The notes beneath the pieces are model-generated. The model saw nothing but the letters and a program-made list of their open reading frames with translations. It ran no database searches and was not told the origin of the DNA. Both the position numbers and the translations under genes were made by a program. Positions 1-64,000 of a stretch of 64,000 nt of DNA are shown here, one piece after another. The number at the start of each line of letters is the position of its first letter. Position 1 is the stretch's first letter. The DNA is from Malacoraja senta (Eukaryota). The stretch is taken from positions 5,022,001-5,086,000 of the forward strand of contig CM075991.1 in NCBI GenBank assembly GCA_038087875.1, in the 5' to 3' direction.

Positions 1-824
1 TCTAACCTTTCAGGTACCCTCAATGATCGGCAACTGGTTCCGGGGATACAACGGCATTTATCATAAGCTCTCATCTGATTAATTTCTTCTAGAAAAGGCT
101 AATTGTGCATTTGAATGTTATTCCATTCAAATGTAAGGAATGCTATATTCCTGAATGTTTTCATTACTTTAATCATGTTTTAGTTATTTTTAGTTTAACC
201 CAGTCTAAGTATTTGAACACATGTGCAATGCTCGCCATTTTACCTTCTTCTGGCACTAATCCTGTAGTCGGGGGGATTTAAAAAATCTCTAAATATTTAA
301 AATTCTACAAGAAATACTATAGCTAATAGCTCAGTGATTATCTCTCTTGCTAGATTAAGACAACAAATGTAAAGCTGATAAATTGGTTTGGCCCAATTCT
401 CATATTCTCTTCTCCACCAGTTCTCGTTAGACATAACTTCACTGATGGTTAAAACATTTAAAATCAAATCTCCTCGACATTCTGAATCAGAAAATTCCAG
501 GGTTTCAATAGCCACTGAGAAGAAGTTGCCAGGTACCTTCTTTTCAATGAACTCCCTTAATCTGATAAACGTGTCTTCTCGTTCATATATCTCCCAATCG
601 TCAAACTTCTTGAAATCTATTATCTCATCTCCCCCCATGGACGGTACATATTTACATAAGATCTCCCTTCATTCATATTAATTCAAAAAAAAAAAGATCT
701 AATGCTTACACTTCCATTTTTCTGAACCCCATCTCACTTGCAATGGAGGACAATGTGCCGTTTACCTTGCTGTGTCTGCCTGCTAAACGCTTGTGGTTCC
801 TGCACATTAACATTTATATCCATC

Positions 825-1297
825 TGCGTTTTGCTCTTCTCCACTCTTTCTGTGATAATCTTCTTACTTTATATTCCGTTTACATTGTGCACGATCTTAC
901 ACTTTCCAACATTAATCTTCTTTTGTTGATTTTGCCCACCGTTTATATCGTTTGCAGAGTTTGAATATGATCATGACAACATGATCATGGCCTTCCCTAT
1001 TTTGCACCATTGCGAAAGTTACATGCTTTACACTCTGCTCTATCCTCCACTTCATTACTGTGAGTCATGAATAACAGCGGGCAAATAAATGTTCCTTTGG
1101 GCACTCAAGTAGCTGCATCCTTCCAAACTTATCAAGGAAACGTTTTTTGTTAACTCAATAACCAATCTTCATCCATGCTCACACTCTTCCATTTTTTATG
1201 ACATCTTGCGAAATGTCATCTTAAACTAAAAATACTGCATATATGCGTTATCCTCCCATTTTGCTTGCATCCTCAATGCACATCGGCAAATCTGTCA
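825..1297. repeat. Copy A of a ~470-bp direct duplication (decayed CR1-like RT sequence, minus sense)
   Basis: Collinear with 4883-5357, sharing strings such as cacgatctta-actttccaacattaatcttcttttgtt and tcctccacttcattactgtgagtcatgaataac. Confidence 0.85.
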
Positions 1298-1763
1298 CTG
1301 AGTTAAGGTGCAAAAGTGACTTGCAATGTCTCAATGCCACGATTGGTTGTACAACATACATCTACGGTTTAGATTGGTGAAGATGAAACCCATCTCATAG
1401 CACTACAACTAATTTTCCAAGGTTTTCTGTCGATTACTAAACATTTGCAAAAAACACAACCAGGAAAGCAGAAGGAGGACGTACAAAGAATCTGGCCGGC
1501 AAGGTAAAAATAAATCCCAAGCAATTCTACAGGTGTATTAACAGTAAAAGTGTGGCGAGGGAAGGAATTGGTCCCCTTAAGGATTAGCACGGCCGCTTTT
1601 GCGGAGAGCTGGATAGTTTGTTTAGAGACTGTTCATAATTCCTGTCTCCAAGGCTTTCAATTATGCTTTATATAGAGGGTTCTCTACAATGTACTACCGC
1701 CATTGTGCCTGCGAGAGCATCAACTCCGACTCAATCTGTGATCAACACGTCTTCATAAAGTGA

Positions 1764-3599
1764 ATGAACACATATCATAATAGAAGAACTGTGTTTTAGT
1801 TTGCAATAGAACGAAGTCATCCACTGCCAGTCGAGATTCGGATATTATTAGCTCTTTGGGATATGCAGAAGTTTTACTATCCCCTTCTTGCTGTCATTGG
1901 TATTCCCAGCAAGTTTTTTTTTAATCAAGTTGGTGGTTTTATAAATCCATTCTTAGAATTTACTCTGTCAAATGTTCTACCTGTCAGTCTATTTACAGCA
2001 ATTGGCCTTTCTGACAAGTTCAGTAAATTCCATTATAACGAATGTTAATATCAGTCATTGATTCTGATCCTCATACACGCGGCTTTGATAACTGAAAGGC
2101 AAATAGAAACTCACCGACAGGACTATCGTGGTAAACAGAAAATAAATTGGTGATTGGACTCAAGGAGTTGCATTGCAGTCTATCATCGGTGGATTCAATT
2201 TGGACCAAGAATTCAGCCTCAGAACTCATGTTCTTCGACACGCGAGGGACATGTGGCGATTCCTTCCGATTATGGCGAACTAACTTAGACCATGTTAAAT
2301 CTCTGCTGCTTATGCATGTAGCAATGTATTCATGTTTAAATTATAACGTTTAGTTTCCGATCGAAAGCGGAACGTTCTCCCCGTGACCTGCGTGGGTTTT
2401 ATCCGAGATCTTCGGTTTCTTCCCACATTCCAAAGACGTACAGGTTTGTAGGTTAATTGGCTTGGTAAATGTAAAAAATACCCTAGTGGGTGTAGGTTGT
2501 GTTAATGTGCGGGGTTCGCTGGTCGGCGCGGACCCAATGGGCCGAAGGGCATGTTTCCGCGCTGTATCTATAAACTAAATTAAACTAAACTAAACTAAAC
2601 TAAACTAAATTGAATCCTTCCTTGGACAGACTGCCACAACTGCTAATCTCGCAACATCACCCTGTTGCTTCCCATGTCTCATTCCTGAAAGCCCTGTCCT
2701 CTCTTTCTTACAGTTAACCTGCTGACGATTGCCATCTTGTCTCGAAGAAAATGTGGTCTCTCCAAATGTGTTACCTGCTACCTGGTGGCCATGGCATCCG
2801 CAGATCTACTGGTCATTATCATCGATCTAATATTAAGGCATATTCCAATCGTTTTTCAGTTTGAATTTGTATTGTACATCCCGCTGTGTAATATCCACGC
2901 TGCCCTGCTTTACGCAGTCACGGATTGTTCTGTCTGGTTCACTATAGTGTTTACCATTGATCGATTTGTGGCTATCTGTAGTCAGAAATTAAAATCTAAA
3001 TATTGCACCGAAAAAGCATCAAAGGCGATTTTAGCAACAGTTTTTCCCTTCTAAAAAACGCCAGCTGGTATTTTGTGTACACAGGAATCTATTGGCTTCT
3101 AAATGACCCTTGGTTTTGTGTATTAAGAAATAATGTTCAGAATTCACGTGCTTGGGGAGCGATTGAATTTCTTCATTTCATACTGACACCGGGATTTCCA
3201 TTTATACTGATTTTGCTGCTAAACGCATTGACGGTCAGACACATTTTAGTGGCCAACAGAGCGCGCAGAAGATTGCGGAACCAAAACACTGCGGAGCGCC
3301 CAAAAGACACGGAGATGGAGAACCGAAGGAAGTCCATTGTTCTACTCTTTGTTATTTCTGGAAATTTTATAATATTATGGGTGATATTTATGGTATTCGG
3401 TATATGGCGACGAATGCGTTATTTGGGCTATATGTCTGTATCCATACCTTACTTTGTGCGAGAAATGGGCTTCATGCTGCAACTCTTGAGTTGCTGCACA
3501 AACACTTGTATTTATGCAGTGACCCAAACTAAATTCAGGATACAGTTTGCTCAGATTGTCAAGTACCCATTTACAGTCATTCTTAAATTTGTTAAATGA
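1764..3599 (+). pseudogene. Two-exon class A GPCR pseudogene, GPR139/GPR142-like family (exon 1 1764-1908, exon 2 2714-3599)
   Basis: Exon 1 reads MNTYHNRRTVF*FAIERSHPLPVEIRILLALWDMQKFYYPLLAVIGIP with an in-frame TAG at 1797-1799. Donor is GCAAGT at 1909; acceptor ctctttcttacag ends at 2713. The phase-1 join gives ...IGIP-I-NLLTIAILSRRKCGLSKCVTCYLVAMASADLL, then FTIDRFVAIC (TM3) and LSCCTNTCIYAVTQTKFR (TM7). A frameshift at ~3040-3050 splits exon 2 into ORFs 2737-3054 and 3003-3599. Confidence 0.85.
2371..2610 (+). mobile_element. HE1-like (elasmobranch V-SINE) SINE, 5'-truncated, in the GPCR intron
   Basis: V-domain-like acgttctccccgtgacctgcgtgggttt...cccacattccaaagacgtacagg, CR1-derived end gggccgaagggc..gtttcc and (taaac)n tail. 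Confidence 0.75.
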
Positions 3600-3664
3600 T
3601 GAACTGAATTGAAATAACACCGGTTGTCGAAAGGCACCTTTTTGCCCAATCACTAGGAGTTAGC

Positions 3665-4085
3665 ATGTAGGAAGGAACTGCAGATGCTGGTTTACACTGA
3701 AGATAGACACAAACATCTAGAGTAACTCAGCTGGAAAGGCAGTATCTCTGGAGAGAATGGGTGACGTTACGGATCGAGAACCTTCTTTAGACTGAGAGTC
3801 CGGGGAAAGGGGGACACAGCGGTATGGAAGTGCAAGGTGTGAAAACGAGACATCAAAGTGGTCGTAATCAAATGTAATCAATAAGACAGTCAGAATGGTC
3901 GGAGAACTAGGATGGAGGACGGATGGTGAGAGAGGGAAAGCAAGGGTTGCTTGAAGTTAGAGAAGTCGATCTTCATGTCGCTGTGTTGCAAACTGCCCAA
4001 GCGGAATATGAGGTGCTGTTCCTTCAATTTGCGTTGGGTTACTCTCTGGCAGTGGAGGAGGTCCGGGATAGAAAGGTCTGGAGAC
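3665..4085 (-). mobile_element. Penelope-like element 3' fragment (GIY-YIG C-terminus plus terminal repeat)
   Basis: Minus ORF 3890-4111 contains QRKLKEQHLIFRLGSLQ...MKIDFSNFK, typical of the end of the Penelope ORF. It is followed by the terminal repeat seen throughout the window. Confidence 0.75.
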
Positions 4086-4882
4086 GAATGACCTGCAGAT
4101 CGGTAAATCAATTACAACTGTAAATTGTAGATGAGTGGTAGAATCTAGGGGGGGGGGGATGAGTATTGGGAGAATAACGACCAGTTTATATGAATGTTCG
4201 GTGAGTGAGTGCAGATATAATGGTGGAAGTTCAACAGCGAATGCAGATCAGATCAATGTACTAACACTTCTTTAAGCATCAGATAGTTTTTAAAAGCAGA
4301 AAATTGACGGGTTCAACGTTGAATATAGACAAACCTACAGTTGAAGTGCTTAGATGTTGGTAAATGTATTTTTCAACCTGATGCAACCTACGCTTTGTTG
4401 GATCTCACTAGAGTATTGTCGCCTTTCTGAATATCTTTTTGGAAGTAATTGTGAAATTTCATGCTGCGATTCCCCCCTGAAACATTAGTTATTTGTTTAC
4501 ATCAAATTTTCAGCCATCAAAATATTAAAGGTAACCAATTTTGCTAATGAAACATATTGTCTCGCAGATTCTTGAGATCGAGCCTAAATTGCATATTCTG
4601 TTGGTAACATTCCCTTTCTAAGCCAGAGGGTGGGGGATCTGTAGAACTCATTGGCACAGACGAGGGTGGAAGCAAAGTCATTGGGTAATATTCAAGTAGT
4701 GATCGATACATTATTGATTATTGGTTACGGGTTACGGGGAGGGTGGGGTTGAGGGGAAAAAATAGAACAGTCATGATCGAGTGGTGGAGAAGACCCAATG
4801 GGTCGAATGTCCTAATTTTGCTCTAATGTCTTATTAATTAATGTCCCGCAACTAATTAAGTACGGAGCAGATGCGGGTAATT

Positions 4883-5357
4883 TGCGCTTTGTTCTTCTCC
4901 ACTCTTGCTGTGAGAATTGTCTTGCATTATATTCCACTTACGATGTGCACGATCTTAAACTTTCCAACATTAATCTTCTTTTGTTCATTTTGCCCGCCGT
5001 TTATATAGTTTGCAGAGTTTGAATATGATTATGATAACATGATCATGGCCTCCCCCTATTTCTGTACCATGGCGAAAGTTAGATGCTTTACACTCTGCCT
5101 CATCCTCCACTTCATTACTGTGAGTCATGAATAACTGAGAGAACATAAATGTTCCTTTGGGCTCTCAAGATGCTACATCCTTCCAAACTGATCAAGGACA
5201 AGTTTATTCGAACACAATAATCAATCTTCATCCATGCTTTCACTCTTCCTTTTTTGACGACATCTTATGAAATGCCTTCTCAATCTCAATATACACTGCA
5301 TGTATGCATTATCTTCCATTTTGCTTGCATCCTCAATGGACGATGTCAAATTTGTCA
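4883..5357. repeat. Copy B of the ~470-bp direct duplication
   Basis: Matches 825-1297 at an offset of ~4.06 kb. Confidence 0.85.
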
Positions 5358-6092
5358 GACTTCATTCATATTTCACAACTTGCTTTGATTACTTTGACTT
5401 TCTTTAAGCGACTTGTTCGTTCTTGCTTCTTTGTAGATCCCCAACATCTTGATCAAAAACAGAGTTTAAACGTACAATCGTATAGATACCCATTTGAAAT
5501 TTTCGTGGCCGATCTCTCCCTCGCTGCAATCAAACGTGTATATTTCCTCTCCACATTTACTCTTCAGAAGGACGTGTAAACTAATGAGTTGGGGGATGGG
5601 AGCACTAAAGGCGGATAAATCGCCGTTCCTGACCAGGATCCTAGGATGTTATGAGGAGCAAGGGATGAGATTGCTGTGGTCATGGCAGATATTTTGTACA
5701 TCTTTGTTATTCATGGGTATGGTACTGTTAGACTGGGGATAGTTACTGCTACACTTCTGTTTAAGGCGGGCAGGAGAGATAAGCCAGTGGACTGCAGTCC
5801 GGTGAGTATGAGATCAGTGGTAAGAAAGCTATTGGAAGGAGTTCTGAGAGATAGGAATTATTTGCATTTAAAAATGAAATGATTGATTAGCGACAGTCAG
5901 CATTACTCTGAACGTGGTGAGTCGTGTCTCACAAATTTGATTGAGTTTTTGAAGAGATTACCTAGTGGATTGAAGACCACGCGGCAGTAGACATTGTTTG
6001 CAGGGAGTTTACCAATGCCTTGACAAAGACCTGCATGATGTGGGAGATCCCAATTGAGCTATCCAGAGACACAACATTAGCTTAGTGGTAGC

Positions 6093-6232
6093 TTCTTCTT
6101 CTCGCATATGCCGGGCACGGCCTAAAGTTGTAGGACAACTTGTTCTATTTGATCTTATTTGATTGTGCATGCCGGGTTGATTGCATTCGTCAAAACAGGG
6201 CGGACCACGTGAAGGTTGCAATCTTCCACCCC
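6093..6232 (-). mobile_element. Short non-autonomous retroposon with 5' HDV-like ribozyme and (GAA)n tail, copy 1
   Basis: Flanked by 11-bp TSD ttagtggtagc (6082-6092 / 6233-6243). Homologous to 24164-24291 and 58413-58544. Confidence 0.9.
6179..6232 (-). ncRNA. Predicted minimal HDV-like self-cleaving ribozyme (core intact)
   Basis: GGGGUGG(P1) AA GAUUGCA(P2) ACC(P3) UUCACGU(L3) GGU(P3') CCGCCCU(P1') G UUUUGA CGAA(J4/2) UGCAAUC(P2'). All helices pair, with a G1-U wobble and the catalytic C at 6189. Confidence 0.8.
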
Positions 6233-6243
6233 TTAGTGGTAGC

Positions 6244-8853
6244 CAGAGCCGGATTTACGTATAGGCTTCATAGGCTGAAGCCCAGGGCCTCGAGATCTAG
6301 GGGGCCTCGGCCTCACTCCACCAAGGTGTATAATATTTTTGACGTAGTGGCGTTGTTACAAAACCTTCCATCAGTGGTGCTGTGCTTGTGATTCCGGAGG
6401 CTTTGGTGGGGGGGGGGGGGTTAAAATGCAAGTGAGGTTTATATTCGTTGTCGGAGAGGAATTTGCTCCAAAGATACTTGGATCTTTGATTTGCTCGGAC
6501 TGCTACTCAAAGACCTGATGAAGAAAATCCGTTCTACGCGACTAAAAATGCCCTCAACTCCTTCAACATCACGGATCGCAAGTGCAGGACAAAACAAAAG
6601 GTATGTCATTTATTTAACCGTTTTTCCCATTCCCTACCTGGGAGAGGATGCATCTTTCCTCCGAGCCGCATCTTCGCCCCCTCCTCACGGCCTCCCATTC
6701 AGAATGGCGTGGCCTTTCCTGCCGGGACCGGCCAGAGCTTCGAGCTGCAGCTTCAGCACTGAGGTACCATCGCGATAAACTCTCTTCAAAAGATAGGTTT
6801 TGGAAAATATCCTTTATTCCTATACTAGATGCACTTGAAACCAATTTAAGAAGAAGAGCTACTGTGTACAGTGATGTTGCACAAATGTTTTCCTTTCTTG
6901 CTAATCTGACCGCATCTAAGCAAGAAATTCAGCAAGGTGTTAGATTCGATTTTAGATTAGATTTTAGATTAGTTTTTATTCCTTGTCATTTGAACCTCAA
7001 AGAGGCTCAAACGAAACTCCGTTTCCACAGCCATACAAACAAAACAATTCCTACACGACACACAAACAATTCAATTTACAGAAAACATCTATCACAGTGA
7101 ATCTCCTCCTCACTGTGATGGAAGGCAAAGTCTTTTCTCTCCCCTGCACCATTTTTCTCCCGATGTTGAAGCCCCAGGCGGGCAATGTTAAGTCCCACGG
7201 CCGTTGAGGCCACGCCGGGCGGTGTACGGTCTCACTCCGGGCCCAAAAGTCACAAAGTTGGAGCCCCCGGCGGGCGCTGGAATGTCCCACAGCCATTAAA
7301 GCCGCGCCGGGCGATTTACGGCCCCGCTCCGGTCGTTCCAACCCCGCGACACGGGCGGGAGAAGTTGCGTTGCGGGAGCTCCGGAAAGCGGTCTCTCACC
7401 CGGACCCGCGAGCTCCCGATATCATAGTCCACGGGTCTGCAGCTGGAGCTGGAGCTCCGGAGTCGGGCCACAGCAACGAGCCACCACCGCTCAACCACGC
7501 TCCGAGGACCGCCATCCCCACGATGGTAAGTCCGCAGCTCCACAGGCTCCGCGACTGGAGCCCCCAGGTCGTCCCGGTCGGAGGCCGCTTCACGGAGCTA
7601 GGCCCCAACGACAACGGAGACCCGACAGGGAAAAGTCGGGACTCCTGTACAGGGAAGAGATTTTTAAAGTTTCCCCCGCCCCCCACATATACTGTACACA
7701 ATTAAAAACAGTACAAAAAAACACAAACAACTACATTTAACTAGACAAAAATTAAAAAAAAGACAGACAGGCTGTAGGGGCCGCTGCAGTAATCCGCGCC
7801 ACCGCCGCACTGTTGATGGAAGCATACCCAGAAGTTGTTGACCTGAAACGTACTGATGAACTTTTGCACTTTCACTTGTACATGAGACAAAGCCATGGGC
7901 CTACAGAAGAGCAATCTCTGTCTCATACAGACCTTTATCAAACTATATACAAGGAATCAATTCAGATGGCCTTCCCTAAAGTGGAAGCAATCTTGCGACT
8001 GTTTCTTAGCTTAATGGTCACTAACTGCTCGGGAGAGAGGTATTTTTCAAGATCAAAGGAATTAAAAATGAATTAAGGCCCACAATGTCTCAAGGGAGGT
8101 TGTCTGCACTAAGCATTCTGTGCATTGAGAGTGACAAACTTAGACAAACAAATTTTGATGAACCTCTGGATAATTTTGCTATGAAGAAGGCTAGAAAAAA
8201 GTCCGAGTGTATTTGTAGTTTCTTTATTTCTTAATATTCAAGATTCAATTCAAGAGATATTTATTGTCAATAGCACCAATTGGTACAGTGAAATTTGGGG
8301 CCACCATCCGACGTCGAAACGGGAGAACATTCTCAGCGGCTTGAACTTCCGAATCGGCCTACCGGAGACCGCGGCTCCCGAAGTCCACAGGCTGAGCTGG
8401 GCAGAGGTTCACGTTGGCGGCCCTCGGCAAGGGAACCCAGGACTCCGCGCTGTTGAAATCAGCGCAGCCCGCGAGCGGCTAGCAGCTTCGCAAACCACAA
8501 CTCCATGATGTTGAAGCAGCAGGCCCAACACTCCGGAGCTTCAAACGGCGATCCAGGTAAGGCATCGCCCACTCCGCGGTGAATCCATTATGTATTTTAA
8601 AACCAACTGTTTAATGACAACATACAGTAGGATCTAAAAGTGTCACACTGTCACTGTCAGGTAGTCATGGTCATCTTATTAACACTTCCCAGGCAATAAC
8701 ATTGTGGAATTTTAACCACCCGTCATCATCCTTGGCTTTAATCAAATTATATAAAACACTCTTCCATCGTCCTCTAGTCGTGGGGGTGGGGGATTGGGAG
8801 GGGCCTCACAAGTGGAATAGCCTAGGGCCTCTCTTCATCTAAATTCGGCCCTG
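6244..8853 (+). mobile_element. hAT DNA transposon, internally deleted and interrupted (ZMYM1-like transposase remnant)
   Basis: TIRs cagagccggattta (6244) and taaattcggccctg (ends 8853); 8-bp TSD gtggtagc/gtcgtagc. Transposase C-terminal pieces FIPILDALETNLRRRATVY (~6800-6940) and AFPKVEAILRLFLSLMVTNCSGERYFS...RLSALSIL (hAT dimerisation domain, ~7810-8200). Confidence 0.9.
6941..7810 (-). mobile_element. GC-rich non-autonomous retroposon inserted in the hAT transposase; related piece at ~8240-8585
   Basis: Simple-repeat tail (tagatt)n plus tttatt at the left end and a GC-rich body. The transposase frame (...KQEIQQGV / LMEAYPEVV...) resumes after it. Confidence 0.55.
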
Positions 8854-9365
8854 GTCGTAGCTGATGTTCCATTTTCAAACTGAGGCTATGATCAATGGCG
8901 TGCACAGGAATCAGCGATAGATTCTTCGTTATTTGTAAGATATATTAATGATTTGGATGAGAATGTAAGTGGCACGAACAGTCAGTTTGCAGCTGATACT
9001 AAAATTGATGGTATAGGGGCAGTAAAGTTACAATAGAGTATTGATGAACTGGGAAGGTGATGGTATTGTAGATGGAATTTTACTCAGACGCAGTGCTATT
9101 GGGTAAGAAGGAGTTTTAGGTTTTAAACATGCAAAAATGGGGAAATTGTGTTGAAACTGTTGAGAGCCCAGATAATTATGGAAAGAGGAAGCCATAATTC
9201 TGTAAAATAGAATTATTGGAGAAGTAATGTATGTAAATTGCAATAACCAGAACGCATCCATAAAGAAGGTACAAAAAAAGGCATAGTACCTGCCCTGCCA
9301 TGCATTTGCCCATTCATAGAACATAGAACATAGAACAGTAGAGCACAAGAACAAGCCACAAGAAC

Positions 9366-9722
9366 TAGGACGACAGATGGCTAAGTGTTCGGCTGGCAAC
9401 CGGAAGGTAGCTGGTTCGAATCCCGCTTGGAGTGCATACTGTCGTTGTGTCCTTGGGCAAGACACTTCACCCACCTTTGCCTGCGTGTGAATGTGTGTGA
9501 ATGTATGTGAATGTGTGTGAGTGATTGGTGGTGGTCGGAGGGGCCGTAGGCGCAGATTAGCAGCCACGCTTCCGTCAGTCTGCCCCAGGGCAGCTGTGGC
9601 TACAGAAGTAGCTCACCACCACCGAGTGTGACTGAGGAGTGAATTAATAATGCGATGTAAAGCGCCTTGAGTATTAGAAAGGCACTATATAAATCCCATT
9701 CATTATTATCATTATTATTATT
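9366..9722 (+). mobile_element. tRNA-derived CORE-type SINE resembling teleost AFC SINEs
   Basis: B-box ggttcgaatccc (~9413), CORE-like gtgtccttgggcaagacacttcaccc, body gtcagtctgccccagggcagctgtggctac, L2-type end tgtaaagcgccttgag...tatataaat and (att)n tail. Confidence 0.75.
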
Positions 9723-9813
9723 AAGCCCGGTCAGTCCACAACATGTGTGCCGAAAATGATGACGTATTGAACTAATATATCCCCCTGTTTCTTGTATATC
9801 CATTTACTTATCT

Positions 9814-10089
9814 TTTTTTTTAATAAGTTTATTTTATTAGAAGTTGTACAAGAATAAAGCAATACAATTTTCGTACAGCTTCATTTTTAACATTTTATAA
9901 ATTGATACATAAATCGAAAATAATACATTGATACGTAAATCTAGAAAAAGAGAAAAAAGGAAAGAATGAAGAAAAAGAGATGCAAAAATGAGAGGAGAAA
10001 AGACCCCTGAACTACCAAAGAAGAGCGAAAAGACAAAAGAGAAAGAAGAAAAAATAACGGAGATATGTCCCACTGTCCTTCCCCCCCCT
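9814..10089 (-). mobile_element. LINE 3' end (poly-A tailed) with 13-bp TSD
   Basis: TSD catttacttatct at 9801-9813 and 10090-10102; poly-T at the left end. Confidence 0.65.
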
Positions 10090-13000
10090 CATTTACTTAT
10101 CTAAAAGCCTCTTGAATGGCTTTATCGCTTCTGTTTCAATCGCCACGCTCGACAATGCATTCCAGGCACTCGGCGCTCGTCTCATTTAAACTTCGCCCTC
10201 TGTCCTTAAGTCAGTGCCCTCCAGTCGATGACATTTCCACCTGGAAAAAGAATTCTGACTGTCAGTTAATATTCTACCTTGCTTAACATTTTTATTGTCT
10301 AATTCTACCTTTGGAGACTCTTTGCATCTTTGCAAGTGAGTTTACTCCACTGCAGAGGAGAAAATGGTGTAATATTTGCTCATGAACAGTTTGCAGGAGT
10401 TTATAGCACCCACTATAAACGATGGAGAAGCATAGACATGATGAATTGGGCAGATGTAACGCTAACCCCACGATGAAAGAGAAGATGAGAGGCAGAGAAT
10501 TTCAGTGAAATAAATACATTAGGCCAGCTGGGAGATACCAATTAAAATTAAAGAAATGGAGAGAGACAGGGTGACCAGAATAATGAACTAAACTTGCACT
10601 TGTAGTAGTTGGTTGTAATCACTGAGACTGGAGGCTCTTCCCTTGAAGAACATTGAGTAATTTTGGTAAAGTAAGATTCATTACACTGGGACATCGAATC
10701 AATTTTTTTTTGCCCGTGTTTTAAGATAATAACTGAAAGCAATAAGCGTGACTTCAAGAAACATGGATTGGTAAACATGAACGAGAGGATGGTGCATATT
10801 TGTTCTTTTCTGCAGCTAGAGTTGTGACACAGAGCACCGAGGCAAGGGAATTAAAGAAGCATTCAATATATTGAAGGTACACAAAAATGCTGGAGAAACT
10901 CAGCGGGTGCAGCAGCATCTATGGAGCGAAGGAAATAGGCAACGTTTCAGGCCGAAACCCTTCTTCATATATCTCAATATATTGAGATGTTTTCAGACGT
11001 CTGAGAGTGGGGGTGAAATACCCAGTTATGTGGTGGTAGGACGGTATGAAAGGAAGAGAAATATGGCATATAGAGCACTCATGGGACCTTGAGCAGACTC
11101 CTTTTAATGGGCATGATCATCTTTTTTGAACATAGAAAGCAGGTCAAGCTTTTCTCCAGAATATGATGGTAATGAATACATACACTGTAAATTCTGTATG
11201 GTACGTGTTTTGTTCACATGTGAACAGATATTCTAGAGCATAAATAATGGAAACTAGGCAGGTCCATCAGGAGTAGAATCTGCACCATTGACCAGATGTT
11301 TTAGCGACTCACTAATGCTTATTTGACTGCCCATTACACCTACAATTTATACCAATTGGAAGAAGAAGCCAAACTGCAAATGGTAATAGCCCCACTCGTA
11401 TGTTTGCATGGTCGGCTCACAACATGTCCTGAGAGGAAAATATATCCTGGAACATATGGGTCAGTAGGATATGTCAATGTCTGCACCACAAGGAATGAAG
11501 AGATTCCAAAAGCAGCTGCTGATCATCATCACAGGACAGTAATTATGGACAATGATGTTGCTATTGCCAGAGATGTCAATACAATGTTTTTAAATGACAA
11601 TAATATTACATGGACAAATTTACTAAGCATGATTAGGAGGATTAAATCTTGAATTCCAGCAGAGACTATGACAGTGCTAAGTAGAACGAGTCCAGTGTTC
11701 AAGCCATAAGTTCAGAAGCTCAAAAGTCAAACATTCTGAGGTGGCATCAGTGTGGTATTTATCGTAGAATGAGTTTGAAACATTGTGAGTTGGTGTAGAG
11801 GCAGGTGATCCACAAACTGGATGAACCGTGGTTTACTGCTGGCCGGAACGAAGAGCCAAGACATCTACTGAATCAATTAGGGGGCAGTAAACGAATGGCG
11901 ACATTCAAGGTTGCAAAAGATCATATATAAAGTTGATGACTCAGGGAGACATTAGTTTGTGGCAATGTAAATGGTGACTAAAAATGGTGACTGAAGCAAA
12001 AGGAGACGTAACCGTTCAAATCGTTCATGGTGTGAAGAAGGGGCACTGTTCTACTGGAACAGGGTATAAAATGAAATTCTACACAATCAATCTATACTAG
12101 CCATTGCAAGTTCATATGTGTTTTGTTTATGAAGGGAGGTTTTGTTCATCCTATGTCTTATTATTATTATTATTTATTATTATTATACCTTTAATAATCC
12201 TTTGCAGGAAATTACAATGCCACGACAGCTTCAAGACAGACATAACACCACAAATAGCTTCCATACTTAACAAGTTAAAATACAAGTTAAAATACAAGTT
12301 AAAATACAATTAATTTTAAAAAAAGTGCAGTTATTTATGCGCATTATATAACCTTATCGCAGCTGGTAAACAGGACTTCCTATGTCTCTCCGTTTTGACT
12401 GAAGCTGCTGCTCTTGATCACCTTCAGGGCATGGAGTGGGCGAGTGGGGTTGGTCATTATAGAACCCAGTTTTTTCAGTTCTGGCCTCTGCCACCTGCTG
12501 GACCGTTCGTTGCTCAGCCCCGACCACTGAGCCGGCCTTCCTGATCAGATATACACAAACATAGTGATGGGACAGCAGTTACTGGCCCTTTATCATTCAC
12601 TGCCCGGCATGATGGATTTAGGTATCTTAGAGTAAGATAAACAATCCCTCTGATTATTCTCTTTGCCCTTTTATAGCCCATGGAGATGTTTTAATCGTCA
12701 TCCCACTTAACTCGTTGGGAAATTGATGGTCATTAGTGTTATAATCCTACACCTGATCTCAGCCTTTGGGAATCTGAATGTTATTCCATTGTTCACAATT
12801 TGAGAGCAGATGGGGGGTTTCAGAACCTCAAGAGCCTGTTGTTATCATGCTTTGGGAAACTAAAAGATTCATCACCCATCAAAAACAAGTGACACTGAAC
12901 TGTAAACGTTATTTCACTGAAGTTAAAAGGAACAAACACTCCATACAAAACAAAGCAATTATATCTAAAAATTTAAATGAGGGAATTCTTCAGATCTACT

Positions 13001-13389
13001 GATTTCATCAATCTAGAGAAAGCAACAGCAGCGTTCCTTGTCATCGCGCAATCCTGGGCATCTACGTGTGTGATTCCATGCAGTCCAGAGGGTGGCTTGG
13101 CAAACAGGAATTTGTTCAAAACCTTTCATGTTAGTTCTGCTTTCGGTCCTTATTAGCCTACTTATTCTCCTGTGGAACTATGGCCCAGAACCTTTCAGTC
13201 AAATCTCCCCTTTGAGATTTGAGAGGGAGCCAGGCCTTGTCCTATTACTATTTGGGATTAATGATGAAAAGAGACATGGGGACATATGGACCAGATATAT
13301 CCTGCTCACAGCCTACCTACGGATGTTTATGTATATGTATATGTTTACACAGGACCACGCTTTATTTATATACAATCAAGAAATATAGA

Positions 13390-15500
13390 TTCAATGCGTT
13401 AAGCCTCCCATTAGAGTGCAATTATCTCCACCATAATAATTGTGTGGTAAAACCTTTAGGATTGCCACCAATATCCGTTTATCTTGTCTTAAATTATGAT
13501 AGCAGAACTGTGCACAGTCCCCTGGGTATGGCCTCACCAACACCCTGTAACGTTTCAACAGTACTTCCCCTTTGCTGAAGTCCAGTCCGCTCACAGTAAA
13601 GGGACAATGCCATTTGTGCCGTTGCACTTAAATTCTATCTGTTTGTGATTCTTGTAGACAAACATCTAGATCCATCTGCACTTTGCTTATATCCAATGGT
13701 TCTCCGTTTAGATAACTGTCAGCCGTTATATTTATCTTACTGATGTGCATCGGCCCTTACTTTCCCAAGATTAAACTCATTTTGCCAATTTTGCCCAGTG
13801 TCTATATATTTGGTTGTAGAATACTAATATCCTCATCGCAATGGAGCTTCCCCCTTGCCTTTGTGTCACTCAGAAACTGGGAAACCCGGAAACTCTGCCT
13901 CACCCTCCATGTCATTAATATAAATCTGTGGGCAAAGAAATGTTACTCAGGGAACTCTACTAGTTACACCCTTCCAGCCTGGTATAGGGTACAGTTTATT
14001 CTGACACAGTAAAGGGCCTGTCCCACGGGCAGGCGATTTTATGCGGCAAGCGCGACCTCCCCGGAAGCGGGGGCTGCGCGGCTGCCGCGCAATGGCTGCG
14101 CGGTTGCCGCGCGGGGGCCGAGTGATCACCGTACGGTCTGTCCCACGGGCATGCGCTTCCATGCGGCGAGCGCGACCTTACCGGAAGCGGGTGCCGCGCG
14201 GAGGCCGAGTGATCACCGTACGGCCTGTCCCACGGGCATGCGCTTCCATGCGGCGAGCGTGACCTTACCGGAAGCGGGGGGTGAGCGGACGTCCAGTTCG
14301 AGCAAAGTCCGTTGGAAGCTCGAGCGGTTTTTATGTAGGTGAACATGGGTAGGTGACGTTTCGTTTTTTATGTAGGTGAACACGGGTACGTGATGTTTCG
14401 GGTCGAGACCCTTCCTCAGACAATAGAAGACTGCAGAAGACTTCAGTCCGAAGAAGGTGTCTCGACCCGAAACACCACCTGTCCACAGAAGCTGCCTGAT
14501 CTACTGAGTTAATTACTCCAGCATTTTTGGTGTGTCCATCTTCGGTGTAAATGGGCATTTGCAGTTCCTTGTAACTTAATTTCAATGTAACATCCAGCAA
14601 GGACCTTCTCAATTGCGGCATTATTCCTGAAATCTGGTTCAAAATATCTGGTGAAACAGATATGTGATTCATTCTTTAATTGGGGGGGGGGGTGGGGGGG
14701 GTCAGAGGATGATCTTTGGTTCAGAGCTTGTTTCACGTTTTGAGCAGTCTTGGCCAGGTGAATCCAGTCGACCCGTGTTTTAAAGGGACAGGCCACCCTG
14801 AGTGAACATGTCTTTGCGCGAAGAGCAAAAACTGGTGGAGGAACTCAGCGGGTCAGGTAGCATCTGTGGAGGGAAATTCTCAGACGACGTTTCACACTGA
14901 TGAAAGGTCTCGATTCGAAACATCGCCTGTCCATTTCCTTCCACAGATGCTGCCTGACCCGCTGAGTTCCTCCAGCAATTGGCTTTTTTTACTGGAGATT
15001 TCAATATCTGCGTTTACTTGTGTCTCCACTCAATGAGTAATGCCTTTACAGTAGAGTTTACTGGCTCCGCGCGGCCCCCGCTTCCTGTTAGGTCACGCTT
15101 GCTGCATGGAATCGCCTGCCTGTGGGACAGGCCCTTTACACATCTTCAATTCATGCTCCCACACTCCCCTTAGTGTCGTGTCTTCTTAAATTTAACAATA
15201 TCCTTTTTATGTGATACTTGTGAAATATCATCTGAACATTAAAAAAATATGTACAATTATCATCTCCCCTCTCAGTTCTCCTTGTTGTATCCTCAAAGAA
15301 CATCGATAGACCAGTCAAACATGATTAATGTTTCATAACATCACACTGACGTGATTTGATTACACATGCATTTTGCTTAACGACTTGTTATTTCTTGCTT
15401 GTTTATATATTCCAGCATTTTGCCAGAAATAGATGTTAAACTAACAAGAATACGGAGACCTGCTTTTCGTATTCCTTGTTTCTTGAGCTATGGAGTTACA
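13390..15500 (-). mobile_element. Old CR1 RT fragment (13390-14009 and 15139-15500) split by a MITE
   Basis: Minus ORF 13391-13627 has EVLLKRYRVLVRPY...CAQF...LRQD, the CR1 RT C-terminal motif. Degenerate RT continues after 15139. Confidence 0.6.
14010..15138. mobile_element. MITE with ~70-bp TIRs and internal ~87-bp GC-rich tandem repeats (PIF/Harbinger-like or TA-targeting)
   Basis: taaagggcctgtcccacgggcaggcgatt... at 14010 is the reverse complement of ...aatcgcctgcctgtgggacaggcccttta ending 15138. The TIR-derived unit repeats at ~14135 and ~14222. Confidence 0.8.
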
Positions 15501-15773
15501 TTTGTGTTTTTCTAATCCACTGGTACCTCCCCAGAACTCAGTGCGATTTGACAATGCTCAGCCAATGGCTCAATAACCTCTGTGGTTCATACCTTTCAAC
15601 TTCCCAACTGCGAACCACAGGGACACGGCGACTTGACTGCTTCTTCGAAAACGAAATAAACTGGAAATTGTCACCGCGTCGTATAGCATCTGTAAAGGAT
15701 GAAACTCAGTCATTGGGTGAAACTAACGCCTGGTGAACGAAATTCGGAAAACTCTTCTTTGGAAGTTAAGTCA

Positions 15774-18700
15774 GGACTTCCGGTGGCGCCATGATACACT
15801 GAACAGGCGCAGCATTTGGCTCCACTCCCGAAATCTGCGATATTTTGCGTAAAAAAAGGTTTGGAAGACGGGACCGATTTTAAATACTTAAACGTCATCA
15901 GAAATCGCCGCGAAAATAATGGTGGTTTAAGGTACTTTTAAATGAAAAAAGTGATTCCTGGCCAAAGCCCTCAAAGATCTGTTACAAAACATCTTTGGAA
16001 AAATCAGCAAACATCTGAAGAATTAACTTCTGAGTTAGCCTCTGAAATGGCTACAAGGGCAAAGGCTGAAATGGCTACAAAGGATAAAGAGCTGGAAGAA
16101 ATAAAGAAGTCGGTAAGAGATGAGATTGCTGCTGGAAACAAAAGTATGATGGAGAGCATGAACCTTGGGAATCAGAAAATTATTGACAATTGGTAATTTA
16201 AATAAACGAATTGATGACGTGGAAGGTGAATTAACTGTGAAAATTGATCGGGTGGAAGAAGATTGCACGGACAAGTTTGACTCTGTTCTCCAAACTGCTA
16301 CATCATATCAGACTGCTATGAAAGATATGGAAGCATCTATGTTACAAATGTCTGAAGATATGCAGAGAATGAAGAAAGATCAGGAGTGTGTCGTGGGGCA
16401 GTTGGCTAAAATGTCTGATATATGCCTTGATTTGGAAGCACGTTCAAGATGGCAGAATTTAAGAATAGTTGGAGTGACAGAGGGAAAGAAGGGGAGTGAT
16501 CCTCGTGAGTTTGCTGCCAACTTACTTAAACAAATACTCAACCTGCCCGTCGAACCAAAAATAGAAGTGGCACATCGGGTGCGAAGAGCACAATCAAGAG
16601 CATAATCAAAGCCAGGAGCCCCCCCACGACAGATCATAGTGAAATTTCGTGACATTTCAGCTTTGGAAGATGTTATGAAAAATAACCAATACGGAAAGAA
16701 TATGATGTTTGGGAAAGATACCAGTAAACTATTCAGAGATTATCCTTATGAAATCGCCAAAAAACGAGAATTGTTTTCAAAGACACGACAGATCCTGAAA
16801 GGAAATCAAATTGTCAGATATGGTGTAATGTATCCGGCTAAAATGAGGATTACCTATAATGGTACCGAACATGCGTTTACTGACCCAGATGCAGCATACA
16901 AACATGCTCAAGACATCGTAAAAGAGATAGCTGGCTAAGTAAATCATCACGACTGCCAGGACAAGGCTTTTTATTCCACAGATATCGGCAGAGGGGAAGC
17001 TGAGAAAGATGACTTTTTAAAAGACTAAGATGGCGGAGCTCCTCCACATGCTGGTGTCTAGACATCTTATCTTCTTTGGAATGTGAACTCAAGGACATTC
17101 TTTGTTCCACCTCAAATGAAATACGGAACAACAAGGGTGCGGCTGAATGGAGAACTTAATACAAACGGACTTGAAAATAAACTTTTTGAATTAAAGTCTT
17201 TTAAAATTTTAACTCTATACTAACACAGAAACTACTGAATTAACATAGTAATAGCAATTGAATCTAATGCGAACTGTTAAAAGGGTAGAATGTAATAATG
17301 TATTATAATGATTGACCCCCCCCCCTGGGGAGGGGAAGGGGGGGCAAAATATAAGGAAATAGATTAATAACAGACTAAAAAAACTAACTTATATAATATA
17401 CTAGGCTTCAGTTCCAGTTATGCTTGGGAGGAGGTGAAAAGATTCAGGCCCTTGGCAAACAGCCAGGAGTCTGACTCTGGTTAACCCCTTCCAACCAGCA
17501 GCTGATTATTACTGAATGTGAAGCAAATGTAAAAACTGTTAGCATAAGTAAATGGTAGATAATCTGAAGACTTAATTAGATAAGACTTAATTAGATATAT
17601 ATATATATTGTAATTGTGATATATATAATTCGGTTTTGAATTGGCCCCACCTTCCTTTTGCAAGATTTTTCAAGGGAGTGGAGCTAAATGTATATTAACA
17701 ACAACGGAAGTCAACAGACTTGTAACTACCACCATTAGGTGGATAATTTGTTACAGTGTCGTTATTTTTAGACACTGTAATATCACTTTTTAAATTATTT
17801 TTTTTGTGACAATATTTCACACATTTTTTTTGTCTTTTTGTTTAAGGACAATTTTAAAAGGGATATACCAACAGAATTTAATAGCTGCAAATGCTCCCCC
17901 AACACCCAGAGACCTGAGGTATTGGTTGCACCATATGACTCAAATGTATTAAAATAATTTAAAATGCAAGACGATAAACAAAAGAAACTTGGAGGAATCA
18001 CATTTTGCAGTTGGAACATAAGGGGTGCTAACGAACCTATTAAAAGGGGTAAGATTCTCGCACAATTGAAATCGCTCAATTCAGACATAATTTTCTTACA
18101 AGAAACACATCTGAAATTGCAAGCTCAGACTAGATTGAAGGCAAATTGGATAGGTCAAACATATCAATCTTCATATATCTCTAAATCTAGAGGTACGGCA
18201 ATTATTATTCATAAAGGTATACCATTTAAATCAAAGAATATCATAATAGATAAGGAAGGGAGATATCTCATAGTTACCGGAGAGATTCATGCTACTCCAA
18301 TTACCATGGTAAATATTTATGCGCCTAATTTTGATAATCCCCAATTTTTTAATAAAATCCTGAATATAATTTCAGAGTTTAATTATCAAAACGTGATAAT
18401 TGGCGGAGACTTTAAATGCGTTTTAGATCCGTACCTGGATAAATCTGCACAACAAAAGAGGGGTAACACAAAATCTAAAACTAGTGAACTCCTAAATACA
18501 TACATAAAAAATACAAATACAACAGATGTTTGGAGGATCGCTAACCCAGCTGGAAGGGAATACTTGTTTTATTCAACGGTACACAAAACGTATTCACGTA
18601 TTGACTACTTTTTAGTGGACACAAAATTAATTCCCTACACAATGAACCCAAAATATCACAACAGCATTATTTCTGATCGCTCCCCGTTAACTTTTTTATT

Positions 18701-19613
18701 TAAACTTGAAGGAATGCCTAATAAAAAAATTGGAGGTTTAATCCTCAAATTCTAAATGATCCACAAGGTGGTATATATTTAAAACAACAGATGGAACTTT
18801 TTTTCGAGACCAATGACACCCCAGATATTTCACCCGCTTTACTATGGGAATCTTTTAAAGCATTTATCAGATGATCTATAATTTTATATCAAGCTTTTCA
18901 AAATAAAAAGAATAAGAATGAACAAAGGCAGTTAGAAGAACAAATTAGACAATTGGATCTAGATAACGCTAAAGAGCCAACTATAGATAAACATAATAAA
19001 ATAACAATATTGAAATTTAAATTAAATTAAATATTATCAGCAAAAGTTATAAGATTATTTCAAATTACAAAACGGGAAAATTTTGAATTCGTTGATAAAC
19101 CACATAAACTTTTGGCACGTCAACTGAAAAAATGGGGAAAAATATCATACGATTTTAAAGATTAAAACAGATAAAGGTGAATTGTTAACACTACCTAATG
19201 ATATTAATAAAAGATTTGCTCAATTTTATCAAAATTTATATACATCTAAAACATCAGCAGATAGTACTAAAGTTATAGAGTTCTTGGATAACTGTAATCT
19301 CCCAAAACTTAACCTGATCGAACAAGAGGAATTAGGAGCACAAATCTCAATTAAGGAAATAGAAGAAACAATAAACACACTAAAGAATGGAAAAACACCG
19401 GGGCCAGATGGATTTAGTAATGAATTTTATAAAAGATTTTATGAGATAATTTCACCACATTTACATAAAATGTATACATATGCTTTCAAAGAACAAACGT
19501 TACCAGAAACATTAGCTGAATCAACGATTACACTTATACCTAAAAACGATAAAGATTTAGAAGACCCTGGTTCATACAGAGCCATTGCGCTGTTAAATAC
19601 AGATCAAAAAATA
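15774..19613 (+). mobile_element. L1-clade LINE: 5'UTR, ORF1, inter-ORF, ORF2 endonuclease and start of RT; 3'-truncated and degenerate
   Basis: 5' end ggacttccggtggcgccatg. ORF1 pieces 15942-16938 (coiled coil, DLEARSRWQNLRIVGV, EVAHRV, YGVMYPAKMRI). ORF2 17964-18755 is an APE domain (SWNIRG, FLQETH, NIYAPN, GGDF, SRIDYF). 19182-19613 has KTPGPDGF..EFYK and SYRAIALLNTDQKI. Confidence 0.92.
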
Positions 19614-22600
19614 TGGTGGAATGGGACTGCCTCGTTAAAGTGTTGCAAAAATTTCAAATGGGAGATCATTTTATCTCATCGGTAAAACTATTATATGACA
19701 ATACTTGCTGACAGAGGTGATTATGATTGTAGTGCTCAATGCATTATTTGTTAGATACAGTTCATGACCATAAAATATCTTCAGCATCACACGAGTGAGG
19801 AAGCTCCAAGTATTCCATAATAACAGAGCCACACAGAGTATGTAACAACTGTCTGGTGAATCAAGTAATTCCCTATTATTATCGATTGTGTTTATCAAGC
19901 AACGGGTAGAGAAGTTTGAAAACGCATTCCTCCATATTCAGGAACACCTTTTTCCTAGCAGTTATCAGGCAATTGAAGGGTCCTCTCATCACCTAATCTC
20001 TGATATCTCATCTACCTCATTGGGAAACTTTGAACTATCTTTAAAGGACCACAATGTTAGCTCCTTGCACAAAATTCTGTAATCTTTATCCTTTATCTGT
20101 GCACAGTGGACGGCTTGATTGTAAACAGGTATGATCATTTCTTTGCCTGGTTATCTTGCAAACAAAAGTTAATCTTTCTACCTTGGTCCATGTGACAATA
20201 ACATACTAAACTAATTAGAAAATGGCGATGTGTTCTCTCCTGTTTATCATATACTGTGTACTAATGGTTTGTGAAACTTACTGTGAAAACAGTAAGTTTG
20301 TAGTTGATACTAAAACTGGTGCTATAGTGGACAGTGAAGTAGATGGTCTGAGATTACAACAGGATATCGATGAACTGGGAAAGTGGTAAAGAAATGGCAG
20401 ATGGAATAGAATGCACACATGTGATGCATTTTGAGACAGTAGCAGCCAGAGGGAAATGCCAGGGTTCTCATCAGGCGCTGTGAGAACATTTCTCTGACTA
20501 GAAAGATATGCTGGAAACTGGAGAGCAAAGAAACACGTTTAATAATGTCACACAATGGACACCTGGTCACTATGGACACTGTCAATATCGAACATGGCCA
20601 ACATCTTTACCATCATGTATAGGTTCCTAATGTGAGCTATGTACAGGGCAGAACAAGCAAATGGATTTGTAGAAAGGAAGAACTGCAGATGCTGCTTTAT
20701 GCTAAAGAGAGACACAAAGTTCTGGAGTAACTCAGCGGGTCTGGCAGCATCTATGCAGAAAAGGAATAGGTGATCTTTCAGGTCGAGACCCTTCTTCAGA
20801 GTGGTTTTGAAGGTATTAGCTATGAGATGATAGCTTGGGTTGTGTTCTCTAGAGTATCAGAGACTGAGGGGACCTGAGAGAAGTATATAGAATTAAGAGA
20901 GACAGAGATATCGTAGACAGTCATAACCTTTTTCCCAGGGTGGAGTCGTCTATTGCACAGACCAACCTCTCCACCATTGACTCCATCTATATTTTGCACT
21001 GCCTGGTGAAAGCAGTAATCAAAAAATTGTCCTATCTCGGTCATTCCTTATTCTCCCTGCTTCCATTCTTCTCCTCTGTTATCAGACTTCTGAATGATTA
21101 TTCCTTAAGCTAGGGCACTGCCTGATTCACCTCCATCCCATTTTTGGATATTGTACTGTGTCTATGGAACTGGTGCACTACCATATTGAAAACTGTATTC
21201 TGCGCTCCGTATCTTCCCCTTTGCACTAACCATTGTATTTGAGTTTGAATTGATTGTTTTTTTGTACAATATTATTTGATCAGATTAGATAGCATGAACC
21301 CTCTTTTGCTTAAATCCACACTCTGCCACCTCCAGTTTAAATTCCATTTGGAATATTTTGGAGGACCAAGAACCAAGAACCAAGAACCAAAACAAACCTT
21401 TTTAATGTACCTCAGCATAAGTGACAATAAGAAACCTAAATCTAAACTGGGAGGCACAGTTTTAAGGTGAGAGGGGCGAAATTTAAACGAGAGGCGCAGG
21501 GTAATTTTTTTACATTGAGTGGTGGGTGCCTGGAAGGTGCTGCTAGAAGTGGCAAATGAGATAGTGGCATTTAAGAGGCTTTTAAATTGGCATATGAATA
21601 TACAGAGCATAGAGAGATATGGATCACATGTAGGCAGAGGAGATAGTTGGTATCATGTTTGGCACATATATTGTGGATCAAAAGACCTGTTCCTGTGCTG
21701 TACTGTTCTATGATCTATGTACTGCTGGCTCAGGTGGTGTCAGTGCCGTCTTCACTCTCTTGGCTGGTGTTCTCTTTGGCCTCTCCTGGCTCTTGAAGGC
21801 TTCACTGACTGCTGGTAAGGTTGTCCACTGCTCACCAGCATGCAGAGTTATTGATGCTCACCAGGGGGAGCTATTGCAGGCCACCAGCCAAAGGTAAAAC
21901 GTCCCAGTTTGCTGATTTGGGGGATTAGTTATATTGTTGACAGGGACTGCTAGGGGCTTTTCTCCGCTTGACACGATTGGATGACAAGGTGGAAGGGACG
22001 TTTCTCTTCCCTTCAAAGGATAATAAGTTTGGGCAAGTCTCTAAAGGCAATCATCCACAGCAGAAAACCAAGGCCCTATTCAACCTGTGTCACCATCTGT
22101 TCCCTTTCCCTGTGTTGAATATTTCTTCACTGATATGTGGCCTGCAAATGGTCAATGACAGCAAATCTTCTGTAGTACGACAAACCTGTGAGCTTAAACT
22201 GAATGGCGAAACAAAGAACTGCACACCTTCTACCAGTCGTCACTCACTCCCCATTTTTGCAGTCTGTATTTTTCTCTCTCCCCGTGAGTCTGTTCCTTTA
22301 TCTACCCTTCCCTTCTATTCTTTCTGCCCTCTCTCTCCTGTCCCTTTCTGTCTCCCCAACCACTTTCTGTTCTCTGATTTTGTCTCCCTCCCTTCTCCGT
22401 CTATCTTTCTATTCCTCCTTCACAGCCTGTCTCTCTTTTTAAGAGGCATGTAAACAGACACATGAACAAGTAGAATGGAGTTATACGGACCATGTGCAGG
22501 CAGATATGCAGTTTAATCTGACATCATGCTCAGCCAGACACTGTGGGCTGAAGGGCCTGTACCTAGGCTGCACCATGTTCTCAGCCTATACATCACTCTC

Positions 22601-22889
22601 TTCCTCCATTTGTCTGCCCATCTCTCTCCCTTATCGTCCACCTACTTGCCTCTTGCTCCCTCTCACCTCTCCTCTGCCATCTTTTGTCTGTCCATCTTTC
22701 TTTTGTCTGTCCATCTTTTCTATTCTGGCACCACCTATCTTTTTGTCTCACTTCCCTGCTTGTCTGCCTCTCTCGCCTTGCTCTTCCTTCTTCATCTGCC
22801 AGTCTGTGGTACCCCGCTCCCTGCATATCTTTTAGACTGTGTAACTCTCCCCTGATTTTCTGCTTTTCTCTCTTTCACGTATTTATTTA

Positions 22890-23311
<422 letters not shown>

Positions 23312-23786
23312 TACATTGAGACCCAACATTTTCCAGCATGGAGTAAAATTTGAGAGGAAAATGCACTCTGAGCTTACCCTATTATTGTATCTTTACAAAA
23401 TACCTACCTGTATGATACCTGGTATTATGATGCTTGTATCATTTCCACTGCCTGGTGATCACCCATTCCTACATTAACTATCTTAAGCTACAGGGTGACC
23501 ACCTCCAACAGACATAATTCCCAGCCTTGCAGACCTTCGAACTATCTTTATTGTCACATGTGACAAGTCACAGTGACATTCTTTACTTGCATATCCAAGG
23601 TATGCAAAGGTCGCCACATAAGGGCACTGATGAAATAACAAAGTATACACAGTATCCTCTAAAGGTCCCCGTCTGTTTCACCACCTCCCCCCCCCCTCAC
23701 GGCAGGCCACCCCCCCCCCCCCCACCCCGATGTTGGTCCCTCCTCCCTCAGCAGCCCCAGCGAGGCCCACCAGGAGCCTTTCCACC

Positions 23787-24056
23787 TTTTTTCTGGGCTT
23801 ACGTCCGTGCCCGGGGGGGGTAACTAGAAAGGGACTATGCGCTGTCCAAGGGGACCATGGAGGAATTATTGGACCACTGGGCACCACATGGTGGGGGGGG
23901 GGTGGTGTAAGGGTGGAATGTATCCTCAATAAGAATGGGGAAATAGTGTTTTAATATTTAAGAATATTTGCTTTATTTTGTATTATGGTGGTGCTTTGTT
24001 TGTATTTTTGTGTGTATTTTTGTAAATAGTTGATTTAAATTATTTTTGGTTAAAAA
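23787..24056 (+). mobile_element. Tx1-like LINE 3' end with 15-bp TSD
   Basis: Degenerate FWAYVRAR..LERDYALSKGTMEE..DHWAP..VECIL C-terminus and A-tail. TSD aggagcctttccacc (23772-23786) / aggagtctttccacc (24057-24071). Confidence 0.65.
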
Positions 24057-24163
24057 AGGAGTCTTTCCACCAGGAGTCTTTTCACTAACTGGATAACATG
24101 CAACATCAAAGCTTTTCACTGTACCTCGTTACACGTGACAATAGTAAACTAAATCTAAATGGT

Positions 24164-24291
24164 CTTCTTCTTGCGTATGGCGTGCACAGCCTAAAGTTGT
24201 AGGACAACTTGTTCTATTTGATCGTGCACACCGGGTTGATTGCATTCGTCGAAACAGGGCGGACCACGTGAATGTTGCAATCTCCCACCCC
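24164..24291 (-). mobile_element. HDV-like-ribozyme retroposon, copy 2 (ribozyme 24238-24291)
   Basis: 12-bp TSD aatctaaatggt (24152-24163 / 24292-24303). Same 5' start GGGGUGG; one P3 mismatch (ACA/GGU). Confidence 0.9.
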
Positions 24292-27059
24292 AATCTAAAT
24301 GGTGAAAAAGGCCAACGTCAATTTGCCCAAACTGGACGCGCCTCCCGCAGATGTAGTCGCCCAGACTCTAAGGAGCGTCTAGGAATGCTCACATGCTGCA
24401 AGGCTTGCAACGACACTGCTCCGAGCTCACCCACCATAGTTTTAATTTAGAAAGGGCCTCTTCAATGTTATCCAATCTGTTCCCACACTTTACATGAGCA
24501 TTAGTGAAAATATTCACCACCATCCCGGCTGGAAACGATGCCACCGTCCAACCAAAGGCCGGTCTTGATAAGCTTCCTCAGACCCCATCATCAAAGTCCC
24601 TCCATTCACCGAAGCCCACAGTCTAGGACTGCTGCTCTCCAAGAACCACAGTACAAAACCACACTGCGGTTTCTTGTCTCCTTTCAACCCACTTGAACAG
24701 CTAGTCTAGTCAGCAGAACTTGACTGACTTCAGTTGAAAAAGTCACTGTTACACCGTTCCCACTATCTTCCCCTTATACACCTGCTCAAACTGCAAACTT
24801 TAGCTATAAAACTAGCCCTCAAAAGATTAGTAACTTTGACTACCTACTTTGGAGAAACTTACTGAAAGAATATACACTCAATCTCACTCGCTCAACCAAA
24901 GCTGAATCATTTCAGCTACTCCAATGTTATGCTTCGCATAAATGGTAGTAGTCCACAGTTTATTAATCAATCAATCAATCAGTTTTATTCATCACATACA
25001 CAATATTTGCTGCAAGTTACTCCCACATGTTGCCACTGAGCTTCAAGGATGGTGTCACGCTCTTCTTTAGAAGCCTTAGAATAAGAATAACTCAACGGTC
25101 GGCGGCATCTCTGGAGAACGTGAATAGGTGGCGTTCCAGATCGGGACTCTTCTTCAGACTGATTGTAGTGGGGGGGGGGGTCGGGGGGCAAAGCTGGAAC
25201 AGAGATGGAGGCAGGAAAAAGCCTGGTAAGTGGATACAGGTGAGGAGGGGTTGAGGGCAGATAGTTGGATAAAGGCCAGAGGTGACAAGACAAAAAGCAT
25301 GAGATAAGGAGAGAGGGAGTGTGAAATGTAAAGCCAATTACAGTATGTCCCGCAGTTGAATCTTCCAAATAACTTCAAGTATTCATTTTCTTTACAAATT
25401 CACCCTTCAAATCCATTAACTTACTTTTCCTACTTGAGATGAAAGATTTGACATTTTAACTTACATTTTTTCACCAAGGATGCTGCCTTACCTGCTGAAT
25501 ATTTTCAACACTTTCTGTTTTTATTGCAGATTTCCAGCATGTGCAAGAGTTACATTCCTGGCAACTACAGTTCTTGATTATAATTCCTCTCAACCACCTC
25601 TCTCCATCGAATCAGTCACTTCCTTTGAACTGTTGGATCAGACCTTGCTTAGACTCCTGTACTTGCATTAACAGCCCAGTCTAGGCAATTTGTCTTCATA
25701 AATTAATCCTGTCATTTCCCTTATTATTCTGGTGAATTGGTACGACACTCTTTCCAAGATCTGTCATGGGGTTTTTTCGGACGTGTTTAAACTGGAAGTG
25801 AGCGTGGTTCCCTTAAACACCATTACCAACACTACCTCTGTAAGCTTTGCAAGAAACAACTTTAAATATTGTAAGAACATCCTCCATTTATCTTCTGGAA
25901 GTAATTAAGCTGCTTCTGGTCATACTCCTGCTCCTGCCTTACATGGGCACAATCCAATAGCTGATGTGCAGTGCCTAATTGGACCATGAATCTGTTTCCT
26001 TTAGCATTCATGTGAGGTTTGCACAGAAGGATGTATTTCCCAATTCATGCACTGCTGTGTGACATGGAGCAAGCAGAGTAATATTGGAGGTATTTTACCA
26101 TGAGTTATCAAGTAGCAATACACATATTTTCAGTTGAAATGTGATCTGAAAGGGAAAAAAAGGTCAACAATTATTTTAATTCAATACATATGAGGTGCAT
26201 TAATTAGATATTGAGAAATGAGGAAGTATGATGAAGTCCTGAAACAATTAGCACTGGCTTTCCAAATTTCGCTGTGCTTCAACTGTTCAGTAATCACATT
26301 TGTACTTGGCAATCTGTAACTTAAATAATAAAGGAGGGAATTCTTTTTTCAGCATTCAAAATATTTGCCAAGGCTACTGGCAAATATTTTGTCATGTGTA
26401 GTCAGTAGTGAAAGACCAAGAAGAGAAGAGGTATATTTGTAATGAAACAGTTAAACATAGTGATATAGTTGAAGGGATTATCTAAAACCAATGTTTGCCT
26501 ATGCCTGTCACATTCTTGGGTCTTTGTCTTTGAGTTGAACAACCATTTTGTTTACTGACCTACATTGGCATCTTGTTGTGTAATATAGTAACTTTTAAAT
26601 TCTTACCATGTGTCTGAATCTGTCCATGTACACTTGTCTCAAAATCTCCTCAAGCCTATACCAAACCAAGATCACAAGAGTCCTTCTTTCTTGGCCTCTT
26701 GACCATCCCTGAATTGAATTACATCGCCGTTAGTGGCCATGTCTTCAGCTGATGCTCACAGAGGGTGGTGATTCTCTGGAATCCTCTGGCCCGCAGAGCT
26801 GTGTGAGTTGGATCATTCGAGCAATTTAAAGAGAGTGTAGGTAATGTTTTGAAAGATTGTGGAAATCTGGACCACAGGTAGCTGGAAATAGAGATAGAAA
26901 CAAGCCTAGCCCATATCAGCCATGATAATATTAAAGAGCAACGCAATACTCAGGGATCAGGTGTTCTTCTCCTTCTCCTAATTTCCAAAGTTCTTGTATC
27001 AAAGACCCAAGTTCTGGAATTCACATAGTATTTAATGTTATTTACCATGCTACAAAGAT

Positions 27060-27690
27060 CCATTGACATCCTTCCATCTTCTCTGAAAATAGCATCACGG
27101 GTCAATAGGGTGGTCAAGAAGGCATTCGATACATTGGCTCAATTCATCATTGAGTATAGAAGTTGTGATGTTATGTTAAAGTTGTACAAGACATTAGTAA
27201 AGCCGCATTTAAAGTATTGTGTTCAGTTTGTGATCACCCTGCTATACGAAAGAAGTTGGTGAGCTGGAAAGTGTTCAGGGAAGATTTACGAGGATATTGT
27301 CAGGGCCTGAGAGTCTGAGCTATAGGGGGAGCTTATGCAGGCTAGAACTTTATGCACAGGAGGTTGAGGGGTGATCTTCTAGATTGGATAAGATCATGAG
27401 TGAATAGATAGGGTGAATGCACAGTCTTTTAACCAGAGTAGGCAAATCAAGAGGATATAGGTTTACGGTGAGAGGGGGAAGATTTAATAGGAACCTGAGG
27501 GGTAATTTGTTCACATAGAATAGAGGGTAGTGAATTTATGGAATGAGCTGCCAAAGGAGGTGGCTAAAGACAGTAATAAAATAAAATGTAAACTGCATTT
27601 GGATAGTGACATGAATTGGAAAGATTTAGAGGAATAAAGGGCGAATTATGGTAGGCGGGATTATCCTAGAAGGGACATTTATGTCTCCAT
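27060..27690 (+). mobile_element. Degenerate CR1 LINE 3' fragment
   Basis: VNRVVKKAF..LA..IEYRS.DVMLKLYKTLVKPHLKYCVQF. Confidence 0.75.
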
Positions 27691-30199
27691 CTTTGTACTA
27701 AAATGAGCTGGCATGTGTTGGACTAAACCAAGCTTGATTTTCAATTATTTTTTAATGAATGAGACACCATCAACAAATGTAGCTGCAAAAATAAATGTTC
27801 AGGACATTTCTCAGATCGCAGCCTTATAATTAGTCATTCTTACAGTGAATCTTCATGTATTAATTTTATTGTTTAGAACAAGTTATGGTCCCAGCCTGTT
27901 GGGAGTGGGTGGAAATACAAACTGAAATACTGTATTCTGGAAATGGAATTATGCCCAAAAGATTATTCATTGGCCAAAATTACTCCCCATTTAATGACAG
28001 GGCATGTGATACAACAGGGAAATTGTGAGCCAAGACTTATTATCTTGGCTGTGGTGGAAATTCCATGGGCCAAGTTTTTTTTGGATCTAGTCAACTTTTG
28101 GCAGAGCTGCATATGAAATGGAGCCTGCATTCTTTTATACGTGGAAAAACATGGGCATTGCAGTTGAAAGATGGGATCTTTGGGAAATCGCTTGAACCTC
28201 AATGTGACCCAACTGGGGACCCATCAGTTTGAAAGGGGCAGTTGTGACTTGCAATGCTTTTCTGAAAATCAGTGAAGCAAAGATAAAACTATTGCAAATG
28301 GCCAGATCATTTTGTCGACAATATTTGTTGATCTTACATTCGTCCAGAAACAATCCATAATCAGGCTCATGCTCTCCACATAGCATGTGTGTAGCAACAA
28401 ATTAATTATGTAGTGGCCATGACTTAAGCCGATTCTAGATTCAAGACCCCACAGCAGAAATCTTAACAAATAATCTATTGGAGTAGTTCACGGTTGTTGC
28501 ATTTTATCATCTCTTGAAGAATGATAAGGATTTTGTCCTGGCATCCTCGCCTAGATTTTATCATGAACAATACCAAATCTATTTATTAGGATATTATCAG
28601 ACCTGTTTGTGAGATCTTACCATGCACAATGGGCTGGATTGATTCATACAGTACAAGGGTGACTGTGCATCATAGGTATCCCATTTGTCTTCCACACTTT
28701 GGTATGTTGAATGAGAATGCACATCTTTATTTTTCTTTGGGTACACATTTTGGAAGACATCGATAAAGTGCTGAACTAGAAGCTTGTAATGAAAATCAAG
28801 ACACATGGCATTAAAAGGATGTAATAACCTTGTGGTTAAGTTCATGGATCCAGTACTGTGGTAAATTCAAAAGAACTGCCAAATCTGTAAATATGAACTA
28901 AAAACAAAAAATGCTGGAAACACTCAGCAGGTGAGACAGCATCTCTGGAAAGAAAGACAATTAACATTTCACTTCTTGAGTCAGGAAGGCACAATGAAGA
29001 TGAAGTATTGTTCCTCAAGCTTGCCTGAGTAGCAAGGTAAAAGTACACAAAAGATAGACACAAAATACTGGAGTAACTCAGCAGGACAGGCATCATCTCT
29101 GGAGAGAAGGAATGGGAGAGTCAAGGGACAGGGAATCGAGAGATATAGACGGTGATGTACGTTTCTCTTTCCCCTCACTCTCAGACTGAAGAAGGGTCTC
29201 GACCCAAAAAGTCACCCATTCCTTCTCCCCAGAGTTGCTACTGTCCTGCTGAGTAACTCCAACATTTTATGTCTACTTTCGGTTTAAACCAGCATCTGCA
29301 GTTCTTACCTACCTACACAAGGTAACAAAGCAAGTGGGCACTGACAGAAATTTCAGTGTAGGAGTGGGTTCATGAATTAATGTGAAGGTAAATGCAAGAT
29401 AAGGGTCACTCTTGCAGCGTGAACATCAGCGGGCCGCAAGCTGCATTTTGTTTCTCCAGTGTAGCGTTGTCTCAGGCCTCCTGCTCTGTTGAAACAAGGT
29501 CTGATGTCAATGTGAGGGAGAACATTTCATTTTCCCTCTGGAGACTTTGCAGCTTTCTGGTTGCAATGGACAATAGACAATAGGTGCAGGAGTAAGCCAT
29601 TCAGCCCTTCAAGCCAGCAGCACCATTCAATGTGATCATGCTGAATTATCTGCTGTTAAGTAATTCACTTAACCTTCTGTTATAGCAGAAATGTTCATCT
29701 ATGTTTGTTATTATTTTTGCTCAATTTTTCTTCTGCTGATTCTATAGTCTGACATTGAACAACACCCTGCAATCAAATCTCAGACAAGTTTATAATTGAA
29801 CCCAATAGCCCATTTGTACTCACCCGATCAGGAATATTCTCCTTATTCTTTCCATCACTTTATTTCCTACTGAAAAGTAATTTTCCCTGTTCTGATGCAA
29901 GAATGTTTGTCCGTCCACCCACCTGGCCCAACCTGCTTCCACTGAATATATTATGCTTGTCATGCAGTGACTATGTCAGGGACACATTCTTAAGAATAAT
30001 AGAATATTAGATGAATGTGTTTAAGAAGGAACTGCAGATGCTGGAAAATCGAAGGTAGACAAAAATGCTGGAGAAACTCAGCGGGTGTGGCAGCATCTAT
30101 GGAGCGAAGGAAATAGGCAACGTTTTGGGTTGAAACCCTTCTTCAGACATTTTAGATAAATGTGATTTGATTTTGGGGGATAAAGAAGGTTTAATAAGA

Positions 30200-30920
30200 T
30201 AAGGCATACACCATGAATGGATGGCCCATTATGAGTATTGAAGAACAAAGGGACCTTGTGTGTAAATCTAAGCATACCTGAAGGTGGCAGCACAGGTGGA
30301 GAAGCTGGTACAAGTAGGAAAGCAGGATGCTTGCCTTGGTTAACTGGGACATAATTAACAAGATCAGGAAGTTTTGCCTGCAACTCTATGAAATATTGGT
30401 TCAGTCGCAGCTGGAATATTGTGCGCGTTTCTGGTCACCGCCCTATCAGAGGGACATCATTGCATTGGATAGAGTGCAATGGGGATTCTCCAGGACGGAA
30501 TAGTTCGGTTATGAGGAGAAGCTGAATTGGCTGTGGGTGTTTTATTTGGAGCAGAGACGGCTAAGAAGAACCGGATGAAAGTATGCAAAATTATGAAAGG
30601 AACAGATAGTGTAGACAGGGAGAAAATTTACCCTCTGGCAGAGATGTCCAAGACCAAAAGGCAAAGGTTTAAGATGAGGAGAAAGAGGTTAGATTGGAGA
30701 GAGAGAAAAAATCCCCCGGCGGGTGGTTACAATATGTAACTGAAAAACCCGTGGAAACAGATATTCTTAAAATATTTAAGAAGCGCCTGGACAAACAATT
30801 GAATTGCCAATGTATACGAGACTACAGGCCGGGCAAATGGTCCAAATGAAGTATTGTAGATAGAGTTTTGATGATTGGCTTTGGGACGGTCGGCTGCCGA
30901 GCCTGCTTCTGTGCTATCTA
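30200..30920 (+). mobile_element. Degenerate CR1 LINE 3' fragment
   Basis: LQLYEILVQSQLEYCARFWSP and KIMKGTDSVDREKIYPL remnants. Confidence 0.7.
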
Positions 30921-33491
30921 GCTGACTCGAAAACATTTGCAACAAATGGCATTTAACGGTAATCTGCATAACATTGGAGGAGAAGGGGATAAATATGTCT
31001 TGTTGGTGGGACTGGAAGGAGGAAACGAGATGAGGCAATTGTTCCGAGCCTGAAGGTTGCTATGAAGTGTACATTCGAAATTATTCGAAATCACTTGGAA
31101 GTAAACACGAGAATAAAATTGAAAATTGGTATATATGCCGTGTGAGTAAATATATACCGTGGGCCAATTGAGAAAATGTATAAATGGCTGGAGAAGGATA
31201 AAAAATGTTAAGGCAATCCCAAGCAAGCAACTAATACAATTAAGCGCAGGGAGCTGTGCGGCAGTTTGTTTTAAGAAACGAGTCAGGCCACGTTGTGCAG
31301 GATACGAGAGAAAGCAAAGTGCAAATATGTTCGGGTGGAATCTGGACGGTAAACGCATAAAACAGTGAATGTGCATTTCCAAACGAAAGTAATTAAAAAA
31401 AACAAAGATATTGACGGTGAAATTAAACACTAACAAAATACACTGACGTAGTAAAGCTCGGCGAGACCGCCTTATGTCCCTCCGCCATATCACCCCAAAG
31501 TACCATACATACAATGCAAACATTCATTTCATCCGCACATCTCCTACGGATATTGAACTGATTCAATTTATTTGGAGTATTCCAAACATTGGAATAATCG
31601 TGTGTATTTCTAATCTTTTATATCAGATTATCGAACGGTCAGGAAAAAGTAAATGACGAAATCCACTCGAATAATGTCGAGCGCAATGGATTAGTTAAGA
31701 AAAGATATTGGTTCAAATCGGCGAGTTTTCGCTGTGATCTTCGTGAAGGTTAAGACTGGATCTGGTAGAGGTTTTCTGCGCACGAAAGTTTTAAAGATGG
31801 TAAATCCTAGCGTTTGTTTTTGTGCATTTTTACTATTAACATTGAGAAATTGAATTTCAACGATCTCTCGAAAAATGACCGGGATTAGCTAGAAGCAATC
31901 GTTTTTATACCTTATTATTGAATTCTGGTTGTTTTTTTCACACAATCTTTGAGGATTTTTGAAAAGGGATCATTATTTCGAATTGATTAGATAGAAGCGG
32001 GTACACAGAGTCTACACAGCTGGGTACACTTGGATCAATGTACGGCTGCTGTACAGTAAGTTTATTCAGTGGAACTGTGTCCGGGCTACCGTTGTTTCTA
32101 CCCGACGCGCTAGTTTCGAGCTGGGGTTATCGAGTCAGTTCTATTCGAAAAATAGACACAAAAAACTGGAGTAGCATCTCTGGAGAGAAGGAATGGGTGA
32201 CGTTTCGGGTGGAGACCCTTCTTCAGACTCAGTCGCCCATTCCTTCCCTCCAGAGATGCTGCCTGTCCCGCTGAGTTGCTCCAGCTTTTTGTGTCTATCT
32301 TCGGTTTAAACCAGCATCTGCCGTTCCTTCTTACACAGTTCTATTCGGACACTGACACATAGTCGCAATACAGTTGCCTCCCCATTTAAGATCCCCAATT
32401 CAGGATTTGAAATAGTCGGCAACACGATTCACCGACGTACCCACAAAAGTATAAAGAATTCGCTCTAATTTGTTGCCGAGGCAGGTAGTATATATAGAAG
32501 ACGAAGAATTGTAAAAATAAGTTTAATAATATGTCAACTGCAAGTTTACCATTACTTAAAACTTAAATGAATATCATAGGATTTTCTACAATTTATTTTC
32601 TCACTTAAAAACCTCACACATAAAATATTGCATTTTCTGTATATCTATATTTTCCCAATACTTAACATTTAAATCCATACTCTGTGACAATATAAGGATC
32701 AAAAGCAAACAAGGTCCAGCTGTAAGCCATTGTTGTTATTTCAATTTGACCTCTCAGGTATTCCTCCCCACAACTCATTTTCACCCCCCCCCCCCCCAAA
32801 AACAGAAATCGGAAAGGACCCTTCTAACGGCTAAAGCTAAGGGCGGTGTTTTTTTGTGAAAAATCTAAAGGGTAGCTCTCTAATTTCAGGGCAGCAGGGT
32901 TTTCACACGAAGAAATGAGGAAAGATTTGACAAGTGTGCTTATCTTACTGTTTACAATTGTGCAAAAAATCGCTCCTGCAGTACATTCTGTGAGTGCAAT
33001 CGCATTGACAATTCAGACTGACTAGAGAAAGAATCTCAGGAAACCTTAGTACCGCCACACCGTGTCTCTGGGTGCAGAATAAGGTATATCACGCGTTATA
33101 GATGGAACTGGGAACGTTATGCTGGTCTTCCAAGGGCAACTGCTCATAACTTAGATCTCTGAGAATATATATTGTCTGAAAATTCTACTTTTTTGAAATG
33201 GCTTTTCCCCCTCTCCTGTTGTCTATGATAGATTATGTAATTCCAAATTGTGTAAACACGTCACGGCGAAAGCCACTGCACTGCCAGTGAAAGTCTTGCT
33301 ATTAGGCACTGGAGACCTAAGTAGCTAGAATATTGAACAGAAAATAACCCGAGTTTGTTTATTGTGGAAAACCTGAATATACCATGATTTGCTGGTTTAT
33401 CTACGGGTCTGATATTGTGATACGGACAGAGGGGGGCGGGAAGGTGCGTGACAGCATTTTCCCAAACCATTTCATCTCAACCTCTCTACTG

Positions 33492-34721
33492 TCAGAGCAC
33501 CGATTCCAAAGTGCATCGGGCATCCCCGTTGACTTGGTGAGATGTCGCCTTTTCACTCCGGGTGCTGGACCGGCTGCTGTGGGAGTTCTCCGGGGGCTCC
33601 TGGACTTCAGCAGGCGTCCGGGTGGAGTTCGGCCACCCGAAGGGACACGGGCAGTAAGGGCTGGCGCCTCGGAGCTCAGGCTCCTCGGCTGTCCTGCCGA
33701 GACACAGGATCTCCTTGAAGGCTCTTCTGAAGTCAGAGCTCCGACAGTAGATGAAAGGGTTAAAGCCAGAGTTCACGTATCCTAGCCAGTTACAGAAGAG
33801 AAAGAGTGTCCTCGGAATCCGGTTCCTGAATACCACTTGCACTATGTTGAAAAGAAAGAATGGCAACCAGCAGAGAGTAAATGTCCCCATGATGATACCC
33901 AAGGTCTTCAGAGCTTTGTGGTCTTTCAGGGCCAGCAGCTTAGAAGGTCTCCTTTTGTTGCACTTGTTTTGTGGATGGCCGTCTCCTATCCTCGGTTTGT
34001 TCCTCTCCATCTTCTTCATCTGCTTCTTGGCCTCGCTGAAGACCTTGGAGTACAGGAGGATCATGATCACCAGCGGGATGTAGAAGGATATGGTGGAGGA
34101 CAGGATGGCGTAAGGCCAATTGGTCACGAAGTCGCAGCAGGTGGGTTCCCTGTAGCACTGCTGGGCAAGTGGATCCGAATCCTCCCACCAACGGTTCATG
34201 ATGGGCAGGAAGGAGATCAGGGCGGAGATGGCCCAGACCAGGCACACAATCGCCCTGGCCCTGGCTTTGGTCAACAGGCTCATGTACCTCAAGGGAGAGG
34301 TAATGGCGATGTACCTGTCGATGGCAATAACGCAGAGAGTCTCAATGCTGGCCGTCACGCACAGCACGTCCACAGAGGTCCAAAACTCGCAGAAAGGAGA
34401 GTCCAAGAGCCACTTGTTGGTCACCACGATAGTGGCGCCCAGTGGCACCACGAACACGCCCATGATCAGGTCGGCACACGCCAGCGAGGTGATAAAGACG
34501 TTGGTGAGGGTCTGGAGCCGCGGGTTCTTGGCGATGGCCAGGATCACGAGTAGGTTGCCCAGCACGATGATCAGGATGATCACGGTGAAGACCACGGCCA
34601 GAACACATTGCTTGGACCATGACAACTCTCCACTTGACAGGGGGTTGGCCTGCGCCGTGTCATTCACACCTCGCAACCCTTCCATGCTGAGGTTGCAAAC
34701 TGCCCCCGGAATCCCGCACAT
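33492..34721 (-). CDS. adrb3: Beta-adrenergic receptor, most like beta-3 (beta-4C-like); single exon, 409 aa (397 aa from ATG 34685)
   Basis: Intact 7[60 protein letters not shown] (amine-binding Asp), [17 protein letters not shown] (catechol Ser), [39 protein letters not shown]. Subtype assignment (beta-3 vs beta-1) is less certain than the family call. Confidence 0.88.
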
Positions 34722-34793
34722 TCAGGAGGCCGCCAGCAAGCTGGGACCATCTTCCTCCGTCGCTGTCTGTGCCTGTGTGATTCTCTCCCCCCC

Positions 34794-34827
<34 letters not shown>

Positions 34828-34844
34828 AGTAGGTTTAAACCCAG

Positions 34845-34900
34845 ATTATGAATATCCATACGTCACCACGCCAACAACAAATCACATTCGGCTCCAATGG
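34845..34900 (-). promoter_or_regulatory. Candidate proximal promoter: CRE-like TGACGTA, AT-rich box, CCAAT
   Basis: Minus strand reads ggTGACGTAtggatattcataat at ~34845-34867; ccaat at ~34894. It lies ~130-180 bp upstream of the ATG. Confidence 0.35.
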
Positions 34901-35030
34901 GGAGCAGGGAAGTGCTTTTCTAATCTCCTTTAACGCTTTCGGGGTCGTATTTCAACGGGTTAGCGGTATTATTTACGTCTAATGTAAATTGTAACATAAA
35001 TTATCAGGAAGCGTTGGATCTGTGTTTGCA

Positions 35031-35032
35031 GG

Positions 35033-35087
<55 letters not shown>

Positions 35088-35144
35088 CGAGAGTGTGTGT
35101 GTGAGTGTGCGTGCGTGTGTTTGTGTGTGAGAGTGAGAGAGAGA

Positions 35145-35189
<45 letters not shown>

Positions 35190-35283
35190 CGTGCGTGTGT
35201 TTGTCTGTGTGTGTGTGAGAGAGAGAGAGTGAGAGTGAGAGAGAGAGTGTGTGTGAGAGAGAGAGAGTGTGCGTGCGTGTGTT

Positions 35284-35371
<88 letters not shown>
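35031..35371. repeat. Compound (GT)n/(GA)n microsatellite upstream of adrb3; shorter (CT)n at 34794-34827
   Basis: Directly visible. Confidence 0.97.
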
Positions 35372-35374
<3 letters not shown>

Positions 35375-36829
35375 TTATCGGTGCATTTATGTGTACACAA
35401 GTCTACATATGTGTACACATTAGAAGCCCTTTATCGATACGCCACTGGGTCTTTCGCCCTCTCACACCATCTCAACACATCACGACTTTTGAACTCTGCC
35501 GCTTTAATGCAGGGAACGGGACTTGATCTGTGAGTAGCAAACTCCATCAAATAGTAATCTGTAAATCTCCCATTCCTTCTCTCCAGAGATGCCGCCTGTT
35601 CCGCTGAGTTACTCCGGCGTTTTGTGTCCATCCTACACAATCTATCCAGGTGGTGTGTTTTTTTTAACAGTTGGCCAAATTAGTGCTATTCACTGAAACA
35701 AACGCCACTTTCAGCAGAGCAGCACTCCGACGGTACTATATGGGACTGGAAAGAAAGCTCGATTCCCACAATTTTCTAACTCGGAGGAGTATTACCTACC
35801 CAGGCCTTTGCCTGTTTCTGCGTGTGCGTGATGCCCGCCTATTTATCAGTACATTTCGTACAAATCCCGTTTACCGAGCTTCTGCCTGTTTGCTCGTATT
35901 TTCCATAATTTTGTCGCTCGGCTGAGACTTCAACAATCGCGGAGAGCTACCAATATAACCTTTAGATTTCCAGCCCATCCCACCGATTTTACACCGTGTT
36001 CAGACATGCTCGTTCTCCTGATAATATTCCAACGTAAAATGCAATTGAAGAGCGGACAGAAAGAATGCCAGAGTTCCAATTTGGATTTTTTTTTTTGTGG
36101 CCAATGCAAATTTCACGCGAGAGTGGCTGGAGGACGCACGAGTTATGTATTGTAATATTATTTAACGGACCCAGTCACAACAGAGACTATTTTAAAAGTC
36201 ACCGTCATCAAAAATTTAGCTCAACAAATATTGTTGAGCTAGATTTAAAGTTAACCCTTGACTCAACAATTCGTTGTGATATTCAAGGATGCAGAGTAAA
36301 TGTTCTTACGAACCACCCCTACATCCTATCAATTAGTGTATACTAGTATGAATCGCCGACACGTGAAAAACAAATTTCCCGTTCATATAGGTCAGGAGTA
36401 ACGTGGGGACGATTTGACAATTAAAATGGAGCGAAAGAGAATTTATTTTGACCCAAAAAGTACTGAGATCAGAAACTCCCTATCAAGCGGTTACAGCTCT
36501 CATCAAAACAAAATGGCTTGCTGCAGTATAATGAACAAATCTTTAGTAACTCAGCGGGTCAGGTAGAATCTCTGGATGGAAGGAATCGATGACGTTTCCG
36601 GTCGAGACCCTTCTTCAGATTTTATCTTCGGTGTAAACCAGCATCTGCAATTCCTTCCCACACAAGAAAAAATCTTTAGGTTGGGTTCTAGGAATTTCAT
36701 AAGAGCCATGGATATTTAGTTAGAGGGATTTTTTCCCCATGGCAGGTGATTGATAATATAGATTTTGTAAAAAGAAGTGGGAGATTTAAAGGGTATCTGA
36801 GTAAGTTAGATAGTTTCGTTCAGAGGCAC

Positions 36830-37108
36830 AGTACGGATATAGACCTTTCGGCCCAACACGCCGACCAGCGATCTCCGCACATAAACACTATCCAAACAAA
36901 CTAGGGACAATTTACGATTATAGCAAGACAATTAACCTGCAAACCTGTACTTCTTTGGAGTGTTGGGGGAAACCGGAGCACCCGGGAAAACCCCACGCAG
37001 GTCACGGGGAGAATGTATAAACTCCGTACATACGCATCCATTGCAGGATCGAAACCGGGTCGCTGGCGCTGAAAGACTGTAACACCACCGCTACGCCACC
37101 GTGCACCC
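36830..37108 (-). mobile_element. HE1-like SINE, near full length
   Basis: Minus strand has tRNA-like head ggtgcacggtggcgtagcggt...cccggtttcgatcc, V-domain and CR1 tail. Confidence 0.75.
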
Positions 37109-38750
37109 CCACAAATTATTTTGTTCACCCAAATGTAATTATAAGGCATCAGGAATGCACTTCACGAGAGGGTGGTGGAGGCAGGTAATCTTACAATATT
37201 GCAAACATGAAATATCTAGGCGAGCACTTGAATTGCCACGGCATTGGTGGCCATGGTCCATGTGCAGGTAACTGTGAATGAGACAGATAACCGGCCGACT
37301 TGAGCGTGATGGGCCGAAGGACCCGTTTCCCTCCTGTGCGACTCTCAGTAGGAGTAATTCAAAGTAATTTGTTCTCTGGTCTGGTGAATCGAATGGCTTC
37401 ATAGAACACAGAACTGAGAACAGTACAGCGCAGGAACAGTGCACATCGGCCCACAATGTCTGCGTGACACACGGTGCCTGCACGTAATCCAAATCCCTCC
37501 ATTCCCTGCATATTAATATACCTATTCAAAACTATCGTGTCTGCCTATGGTATCGTGTTCCAGCCACTCGCCATCCTTTGTGTAAGTAAACTTGCTGCGC
37601 ACATCTCATTTAAACTTTCGAGATAGACACAAAATGCTGGAGTAACTCAGCGGGACAGAAGGAATCATCGCTGGAGAGAAGGAATGGGTGACCTGTCGGG
37701 TCGAGACCCTTCTTCAGACTTTAAACTTTGCCCCGCTCACCTTAATGATAATGTTTTTTCCATCAAAGACTAGCGGGTATAGTCTCTTTCTCTGAATCTA
37801 TAAAAAAAAATGGTGGAAGTTGTAACCTAAGTTTAAGTCCGGAAAATAAAAGTCGCTTACCTGCCATTTTTCTAAAGTATCCAAAAACATTTTGGGAAAC
37901 TTTGCAGTTACGCAGATAAAGCGGCTCTTATTCTTGGTTTACTGCTCCTAACATTCTCAACGATGGCATTCTCCATCATTGAGAATACTAATCATTTATC
38001 TTAATCCCCAGTATTAAGAACATCAAACTTGGCCTTTCCAATAGGCTTTAAATAATCAGTTACAGTGGCGACATTAACATCCTTGCACATTCAATTGGTC
38101 AACAGTTTACCTCTCCGAGTGCATGGAGGCACCGGGCGAGGCCCGGGGATCCTGCTGCTTCTCTCGAACTGGCTTAGAGTCATAGGTATAGATACAGCAT
38201 GGAAACAGGCCTTGCGGCCCAAAATGTCTGAACAAGATACGCATCTTGGTTAGTCCCATTCCAAACCTTTCCTATCCATGTACCTGTTCAAATGCATTTT
38301 TAATGCTATTATACCTACCTCTGCTACTTTCTCGCTCAATATACCCACCACCCTGTGTGGAAAATTTTTCCCCTCAGTTTCCCATTCAATTTCTCCCCTC
38401 TCACCTTGTGTGAAAGTCGGAGACGACGCGGTGATAGCCCCGGGCAATATGTTGTCTGATAGATGGATTTTACCAGCTGGGAAACACGTCCTTCAACTAG
38501 TCCCGATCTAATTCAATTTTCTTCTTACAAATTCCCATCAGTTCCCCCATATTCTATCACATATCTAAAAGACAGGGGTAAATTACAGAGACCAACGAAT
38601 TTACCCTCCTGGGTGTCTTTGGGATGTGAGAGGAAACAGGACATCTGCAAGGCCACAGAGTGTAAACATGCAAAGTCCACACAGCCAGCGCCGGGTATCA
38701 GGTTCCAACCTGAGTCTCTTTGGAGCTGTGAGGCAGCAGCTCTGATGGCT

Positions 38751-38932
38751 GTTTAAGAAGGAACTGCAGATGCTTGAAACATCGAAGGTAGACAAAAATG
38801 CTGGAGAAACTCAGCGGGTGAGGCAGCATCTGTGGAGCGAAGGAATATGTGACGTTTCGGGTCGAGACCCTTCTTCAGACGTCACCTTTTCCTTCGCTCC
38901 AAAGATGCTGCCTCGCCCGCTGAATTTCTCCT
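38751..38932. mobile_element. Penelope-derived terminal repeat with partial inverted copy; best-preserved hammerhead core at 38849-38880 (minus)
   Basis: Minus strand GU-CUGAAGA-A-GGGUC-UC-GACCC-GAAAC-GUC-AC. Confidence 0.75.
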
Positions 38933-40204
38933 GCTCTTATAGCTGTGTCACTTCGCCGCCCCAGGACATCCAAAAGATCAAGAAGAACCCTTCTTGGGTT
39001 CGACCCGATATGTCACATATTCCTTTTCTCCAGAGACGCTGTCTGACCCGGCTTTTTGTATCTATCTTGGATTTAAACCAGCATTTGCAGTTCCTTCCGA
39101 CACATTTCGACCCTTCTCGAATATACTGCCAATTTCGCGACGGGATAGCCCGACGTATCAACGCTCTGGGGGCAGTCAAACGTGTGGAGACATGACACAT
39201 TACAAAGGGGGTGGTTTGTTCCCTTGCTATTTTGGTCTGAGGCTGGTGGACACTTCCCGGAACCTCCGTCGCTGGACAGTGAGGATCCCTTGGAATGAGA
39301 GACCGTGCATTCTGTTAATTCTTGAAGAGAGTAGTAGCCGGGAGGGGGGTGGGGGGCTTATTTTGCATTTAGGCATCAGTCGCTGTTGTTAGCAAGCGTG
39401 TGGCAGTGATTACCTCTCGGCTATTGCTCCGTCACATTTCCCCTTCCACTTCAGTTGCAGCGGGCTCACTTGGCACCGAATGAACGGTACACCGACTTCT
39501 TCGAGTAGTTCTCCCCTCCGATCAGCTTTGATGTGAAATGTCCAGCGTGGAAGCAAGATCCGGGGCAGGGAGAAACGTCTTCATCAACGTTATCGTTCTT
39601 GGGTTTTCTCAAATCAAAATAAGCTGTAAATTCACAAATTAAACATTGGTTTTGGTTTACCGATTTTTACACAACCTCGCGGTTTTGTTTATTTTTTTTA
39701 AAAATTCGGTAATTGATTTTAACCCCTTTGCGGAAAACATGGATCGCACTTTGCGAAAAATTCCAAACGAGTGTCGGTTTTAATACGTAAAATGCGCCGG
39801 TTTTGTTTTGTAAAACAGATGCAGAGATTGGCGCTTGAGCGACTTCCTCGGCTTTTGATGGAATGCTTGCCACCGAAACAACACGAGAAAAGCCTCCCCG
39901 AGTTCGCTTCCGACGGCGAGAGTCCTTCCATCAACTTTCCATCATCTGGTCTTTTCTTTGTCTATGCAAGCTGCTTGACTTCAACTCGTTCGATCCTACA
40001 AGAGGAGCTGACTGATTCTGGAGTACTTTTTTTTTGTCTGATTAGATTTATTAGTGATAATTAATTGCCAATCTGTGCAGGTATTTAATCAAATTTTCTC
40101 TGGTCTACCTTACTTTTTTTTTAATATGGATGTCAACTCTTCTACAGAGCCTCATTGCCCCAATGGCCACGGGTTCTGATTCCTATAGCAAGCTTTCAAT
40201 GTTT

Positions 40205-40421
40205 CAATAATGGAATATTTTACTTATAAACACACAATCAAACTAATTCATATTTATACTATTGGAACAAAACTCAATAGATTGAATGTTTTCATTCTAA
40301 ACACATATCCAACCCAAATCATATTTATACGATTGGAACAAAGGTCAATTGATCGAATGTTTTCACTCTAAACACACAATCTACCTAAATCATATTTCTG
40401 CTCGTGGACCAAAATTCAATG
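40205..40421. repeat. 71-bp minisatellite, ~3 diverged copies
   Basis: catattt anchor recurs at 40249, 40320 and 40391. Confidence 0.85.
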
Positions 40422-41399
40422 GAGGATTCAATTGCTTTATCTATCACTAAAAAGTTCAATTAAATTGTTCATATAAAATAAAAGATAATTTAATTAATAG
40501 CACACGTTCTTAAGGTCATTGGTGATAGAAAAGGAATTAGACTATTCGGCCCATCAAGTCTACTCCGCCGTTCAGTCATGGCTGATCTACCTTCCCCTTC
40601 CTACCTTCTCCCCATAACCCCTGACACCCGTACTAAACAAGAATCTATCTACCTCTGCCTTAAAAATATCCGGGGCTGGAAGTAATGTCTTCATCAACGT
40701 TACTTTACTTGGGCTTGATGATAATCTTAAACAAATATTTATTTTTGTTCACGTTTATTGCATATGACAGTCGCCAAAAACTACATTTGGGAATTCAGGA
40801 GAGAACGAGTGAGAATGTCGAACACGTCAGAACCGGTAGTATACTCGGTAAACAATAGCGATATATTTACGTCAGTTGGATAAACTCGATGATGAAATAC
40901 AGAGTTCTGCTGATAGCATGAATTAAAGAAAACAGGAATGTAGTTAGGGGGGGAAGCTTCCTTAAACCCTAGCATGGATTTATATTCGATATATTTGAAT
41001 GTCATGACTTCATGAATGTGTCACAGTAGAACGGGTTCACATTGTTGTGAACCCTACCCCCCCCCCCCCCCCACACACACACACACACACACACACACAA
41101 TGTCTACCAGCCTCTGCATTCAATGGATAATTCTGTGATGTTTCTAATGCCTCCAATGTGATCCTACAACCAGACATACCCCCCTCCCTGTTATCCAGTC
41201 CCATTCTTCAGCAATGTTTAAATGTAATTGGACAAGATACAACCCATACCAATTTACCTGCCCCTATCCTGTCATTCAGGAATCCAAAGAATCATATCAA
41301 TTTCTTACCTGTAATTTTTCTTCTCTTTCCATCATTAAAGAAAGAAAGGGAGTTTTTGATCTCCATTTCAGGAGAAGGTTAGCAATTACTTTCTGAGAC

Positions 41400-41940
41400 A
41401 ATCCTGCACTTGGGCTATTGTGTGCAGTTTGTCTTCTCCACTGTAGAAGAAATGTGATAGTGCTGGAGAAAGTGTAGTAGAGATTCAACTGAATGTTGCC
41501 TAGGGTGGAAGACTTAAGTTATGGAAGGTATTTGATAGGTTGTGCTTGTTTCCCCTTGAGTGAAGGAGAATGAGTGGTGACGATGGAAATACGTAGGATT
41601 ATTAGAGGCACATAAAATAGTCAAAATCTTTTTTCCCCATGGGTAGTAGTTACAAAAACGAGAAAGCAATGGATTAAGGTGAGAGGATAGAATTTCAAAT
41701 TGTATTGGGGGTTACATCCATGCACTTCAAGAGGTTGATACCCAGAAGATGCTTCCATATGAGGTGGTGGAATCAGACACAAATGCTATGTTTAAAAGGC
41801 ATTTAGACAGCCACTTCAATAGGCAAGGTATAGAAGGAAAACATCGTAATGCAAGCAGATTGGATTAGTCTACATGAACTGAAAGATTGGCTAACATGGC
41901 GGCCCTAGGTGCCTGTTTTTGTGCTGTGGTACTCGATGAC
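41400..41940 (+). mobile_element. Degenerate CR1 LINE 3' fragment
   Basis: cacttgggctattgtgtgcagttt (HL.YCVQF) and typical downstream CR1 end. Confidence 0.65.
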
Positions 41941-43986
41941 TTTGGGACATCTCAAACTCCTGATTTCTTTCTTCTTTTCCTCTTGCTCTCTCCTTAATCC
42001 TGGCATTGCCATAGCACCCTGCAAAATAACAACACGTAATTAAATCTCATCTTTCTCTTCTAATCCTTTCAAGGTCTCACCTACCCCTTATTCTATCAGC
42101 ATTATCAGATTTCCAAACTCCTCCAATCAAGGTCTCTTGTAGATCTCTTGTAGCTTTTGTCGTAACAACATTGATGATCATGTGACTCAGATCCCAAGTT
42201 CCGAAGTCTGATTTCCCTCCGGAAGTTCCTTGTATCTGCAATCCCCATGATGGCTTTCACTTAGGGTCATGCTTTCATAGAATCATACACCTTTGTGGCA
42301 GGGAAAGCTGTTATGCTGCTAATTTTCCACATGATAGTCAAATTCATGGAACCTGGGTCAAATGAAGGTAAAACTCCCTGTGCAAGAGATGCCTCACAAG
42401 GCACAACATGGCCTCCACACCAAGTAGGCCTCAGTTGTTCGAAAACTCAGGACCTCCAGAACACGAACACAGATTTAACAGGAGAAAAAATAACTTACCA
42501 CAAAGAATTGCTGATGCTGGTTTATACCAAAGATAGACACAAAGTGCTGAAGTAACTCAGCGACTCAGGCAGCATCTCGGGAGAAAAAGGATGGGTGATG
42601 TTCCTTGAAGATGGTCCCAAGCCGAAACATCACCCATTATTTTTCTCCACAGATGCTGCCTGACCAGCTAAGTTACTCAAGAACCTTTTGTCTATCTACA
42701 TGAAGAACTCAGTTGTTCAAGAAGCCATGAAGATAAAAGATTTAAAAGTCAACATTTCAGGTTGAGATCCTGAATGAGTACCAAGAGGGCAGAGGAATGA
42801 TTGCTATTCTATAGTACTATGGTAGGAGAGGGGGAGGGGGTTGTGAGGGGTACAAAGGTTGATGGATGATAGCTGGAGCCAGATGGGGGAGGGGTTGATG
42901 GGCGGGTGGAAACAGTTGGTAGTTGGGAAAGAGTGGAGTGATGAACAAAACCAAGTGTACAGGTGAGTGTTTGTAGGAGGAAAACACCAGGGTTACTAAA
43001 CAGAAATCAATGTTCATTCCATTGGAATGGTACTCACCATGCCATTGAATAGTAAGTTAACCAAGCAGAATTTAACACATTCTTTCAATATGCATCTGGC
43101 CATACTTTAGTGATGGAGAAGGCTGAGGATAAGCAGTTCAGTGAGGGAATGACGGGAAAGTTCAAAAGATGCAACAAGAAGCTTGAGATGGCTCATTGTG
43201 GACAGAATATAGGCACTCTGCAAAATGCTTGTCAATCCCATGGCAGAAGTTGGTCTCCTAACAAATTTAGGTGGTGGAATGTTGTTTTCAAAAACCATTT
43301 AAAGCTACAAGATTTTAAAATATGTTACTCAACATTTTTCTCAAGAGATAATCAAACAATCATTAAAATATGCGTTGAAATAATTAAATGCATTGAAACA
43401 GTAAAACAACACATCTTCTTTGGCTCCCCATATATTCAGGCCAAGAATCTTTGTTCAACCGAATGCCATGTTCAACTACTGTATGTATGATGGGAGTAAT
43501 GGTGAAAGATGAATGCTCCTATGTAATGGTGATTCAAAAAGCTGAAGATGCTGGAATATTGAGCAAAATACAAACGCTAGAAGAATTGAGTGGATCAAGC
43601 AGCACCTGGGGAGGGAATGGGCAAGTGACGTTTCTGGTCAGAACCCTTCTTCGGACTCAACCCGAAATGTCAGCCATTCCTTCTCTCCAAAAATGCTGCT
43701 TGTCCTGCTGAGTTACTCCAGCATTTTGTGTCTACCTTCTTCGGACTGCCTGATCAGGATCGCCCTTTTCAGTCTGAAGAAGGATACTATCCCCAAACGT
43801 TGCCTCCTGTATATTCCTTCCCCAGACTGCGCCTGCCCCGTTGAGTTGCTCCAACACTTTGTGTTTTGCTCCTGTTTAATATTTGGAAATTATATTAAGA
43901 CAAAGATTTTTGGCTTGCAGGGAAGAGCTAGGAATTTCTGCTATTGAAGTCCAGAAATAGAATAGAGTGACAAAACTAATGTTGTC

Positions 43987-44185
43987 AAAAATGCTGGAGA
44001 AACTCAGCGGGTGAGGCAGCATCTATGGAGCGAAGGAAATAGGCGACGTTTCGGGTCGAGACTCTTCTTCTCGACCTGAAACGTTGCCTATTTCCTTCGC
44101 TCCATAGATGCTGCCTCACCCGCTGAGTTTCTCCAGCGATTTTGTCTACTTTCGATTTTCCAACATCTGCAGTTCCTTCTTAAAC
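43987..44185. mobile_element. Fold-back (inverted) pair of Penelope-derived termini with 14-bp TSD
   Basis: Near-perfect ~75-bp inverted repeat; TSD aaactaatgttgtc (43973-43986 / 44186-44199). Confidence 0.85.
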
Positions 44186-47100
44186 AAACTAATGTTGTCT
44201 ATCACTCAGTAACACGCACTATTCAAAACAAAGTTATTTTCTCTCTTTCCCAGTCTTGATGAATGGTCTTCGATCTGAATAACTAACTGTTTCTCATTTT
44301 ACAGATGTTGTCTGACTTGCTTGCTGAGTGTTCCCAGTATTTTCTGTTTTATTTTAGATTTTAGGCATAAAATGTTTTATCTTGATTTTCAATTCCGGAT
44401 TTTGAGTGGGTGTGTGCTAGAATAGGGCTCACGTACTTGGAATTTGCTGAATTCAGAGGCAGATTCATCACAATTCACTACATTGTGCTCATGAAGCACA
44501 GACTCTTACAGCAAGCAATCATTAGGCTTAACTGACCATGGTCCCGTAATGTGGTGTTCTGAAATGTATCCCTTACTTTGTCTAAGACTTAACTAGTATT
44601 CTATACAGTTCAAGCATAACCACCTTTCTCTTACATTCAAATACCTCGTCATAAAAGGAAATAACCCTTATTACATTTTAACCACCAAAGCCACAGGTCT
44701 TTATACCTTCAGAGATACAGTCTATGGGCATGCACCCCAAGATTCACCTGTTCCTCTGAGTTGCTTGGTAGTATTCCTCTTGGTAGTAAGCCTATTGCTC
44801 CTTGGCATCAACATTTGTTTGTTTATGCTCTTCTCGAAATCTTTTAGGGTGCTTTAACATTACATAAAGGATTTTAAATTTATATTACCTGATGTTTTGA
44901 AAGATTAAAGTTTAAATATAATATGAATTGTTTTCTCTGTTGGTGCACCACTATGCTTATTGATGAATTAAAAGGTTGGTATCCAATGATATTTGTTTGG
45001 CTTTGGAGCTCGACACTCCTGGATTTCAATGTAATCATGCAATTTCACTAGGTGCTCATTTACGCTGTTCATTTTTCTTATTTGTTACCGGCATTTGAGA
45101 CCATTCAGCCAATCCGGTTTATGCCAACTCTCAGAACAATCCCATCAATTCCATTTTCCCCACTTATTATTTCTTGCACATTCTGTCTCGGGTGGCATGA
45201 ACTTCCTTCTGATTCACCTATTACTCACCAACATATAGGATAGGCAAAAATAAGCTTTGTGGCTTCAGCCTATTCCTTTTTCGGTCATTGATTATGTGTA
45301 CGGTGTGTGAAATGTATACAATGTTGGTTCATATTCACACAGATTGTAAAGTTTTGTTCTTTTTAATGTATGACCAAAATAAACTATTCATTCATTCATT
45401 CATTCATTCATTCATTTAACATTACTAGTAAATTACCTCACCAACCAGCATATGTGGGAACCCTACATAGTCGCAGGGAGAATATGTAAACTCCATACAA
45501 ACAGGTCCAGATGTCAGGATTGAACCTGTTATGACTGAACACAAGTTCAAGTTCAAGTTCACATTTATTGACACAATGCACCCATTAAGGTACAGTGAAA
45601 TTTGAGTTGCCATGCAGCCATACAATCAAAAAGAACACAATACACAATATAATTTAACATAAACATCCACCACTGTGGAATCAACACTCTGGAATAACTG
45701 CCATGATGAGCTGAAATAATGTAAGACTCTATTCAAACTAAAAACACTCTTCAGAAACAAAAGATTGAATGGTTATGAGCTGGACCAATGATTTTATTTT
45801 CTGTTTGGTTATTTCTTGTTTGTGGAATGTTCAACAGATTTTGGGTCCATTTGTTCCCATTATTTTGTTTTTTCATGAAAATGTATAGAAAATAAGAGGG
45901 GGTAGGACCAGAAACGTTTTCGAACTTCTTCTTACCCCTTTTGAACATGAACGATATTATTTGTATTATTTGAGTTACTTATTTGTTTATTTTCCTTTGT
46001 GTTTTATTTTATTTTATTTTTTATTGCTTATAAGTTTATTTGTGTTTGTATATATATATATATATATATTTTTAACATGTTCAATAAAATAATTTAATAA
46101 TAAAAATAATTTAAAAATAATAAAATAAAAACATTCTTCGCTGTGATGGAAGGCAATAACGTTCAGTCACAGTACATTACTACTACATAGACTCTGCCTT
46201 CCATGGTCTCATCACTTCTGCTCAACCATGGTCAGCCTTCAGCCAATTCTGTATCAACTAAGAACACAGGATACAACTTACTTATGGGAGTCAACATCAT
46301 CCCAGCTGTAGACTCGCTTCCTAACTGTTTGTGTCTTGAGCCAAGTTGCCCCATTGCACTTACAGCACTGACAGTTACTGATTCAATTATACTTTGTAGT
46401 CACAGGTGCCTAGGTGAAAGTTTTGGTTTGCGGACCACTGGTAAAATCATGTCGCAGTCCTCACCTAGGCAGTACACAAGTGTCGCCATGTTTTAGCCCC
46501 GACAAAGAGAATGTCAAAGATATACACACACACAGAACAGATAAGCTGAAAATCCCGTCCACATATACACACGTACACACAAACAGTCGATACCGACTGA
46601 CAAGTACATACTCGCAACATGATCGTTAACTGAGAATATAAGTGAACATACTGTTATATTTCAGTTAAATAATGCTGGAATAAAGAGTTGAAACAAATAA
46701 TGACCTGAAGTATAAGTTGCGATTCTGTAATTGACGAAAAGTCAATTCTGGAGGTAATCTTCAAGCATACCCAGAAATTCCAACACTCCGAGGAAATGGT
46801 TCGCGCAGGAGACTTCTGCTCACCCGCCATCCTTCTCTGGTTTCTCGCTTTCTCCTTATTGTTTTACCCTCTTGACTCTTTGAGCCATAAGAAGATTCTC
46901 ACTGATTTTGTTTAATACTTGAGAGTTCAATAACAAAAGCGAATTGGTCTTGGACAACCTCTCAACTCTCGTGACTTTCCCAGCGCGCTACGTTGAGCGA
47001 GATTGAGCCTTGCCCAGTGTTGACTTTTCAACAAGAGTTGAGTTACACAGAGCTCGGTAGAATAAATATACACACCTTACAAAGCACAGAGACGGGTTAT

Positions 47101-48204
47101 TCATTAAGCAACTCGTCGCAAGACGGGGGAAATGTTGGAAAATTTGCGTGTTTACCTTTGGCAATAGGTAAATTGAGTTGTACTAAATGCTTTCTGAAGA
47201 TTATTCACAAACGTCACATCACAACCTCGCAAGATTCAAAGCCGAAGAACAAAGGACATTCAAAATAGGAACAAAGACATGCTTAGAATGCAAGAGCAAA
47301 AAATAGCGTACTCATTCCTCAAACCTCCAGAAATCACAACAAATTTTGTTCCAATAATTCTAAATTATTTTTACAAATCCAAATACAAGGATGCGTGAAA
47401 ACCCCCCCATTGGTTTTCAAAATGGTTGGGAAGTTAAAAATAATATTCCCGTTCCTTAAACGTGTTTAATGTTTAATGTTTAACGTTTAATATGTCGTTC
47501 CTGTATGTCGTTGTCACTTGCGGGCGGAGCACCAAGGCAAATTCCTTGTATGTGAATACTTGGCCAATAAACTTATTCATTCATTCATTTAAATAAATGC
47601 AGATACGCATACTGCAGAGTTTATTACTAAGTATGTTAGGTGAAAACAAACTAAAACCCCACTCCATGAGAGGGAACACATTCAGCATAGGATGCATGAC
47701 AACAGACGCTAAGAAATAGGTAGAAACAGGGAATTGCAAACGACGAGAAATGCTGGAGTAACCGCGGGTCAGGCCTGGAGAACATTGGATAAGGAGTGTT
47801 TCATGTCGGGACCTTTCTTCATACTAATCAGACTGATTTACCCTGTCAAACATGAAATGGGAATAGGAGTTTGAATAAGGGTCTTGATCCGAAAAGTTGC
47901 CTATCCTTGTTCTCTAGATATGCTGCCTGACGCACCGAGATACTCCAGCACTTTGTATCTGTTTTTTGGAACAGCTACATGGGGCGATATCAAATTTGTT
48001 CTTTCATTGAATAAATTCGTCATCGATTCTTTCCCTCATATCCCCGTCCACTTATGCCCTGAATCGCTTTGAATTCATCAATCAAGAGAGACCGATGAAT
48101 AAATGTAGAGATTAAAACAGGATTAGTGTAAATAGGTGAGAGTCTAAGTGCCCGTTTTCGTGTGCTCGTGATTTGGCATTCACAGGCAGAGAATTCCAAA
48201 CGTC

Positions 48205-49820
48205 CATAGAAACATAGAAACATAGAAAGTAGGTGCGAGAGTAGACCACCAGGCCCATCGAGCCCGCACCGCCATTCGCTCATGGCTGAACACTAAACAG
48301 ACACCCTTACCCACAAACAGTAGACACAAGACACAGAACACAAGACACTACCCTCCCCTTTATATCGCTATCACCCCTCTCCACCCCAAGAACCGCGTGA
48401 TCTCCTGGGGGAGGCAAAAAACCGGATAAAAACCCAGGTCCAATTCGGGAAAAAAATCCGGGAAATTCCTCTCCGACCCCAATCCAGGCGATCGACACTT
48501 GTCCAGGAGATCACTCAGGTCTTACTATACTAACCATACCTAGGTCCATATCCCTGCCCTCTCCCCGTAGCCCCTTATCCCCTTGGCAGCTAAAAAACCA
48601 TCTATTTTAGATTTAAATATATTTAATGTTTCTGCTTCCACTGCTCCCTGGGGCAGTGAATTCCATAAATTAACCACCCTCTGGGTGAAGAAGTTCTTCC
48701 TCATCTCAGTTTTAAAAGAGCCCCCTCTTATTCTACAACTATGTCCCCTAGTTCTAGTTTCCCCGATCATTGGGAACATCCTCGGTGCATCCACCCGATC
48801 AAGGCCCCTCACGATCTTATATGTTTCAATGAGATCGCCTCTCATTCTTCTAAACTCCAAAGAGTAGAGTTCCAGCCTACTTAACCTTTCCTCATATGTC
48901 AATCCCCTCATTGCAGGAATTAATCTTGTAAACCTTCGCTGCACTGCCTCCAGGGCCAGTACATCCTTTCTTAAGTATGGACCCCAGAACTGTACACAGT
49001 ATTCCAAATGTGGTCTCACTAATACTGTGTACAGCTGCAGCAAGACCTCCGTGTTTTTATACTCAATGCCCCTAGCAATAAAGGCCAAAACTCCATTGGC
49101 CTTCCTGATTGCTTGCTGCACCTGCATACTAACTTTTAGTGATTCATGTACTACTACCCCTAGATCCCTTTGCGTTGCATTACAACGCAGCTCCACCTCA
49201 TTTAGAAAATAACTTGCCCTATCATTTTTTTTCCCAAAGTGAATGACTTCACATTTATTAGTATTAAATTTCATCTGCCAAGTTGTTGCCCACTCACCTA
49301 GCTTATCTATATCCTTTTGCAGACTCTTCCTATCCTCCTCATCCCCTACTTTTCCTCCCATTTTTGTATCGTCCGCAAATTTTGATATATTACACTTGGT
49401 TCCCTCCTCCAAATCATTTATATAAATTGTGAACAACTGGGGTCCCAGCACCGACCCTTGCGGAACCCCGCTAGTTACCGGTTGCCATCCCGAGTATGAA
49501 CCATTTATCCCCACTCTCTGTTTCCTATTTGTTAGCCAATCCTCTACCCATACTAATATATTACCCCCAATCCCATAATTTTTTATTTTTAGCAATAGTC
49601 TCTTATGTGGCACCTTGTCAAAAGCCTTTTGGAAGTCCAAGTATACCACATCCACCGGTTCCCCTTTATCCACCCGGGTTGTTACTTCCTCAAAGAATTC
49701 GAGCAGATTCGTTAAACAGGACTTCCCCTTCACAAAACCATGCTGGTTCTGTCCGATGAAGTCATGTTTATCCAAGTGCCCCGTTAGTGTTTCTTTAATA
49801 ATTGTCTCTAACAAATTTTT
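48205..49820 (-). mobile_element. Young 5'-truncated CR1 LINE with uninterrupted RT ORF (48540-49814) and (TTTCTATG)n tail
   Basis: 424-aa open frame: QHGFVKGKSCLTNL, YLDFQKAFDKV, SGVPQGSVLGP, KFADDTK, VRPHLEYCVQFW. Confidence 0.95.
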
Positions 49821-51644
49821 GTATCGTCCACAATTCAGTAAGTAAAGATTTCACAAATCGTTTTAAGTGTTGCACCATTCATCTTAAAGTTATCTCCTCC
49901 AGTTCTGGACATTCCTGCCATTATAGCAGTTATAATTAACCTATCAAACTGGAAGCATTCAGCAGTGTAGAGAAGGGTTCCTATCCGAAACGTCATGCGT
50001 TCCTTCTCTCCAGAGATGCTGCCTGGCCATCTGAGTTACGCCAGTGTTTTGTGTCTATCTGCGGTATAAACCAGCATCTGTGTAAGAAGGAACTGCAGAT
50101 GCTGGTTTAAACCAAAGATAGGCATAAAAAGCTGGAGTAACTCAGCGGGAAAGACAGCATCTCTGGAGAGAAGGAATGGGTGACGCTTCGGGTCGAGACC
50201 CTTCTTCAGTATAAACCAGCATCCACCGTTCCTTCCTGCACAAACATGAAGCATTTACAGGTATAAGTGTGATTAGCGAAAACAACAAGTTAAAGCAAAT
50301 TGAGGGGATACAAAGAACTGCAGATGCTGGCACACAGAAAAAAAGACAACGTTCTGGAGTGACTCAACAGGTAAGCCGGAACATGGATAGGCATTATCTA
50401 TGTAGAAACAAGTAAATGCCAATGCTGGTTTACACTAAAGGACACAAAGTGCTGGAGTAACTCCGCGGGTCAGGCAGCATCTCTGGAGAACATGGATAGA
50501 ACATGGATCAGTCCGATGAAGGATCCCAACCTCAAATGTCAGCTATCTGTGTTCTCCAAAGATACTGCTCTACCAGCTGAGTTACTCCTGCACTTTGTAT
50601 CCGTTTAGGCATTATCCATGTTCTCCAGAGATGCTGCCTGACCTATTGCGTAATTGCAGGTGGACAAAAAGCTGGAGAAACTCGGCGGGTGAGGCAGCAT
50701 CTATGGAGCGAAGGAATGGGTGAAGTTTCAGGTAGAGACCCTTCTTCAGCATAAACCAGCATCCACCATTCTTTCCTGCACAAACAGGAAGCATTTACAG
50801 TTATAAGTGTAATCAGTCTGAAGCAGGGCCTCGACGCGAAACGTCACCGATTCCTTCGCTCCATAGATGCTGCCTCACCCGCTGAGTTTCTCCAGCTTTT
50901 TGTCTACCTTCGATAATTCCAGCATCTGCAGTTCTTTCTTAAATATTGCGTTATTGCAATACTTTGTTTCTTTTAAAAACCTAATTCAGGACAGGGTTGT
51001 AAGCACAGTGCTTAGCACATACCTATTAAGCAGATGTGGTTGCTGGAGTTCACTTTGCTATTCATTGCCAGACCTTGCCAAAACATCAGAACTTCCTGAA
51101 ACCAGCGGATCGTGCATTTTGTCAGCCTTTTTCACATCATCTCAAGATGTCCTTCGCAGCCAGTGAGGTCTTTCTGAACGGTAGACATTTTTAAAATGCA
51201 GGTATTTCCATGTAAACATTATCCAAAAACTCTGCTACTTTCTTCACCTTTACCAACACTAATCTTCTTCAAACAGCAACCATGTATTTGCTAACCAACA
51301 GTAATTTGTGGTTAGGTAATGACTGGATTTTGGCATTCTGAATCTACTTTTCAAATGCCTGCATTGATTCCATCTGTTTCTGTAATCTCCTTCATCTTTC
51401 TAACCCAATAGGTTTTTTATTTATTTTGCAGCAATTGTGGCCTCTTGCTCATCTCTATATTAAGAAGTGTCTCCACCCGAAACAACACCCAATCCTTCTC
51501 TCCAGCAATGCTGCCTGTCCCGCTGAGTTTCTCCAGCTTTTTGTGTCTATCTTCACTCTACCATTGCAAGCTTCACTTTCACAAGCCAAGGTCCAGGTTC
51601 TTGAAGTTTCACACTCTAAATCCCCACCAAGCCTCTTCTCTCTT

Positions 51645-51900
51645 AAGGTGGCCCAGTGGTGCAGCGGGTAGAGTGCTCGAGTGCTCTCTGAATGGAGTTT
51701 GCAAGTTCTCCTTGTGACCATGTGTGTTTCCTCCAGGTGCTTCAGTTTCTTCTCACATCCCAAAGAGGTGTGGGGTTGTAGATTAATTGGCCTCTGTAAT
51801 TTGCCCATAGTGTATAAGGAGTGGCTGTAAAATTGGGATAACATAAAACTAGTATGAATGGGTGACTGATGGTCGTTGAGGACTCAGTAGACCAAAGGAA
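51645..51900 (+). mobile_element. HE1-like SINE
   Basis: ggtggcccagtggtgcagcgg head and V-domain-like gagtttgcaagttctccttgtgacc. Confidence 0.65.
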
Positions 51901-52564
51901 GGCACAAAAAGCTGGAGTAATTCAATGGGTCGGGCAGCATCTCTGGAGAAAAGGAATAGGTGACATTTTGGGTCAAGAACCTTCTTCAGACTTAGAGAAC
52001 ACTCTTGTTTCCCTTTCCACTGACTCTCAGTCTGAAGAAGGGTCTCGAACCAAAACATCACCTATTCCTTTTCAGCAGAGATGCTGCCTAACCAGCTGAG
52101 TTATTTCATTTATTTGTGCCTATCTTCGGTTTAAACAGCATCTGTAGTTCATTCCTTTATAGTGGACCAAAGGACCTGTTTCTGAGCCAAATCTTTAAAA
52201 GATGTTCCTTAAAAGGCACATCTGGCCAATATTTTGCTCACGTCTCTCTGAACTCCTTATGTGGTTCAATTTTAATTTTGTAATGATGACATGTCCATAA
52301 AGCACATTGGGACTTTTTGTAGCATTGAATTTGCTCCACAAATGGGAATTAATGTTGCTGAAACACTAACAAACACATTAGAAGGAAAACATGAATAACG
52401 GAAGGAAAAACAGCAAAATCTCGCACTAAGCTTTCACATAGAACAGTATGTGGAAGAATACAGTGTAGGTATAGGCCCTTTGGCCCAAAATATCTGTGCT
52501 GACCATGATACCAAATTAATGCAGGAAATATATGAATCGTAAAATGGGGTCATTGTGAGTGGGT

Positions 52565-52758
52565 TGTTTAAGAAGGTACTGCAGATGCTGGAAAATCGAA
52601 GGTAGACAAAAATGCTGGAGAAACTCAGCGGGTGAGGCAGCATCTATGGAGCGAAGGAAATAGACAACGTTTCAGGTCTGAAGAAGGGTCCCGACCCGAA
52701 ACATTGCCTATTTCCTTCGCTCCATAGATGCTGCCTCACCCGCTGAGTTTCTCCAGCA
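52565..52758. mobile_element. Fold-back pair of Penelope-derived termini with hammerhead-like core (~52676-52712)
   Basis: Inverted arms; aggt-ctgaaga-agggtc-cc-gaccc-gaaac; flanking gagtgggttg duplication. Confidence 0.75.
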
Positions 52759-53699
52759 TAGCGAGTGGGTTGATACATTATGCAGAACTGCAAATTTAAG
52801 GCATAGAATTTCTGAAGAAAATTTGAAGGTGCTAAGGGCTAAAGTAACTTGAAATGGATACGATCAGTGATGAACGTCGTAGTCATAGAGTTTTTTTAAC
52901 ATGGAAACAGGCCCTTCGGCCCAACTTGTCCATGCCAACCAAGACAGTCCCATTTGTCTGTGTTTGAAAACATTTGTGCTTCGGGTAAAGGCCAGTGAGG
53001 AACAGAAGGACTAAATAGGCAGTTCCTGTGCTGTAGATTCTGTATCAAGGTTGAGTCAAGGAAAAATGTTCATAAAACAAACACAAAGCAGAATCATATT
53101 GCCATGCTTATGATGCTTAAGTAGCTGAAACCCTGAAATGATGTTCAATCAATTCCTACCATAGTAAATGGGGAACTGGGTTGACTAAATAATCATGAAT
53201 GTAGAATAACTATTATTTGAAATGGTGAACCCTGGATTAGTGTGCTAATCTTTCTTAGTCATTATGCTCCTTCAGTGAAAGAAATTTGCTGTCCCTTACT
53301 CTGTCTGGCTTATACCTGACTCTGAACTTGCAGCAATTAAGATGTCATGTTTCTGCTGTACTAGATTTTGGTGAGACCACACTTGGAGTACTGTGTGGAT
53401 TTCTGGTTGTCCAGCTACAGGAAGGATGTTATGAAGCTGAGAAAGGGGCTAAAATGTTTCACAAAGATGTTATTGGACTAGAGGGCTTGAGTCACAGAGG
53501 AATGCAGCATGGAAAATGGTCTTCTTGGCCCAACTAGACTGTGCCGATCAAGTGCTCATCTACACAAATCCCATTGTGTATGACCTGTGTATGACCCACA
53601 ACCTTCTCAGCCTTCCTATCCATATACCTGTCCAAATGTCTTTTAAATATTGTTAATGAACATGCCCCAACCAATTCATCTGCAGCTCACTCGATATAT

Positions 53700-54380
53700 C
53701 TTTTAATTTCCAAAAATTAACCTTTATTCAGCATAAAAATATATACAAAACAAGAACATTGCAAAATCTCTTCAGACATTGTCAGTGTCTATACATTTAT
53801 TAGTGTTACATTCGGTAGTGGTCGCAATTATCTTTAAACCACCCATCCTTGCTACTCTTGTGGCCCCTTGGGGTGATATTCCTACTCTTGTTTGATGGAC
53901 GTCCCGCCAAACTCTGCTCCTCAACGTCCAGCAGTGGAAGGATCCTAGACTATTGTTCTACCTCCGCATCCCTCAGCAGGTACTTCTGCAGTCTGAAATG
54001 GGCCAGTAATCCTCATTCCCTCATGGGAATCTTGCTCTTCATGGAGGCCAACAAGTTTCAAGCAGACAAAAGGGTGTCTTCTAGCGAGTTGCTGATCCCC
54101 CAGTAGCACAATGTCCATTTCCAAATGTGTCCCCGGGCACAGCCCATAAATTAGAGAGTGTTACGGAGCAGTTTGGGATGAACTGTGACAAGGACCCTTG
54201 CATCATTTTTCAGACCCTCTTCACAAATCCACACTCTGAAAAGAGATGGGCAGCCCTCTTCTCTCCATTGAGCCATCCTGAGAACAGTGTGCTTCGCTAG
54301 TAAGATTTTGATGGTGCAGGAAGGATCTGATGAGAAGGGCCCTTCTCACTGCCTGCCAAGCAAGGTCTTGGTGCTTCATC
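53700..54380 (-). mobile_element. Degenerate Tx1-like LINE 3' fragment
   Basis: KHQDLAWQAVRRALLIRSFLHHQNLT...C zinc-finger-like RT C-terminus; tttatt and T-run at the left end. Confidence 0.6.
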
Positions 54381-55105
54381 CTGTGAGTAAAAAAGCTGCC
54401 CCTCAGGGCCAAGTGCTGGTCAAGAGGATTAGTATCAATATCTAGTGTATAGCCAGACTAGATATGCTGGGCTGAAGGGCCAGTTTCTCTGCTCCTTGTA
54501 TGTATGACTCTATTTCTCTATCTCACGGCACAATTTAAAGACCTATGGTATCCCATAACTAAATCATTCCTCCCTTAACTCATATAAAAATAGAAAACTG
54601 ACTTAAAGTACAATATGTTCATTGATTATTTGTGGTTGATAGAATCCTGTTTATAAATTGGTTGCTGCATTCGCTACTTAGAAATACTCACCAACTCAAA
54701 TAGAATTCATGAATGGTGAGTGCTACACGGTGATTTAATGTGGCAAAGAATTTACAAACCTTGGCGTTATGAAGTTGGCAAATGCTCACGGCTATTTTCA
54801 TTCACATGGCTCAACTCTATTCAGCTTGCAAACTGACGAACGAAATGCAGTTAGTTCCAGTGGATGATTTACAACTCAATCTGAGATCCAGAAGTGAATA
54901 GCAGTTAATCCAAAGGGCATTGAGATAACAGAAAGTTAGGTGAGAACCCAATACTGGACATTACTTGGACTGATCCACCACTGAAACGTCAGGAACTATG
55001 CAGAGGAAATTATTTCCACCATTGTCAATTCTGATCCAGCTTGGTGGCTTCAATCTTCTGTAGCCTTTTGTGACAAGTTCTTTTTGACTGACCTGTTCTG
55101 ATAAA

Positions 55106-55520
55106 GGGCTGCACGGTGACTCGGCTGATAGAGCTGCTGCCTTACAACAACAGAGACCCGGGTTCGATCCAGACCTCGGTTTCTGTCGATGTGAAGTTTG
55201 CGCATTCTCCCTGTGACTGTGTGGGTTTCCTCTGTGTGCTCCGGTGATAACATAGAAATAGTGTGACAGGCAGCATCTCTGGATAGAAAGAATGGGTGAT
55301 GTTCAGGTCGAGACCCTGCTTCAGACCCAAAATATCACCCATTCCTTCTATCCAGAGATGCTGCCTGGCCTGCTGAGTTACTCCAGCATTTTGTGCCTAT
55401 CTTTGGTTTAAACCAGCATCTGTGGTTCCTTCCTACACGGAACTAGTGTGAACAGGTGTTTGCTATTTGGTGTGGACTCGGTGGGCTGAAGAGCCTATTC
55501 CCATGATGTATCTTTCAATG
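55106..55520 (+). mobile_element. HE1-like SINE interrupted by a Penelope-derived inverted pair (~55265-55437)
   Basis: B-box gggttcgatcc, V-domain, and CR1 tail resuming after the insertion. Confidence 0.65.
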
Positions 55521-58412
55521 AAAAACATCTGAGTTTAAAACCCTTGCAAGTAGCCTGTTGGCCGTTTCTATGCATTCTACAGCCACTTCCGTTTGGTTGC
55601 TTGTTTCCCCTCATACTTGGCAAACCTCTCCCTGCAGGGCCACAAGAGATATTTCAGGTGTTTCCATTCATTAAACATGCCCAGACCACTGCAAGTGTTT
55701 TTCTTGAATCTGCGGTACAAATCCTGTTCCTTGTTCAATTTGTTTCCTTACAATATCCCTTTTGATAACGAGCCCTCTAGATTTTCACAGTATTCCTTTC
55801 AATTGTTAGTTCTCGACTTTTTCCTTGCTCTTCCATTTTGCTCATGTTGCAACAGGCAGGTCAGCATTTCAATTTGAAGTATATCATCATATGATAAATA
55901 ATTTCATTTTTTACCAAAATATCTCGAGCATTTAATAACCTGTATCATTTACAAAGAAAATAACGGTGTTCTGTGATTGCACTGGACACAATTGCAATAC
56001 TCTACTAAAGATTTTGAATCATCGCCTTCCGAATGCATGTCCTCTACCACAAGGACAGGTGAAAGAAAGTGCCTGGACCCACCACTGCCTGAGTTTACCT
56101 CCAAGTCCCACACCAGCTTGATTTGGAAATACAAATCTATGGTACAATCTGTATAGGGTCCTGGGATTACCTGACCAACAGGAATTCTTTCACCATATCA
56201 CACAGTCCATACCAATCACTATGGCAGTCCTTCAATTTCTGCGGGGCAGTTAGGGATGGGAAATAAAATTTGTCCTTGCCAGCAACTTCCATATACTGTC
56301 AACGAACAGAAAAGGATTCAATACATCTTTTGATATCTTATTTGCCTTTGTTTCCAGTGGTATTCATTGATCCATCCCATGAGCTCCAACTTCTTTCTGG
56401 TAAGATGTTATCTCTTTTACTGTGCCTCTCTAAATTCACAGTCTCGACAAATGCTATTTACTATTTTATGTAAGGGCACATCGTAGCAGACACTAAATTA
56501 CATCACCAATATCTTTCTTAAACGCGAAATTCATAATAGTTTCTACAATGAGATAACGGAAGGTATACTTCACCTCTCTATAATATTTGACCTAAACACC
56601 CCCATCAGTGTTATCTCCACTCTGACATAGTTGTTCTGGGTGTTTTTCAAGAGAGAGTTAGATTTAGCTTTGGGGGCTATTGGATGATCAGCAATGATCA
56701 TCCAGCAGATTTTGGATGATCAGCCATGATCATATTGAATGGCGGTGCTGGCTCGAAGGGCTGAATGGCCTACTCCTGCACCTATTTTCTATGTTTCCAT
56801 GTTTCTATGTTTGCTACTGTAACAAATTTCTAAGGTGTGCCAAACGTCCCATGGCTGCCAAAATATTTTTTAACCTCTACATCGATGCTGTGGCAATTGA
56901 TGGGACAAATAACCCGTTCTGTTAACACCAGTAAATGTTGAATAATGTGTGGAGGAATTCAAGGCTGGAATGAAATATTTTCATTTCTGCATTCACTTAC
57001 AAAAAAAATGATTCCATATAGATTTGTTACACTGCAGTTGGAATCTAATGATTTCTGAAATATCTTGGAATTTTATTACATTTCAATTTCGGACCTAATA
57101 CTGACGATTCTTAGGAAATACAAAACTGCTTGGCAAGGACGTTCAACGGCAGAACTTCAAATGAAAACAGCTGTTTTCCAAGTTTTCCAGTTTTCCCTTC
57201 AACATATTGTTGGAACATCGACGGAATGCTGTGCGGTGATTGCAATACAACGATTTCCTTGAGATGATTATTGTAAAGAATTCTTGATATCTGAAGCGAA
57301 ATGCGTTTTGGAATCCAATCCAGCCTGGATTGAAGCACGAAAGAATGTATATTCAGAACTTTATCTGCAGTCGGCAATACCCTTGTGAAGCCACAGAATG
57401 GACCTGATGCTCAACCATCACCTGATCCCACCACAGACCAGAAGCTCATAAATCACTACCACATTTCTAATGCTCCTATTACGTATATTATCATAAGGGC
57501 TTTCTTCCAGCATTGGCTGAGCTTCACAGTGAATTGCCAGTCATCTTTCAGCAGACTGAGTACTTTGTGAACCAATACTTTAATGATTAACCCATTTTAA
57601 CTGTTAGCTCCTAATGGTAGCAAAATTTTGGCCAAGAATTACATAAGGTGAATTTTCAAAGTACAGAAGCACAAAAACAAAAACGTATTTTGCACAAATC
57701 TCAGCTTGCATGTGGGCGAAACCTCGAACCATCTGTCACCTACTGAAGATTTGAGGAATGCTTGATGGCCTGATCAGGAATCCCGGGCATTTGGAGCACC
57801 AGACTCTGGTAGAATTCTACAGTGGGGTCAGGACTTTGCTTGGATGATCTGGAATCAGCTGCAATCAGATCATGATTCTTATATAACTTGATGGCAAATA
57901 TTGTATGTAGCCAACCTATAGATTTTGGAAATGATGCACACAAAAAAATTGGATTACTCTAAGCAATGAAGAAAGATCACGAGTGCAAAAATAGTGCCCA
58001 AGTGTGACATCAGCTCCAATCCTTCAGAAACGAAGGAGCACTGCAAGAAAGTTAGTTATCATTTGAATTCTGACTATTAATGGATTAACAAAGCTATATA
58101 GTCTAAAGAAGGAGCCCCACCTGAAATGTCACCTATCCTTTTAATCCAGAGATGCTGCCTGACTCACTGAGATACAGCGCTTTGTATCTATCTAAAGCTA
58201 TATAAGTGTTGGTCATTTTTCCAGGAGAGCACGCCTCCAGGATCTGTCCAACCTACAGTGAAGAAGCGTCAGCTATACAGGTCCTCCAGAAATGGTAACC
58301 GACCTGTTGAGTTACACCAGTACTTTGCGTTTCGCTAAACCTACAGTGACTATACTCCACGTTCACCTGAGCTGCCATATGCAGGTGATACTCATGTTTG
58401 TACAGGCTTGGA

Positions 58413-58544
58413 TGCGGTGGGAGATTGCAACCTTCACGTGGTCTGCCCTGTTTCGATGAATGCAATCAACCCGGCAAGCACAATCAAATAGAACAATTTG
58501 TCCTACAACTTTAGGCTGTGCACGCCATACGCAAGAAGAAGAAG
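58413..58544 (+). mobile_element. HDV-like-ribozyme retroposon, copy 3 (ribozyme 58414-58467, catalytic C mutated)
   Basis: 11-bp TSD acaggcttgga (58402-58412 / 58545-58555); (gaa)n tail; J4/2 is UGAA instead of CGAA. Confidence 0.9.
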
Positions 58545-59151
58545 ACAGGCTTGGAGAGCAGGCTCCAGGGCCCAGCAGGTTGAAATGCCTGTTATTAAAC
58601 CGCATAATTCTTCAACTCTATAATAAATCATTCAGTAAAGGAAATGAGAGGTTGGGCCTTACACAGCTCAACAGCTGCAAGGTGCTCTGCCGACCTGCCT
58701 CAACTACACCACGTTGCCTTCTTACAATGACAAAAACCTGGAAAATATGGGCCAATTACCTTATGTCCAGAAATACAGACGGTTCTTTCATAAGCTAGGG
58801 TGCGGTCCCCATCTGCCAACAAAGACCTGATTGCAGACCTTTGTTGCACTTCCTCTCTAACTGTAATGCCATAATGCTGTAACACTATATACTGCACTCA
58901 GTTTTTTCTCTCCTTGCACTTCCTGTTATATTCCTGTGTATGGCTTGATACATGTATAGTATGATTTGACTGGATTGAATGCAAACAATTAATTTTCACT
59001 GCATCTCGGTACATATGCCAATTACCCCAATAATAAACTGTATATCTGCCTGCACATATTCCATACCCTTTAGTTCCCTGGAAAGGAAATTGTGCAGGAC
59101 ATATGGTCATAAGAGTAATATGAGGCTCAATTCCTTTAACATATTCTGTCA

Positions 59152-62100
59152 TTTTACTTCGGTCACGTGAGTGACTACGTGAAGAACCCGCCAGGGCGCA
59201 TGCGCGACATTATCGTCTAACGCATTGCGCAGCGACAGGCGGGGAGGAGCGTTCCCCGCAGCGGTCAGCTTAAAACCAGAGACCTACAGGTAAGTTACTT
59301 ACTCTGAGGTCGTTTGGGTTGTTTTTCTGTATTATAGGAAGAACAGCGATGGACAAGACTCGAACTAAGTCCAAACGGGACACTAAAAAACTGGCTGAGG
59401 AGGACCGCGAGAGTACCGGGAGCCAGCAGCGGCCGACTGCAGCATCGCTATCTATGTGATCAGCGATCTCTGTCCCGGCACCTGTGCAGTCTGCGTCGCC
59501 ACAGGCTGACAGGAACGCCAACAGGAAGAGGGACACGCACATGGACTCCGATGTATCGGGCCATGAGCAAACGCCACCAGCAGACAGTGACAGTGGTCGC
59601 ATATCACATCTGGAGCGGCTAATGGAGCAAATGCTTCACCGTGACACACTCCGGGAGAAGGAGTCATGTCACTACGGGCCTCCTAGGATGCCCATGGCAG
59701 CACCTTTTTCAGGGCTGCACAATGTATCTCCCTCGACAGAGGGGAGCATTGGGAGTCATTTCTGGGGTGACTCCGAAGAAGGGTTGGCTGAAGATACTTC
59801 AAGCGTGCTGGGGGTGCCAGAAGAGAAGATGCTGGGAATGATAACAAAGTTTGCGGTGCCTCCACAGTCAGGGCAGCCGCTGAAACCAGATCTAGCAGCC
59901 AGCATTGACTGCCTTTCCACCCATCAATTTCAGGAACAGTCGCTCAATGAAACCACTGCAAAATACCTGGCACCAGGGAACTATATTTCACTTAATGTCC
60001 CAGCAGTGAATCCCTCCATCTGGGGACATATTGGTGCAGGTATAAGGGCACAGGAGGTGCAGATGCAGAAGATCCTCAAACTTCTAGCTTCGGGGATTAC
60101 AGCATTTGCCCGGTCGGTGGATGACTCGGAAATGACAGAGGCTCAGCAAGATGCTCTAGCACTCCTCTGCAATACACTGTTTGAAATCAACTGTTTCCGA
60201 AAGAACTCCATCCGCCCAGCCTTGAACCCCAAATTTGCGGCTCTGTGCAAGACCAACACCACACTGCCGCCAATTTTGTTATTCGGGGGCAACCTGTCCA
60301 AACAGGTTAAAGAGCTGGATGAAGAGGCGAAAGCCGCCGGGCTCATCAAGGCTCCATCGGGCAAAACACCTCGGCTACAGCACCCCTACGCATCCACCAG
60401 CAAGCCACGTCACGTCGAAGCTGGTGAAAGCTCGAAGGCCGCAACTCGAGGACAAAGGTCTTTTTTAGACCGCGGCCCAGAGCGACCTTCGTGGAAGATG
60501 CGCCAACCCCGAATTCCAGCATCTCAATCAGCCAAGAAACAGAAGAAGAAGAGATGAACACCCCACTGGTAACCATGGAGGTAGGTGGGTCTGGTTCCTC
60601 CCAGGACATAGCGGGTGCAATGGATACACTTGTTGGGGGTAGGTTACACTGGTTTTGTGAGGCATGGAGCTCAATAACCTCTGATTCTTATATACTGCAT
60701 AGTGTTCAAGGATACGAAATTGAATTCATAAACAAACACCTTCCTCCGGTTCAGCATGCACCCATCAGATCATTTATGCTATCACAACAAGAGAAGTTGG
60801 ATGGTCATGCTGAAATTAAGAGGCTTTATACTAAAGGTGTAATTGAGAGATCTCAACATGACTCTCTAGAATTTGTGTCAAACATTTTCACAACATAGAA
60901 AAAAGCTGGTGGATGTCGCATCATTATCGATTTGAGACAACTGAACACATTTGTGCAGTATACTCATTTTAAAATGGAAAACTTTGTCACGGCCAAACAA
61001 TTGATTTCCGAAGGCTACTTCATGGCATGCATCGATTTAAAAGATGCATACTATTCGGTGCCCATACACAAGGATCACCGCCGATATCTGAAGTTTAACT
61101 GGATGGGGCAGCTTTGGCAGTACAAAGCACTGCCTAATGGATTGACCTCAGCCCCCAGACTGTTCACCAAATTACTGAAACCAGCTCTGGCGTTTCTTCG
61201 GAAACAAAAACATATTGTCATGGCATAACTAGATGACATACTAATCGTGGGTAAAACCTACGAATTAGCCAAATTAGCTGTTACAGCTACCATATGTCTA
61301 TTTGAGAGACTGGGGTTTATCATACATCCAGATAAATCAAAGTTAACACCATCCACGACTATGGACTATTTGGGATTCACCATTAATTCAGTTCACATGA
61401 CTGTGACTTTACCTAGGGGAAAGGCAACTGAATTAATGGAAGTTTGAAGCAACCTTGCTGTCATCAGTCAACCATCTATCAGACAAGTAGCAAGGGTGAT
61501 TGGCAAAATCGTAGCTGCTTTTCCAGCGACACAATTTGGACCTTTGCACTATCAAAATTTACAGAGAGCAAAGGTGCAAGCACTTAAACATCATGCTGGT
61601 CATTTCGATAGACCACTGCAATTACCAACAAAATGTATTTTGGAACTCCGATGGTGGACGCATAACATTCGGCGTTCCTTCAGCTCCATTATTATTAGCA
61701 AACCGTCAGTTGTATTACAGACTGATTCCAGCGCTCAAGGTTGGGGTGCCACCAACACCATCTCCAGTTGTGGGGGCAGATGGGATGCGCATGAATCATC
61801 TTTGCTTTATACACTTGGTATAAATTATTTGGAAATGTTGGGAGCATTCTATGGTCTAAAGGCGTACTGTTCAAAAATGCATCATCTGCATGTTCGCCTG
61901 CAAATAGATAATACCACTGTGGTGGCTTATATTAATCACATGGGTGGAATCAGATCAATATTATGTGATGATCTGGCCAATTCAATCTGGCAATGGTGTA
62001 TCAAGATAAATATTTGGATATCTGCTATTTACCGACCAGGTAAACTCAATTCAGTGGCAGACACCAGGTCACGAAAATTTAATGACAACACCGAATGGAT

Positions 62101-62880
62101 GTTGGACCCCAAAGTGTTTGCAGACATCATAGCACGATATGGAACACCAGATATCGATCTATTTGCATCTAGGCTTAACCACCAGTTGCCGACATATGTT
62201 GCGTGGGAACCAGACCCTGGGGCAGCAGCGATGGACGCATTTTCGCTGCACTGGGGAAATTTGTTTTTCTATGCATTTCCCCCCTTCTGCCTCATCAGTC
62301 GGGTCTTACGCAGAATACAACAAGACTCTGCGTCAGGTATTTTGGTAGTACCGGACTGGCCTACCCAGCCATGGTTCCCTGTGGTTCTCGACATGGTTTC
62401 ACAACCATGTATGGCCGTCGCCAAATGACCAGACTTGATGGTCCATCCTGTAACTGTCGAAAGTCATCCATGCCATGACAGGACTAATCTGTTAATTTGC
62501 AGAATTTGAACAGGTCACTTCTGGGTCTTGGACTGACGGACCGAATCATCAACATGATCACGGCGGCGCAAAGAGAGTCTACCAGGAAACAGTACCTGAC
62601 TTACATCAGGAAATGGGAACTATATTGTTCCAGAACTAATATTGAGTATAACTCAGCCACCGTAACAAATGTCCTGGAGTTCCTCGCTAACCTTCATTTC
62701 GATGAAGGGCTTAGCTACAGTGCCATCAACAGCGCTAGGAGTGCCCTATCGACCTATTTGTGGCGGGAATTCGACCACCATTCTTCTGGGATCTCACCCC
62801 TTGGTTTCCAAATTAATGAGGGGTATATTCAACTCGAATCCCCCTAGGGCAAGATACTCTCACATTTGGGATGTGAGTAT
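59152..62880 (+). mobile_element. DIRS1-like tyrosine-recombinase retrotransposon (gag, RT/RNase H, methyltransferase-like domain, YR N-terminus), degenerate
   Basis: gag ~59349-60557 (RKNSIRPAL, LLFGGNL). RT ~60554-61500 (GGRL..F..AW, HFKME, IDLKDAY, LPNGLTSAPRLFTK, *LDD). RNase H TDSS..GWGA, INYLE, DNTTVVAYINHMGG. IDLFASRLN...FYAFPPF. YR start RESTRKQY...GLSYSAINSARSALS...HPLVSKLMRG. Confidence 0.92.
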
Positions 62881-64000
62881 TAGAAACATAGAAACATAGA
62901 AAATAGGTGCAGGAGTCGGCCATTCGGCCCTTCGAGCCTGCACCGCCATTCGATATGATCATGGCTGATCATCCAACTCAGTATCCCATCCCTGCCTTCT
63001 CTCCATACCGCCTGATCCCTTTAGCCACAAGGGCCACATCTAACTCCCACTTAAATAGAGCCAATGAACTGGCCTCAACTACCTTCTGTGGCTGAGAATT
63101 CCACAGATTCACCACTCTCTGTGTAAAAAATGATTTTCTCATCTCGGTCCTAAAAGACTTTCCTCTTATCCTTAAACTGTGACCCCTAGTTCTGGACTTC
63201 CCCAACATCGGGAATAATCTTCCTGAATCTAGCCTGTCCAACCCCTTAAGAATTTTGTAAGTTTCTATAAGATCCCCCCTCAATCTTCTAAATTCTAGCG
63301 TGTACAAGCCGGGTCTATCCAGTCTTTCTTCATATGAAAGTCCTGCCATCCCAGGAATCAGTCTGGTGAACCTTCTCTGTACTCCCTCTATGGCAAGAAT
63401 GTCTTTCCTCAGATTAGGAAACCAAAACTGTACGCAATACTCCAGGTGTGGTCTCACCAAGACCCTGTACAACTGCAGTAGAAACTCCCTGCTCTTATAC
63501 TCAAATCCTTTTGCTATGAATGCTAACATACCATTTGCTTTCTTCACTGCCTGCTGCACCTGCATGCCTACTTTCAATGATTGGTGTACCATGACACCCA
63601 GGTCTCGTTGCATCTCCCCTTTTCCTAATCGGCCACCATTCAGATAATAGTCTACTTTCCTGTTTTTGCCACCAAAGTGGATAACCTCACATTTATCCAC
63701 ATTATACTGCATCTGCCATGCATTTGCCCACTCACCCAACCTATCCAAGTTACCTTGCAGCCTCCTAGCATCCTCCTCACAGATAACACTGCCCCCCAGC
63801 TTCGTGTCATCTTCAAACTTGGAGATGTTGCATTCAATTCCCTCATCCAGCTCATTAATATATATTGTAAATAGCTGGGGTCCCAGCACTGAGCCTTGCG
63901 GTACCCCACTAGTCACTGCCTGCCATTCTGAAAAGGACCCGTTTACTCCTACCCTTTGCTTCCTGTCTGCCAGCCAGTTCTCTATCCACATCACTACTGA
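62881..64000 (-). mobile_element. CR1 LINE 3' part inserted into the DIRS recombinase ORF (runs off the window end)
   Basis: ORF 62978-63994 with SGVPQGSVLGP, KFEDDTK, VRPHLEYCVQFW; (TTTCTATG)n tail at 62881-62902. Confidence 0.95.

What the first reader, a model, noticed from the sequence alone, without database searches (positions are those of the whole stretch)
6093..6232. A ~135-nt retroposon headed by a minimal HDV-like ribozyme
Seen: three dispersed copies (6093-6232 minus, 24164-24291 minus, 58413-58544 plus), each with a different 11-12 bp TSD and a (GAA)n tail, all starting at G(G/C)GGUGG (copy 3 has one extra U). The first 54 nt match the HDV-like nested double pseudoknot: P1 GGGGUGG/CCGCCCU with the G-U wobble at position 1, P2 GAUUGCA/UGCAAUC, P3 ACC/GGU, L3 UUCACGU, a G available for a 1-bp P1.1, P4 reduced to U-UUCG-A (UUUUGA in this copy), and J4/2 CGAA with the catalytic C. 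The predicted cleavage site coincides with the element's 5' boundary. I see no tRNA, 5S or 7SL head and no Pol III boxes. Established: HDV-like ribozymes process the 5' ends of R2, RTE and some other non-LTR elements, and ribozyme-bearing short internally deleted R2 derivatives exist in insects. Inference: this is a promoter-less non-autonomous element that cuts itself out of read-through transcripts and is copied by an RTE-type LINE. I do not recognise such a family from cartilaginous fishes, but cannot check novelty here.
Basis: partly seen in the sequence, partly recalled or inferred. Interest (0 to 1): 0.92.

Follow-up and report, generated by a model that had tools for sequence, protein, structure and literature searches.

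The report
Ribozyme-headed mini-retroposon derived from a LINE
This is a roughly 130-base mobile element, present about 9,400 times in its animal genome, made of the front and tail of a longer jumping gene, and its first 54 bases fold like a stripped-down self-cutting RNA closely related to one known from a mammalian brain gene.

Summary
All three copies, their 11-12 bp target-site duplications and their (GAA)n tails are as described.

The family has about 9,450 copies in the 1.94-Gb genome, and heads are as numerous as bodies.

I found the partner LINE. The element consists of the LINE's first ~80 nt plus its last ~44 nt. It is therefore an internally deleted LINE derivative, not a Pol III SINE.

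No Rfam family reaches its gathering score on the 54-nt head, but the two best sub-threshold hits are HDV models.

Decisive support is comparative:
- Five other LINE families in this genome begin with HDV/CPEB3-type ribozymes whose P1, P2 and P3 sequences differ but stay complementary: 111 of 112 cells paired, 12 of 16 pairs compensatory.
- A model trained only on four of those families finds exactly the three heads in the window.

Cleavage itself is untested, and the clade call "RTE" is unproven.

By-product: dispersed LINE-borne ribozymes here score up to 64 bits on Rfam's "mammalian" CPEB3 model.

Verdict: a new variant of a known kind.

The parts
6179..6232 (-). Copy 1, 54-nt minimal HDV-like ribozyme. 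P1 5' strand 6226-6232; J1/2 6224-6225; P2 5' strand 6217-6223; P3 5' strand 6214-6216; L3 6207-6213; P3 3' strand 6204-6206; P1 3' strand 6197-6203; G for P1.1 at 6196; 6-nt linker replacing P4 6190-6195; J4/2 CGAA 6186-6189 with the putative catalytic C at 6189; P2 3' strand 6179-6185.
   Evidence: Rfam HDV_ribozyme 19.9 bits and HDV-F-prausnitzii 14.6 bits, both sub-threshold. Leave-one-family-out model R1: 40.8 bits, E 1.1e-7, over 6196-6232.
6139..6178 (-). Copy 1 body. It derives from the 5' UTR of the partner LINE (element positions 55 to about 80), plus a 10-nt internal duplication and a short linker of unclear origin.
   Evidence: Alignment of a typical copy to a LINE 5' end.
6093..6138 (-). 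Copy 1 tail. It matches the last ~44 nt of the partner LINE, which include the final ORF codons, the stop codon and the ~20-nt 3' UTR, followed by (GAA)n.
6233..6243 (-). Copy 1 upstream target-site duplication GCTACCACTAA. The next G, at 6232, is ambiguous between the duplication and the element.
6081..6092 (-). Copy 1 downstream target-site duplication.
24164..24291 (-). Copy 2, 128 nt, without the 10-nt duplication. Ribozyme 24238-24291; putative catalytic C at 24248. A at element position 19 (24273) breaks the third P3 pair. Target-site duplication ACCATTTAGATT at 24292-24303 and 24152-24163.
   Evidence: R1 31.8 bits, E 2e-5.
58413..58544 (+). Copy 3. One extra T at 58413; G1 at 58414; ribozyme 58414-58467. 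G2>C (58415) breaks one P1 pair, and the J4/2 C is mutated to T (58457), so this copy is decayed. Target-site duplication ACAGGCTTGGA at 58402-58412 and 58545-58555.
   Evidence: R1 26.7 bits, E 3.7e-4.

Best explanation
The element is a short internally deleted derivative of a LINE that encodes an AP endonuclease and a reverse transcriptase. It keeps only two modules.

1. The LINE's first ~80 nt. Its first 54 nt are a P4-less HDV-like ribozyme of the CPEB3 type.
2. The LINE's last ~44 nt plus the (GAA)n tail. This is the part the LINE reverse transcriptase is expected to recognise.

Proposed mechanism:
- A copy lying inside another transcription unit is read through.
- The ribozyme cuts just 5' of G1 and releases an RNA that starts at the element's first base.
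- The LINE enzyme primes on the (GAA)n tail at a nicked target and copies the RNA to its very end. This gives full-length inserts flanked by 10-13 bp duplications.

Shown by computation: the anatomy, the LINE parentage, the fold's conservation with compensatory changes, and the coincidence of the boundary with the predicted cleavage site.

Inferred: catalysis by this P4-less form, dependence on read-through transcription, and use of the LINE enzyme in trans.
For: **Family size and intact 5' ends**
- The deletion-junction 32-mer matches 9,446 times and the first 31 nt match 9,450 times in the genome, both at <=3 mismatches, with reversed-pattern controls at 0.
- In 34 sampled copies, 30 begin GGGGTG.
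- 28 of those 34 have an exact flanking repeat of >=7 bp. In 13 it ends exactly before G1, in 6 it overlaps G1/G2 by one or two G, and in 9 it stops 1-5 nt short. In six of those nine that I read (L002, L003, L013, L018, L019, L030), the cause was a mismatch inside or at the end of the repeat.

**LINE parentage**
- A pattern that excludes the short element upstream of the tail gives 338 matches. These belong to a longer, variably 5'-truncated element.
- Its ORF ends ...STLDLQL, with the stop codon inside the shared tail.
- Pfam finds Exo_endo_phos_2 and RVT_1 above cut-off, and zf-RVT below it.
- A near-full-length copy (L063) and 2 of 13 inspected 5' regions (L066, L073) carry the same head.
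- The head and tail of the short element align to the LINE's ends.

**Ribozyme identity**
- Among 4,227 Rfam families, the two best hits on copy 1 are HDV_ribozyme and HDV-F-prausnitzii. Both are full-length alignments with P1 and P3 in the drawn places.
- LINE families whose endonuclease N-terminus is 38-46% identical to the partner's have HDV or CPEB3 hits about 150-170 nt upstream of the ORF.
- 12 of 13 loci of two such families exceed the CPEB3_ribozyme gathering score, at 44-64 bits.
- Seven representatives (the short element, the partner LINE and five other families) were parsed with fixed segment lengths. 111 of 112 cells pair, and 12 of 16 pairs show changes on both sides. None of 2,000 shuffles reaches that pairing. 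Swapping strands between families gives a mean of 9.6 of 16 paired.
- The counting tool on a gap-free MAFFT alignment (9 sequences, P1+P3) gives 97.8% paired against 75.6 +/- 3.2 in shuffles (0 of 500) and 37-62% when partners are slid. Six of 10 pairs have double-sided changes.
- A covariance model built from four other families only finds the three heads as the only hits with E<1 in 64 kb. Each match starts at the element's first base; the next best hit scores 12.6 bits.
- The partner LINE differs from the short element by U5-A instead of U5.G in P1, so pairing is kept, and by CUAA instead of CGAA in J4/2.

**A P4-less form is plausible**
- A second P4-less family (L107-L112: G UUUCCA CCAA, with different P1, P2 and P3 that still pair) scores 36-44 bits on the CPEB3 model.
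- Minimal HDV-like ribozymes lacking P4 are described in the literature (PMC10879173, passages).
Against: - No Rfam family reaches its gathering score anywhere in the window. The HDV hits on copy 1 have E 0.52 and 1.3.
- The nested part of the fold is no more stable than shuffled sequence: -12.6 kcal/mol, z 0.20.
- A topology-only descriptor has dozens of chance hits in the window.
- P4 is absent, and this form's catalysis has not been assayed.
- The partner LINE copies seen are decayed (frameshifts and stops). Only 2 of 13 keep a whole head; 6 are cut at about position 6-13.
- A sharp 5' end would also follow from a fixed transcription start.
- My structural parse used segment lengths chosen with the fold in mind.
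- Family 2 has one non-standard A.C pair in P1 and G1-C instead of G1.U.
- Four of 34 sampled copies have A19, which breaks a P3 pair.
Confidence: 0.75

Rival explanations
1. The head is a genuine descendant of a LINE 5' ribozyme, but the P4-less form no longer cleaves. In this reading the sharp 5' end comes from an internal promoter in the first ~80 nt, as in the dual promoter/ribozyme Pr77 of L1Tc. Alternatively it comes from reverse transcription simply running to the end of a defined transcript.
For: - There is no cleavage assay.
- P4 is missing, and the Rfam scores are sub-threshold.
- The nested fold is not unusually stable.
- A dual promoter/ribozyme head is known for L1Tc and NARTc (PMC3383444, abstract).
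Against: - About 9,450 copies were made from this form.
- The only change in a helix between the LINE and the short element keeps pairing.
- A second P4-less family keeps all three helices through compensatory changes.
- P4-less HDV-like ribozymes are a described class (PMC10879173, passages).
- In four other LINE families, the boundary also falls on G1 in the copies that keep a whole head.
Confidence: 0.17
2. The element is an ordinary Pol III SINE with a degenerate small-RNA head, and the drawn helices are a chance resemblance.
For: - A loose base-pair descriptor finds many chance folds.
- Earlier notes of this scan on other genomes record similar ribozyme claims that failed.
Against: - ARAGORN finds no tRNA in the window.
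- No tRNA, 5S or 7SL family appears among Rfam hits up to E 10 on copy 1.
- The head is colinear with a LINE 5' end.
- Covariation and the leave-one-out model both support the fold.
Confidence: 0.03
3. The short element is not mobilised as such. In this reading the copies are independent internal deletions or 5'/3' recombinants of LINE insertions.
For: None beyond the LINE parentage itself.
Against: The same deletion junction occurs 9,446 times. Each sampled copy has different flanks and its own target-site duplication.
Confidence: 0.01

Closest known systems
R2 SIDEs: short internally deleted R2 and R2/R1 elements of Drosophila (PMC3414825, abstract seen)
   Same: A non-autonomous element made by internal deletion of a non-LTR element. 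It keeps the 5' HDV-like ribozyme and the 3' end needed for target-primed reverse transcription.
   Different: R2 elements insert site-specifically in 28S rDNA using a restriction-like endonuclease and are co-transcribed with rRNA. Here insertion is dispersed with 10-13 bp duplications, the partner has an AP endonuclease, the ribozyme lacks P4, and there are about 9,400 copies.
NARTc / L1Tc and the Pr77 hallmark of trypanosomatids (PMC3383444 and PMC3185411, abstracts seen)
   Same: A dispersed LINE and its truncated non-autonomous partner share a 5' HDV-like ribozyme in their first nucleotides.
   Different: Pr77 is also an internal promoter, and the host makes polycistronic transcripts. The ribozyme there spans 77 nt. 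Promoter activity was not tested here.
HDV-like ribozymes of RTE and baggins LINEs (review PMC6765202, passages seen; primary paper Ruminski et al. 2011 not held)
   Same: Promoter-less LINEs that rely on read-through transcription and 5' self-cleavage. The review also states that some non-autonomous SINEs use hammerhead or HDV-like ribozymes.
   Different: The examples I recall are from invertebrates. Membership of this LINE in the RTE clade is not established here.
Minimal (P4-less) HDV-like ribozymes and theta ribozymes (PMC10879173, passages seen)
   Same: A nested double pseudoknot with the P4 domain missing.
   Different: Those were found in metagenomes and gut phages next to tRNAs, and their origin is said to be undetermined. 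This one heads an animal retroposon and its parent LINE.
Mammalian CPEB3 ribozyme, Rfam RF00622 (PMC4836649 and PMC8233481, passages seen)
   Same: The L3 is identical (UUCACGU), GU follows P1, and J4/2 is the 4-nt CGAA. The described CPEB3 P1.1 (one G-C plus one U-U) can form here. Sister LINE families in this genome pass the family's gathering score.
   Different: CPEB3 is a single intronic copy with a P4 hairpin. The element's P1, P2 and P3 sequences differ and P4 is absent. The element itself gave no RF00622 hit at E<=10.
Hammerhead-bearing Sm-alpha SINE-like elements and twister-variant non-LTR elements of Schistosoma (PMC6765202 passages; PMC8501958 abstract)
   Same: Self-cleaving RNA used to process retroposon transcripts.
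   Different: These use other ribozyme classes. Sm-alpha is said to be Pol III-transcribed.

Membership tests
HDV-like self-cleaving ribozymes | Nested double pseudoknot in the order P1-P2-P3-L3-P3'-P1'-(P4)-J4/2-P2', with the helices kept by covariation | tested here: met
   16 of 16 pairs in typical copies. 111 of 112 cells paired across 7 representatives, with 12 of 16 pairs compensatory. Counting tool: 97.8% paired against 75.6% in shuffles, 0 of 500.
HDV-like self-cleaving ribozymes | 7-bp P1 starting at the cleavage site with a G1.U wobble | tested here: met
   GGGGUGG/CCGCCCU with G1.U. The element boundary lies at G1. That this feature defines the family is from recall.
HDV-like self-cleaving ribozymes | Catalytic C at the start of a short J4/2 | tested here: met
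   CGAA in copies 1 and 2 and CUAA in the LINE. Copy 3 has UGAA. Only the presence of the base is shown, not its role.
HDV-like self-cleaving ribozymes | P4 hairpin | tested here: not met
   A 6-nt linker replaces P4. P4 is absent from the described minimal subclass (PMC10879173), so this does not exclude membership.
HDV-like self-cleaving ribozymes | Score at or above the gathering threshold of an Rfam HDV-class model | tested here: not met
   0 matches at gathering score in the window. RF00094 scores 19.9 of 50 bits and RF02682 14.6 of 44 bits.
HDV-like self-cleaving ribozymes | Site-specific self-cleavage giving a 5'-OH at G1 | not testable with these tools
   Only assembled contigs of public runs were available, and these cannot show RNA ends.
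Local group of LINE 5' ribozymes (CPEB3 type) | Recognised by a model trained on the other families only | tested here: met
   R1 was built from 5 sequences of 4 families. The three heads score 40.8, 31.8 and 26.7 bits; the next best hit scores 12.6 bits.
CPEB3 ribozyme (RF00622) | Gathering score of 35 bits | tested here: not met
   No RF00622 hit at E<=10 on copy 1. Sister families meet it: 12 of 13 loci and 39 genome matches over the cut-off.
Internally deleted LINE derivative (SIDE-like) | The 5' and 3' ends are colinear with the ends of one autonomous element, and there is one shared deletion junction | tested here: met
   The junction occurs 9,446 times.
RTE-clade LINE (partner) | No room for an ORF1; one ORF with AP endonuclease then RT | tested here: inconclusive
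   The ORF starts about 110 nt from the 5' end. Pfam finds endonuclease and RT pieces in order. All copies seen are broken.
RTE-clade LINE (partner) | Very short 3' UTR ending in a simple repeat | tested here: met
   The stop codon lies about 26 nt before (GAA)n. That this is an RTE hallmark is from recall.
RTE-clade LINE (partner) | RT groups with RTE in a phylogeny | not tested
   No reference RT sequences were at hand. Names of the 120 listed homologues are uninformative.
Pol III SINE | Head derived from tRNA, 5S or 7SL | tested here: not met
   ARAGORN finds 0 genes in the window. No such family appears among Rfam hits up to E 10.

The most novel reading that the evidence does not exclude
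The 54-nt head would be the smallest natural HDV-like ribozyme serving an animal mobile element.

It would belong to a vertebrate LINE lineage whose 5' ribozymes are true homologues of the mammalian CPEB3 ribozyme. If so, the CPEB3 ribozyme would be a domesticated LINE 5' end. [quoted passage not shown]

Support:
- Dispersed copies score up to 64 bits on RF00622.
- One repeat family (L113, L115) also matches the model consensus in parts of P4 (L113 over its 5' strand), as well as in the core (one search read against the consensus printed).

Open:
- The host's class. A beta-adrenergic-receptor gene in the window is about equally distant from the mammalian beta-1, -2 and -3 receptors, which suggests but does not prove a non-mammal.
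- Whether the likeness is descent or convergence.
- Whether this is already in print outside the library I could search.
Probability: 0.4. Interest if true: 0.85.

Novelty: new variant of a known kind. Interest (0 to 1): 0.7.

Why it matters
- It shows how little a retroposon needs: a 54-nt self-cutting head and a 44-nt tail were enough for about 9,400 insertions.
- It places P4-less HDV-like ribozymes, so far described from metagenomes and phages, in an animal genome with a clear job.
- The surrounding set of LINE families gives natural covariation data for the fold.
- Through the CPEB3-type members, it offers a concrete, testable origin for a ribozyme implicated in mammalian memory.

Tried and rejected
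- **Topology-only descriptor.** Too permissive. It gave 19 (+) and 33 (-) starts in the window and found only copy 1, so I dropped it as a significance test.
- **RNA evidence.** All 24 listed runs are kept as assembled contigs. These cannot show RNA starts, ends or strand, and no RNA 5' end can be read from them. They show only that the element's sequence occurs in contigs of four coded organisms.
- **Odd result.** No variant at >=10% was listed in element positions 1-41 relative to copy 2. Yet copy 2 has A19 where 30 of 34 sampled genome copies have C. This is unexplained.
- **MFE folding.** The nested fold has z 0.20, and the pseudoknot is not modelled.
- **MAFFT on whole ribozymes and with family 3 included.** These misaligned the 3' strands or put a gap inside P1. 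The tool count therefore covers P1+P3 only and leaves out family 3. P2 and family 3 were counted in my script.
- **Protein Atlas and homologue names.** Neither gave the LINE clade or the host taxon.
- **Earlier findings of this scan.** Nothing on this sequence or this genome.
- **Literature.** Searches 13, 35, 36, 56, 64 and 81 surfaced no description of this family or of LINE-borne CPEB3-type ribozymes. One search was uninformative, since none of its 15 listed papers holds 'HDV-like ribozyme'. The key primary papers (Ruminski 2011; Webb and Luptak 2009 and 2011; Riccitelli 2014) are not held. Dfam and Repbase could not be searched. Absence from print is therefore not established.

Full report
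**1. The observation**

The three copies are at the stated places and strands.
- Two internal motifs each occur exactly three times in the 64-kb window. Shuffles expect 0.00 and 0.15.
- Each copy has its own 11-12 bp target-site duplication and a (GAA)n tail.
Copy 2 has A19, which breaks a P3 pair. Copy 3 has G2>C. Copy 3 has also lost the J4/2 C (UGAA).

**2. Is the fold more than chance?**

Taken alone, no.
- A descriptor that asks only for the helices and a C upstream of P2' finds 19 and 33 starts on the two strands of the window, and only one of the three copies.
- The nested part of the fold is no more stable than shuffles, z 0.20.
- No Rfam family reaches its gathering score in the window.

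With permissive thresholds on copy 1, the two best of 4,227 families are HDV_ribozyme (19.9 bits, E 0.52) and HDV-F-prausnitzii (14.6 bits, E 1.3). Both are end-to-end alignments that delete P4. That is a lead, not proof.

**3. The family**

The window lies in a 1.94-Gb assembly.
- The 32-mer across the element's internal junction matches 9,446 times and the first 31 nt match 9,450 times, both at <=3 mismatches, with reversed-pattern controls at 0. Heads are as common as bodies, so 5' truncation is rare.
- Of 34 sampled copies, 30 begin GGGGTG.
- 28 of the 34 have an exact flanking repeat of >=7 bp. It ends right before G1 in 13, overlaps the first G or two in 6, and stops 1-5 nt short in 9.
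- Most copies carry a 10-nt internal duplication that copy 2 lacks.
- G or A at position 8, in the unpaired J1/2, marks two abundant subfamilies.

**4. The partner**

I searched for the element's tail preceded by letters that the element does not have. This gave 338 matches of a longer repeat.
- It is a LINE. Copies are 5'-truncated to all lengths.
- The reading frame ends ...STLDLQL, with its stop inside CAACTTTAG. Only about 20 nt of 3' UTR precede (GAA)n.
- Pfam finds endonuclease and RT pieces, and a weak zf-RVT hit.
- A near-full-length copy (L063, about 2.8 kb, apparently with an internal deletion) starts with the element's positions 9-77. About 50 nt later comes an AP-endonuclease N-terminus.
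- Of 13 LINE 5' regions inspected, 2 keep the whole head (L066, L073), 6 are cut at about position 6-13, and 5 are cut deeper.
- The short element aligns to the LINE's first ~80 nt and last ~44 nt. It is therefore an internal-deletion derivative.
- No tRNA-like head exists.

**5. The comparative test**

The endonuclease N-terminus finds further LINE families at 38-46% identity, some with open frames of 886-986 aa. About 150-170 nt upstream of their ORFs, Rfam's best hits are again HDV-class models.
- In one search, all 3 matches are HDV-class.
- In one search, 6 of 10 matches are HDV-class. The other 4 are snoRNA models at E 1.7-9.4.
- Two families reach 44-64 bits on CPEB3_ribozyme (gathering score 35) in 12 of 13 loci.
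- In four of these families (2, 4a, 4b and 7) the copies have different upstream flanks and, where the head is whole, begin at the first G of P1.

Covariation, parsed with fixed segment lengths over seven representatives (the short element, the partner LINE and families 2, 3, 4a, 4b and 6):
- 111 of 112 cells of P1 (7 pairs), P2 (6) and P3 (3) form standard pairs.
- 12 of 16 pairs change on both sides.
- No shuffle of 2,000 reaches this pairing.
- Joining one family's 5' strands to another's 3' strands pairs a mean of 9.6 of 16.
- Caveat: I chose the registers knowing the fold.

Two checks that lean less on my registers:
- The counting tool, on a gap-free MAFFT alignment of 9 sequences (family 3 left out for register; P2 not coverable), gives 97.8% paired against 75.6 +/- 3.2 in shuffles (0 of 500), 37-62% when partners are slid, and 6 of 10 pairs with double changes.
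- A covariance model built from five sequences of four other families finds the three heads as the only hits with E<1 in the window: 40.8, 31.8 and 26.7 bits, against 12.6 for the next hit. Each match starts at the element's first base.

**6. The P4-less state**

- The partner LINE has the same 6-nt linker as the short element.
- A second family (L107-L112) has the same design, G UUUCCA CCAA, with different P1, P2 and P3 sequences that still pair (P1 as 6 bp). It passes the CPEB3 gathering score at 36-44 bits.
- P4-less HDV-like ribozymes are a described subclass (PMC10879173, passages).
- L3, the GU after P1 and the 4-nt J4/2 match what is described for CPEB3, namely a P1.1 of one G-C and one U-U (PMC4836649, passages).

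I therefore think the form is active, but this is inference.

**7. Mechanism**

See Best explanation.
- Shown: anatomy, parentage, conserved fold, and the boundary falling at the predicted cleavage site.
- Inferred: catalysis, read-through transcription and trans-mobilisation.
- A review states that RTE and baggins elements with such ribozymes lack promoters, and that some SINEs use hammerhead or HDV-like ribozymes (PMC6765202, passages). The kind is therefore known.
- The closest designs are R2 SIDEs and NARTc.

**8. Novelty**

The differences from known designs are:
- an animal genome of vertebrate type (host class not determined)
- dispersed AP-endonuclease-type insertion
- a minimal P4-less core
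- very small size combined with a high copy number

I found no description in the searches listed under Tried and rejected. The primary HDV-like ribozyme papers and the repeat databases were out of reach.

**9. By-product**

RF00622 finds 51 matches at E<=1e-3 in this genome, 39 of them over the cut-off, out of only 59 candidates scored. The 14 control genomes give none. [quoted passage not shown] The window's beta-adrenergic-receptor ORF is about equally similar to beta-1, -2 and -3 receptors in the PDB (422, 408 and 363 bits). This suggests a non-mammal but does not prove it.

Noticed in passing
L094-L106 (13 loci; for example G000:C21:8958070-8958225 and C1:217550455-217550605) and L087: Two LINE families start with ribozymes that score 44-64 bits on Rfam's 'mammalian' CPEB3_ribozyme model (gathering score 35) in 12 of 13 loci. 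P1 and P2 differ from the model consensus by compensatory changes. Genome-wide there are 39 matches over the cut-off. This is a possible retrotransposon origin for the CPEB3 ribozyme.
   Followed up: partly
L113 (G000:C10:9303850-9304020) and L115 (G000:C1:380486995-380487180): Copies of another repeat whose ribozyme resembles the CPEB3 model consensus in parts of P4 as well as in the core (L113 over its 5' strand). Both copies lack the first few nt of P1. Whether a LINE ORF follows was not checked.
   Followed up: no
L107-L112 (for example G000:C13:8596020-8596185): A second P4-less ribozyme family: GGGGUC..GGAAAGA GCG UUCACGU CGC GGCCCCU G UUUCCA CCAA UCUUUCC. The copies seen have only four leading G, so P1 pairs as 6 bp and the closing G.U is missing.
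   Followed up: partly
L063, L065, L069, L071, L072, L075 (partner LINE 5' ends): Six of 13 LINE copies are cut within about position 6-13 of the head, whereas the short element is almost never truncated. Reverse transcriptase stalling at the folded ribozyme is one possible cause.
   Followed up: no
L086:139-170, L102, L072, L092: Short direct duplications of the first 10-30 nt of the ribozyme at the 5' junction of some LINE copies. This looks like template jumping at the end of reverse transcription.
   Followed up: no
window 24108-24143: Another short repeat just downstream of copy 2. It is very abundant in the contigs of all four runs laid. It was not identified.
   Followed up: no
window 24273 (element position 19): Copy 2 has A where 30 of 34 sampled genome copies have C. 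Yet the laid contigs of other organisms list no variant at >=10% at this place. Unexplained.
   Followed up: no
window 33492-34721 (-): An intron-less 409-aa ORF for a beta-adrenergic-type receptor. It is about equally similar to beta-1, beta-2 and beta-3 receptors in the PDB.
   Followed up: partly
window 17958-19685 (+), 48540-49850 (-), 61448-62428 (+): Other mobile-element ORFs: an endonuclease/RT LINE fragment, a 436-aa RT fragment ending in a ...FFTQRVVNLWNSLP... motif, and a 326-aa ORF of unknown type. They share none of the element's motifs.
   Followed up: no
window 22567-23477 and 34969-35430: Long CT/GA-type simple repeats, seen as SLSLSL.../RERERE... reading frames.
   Followed up: no
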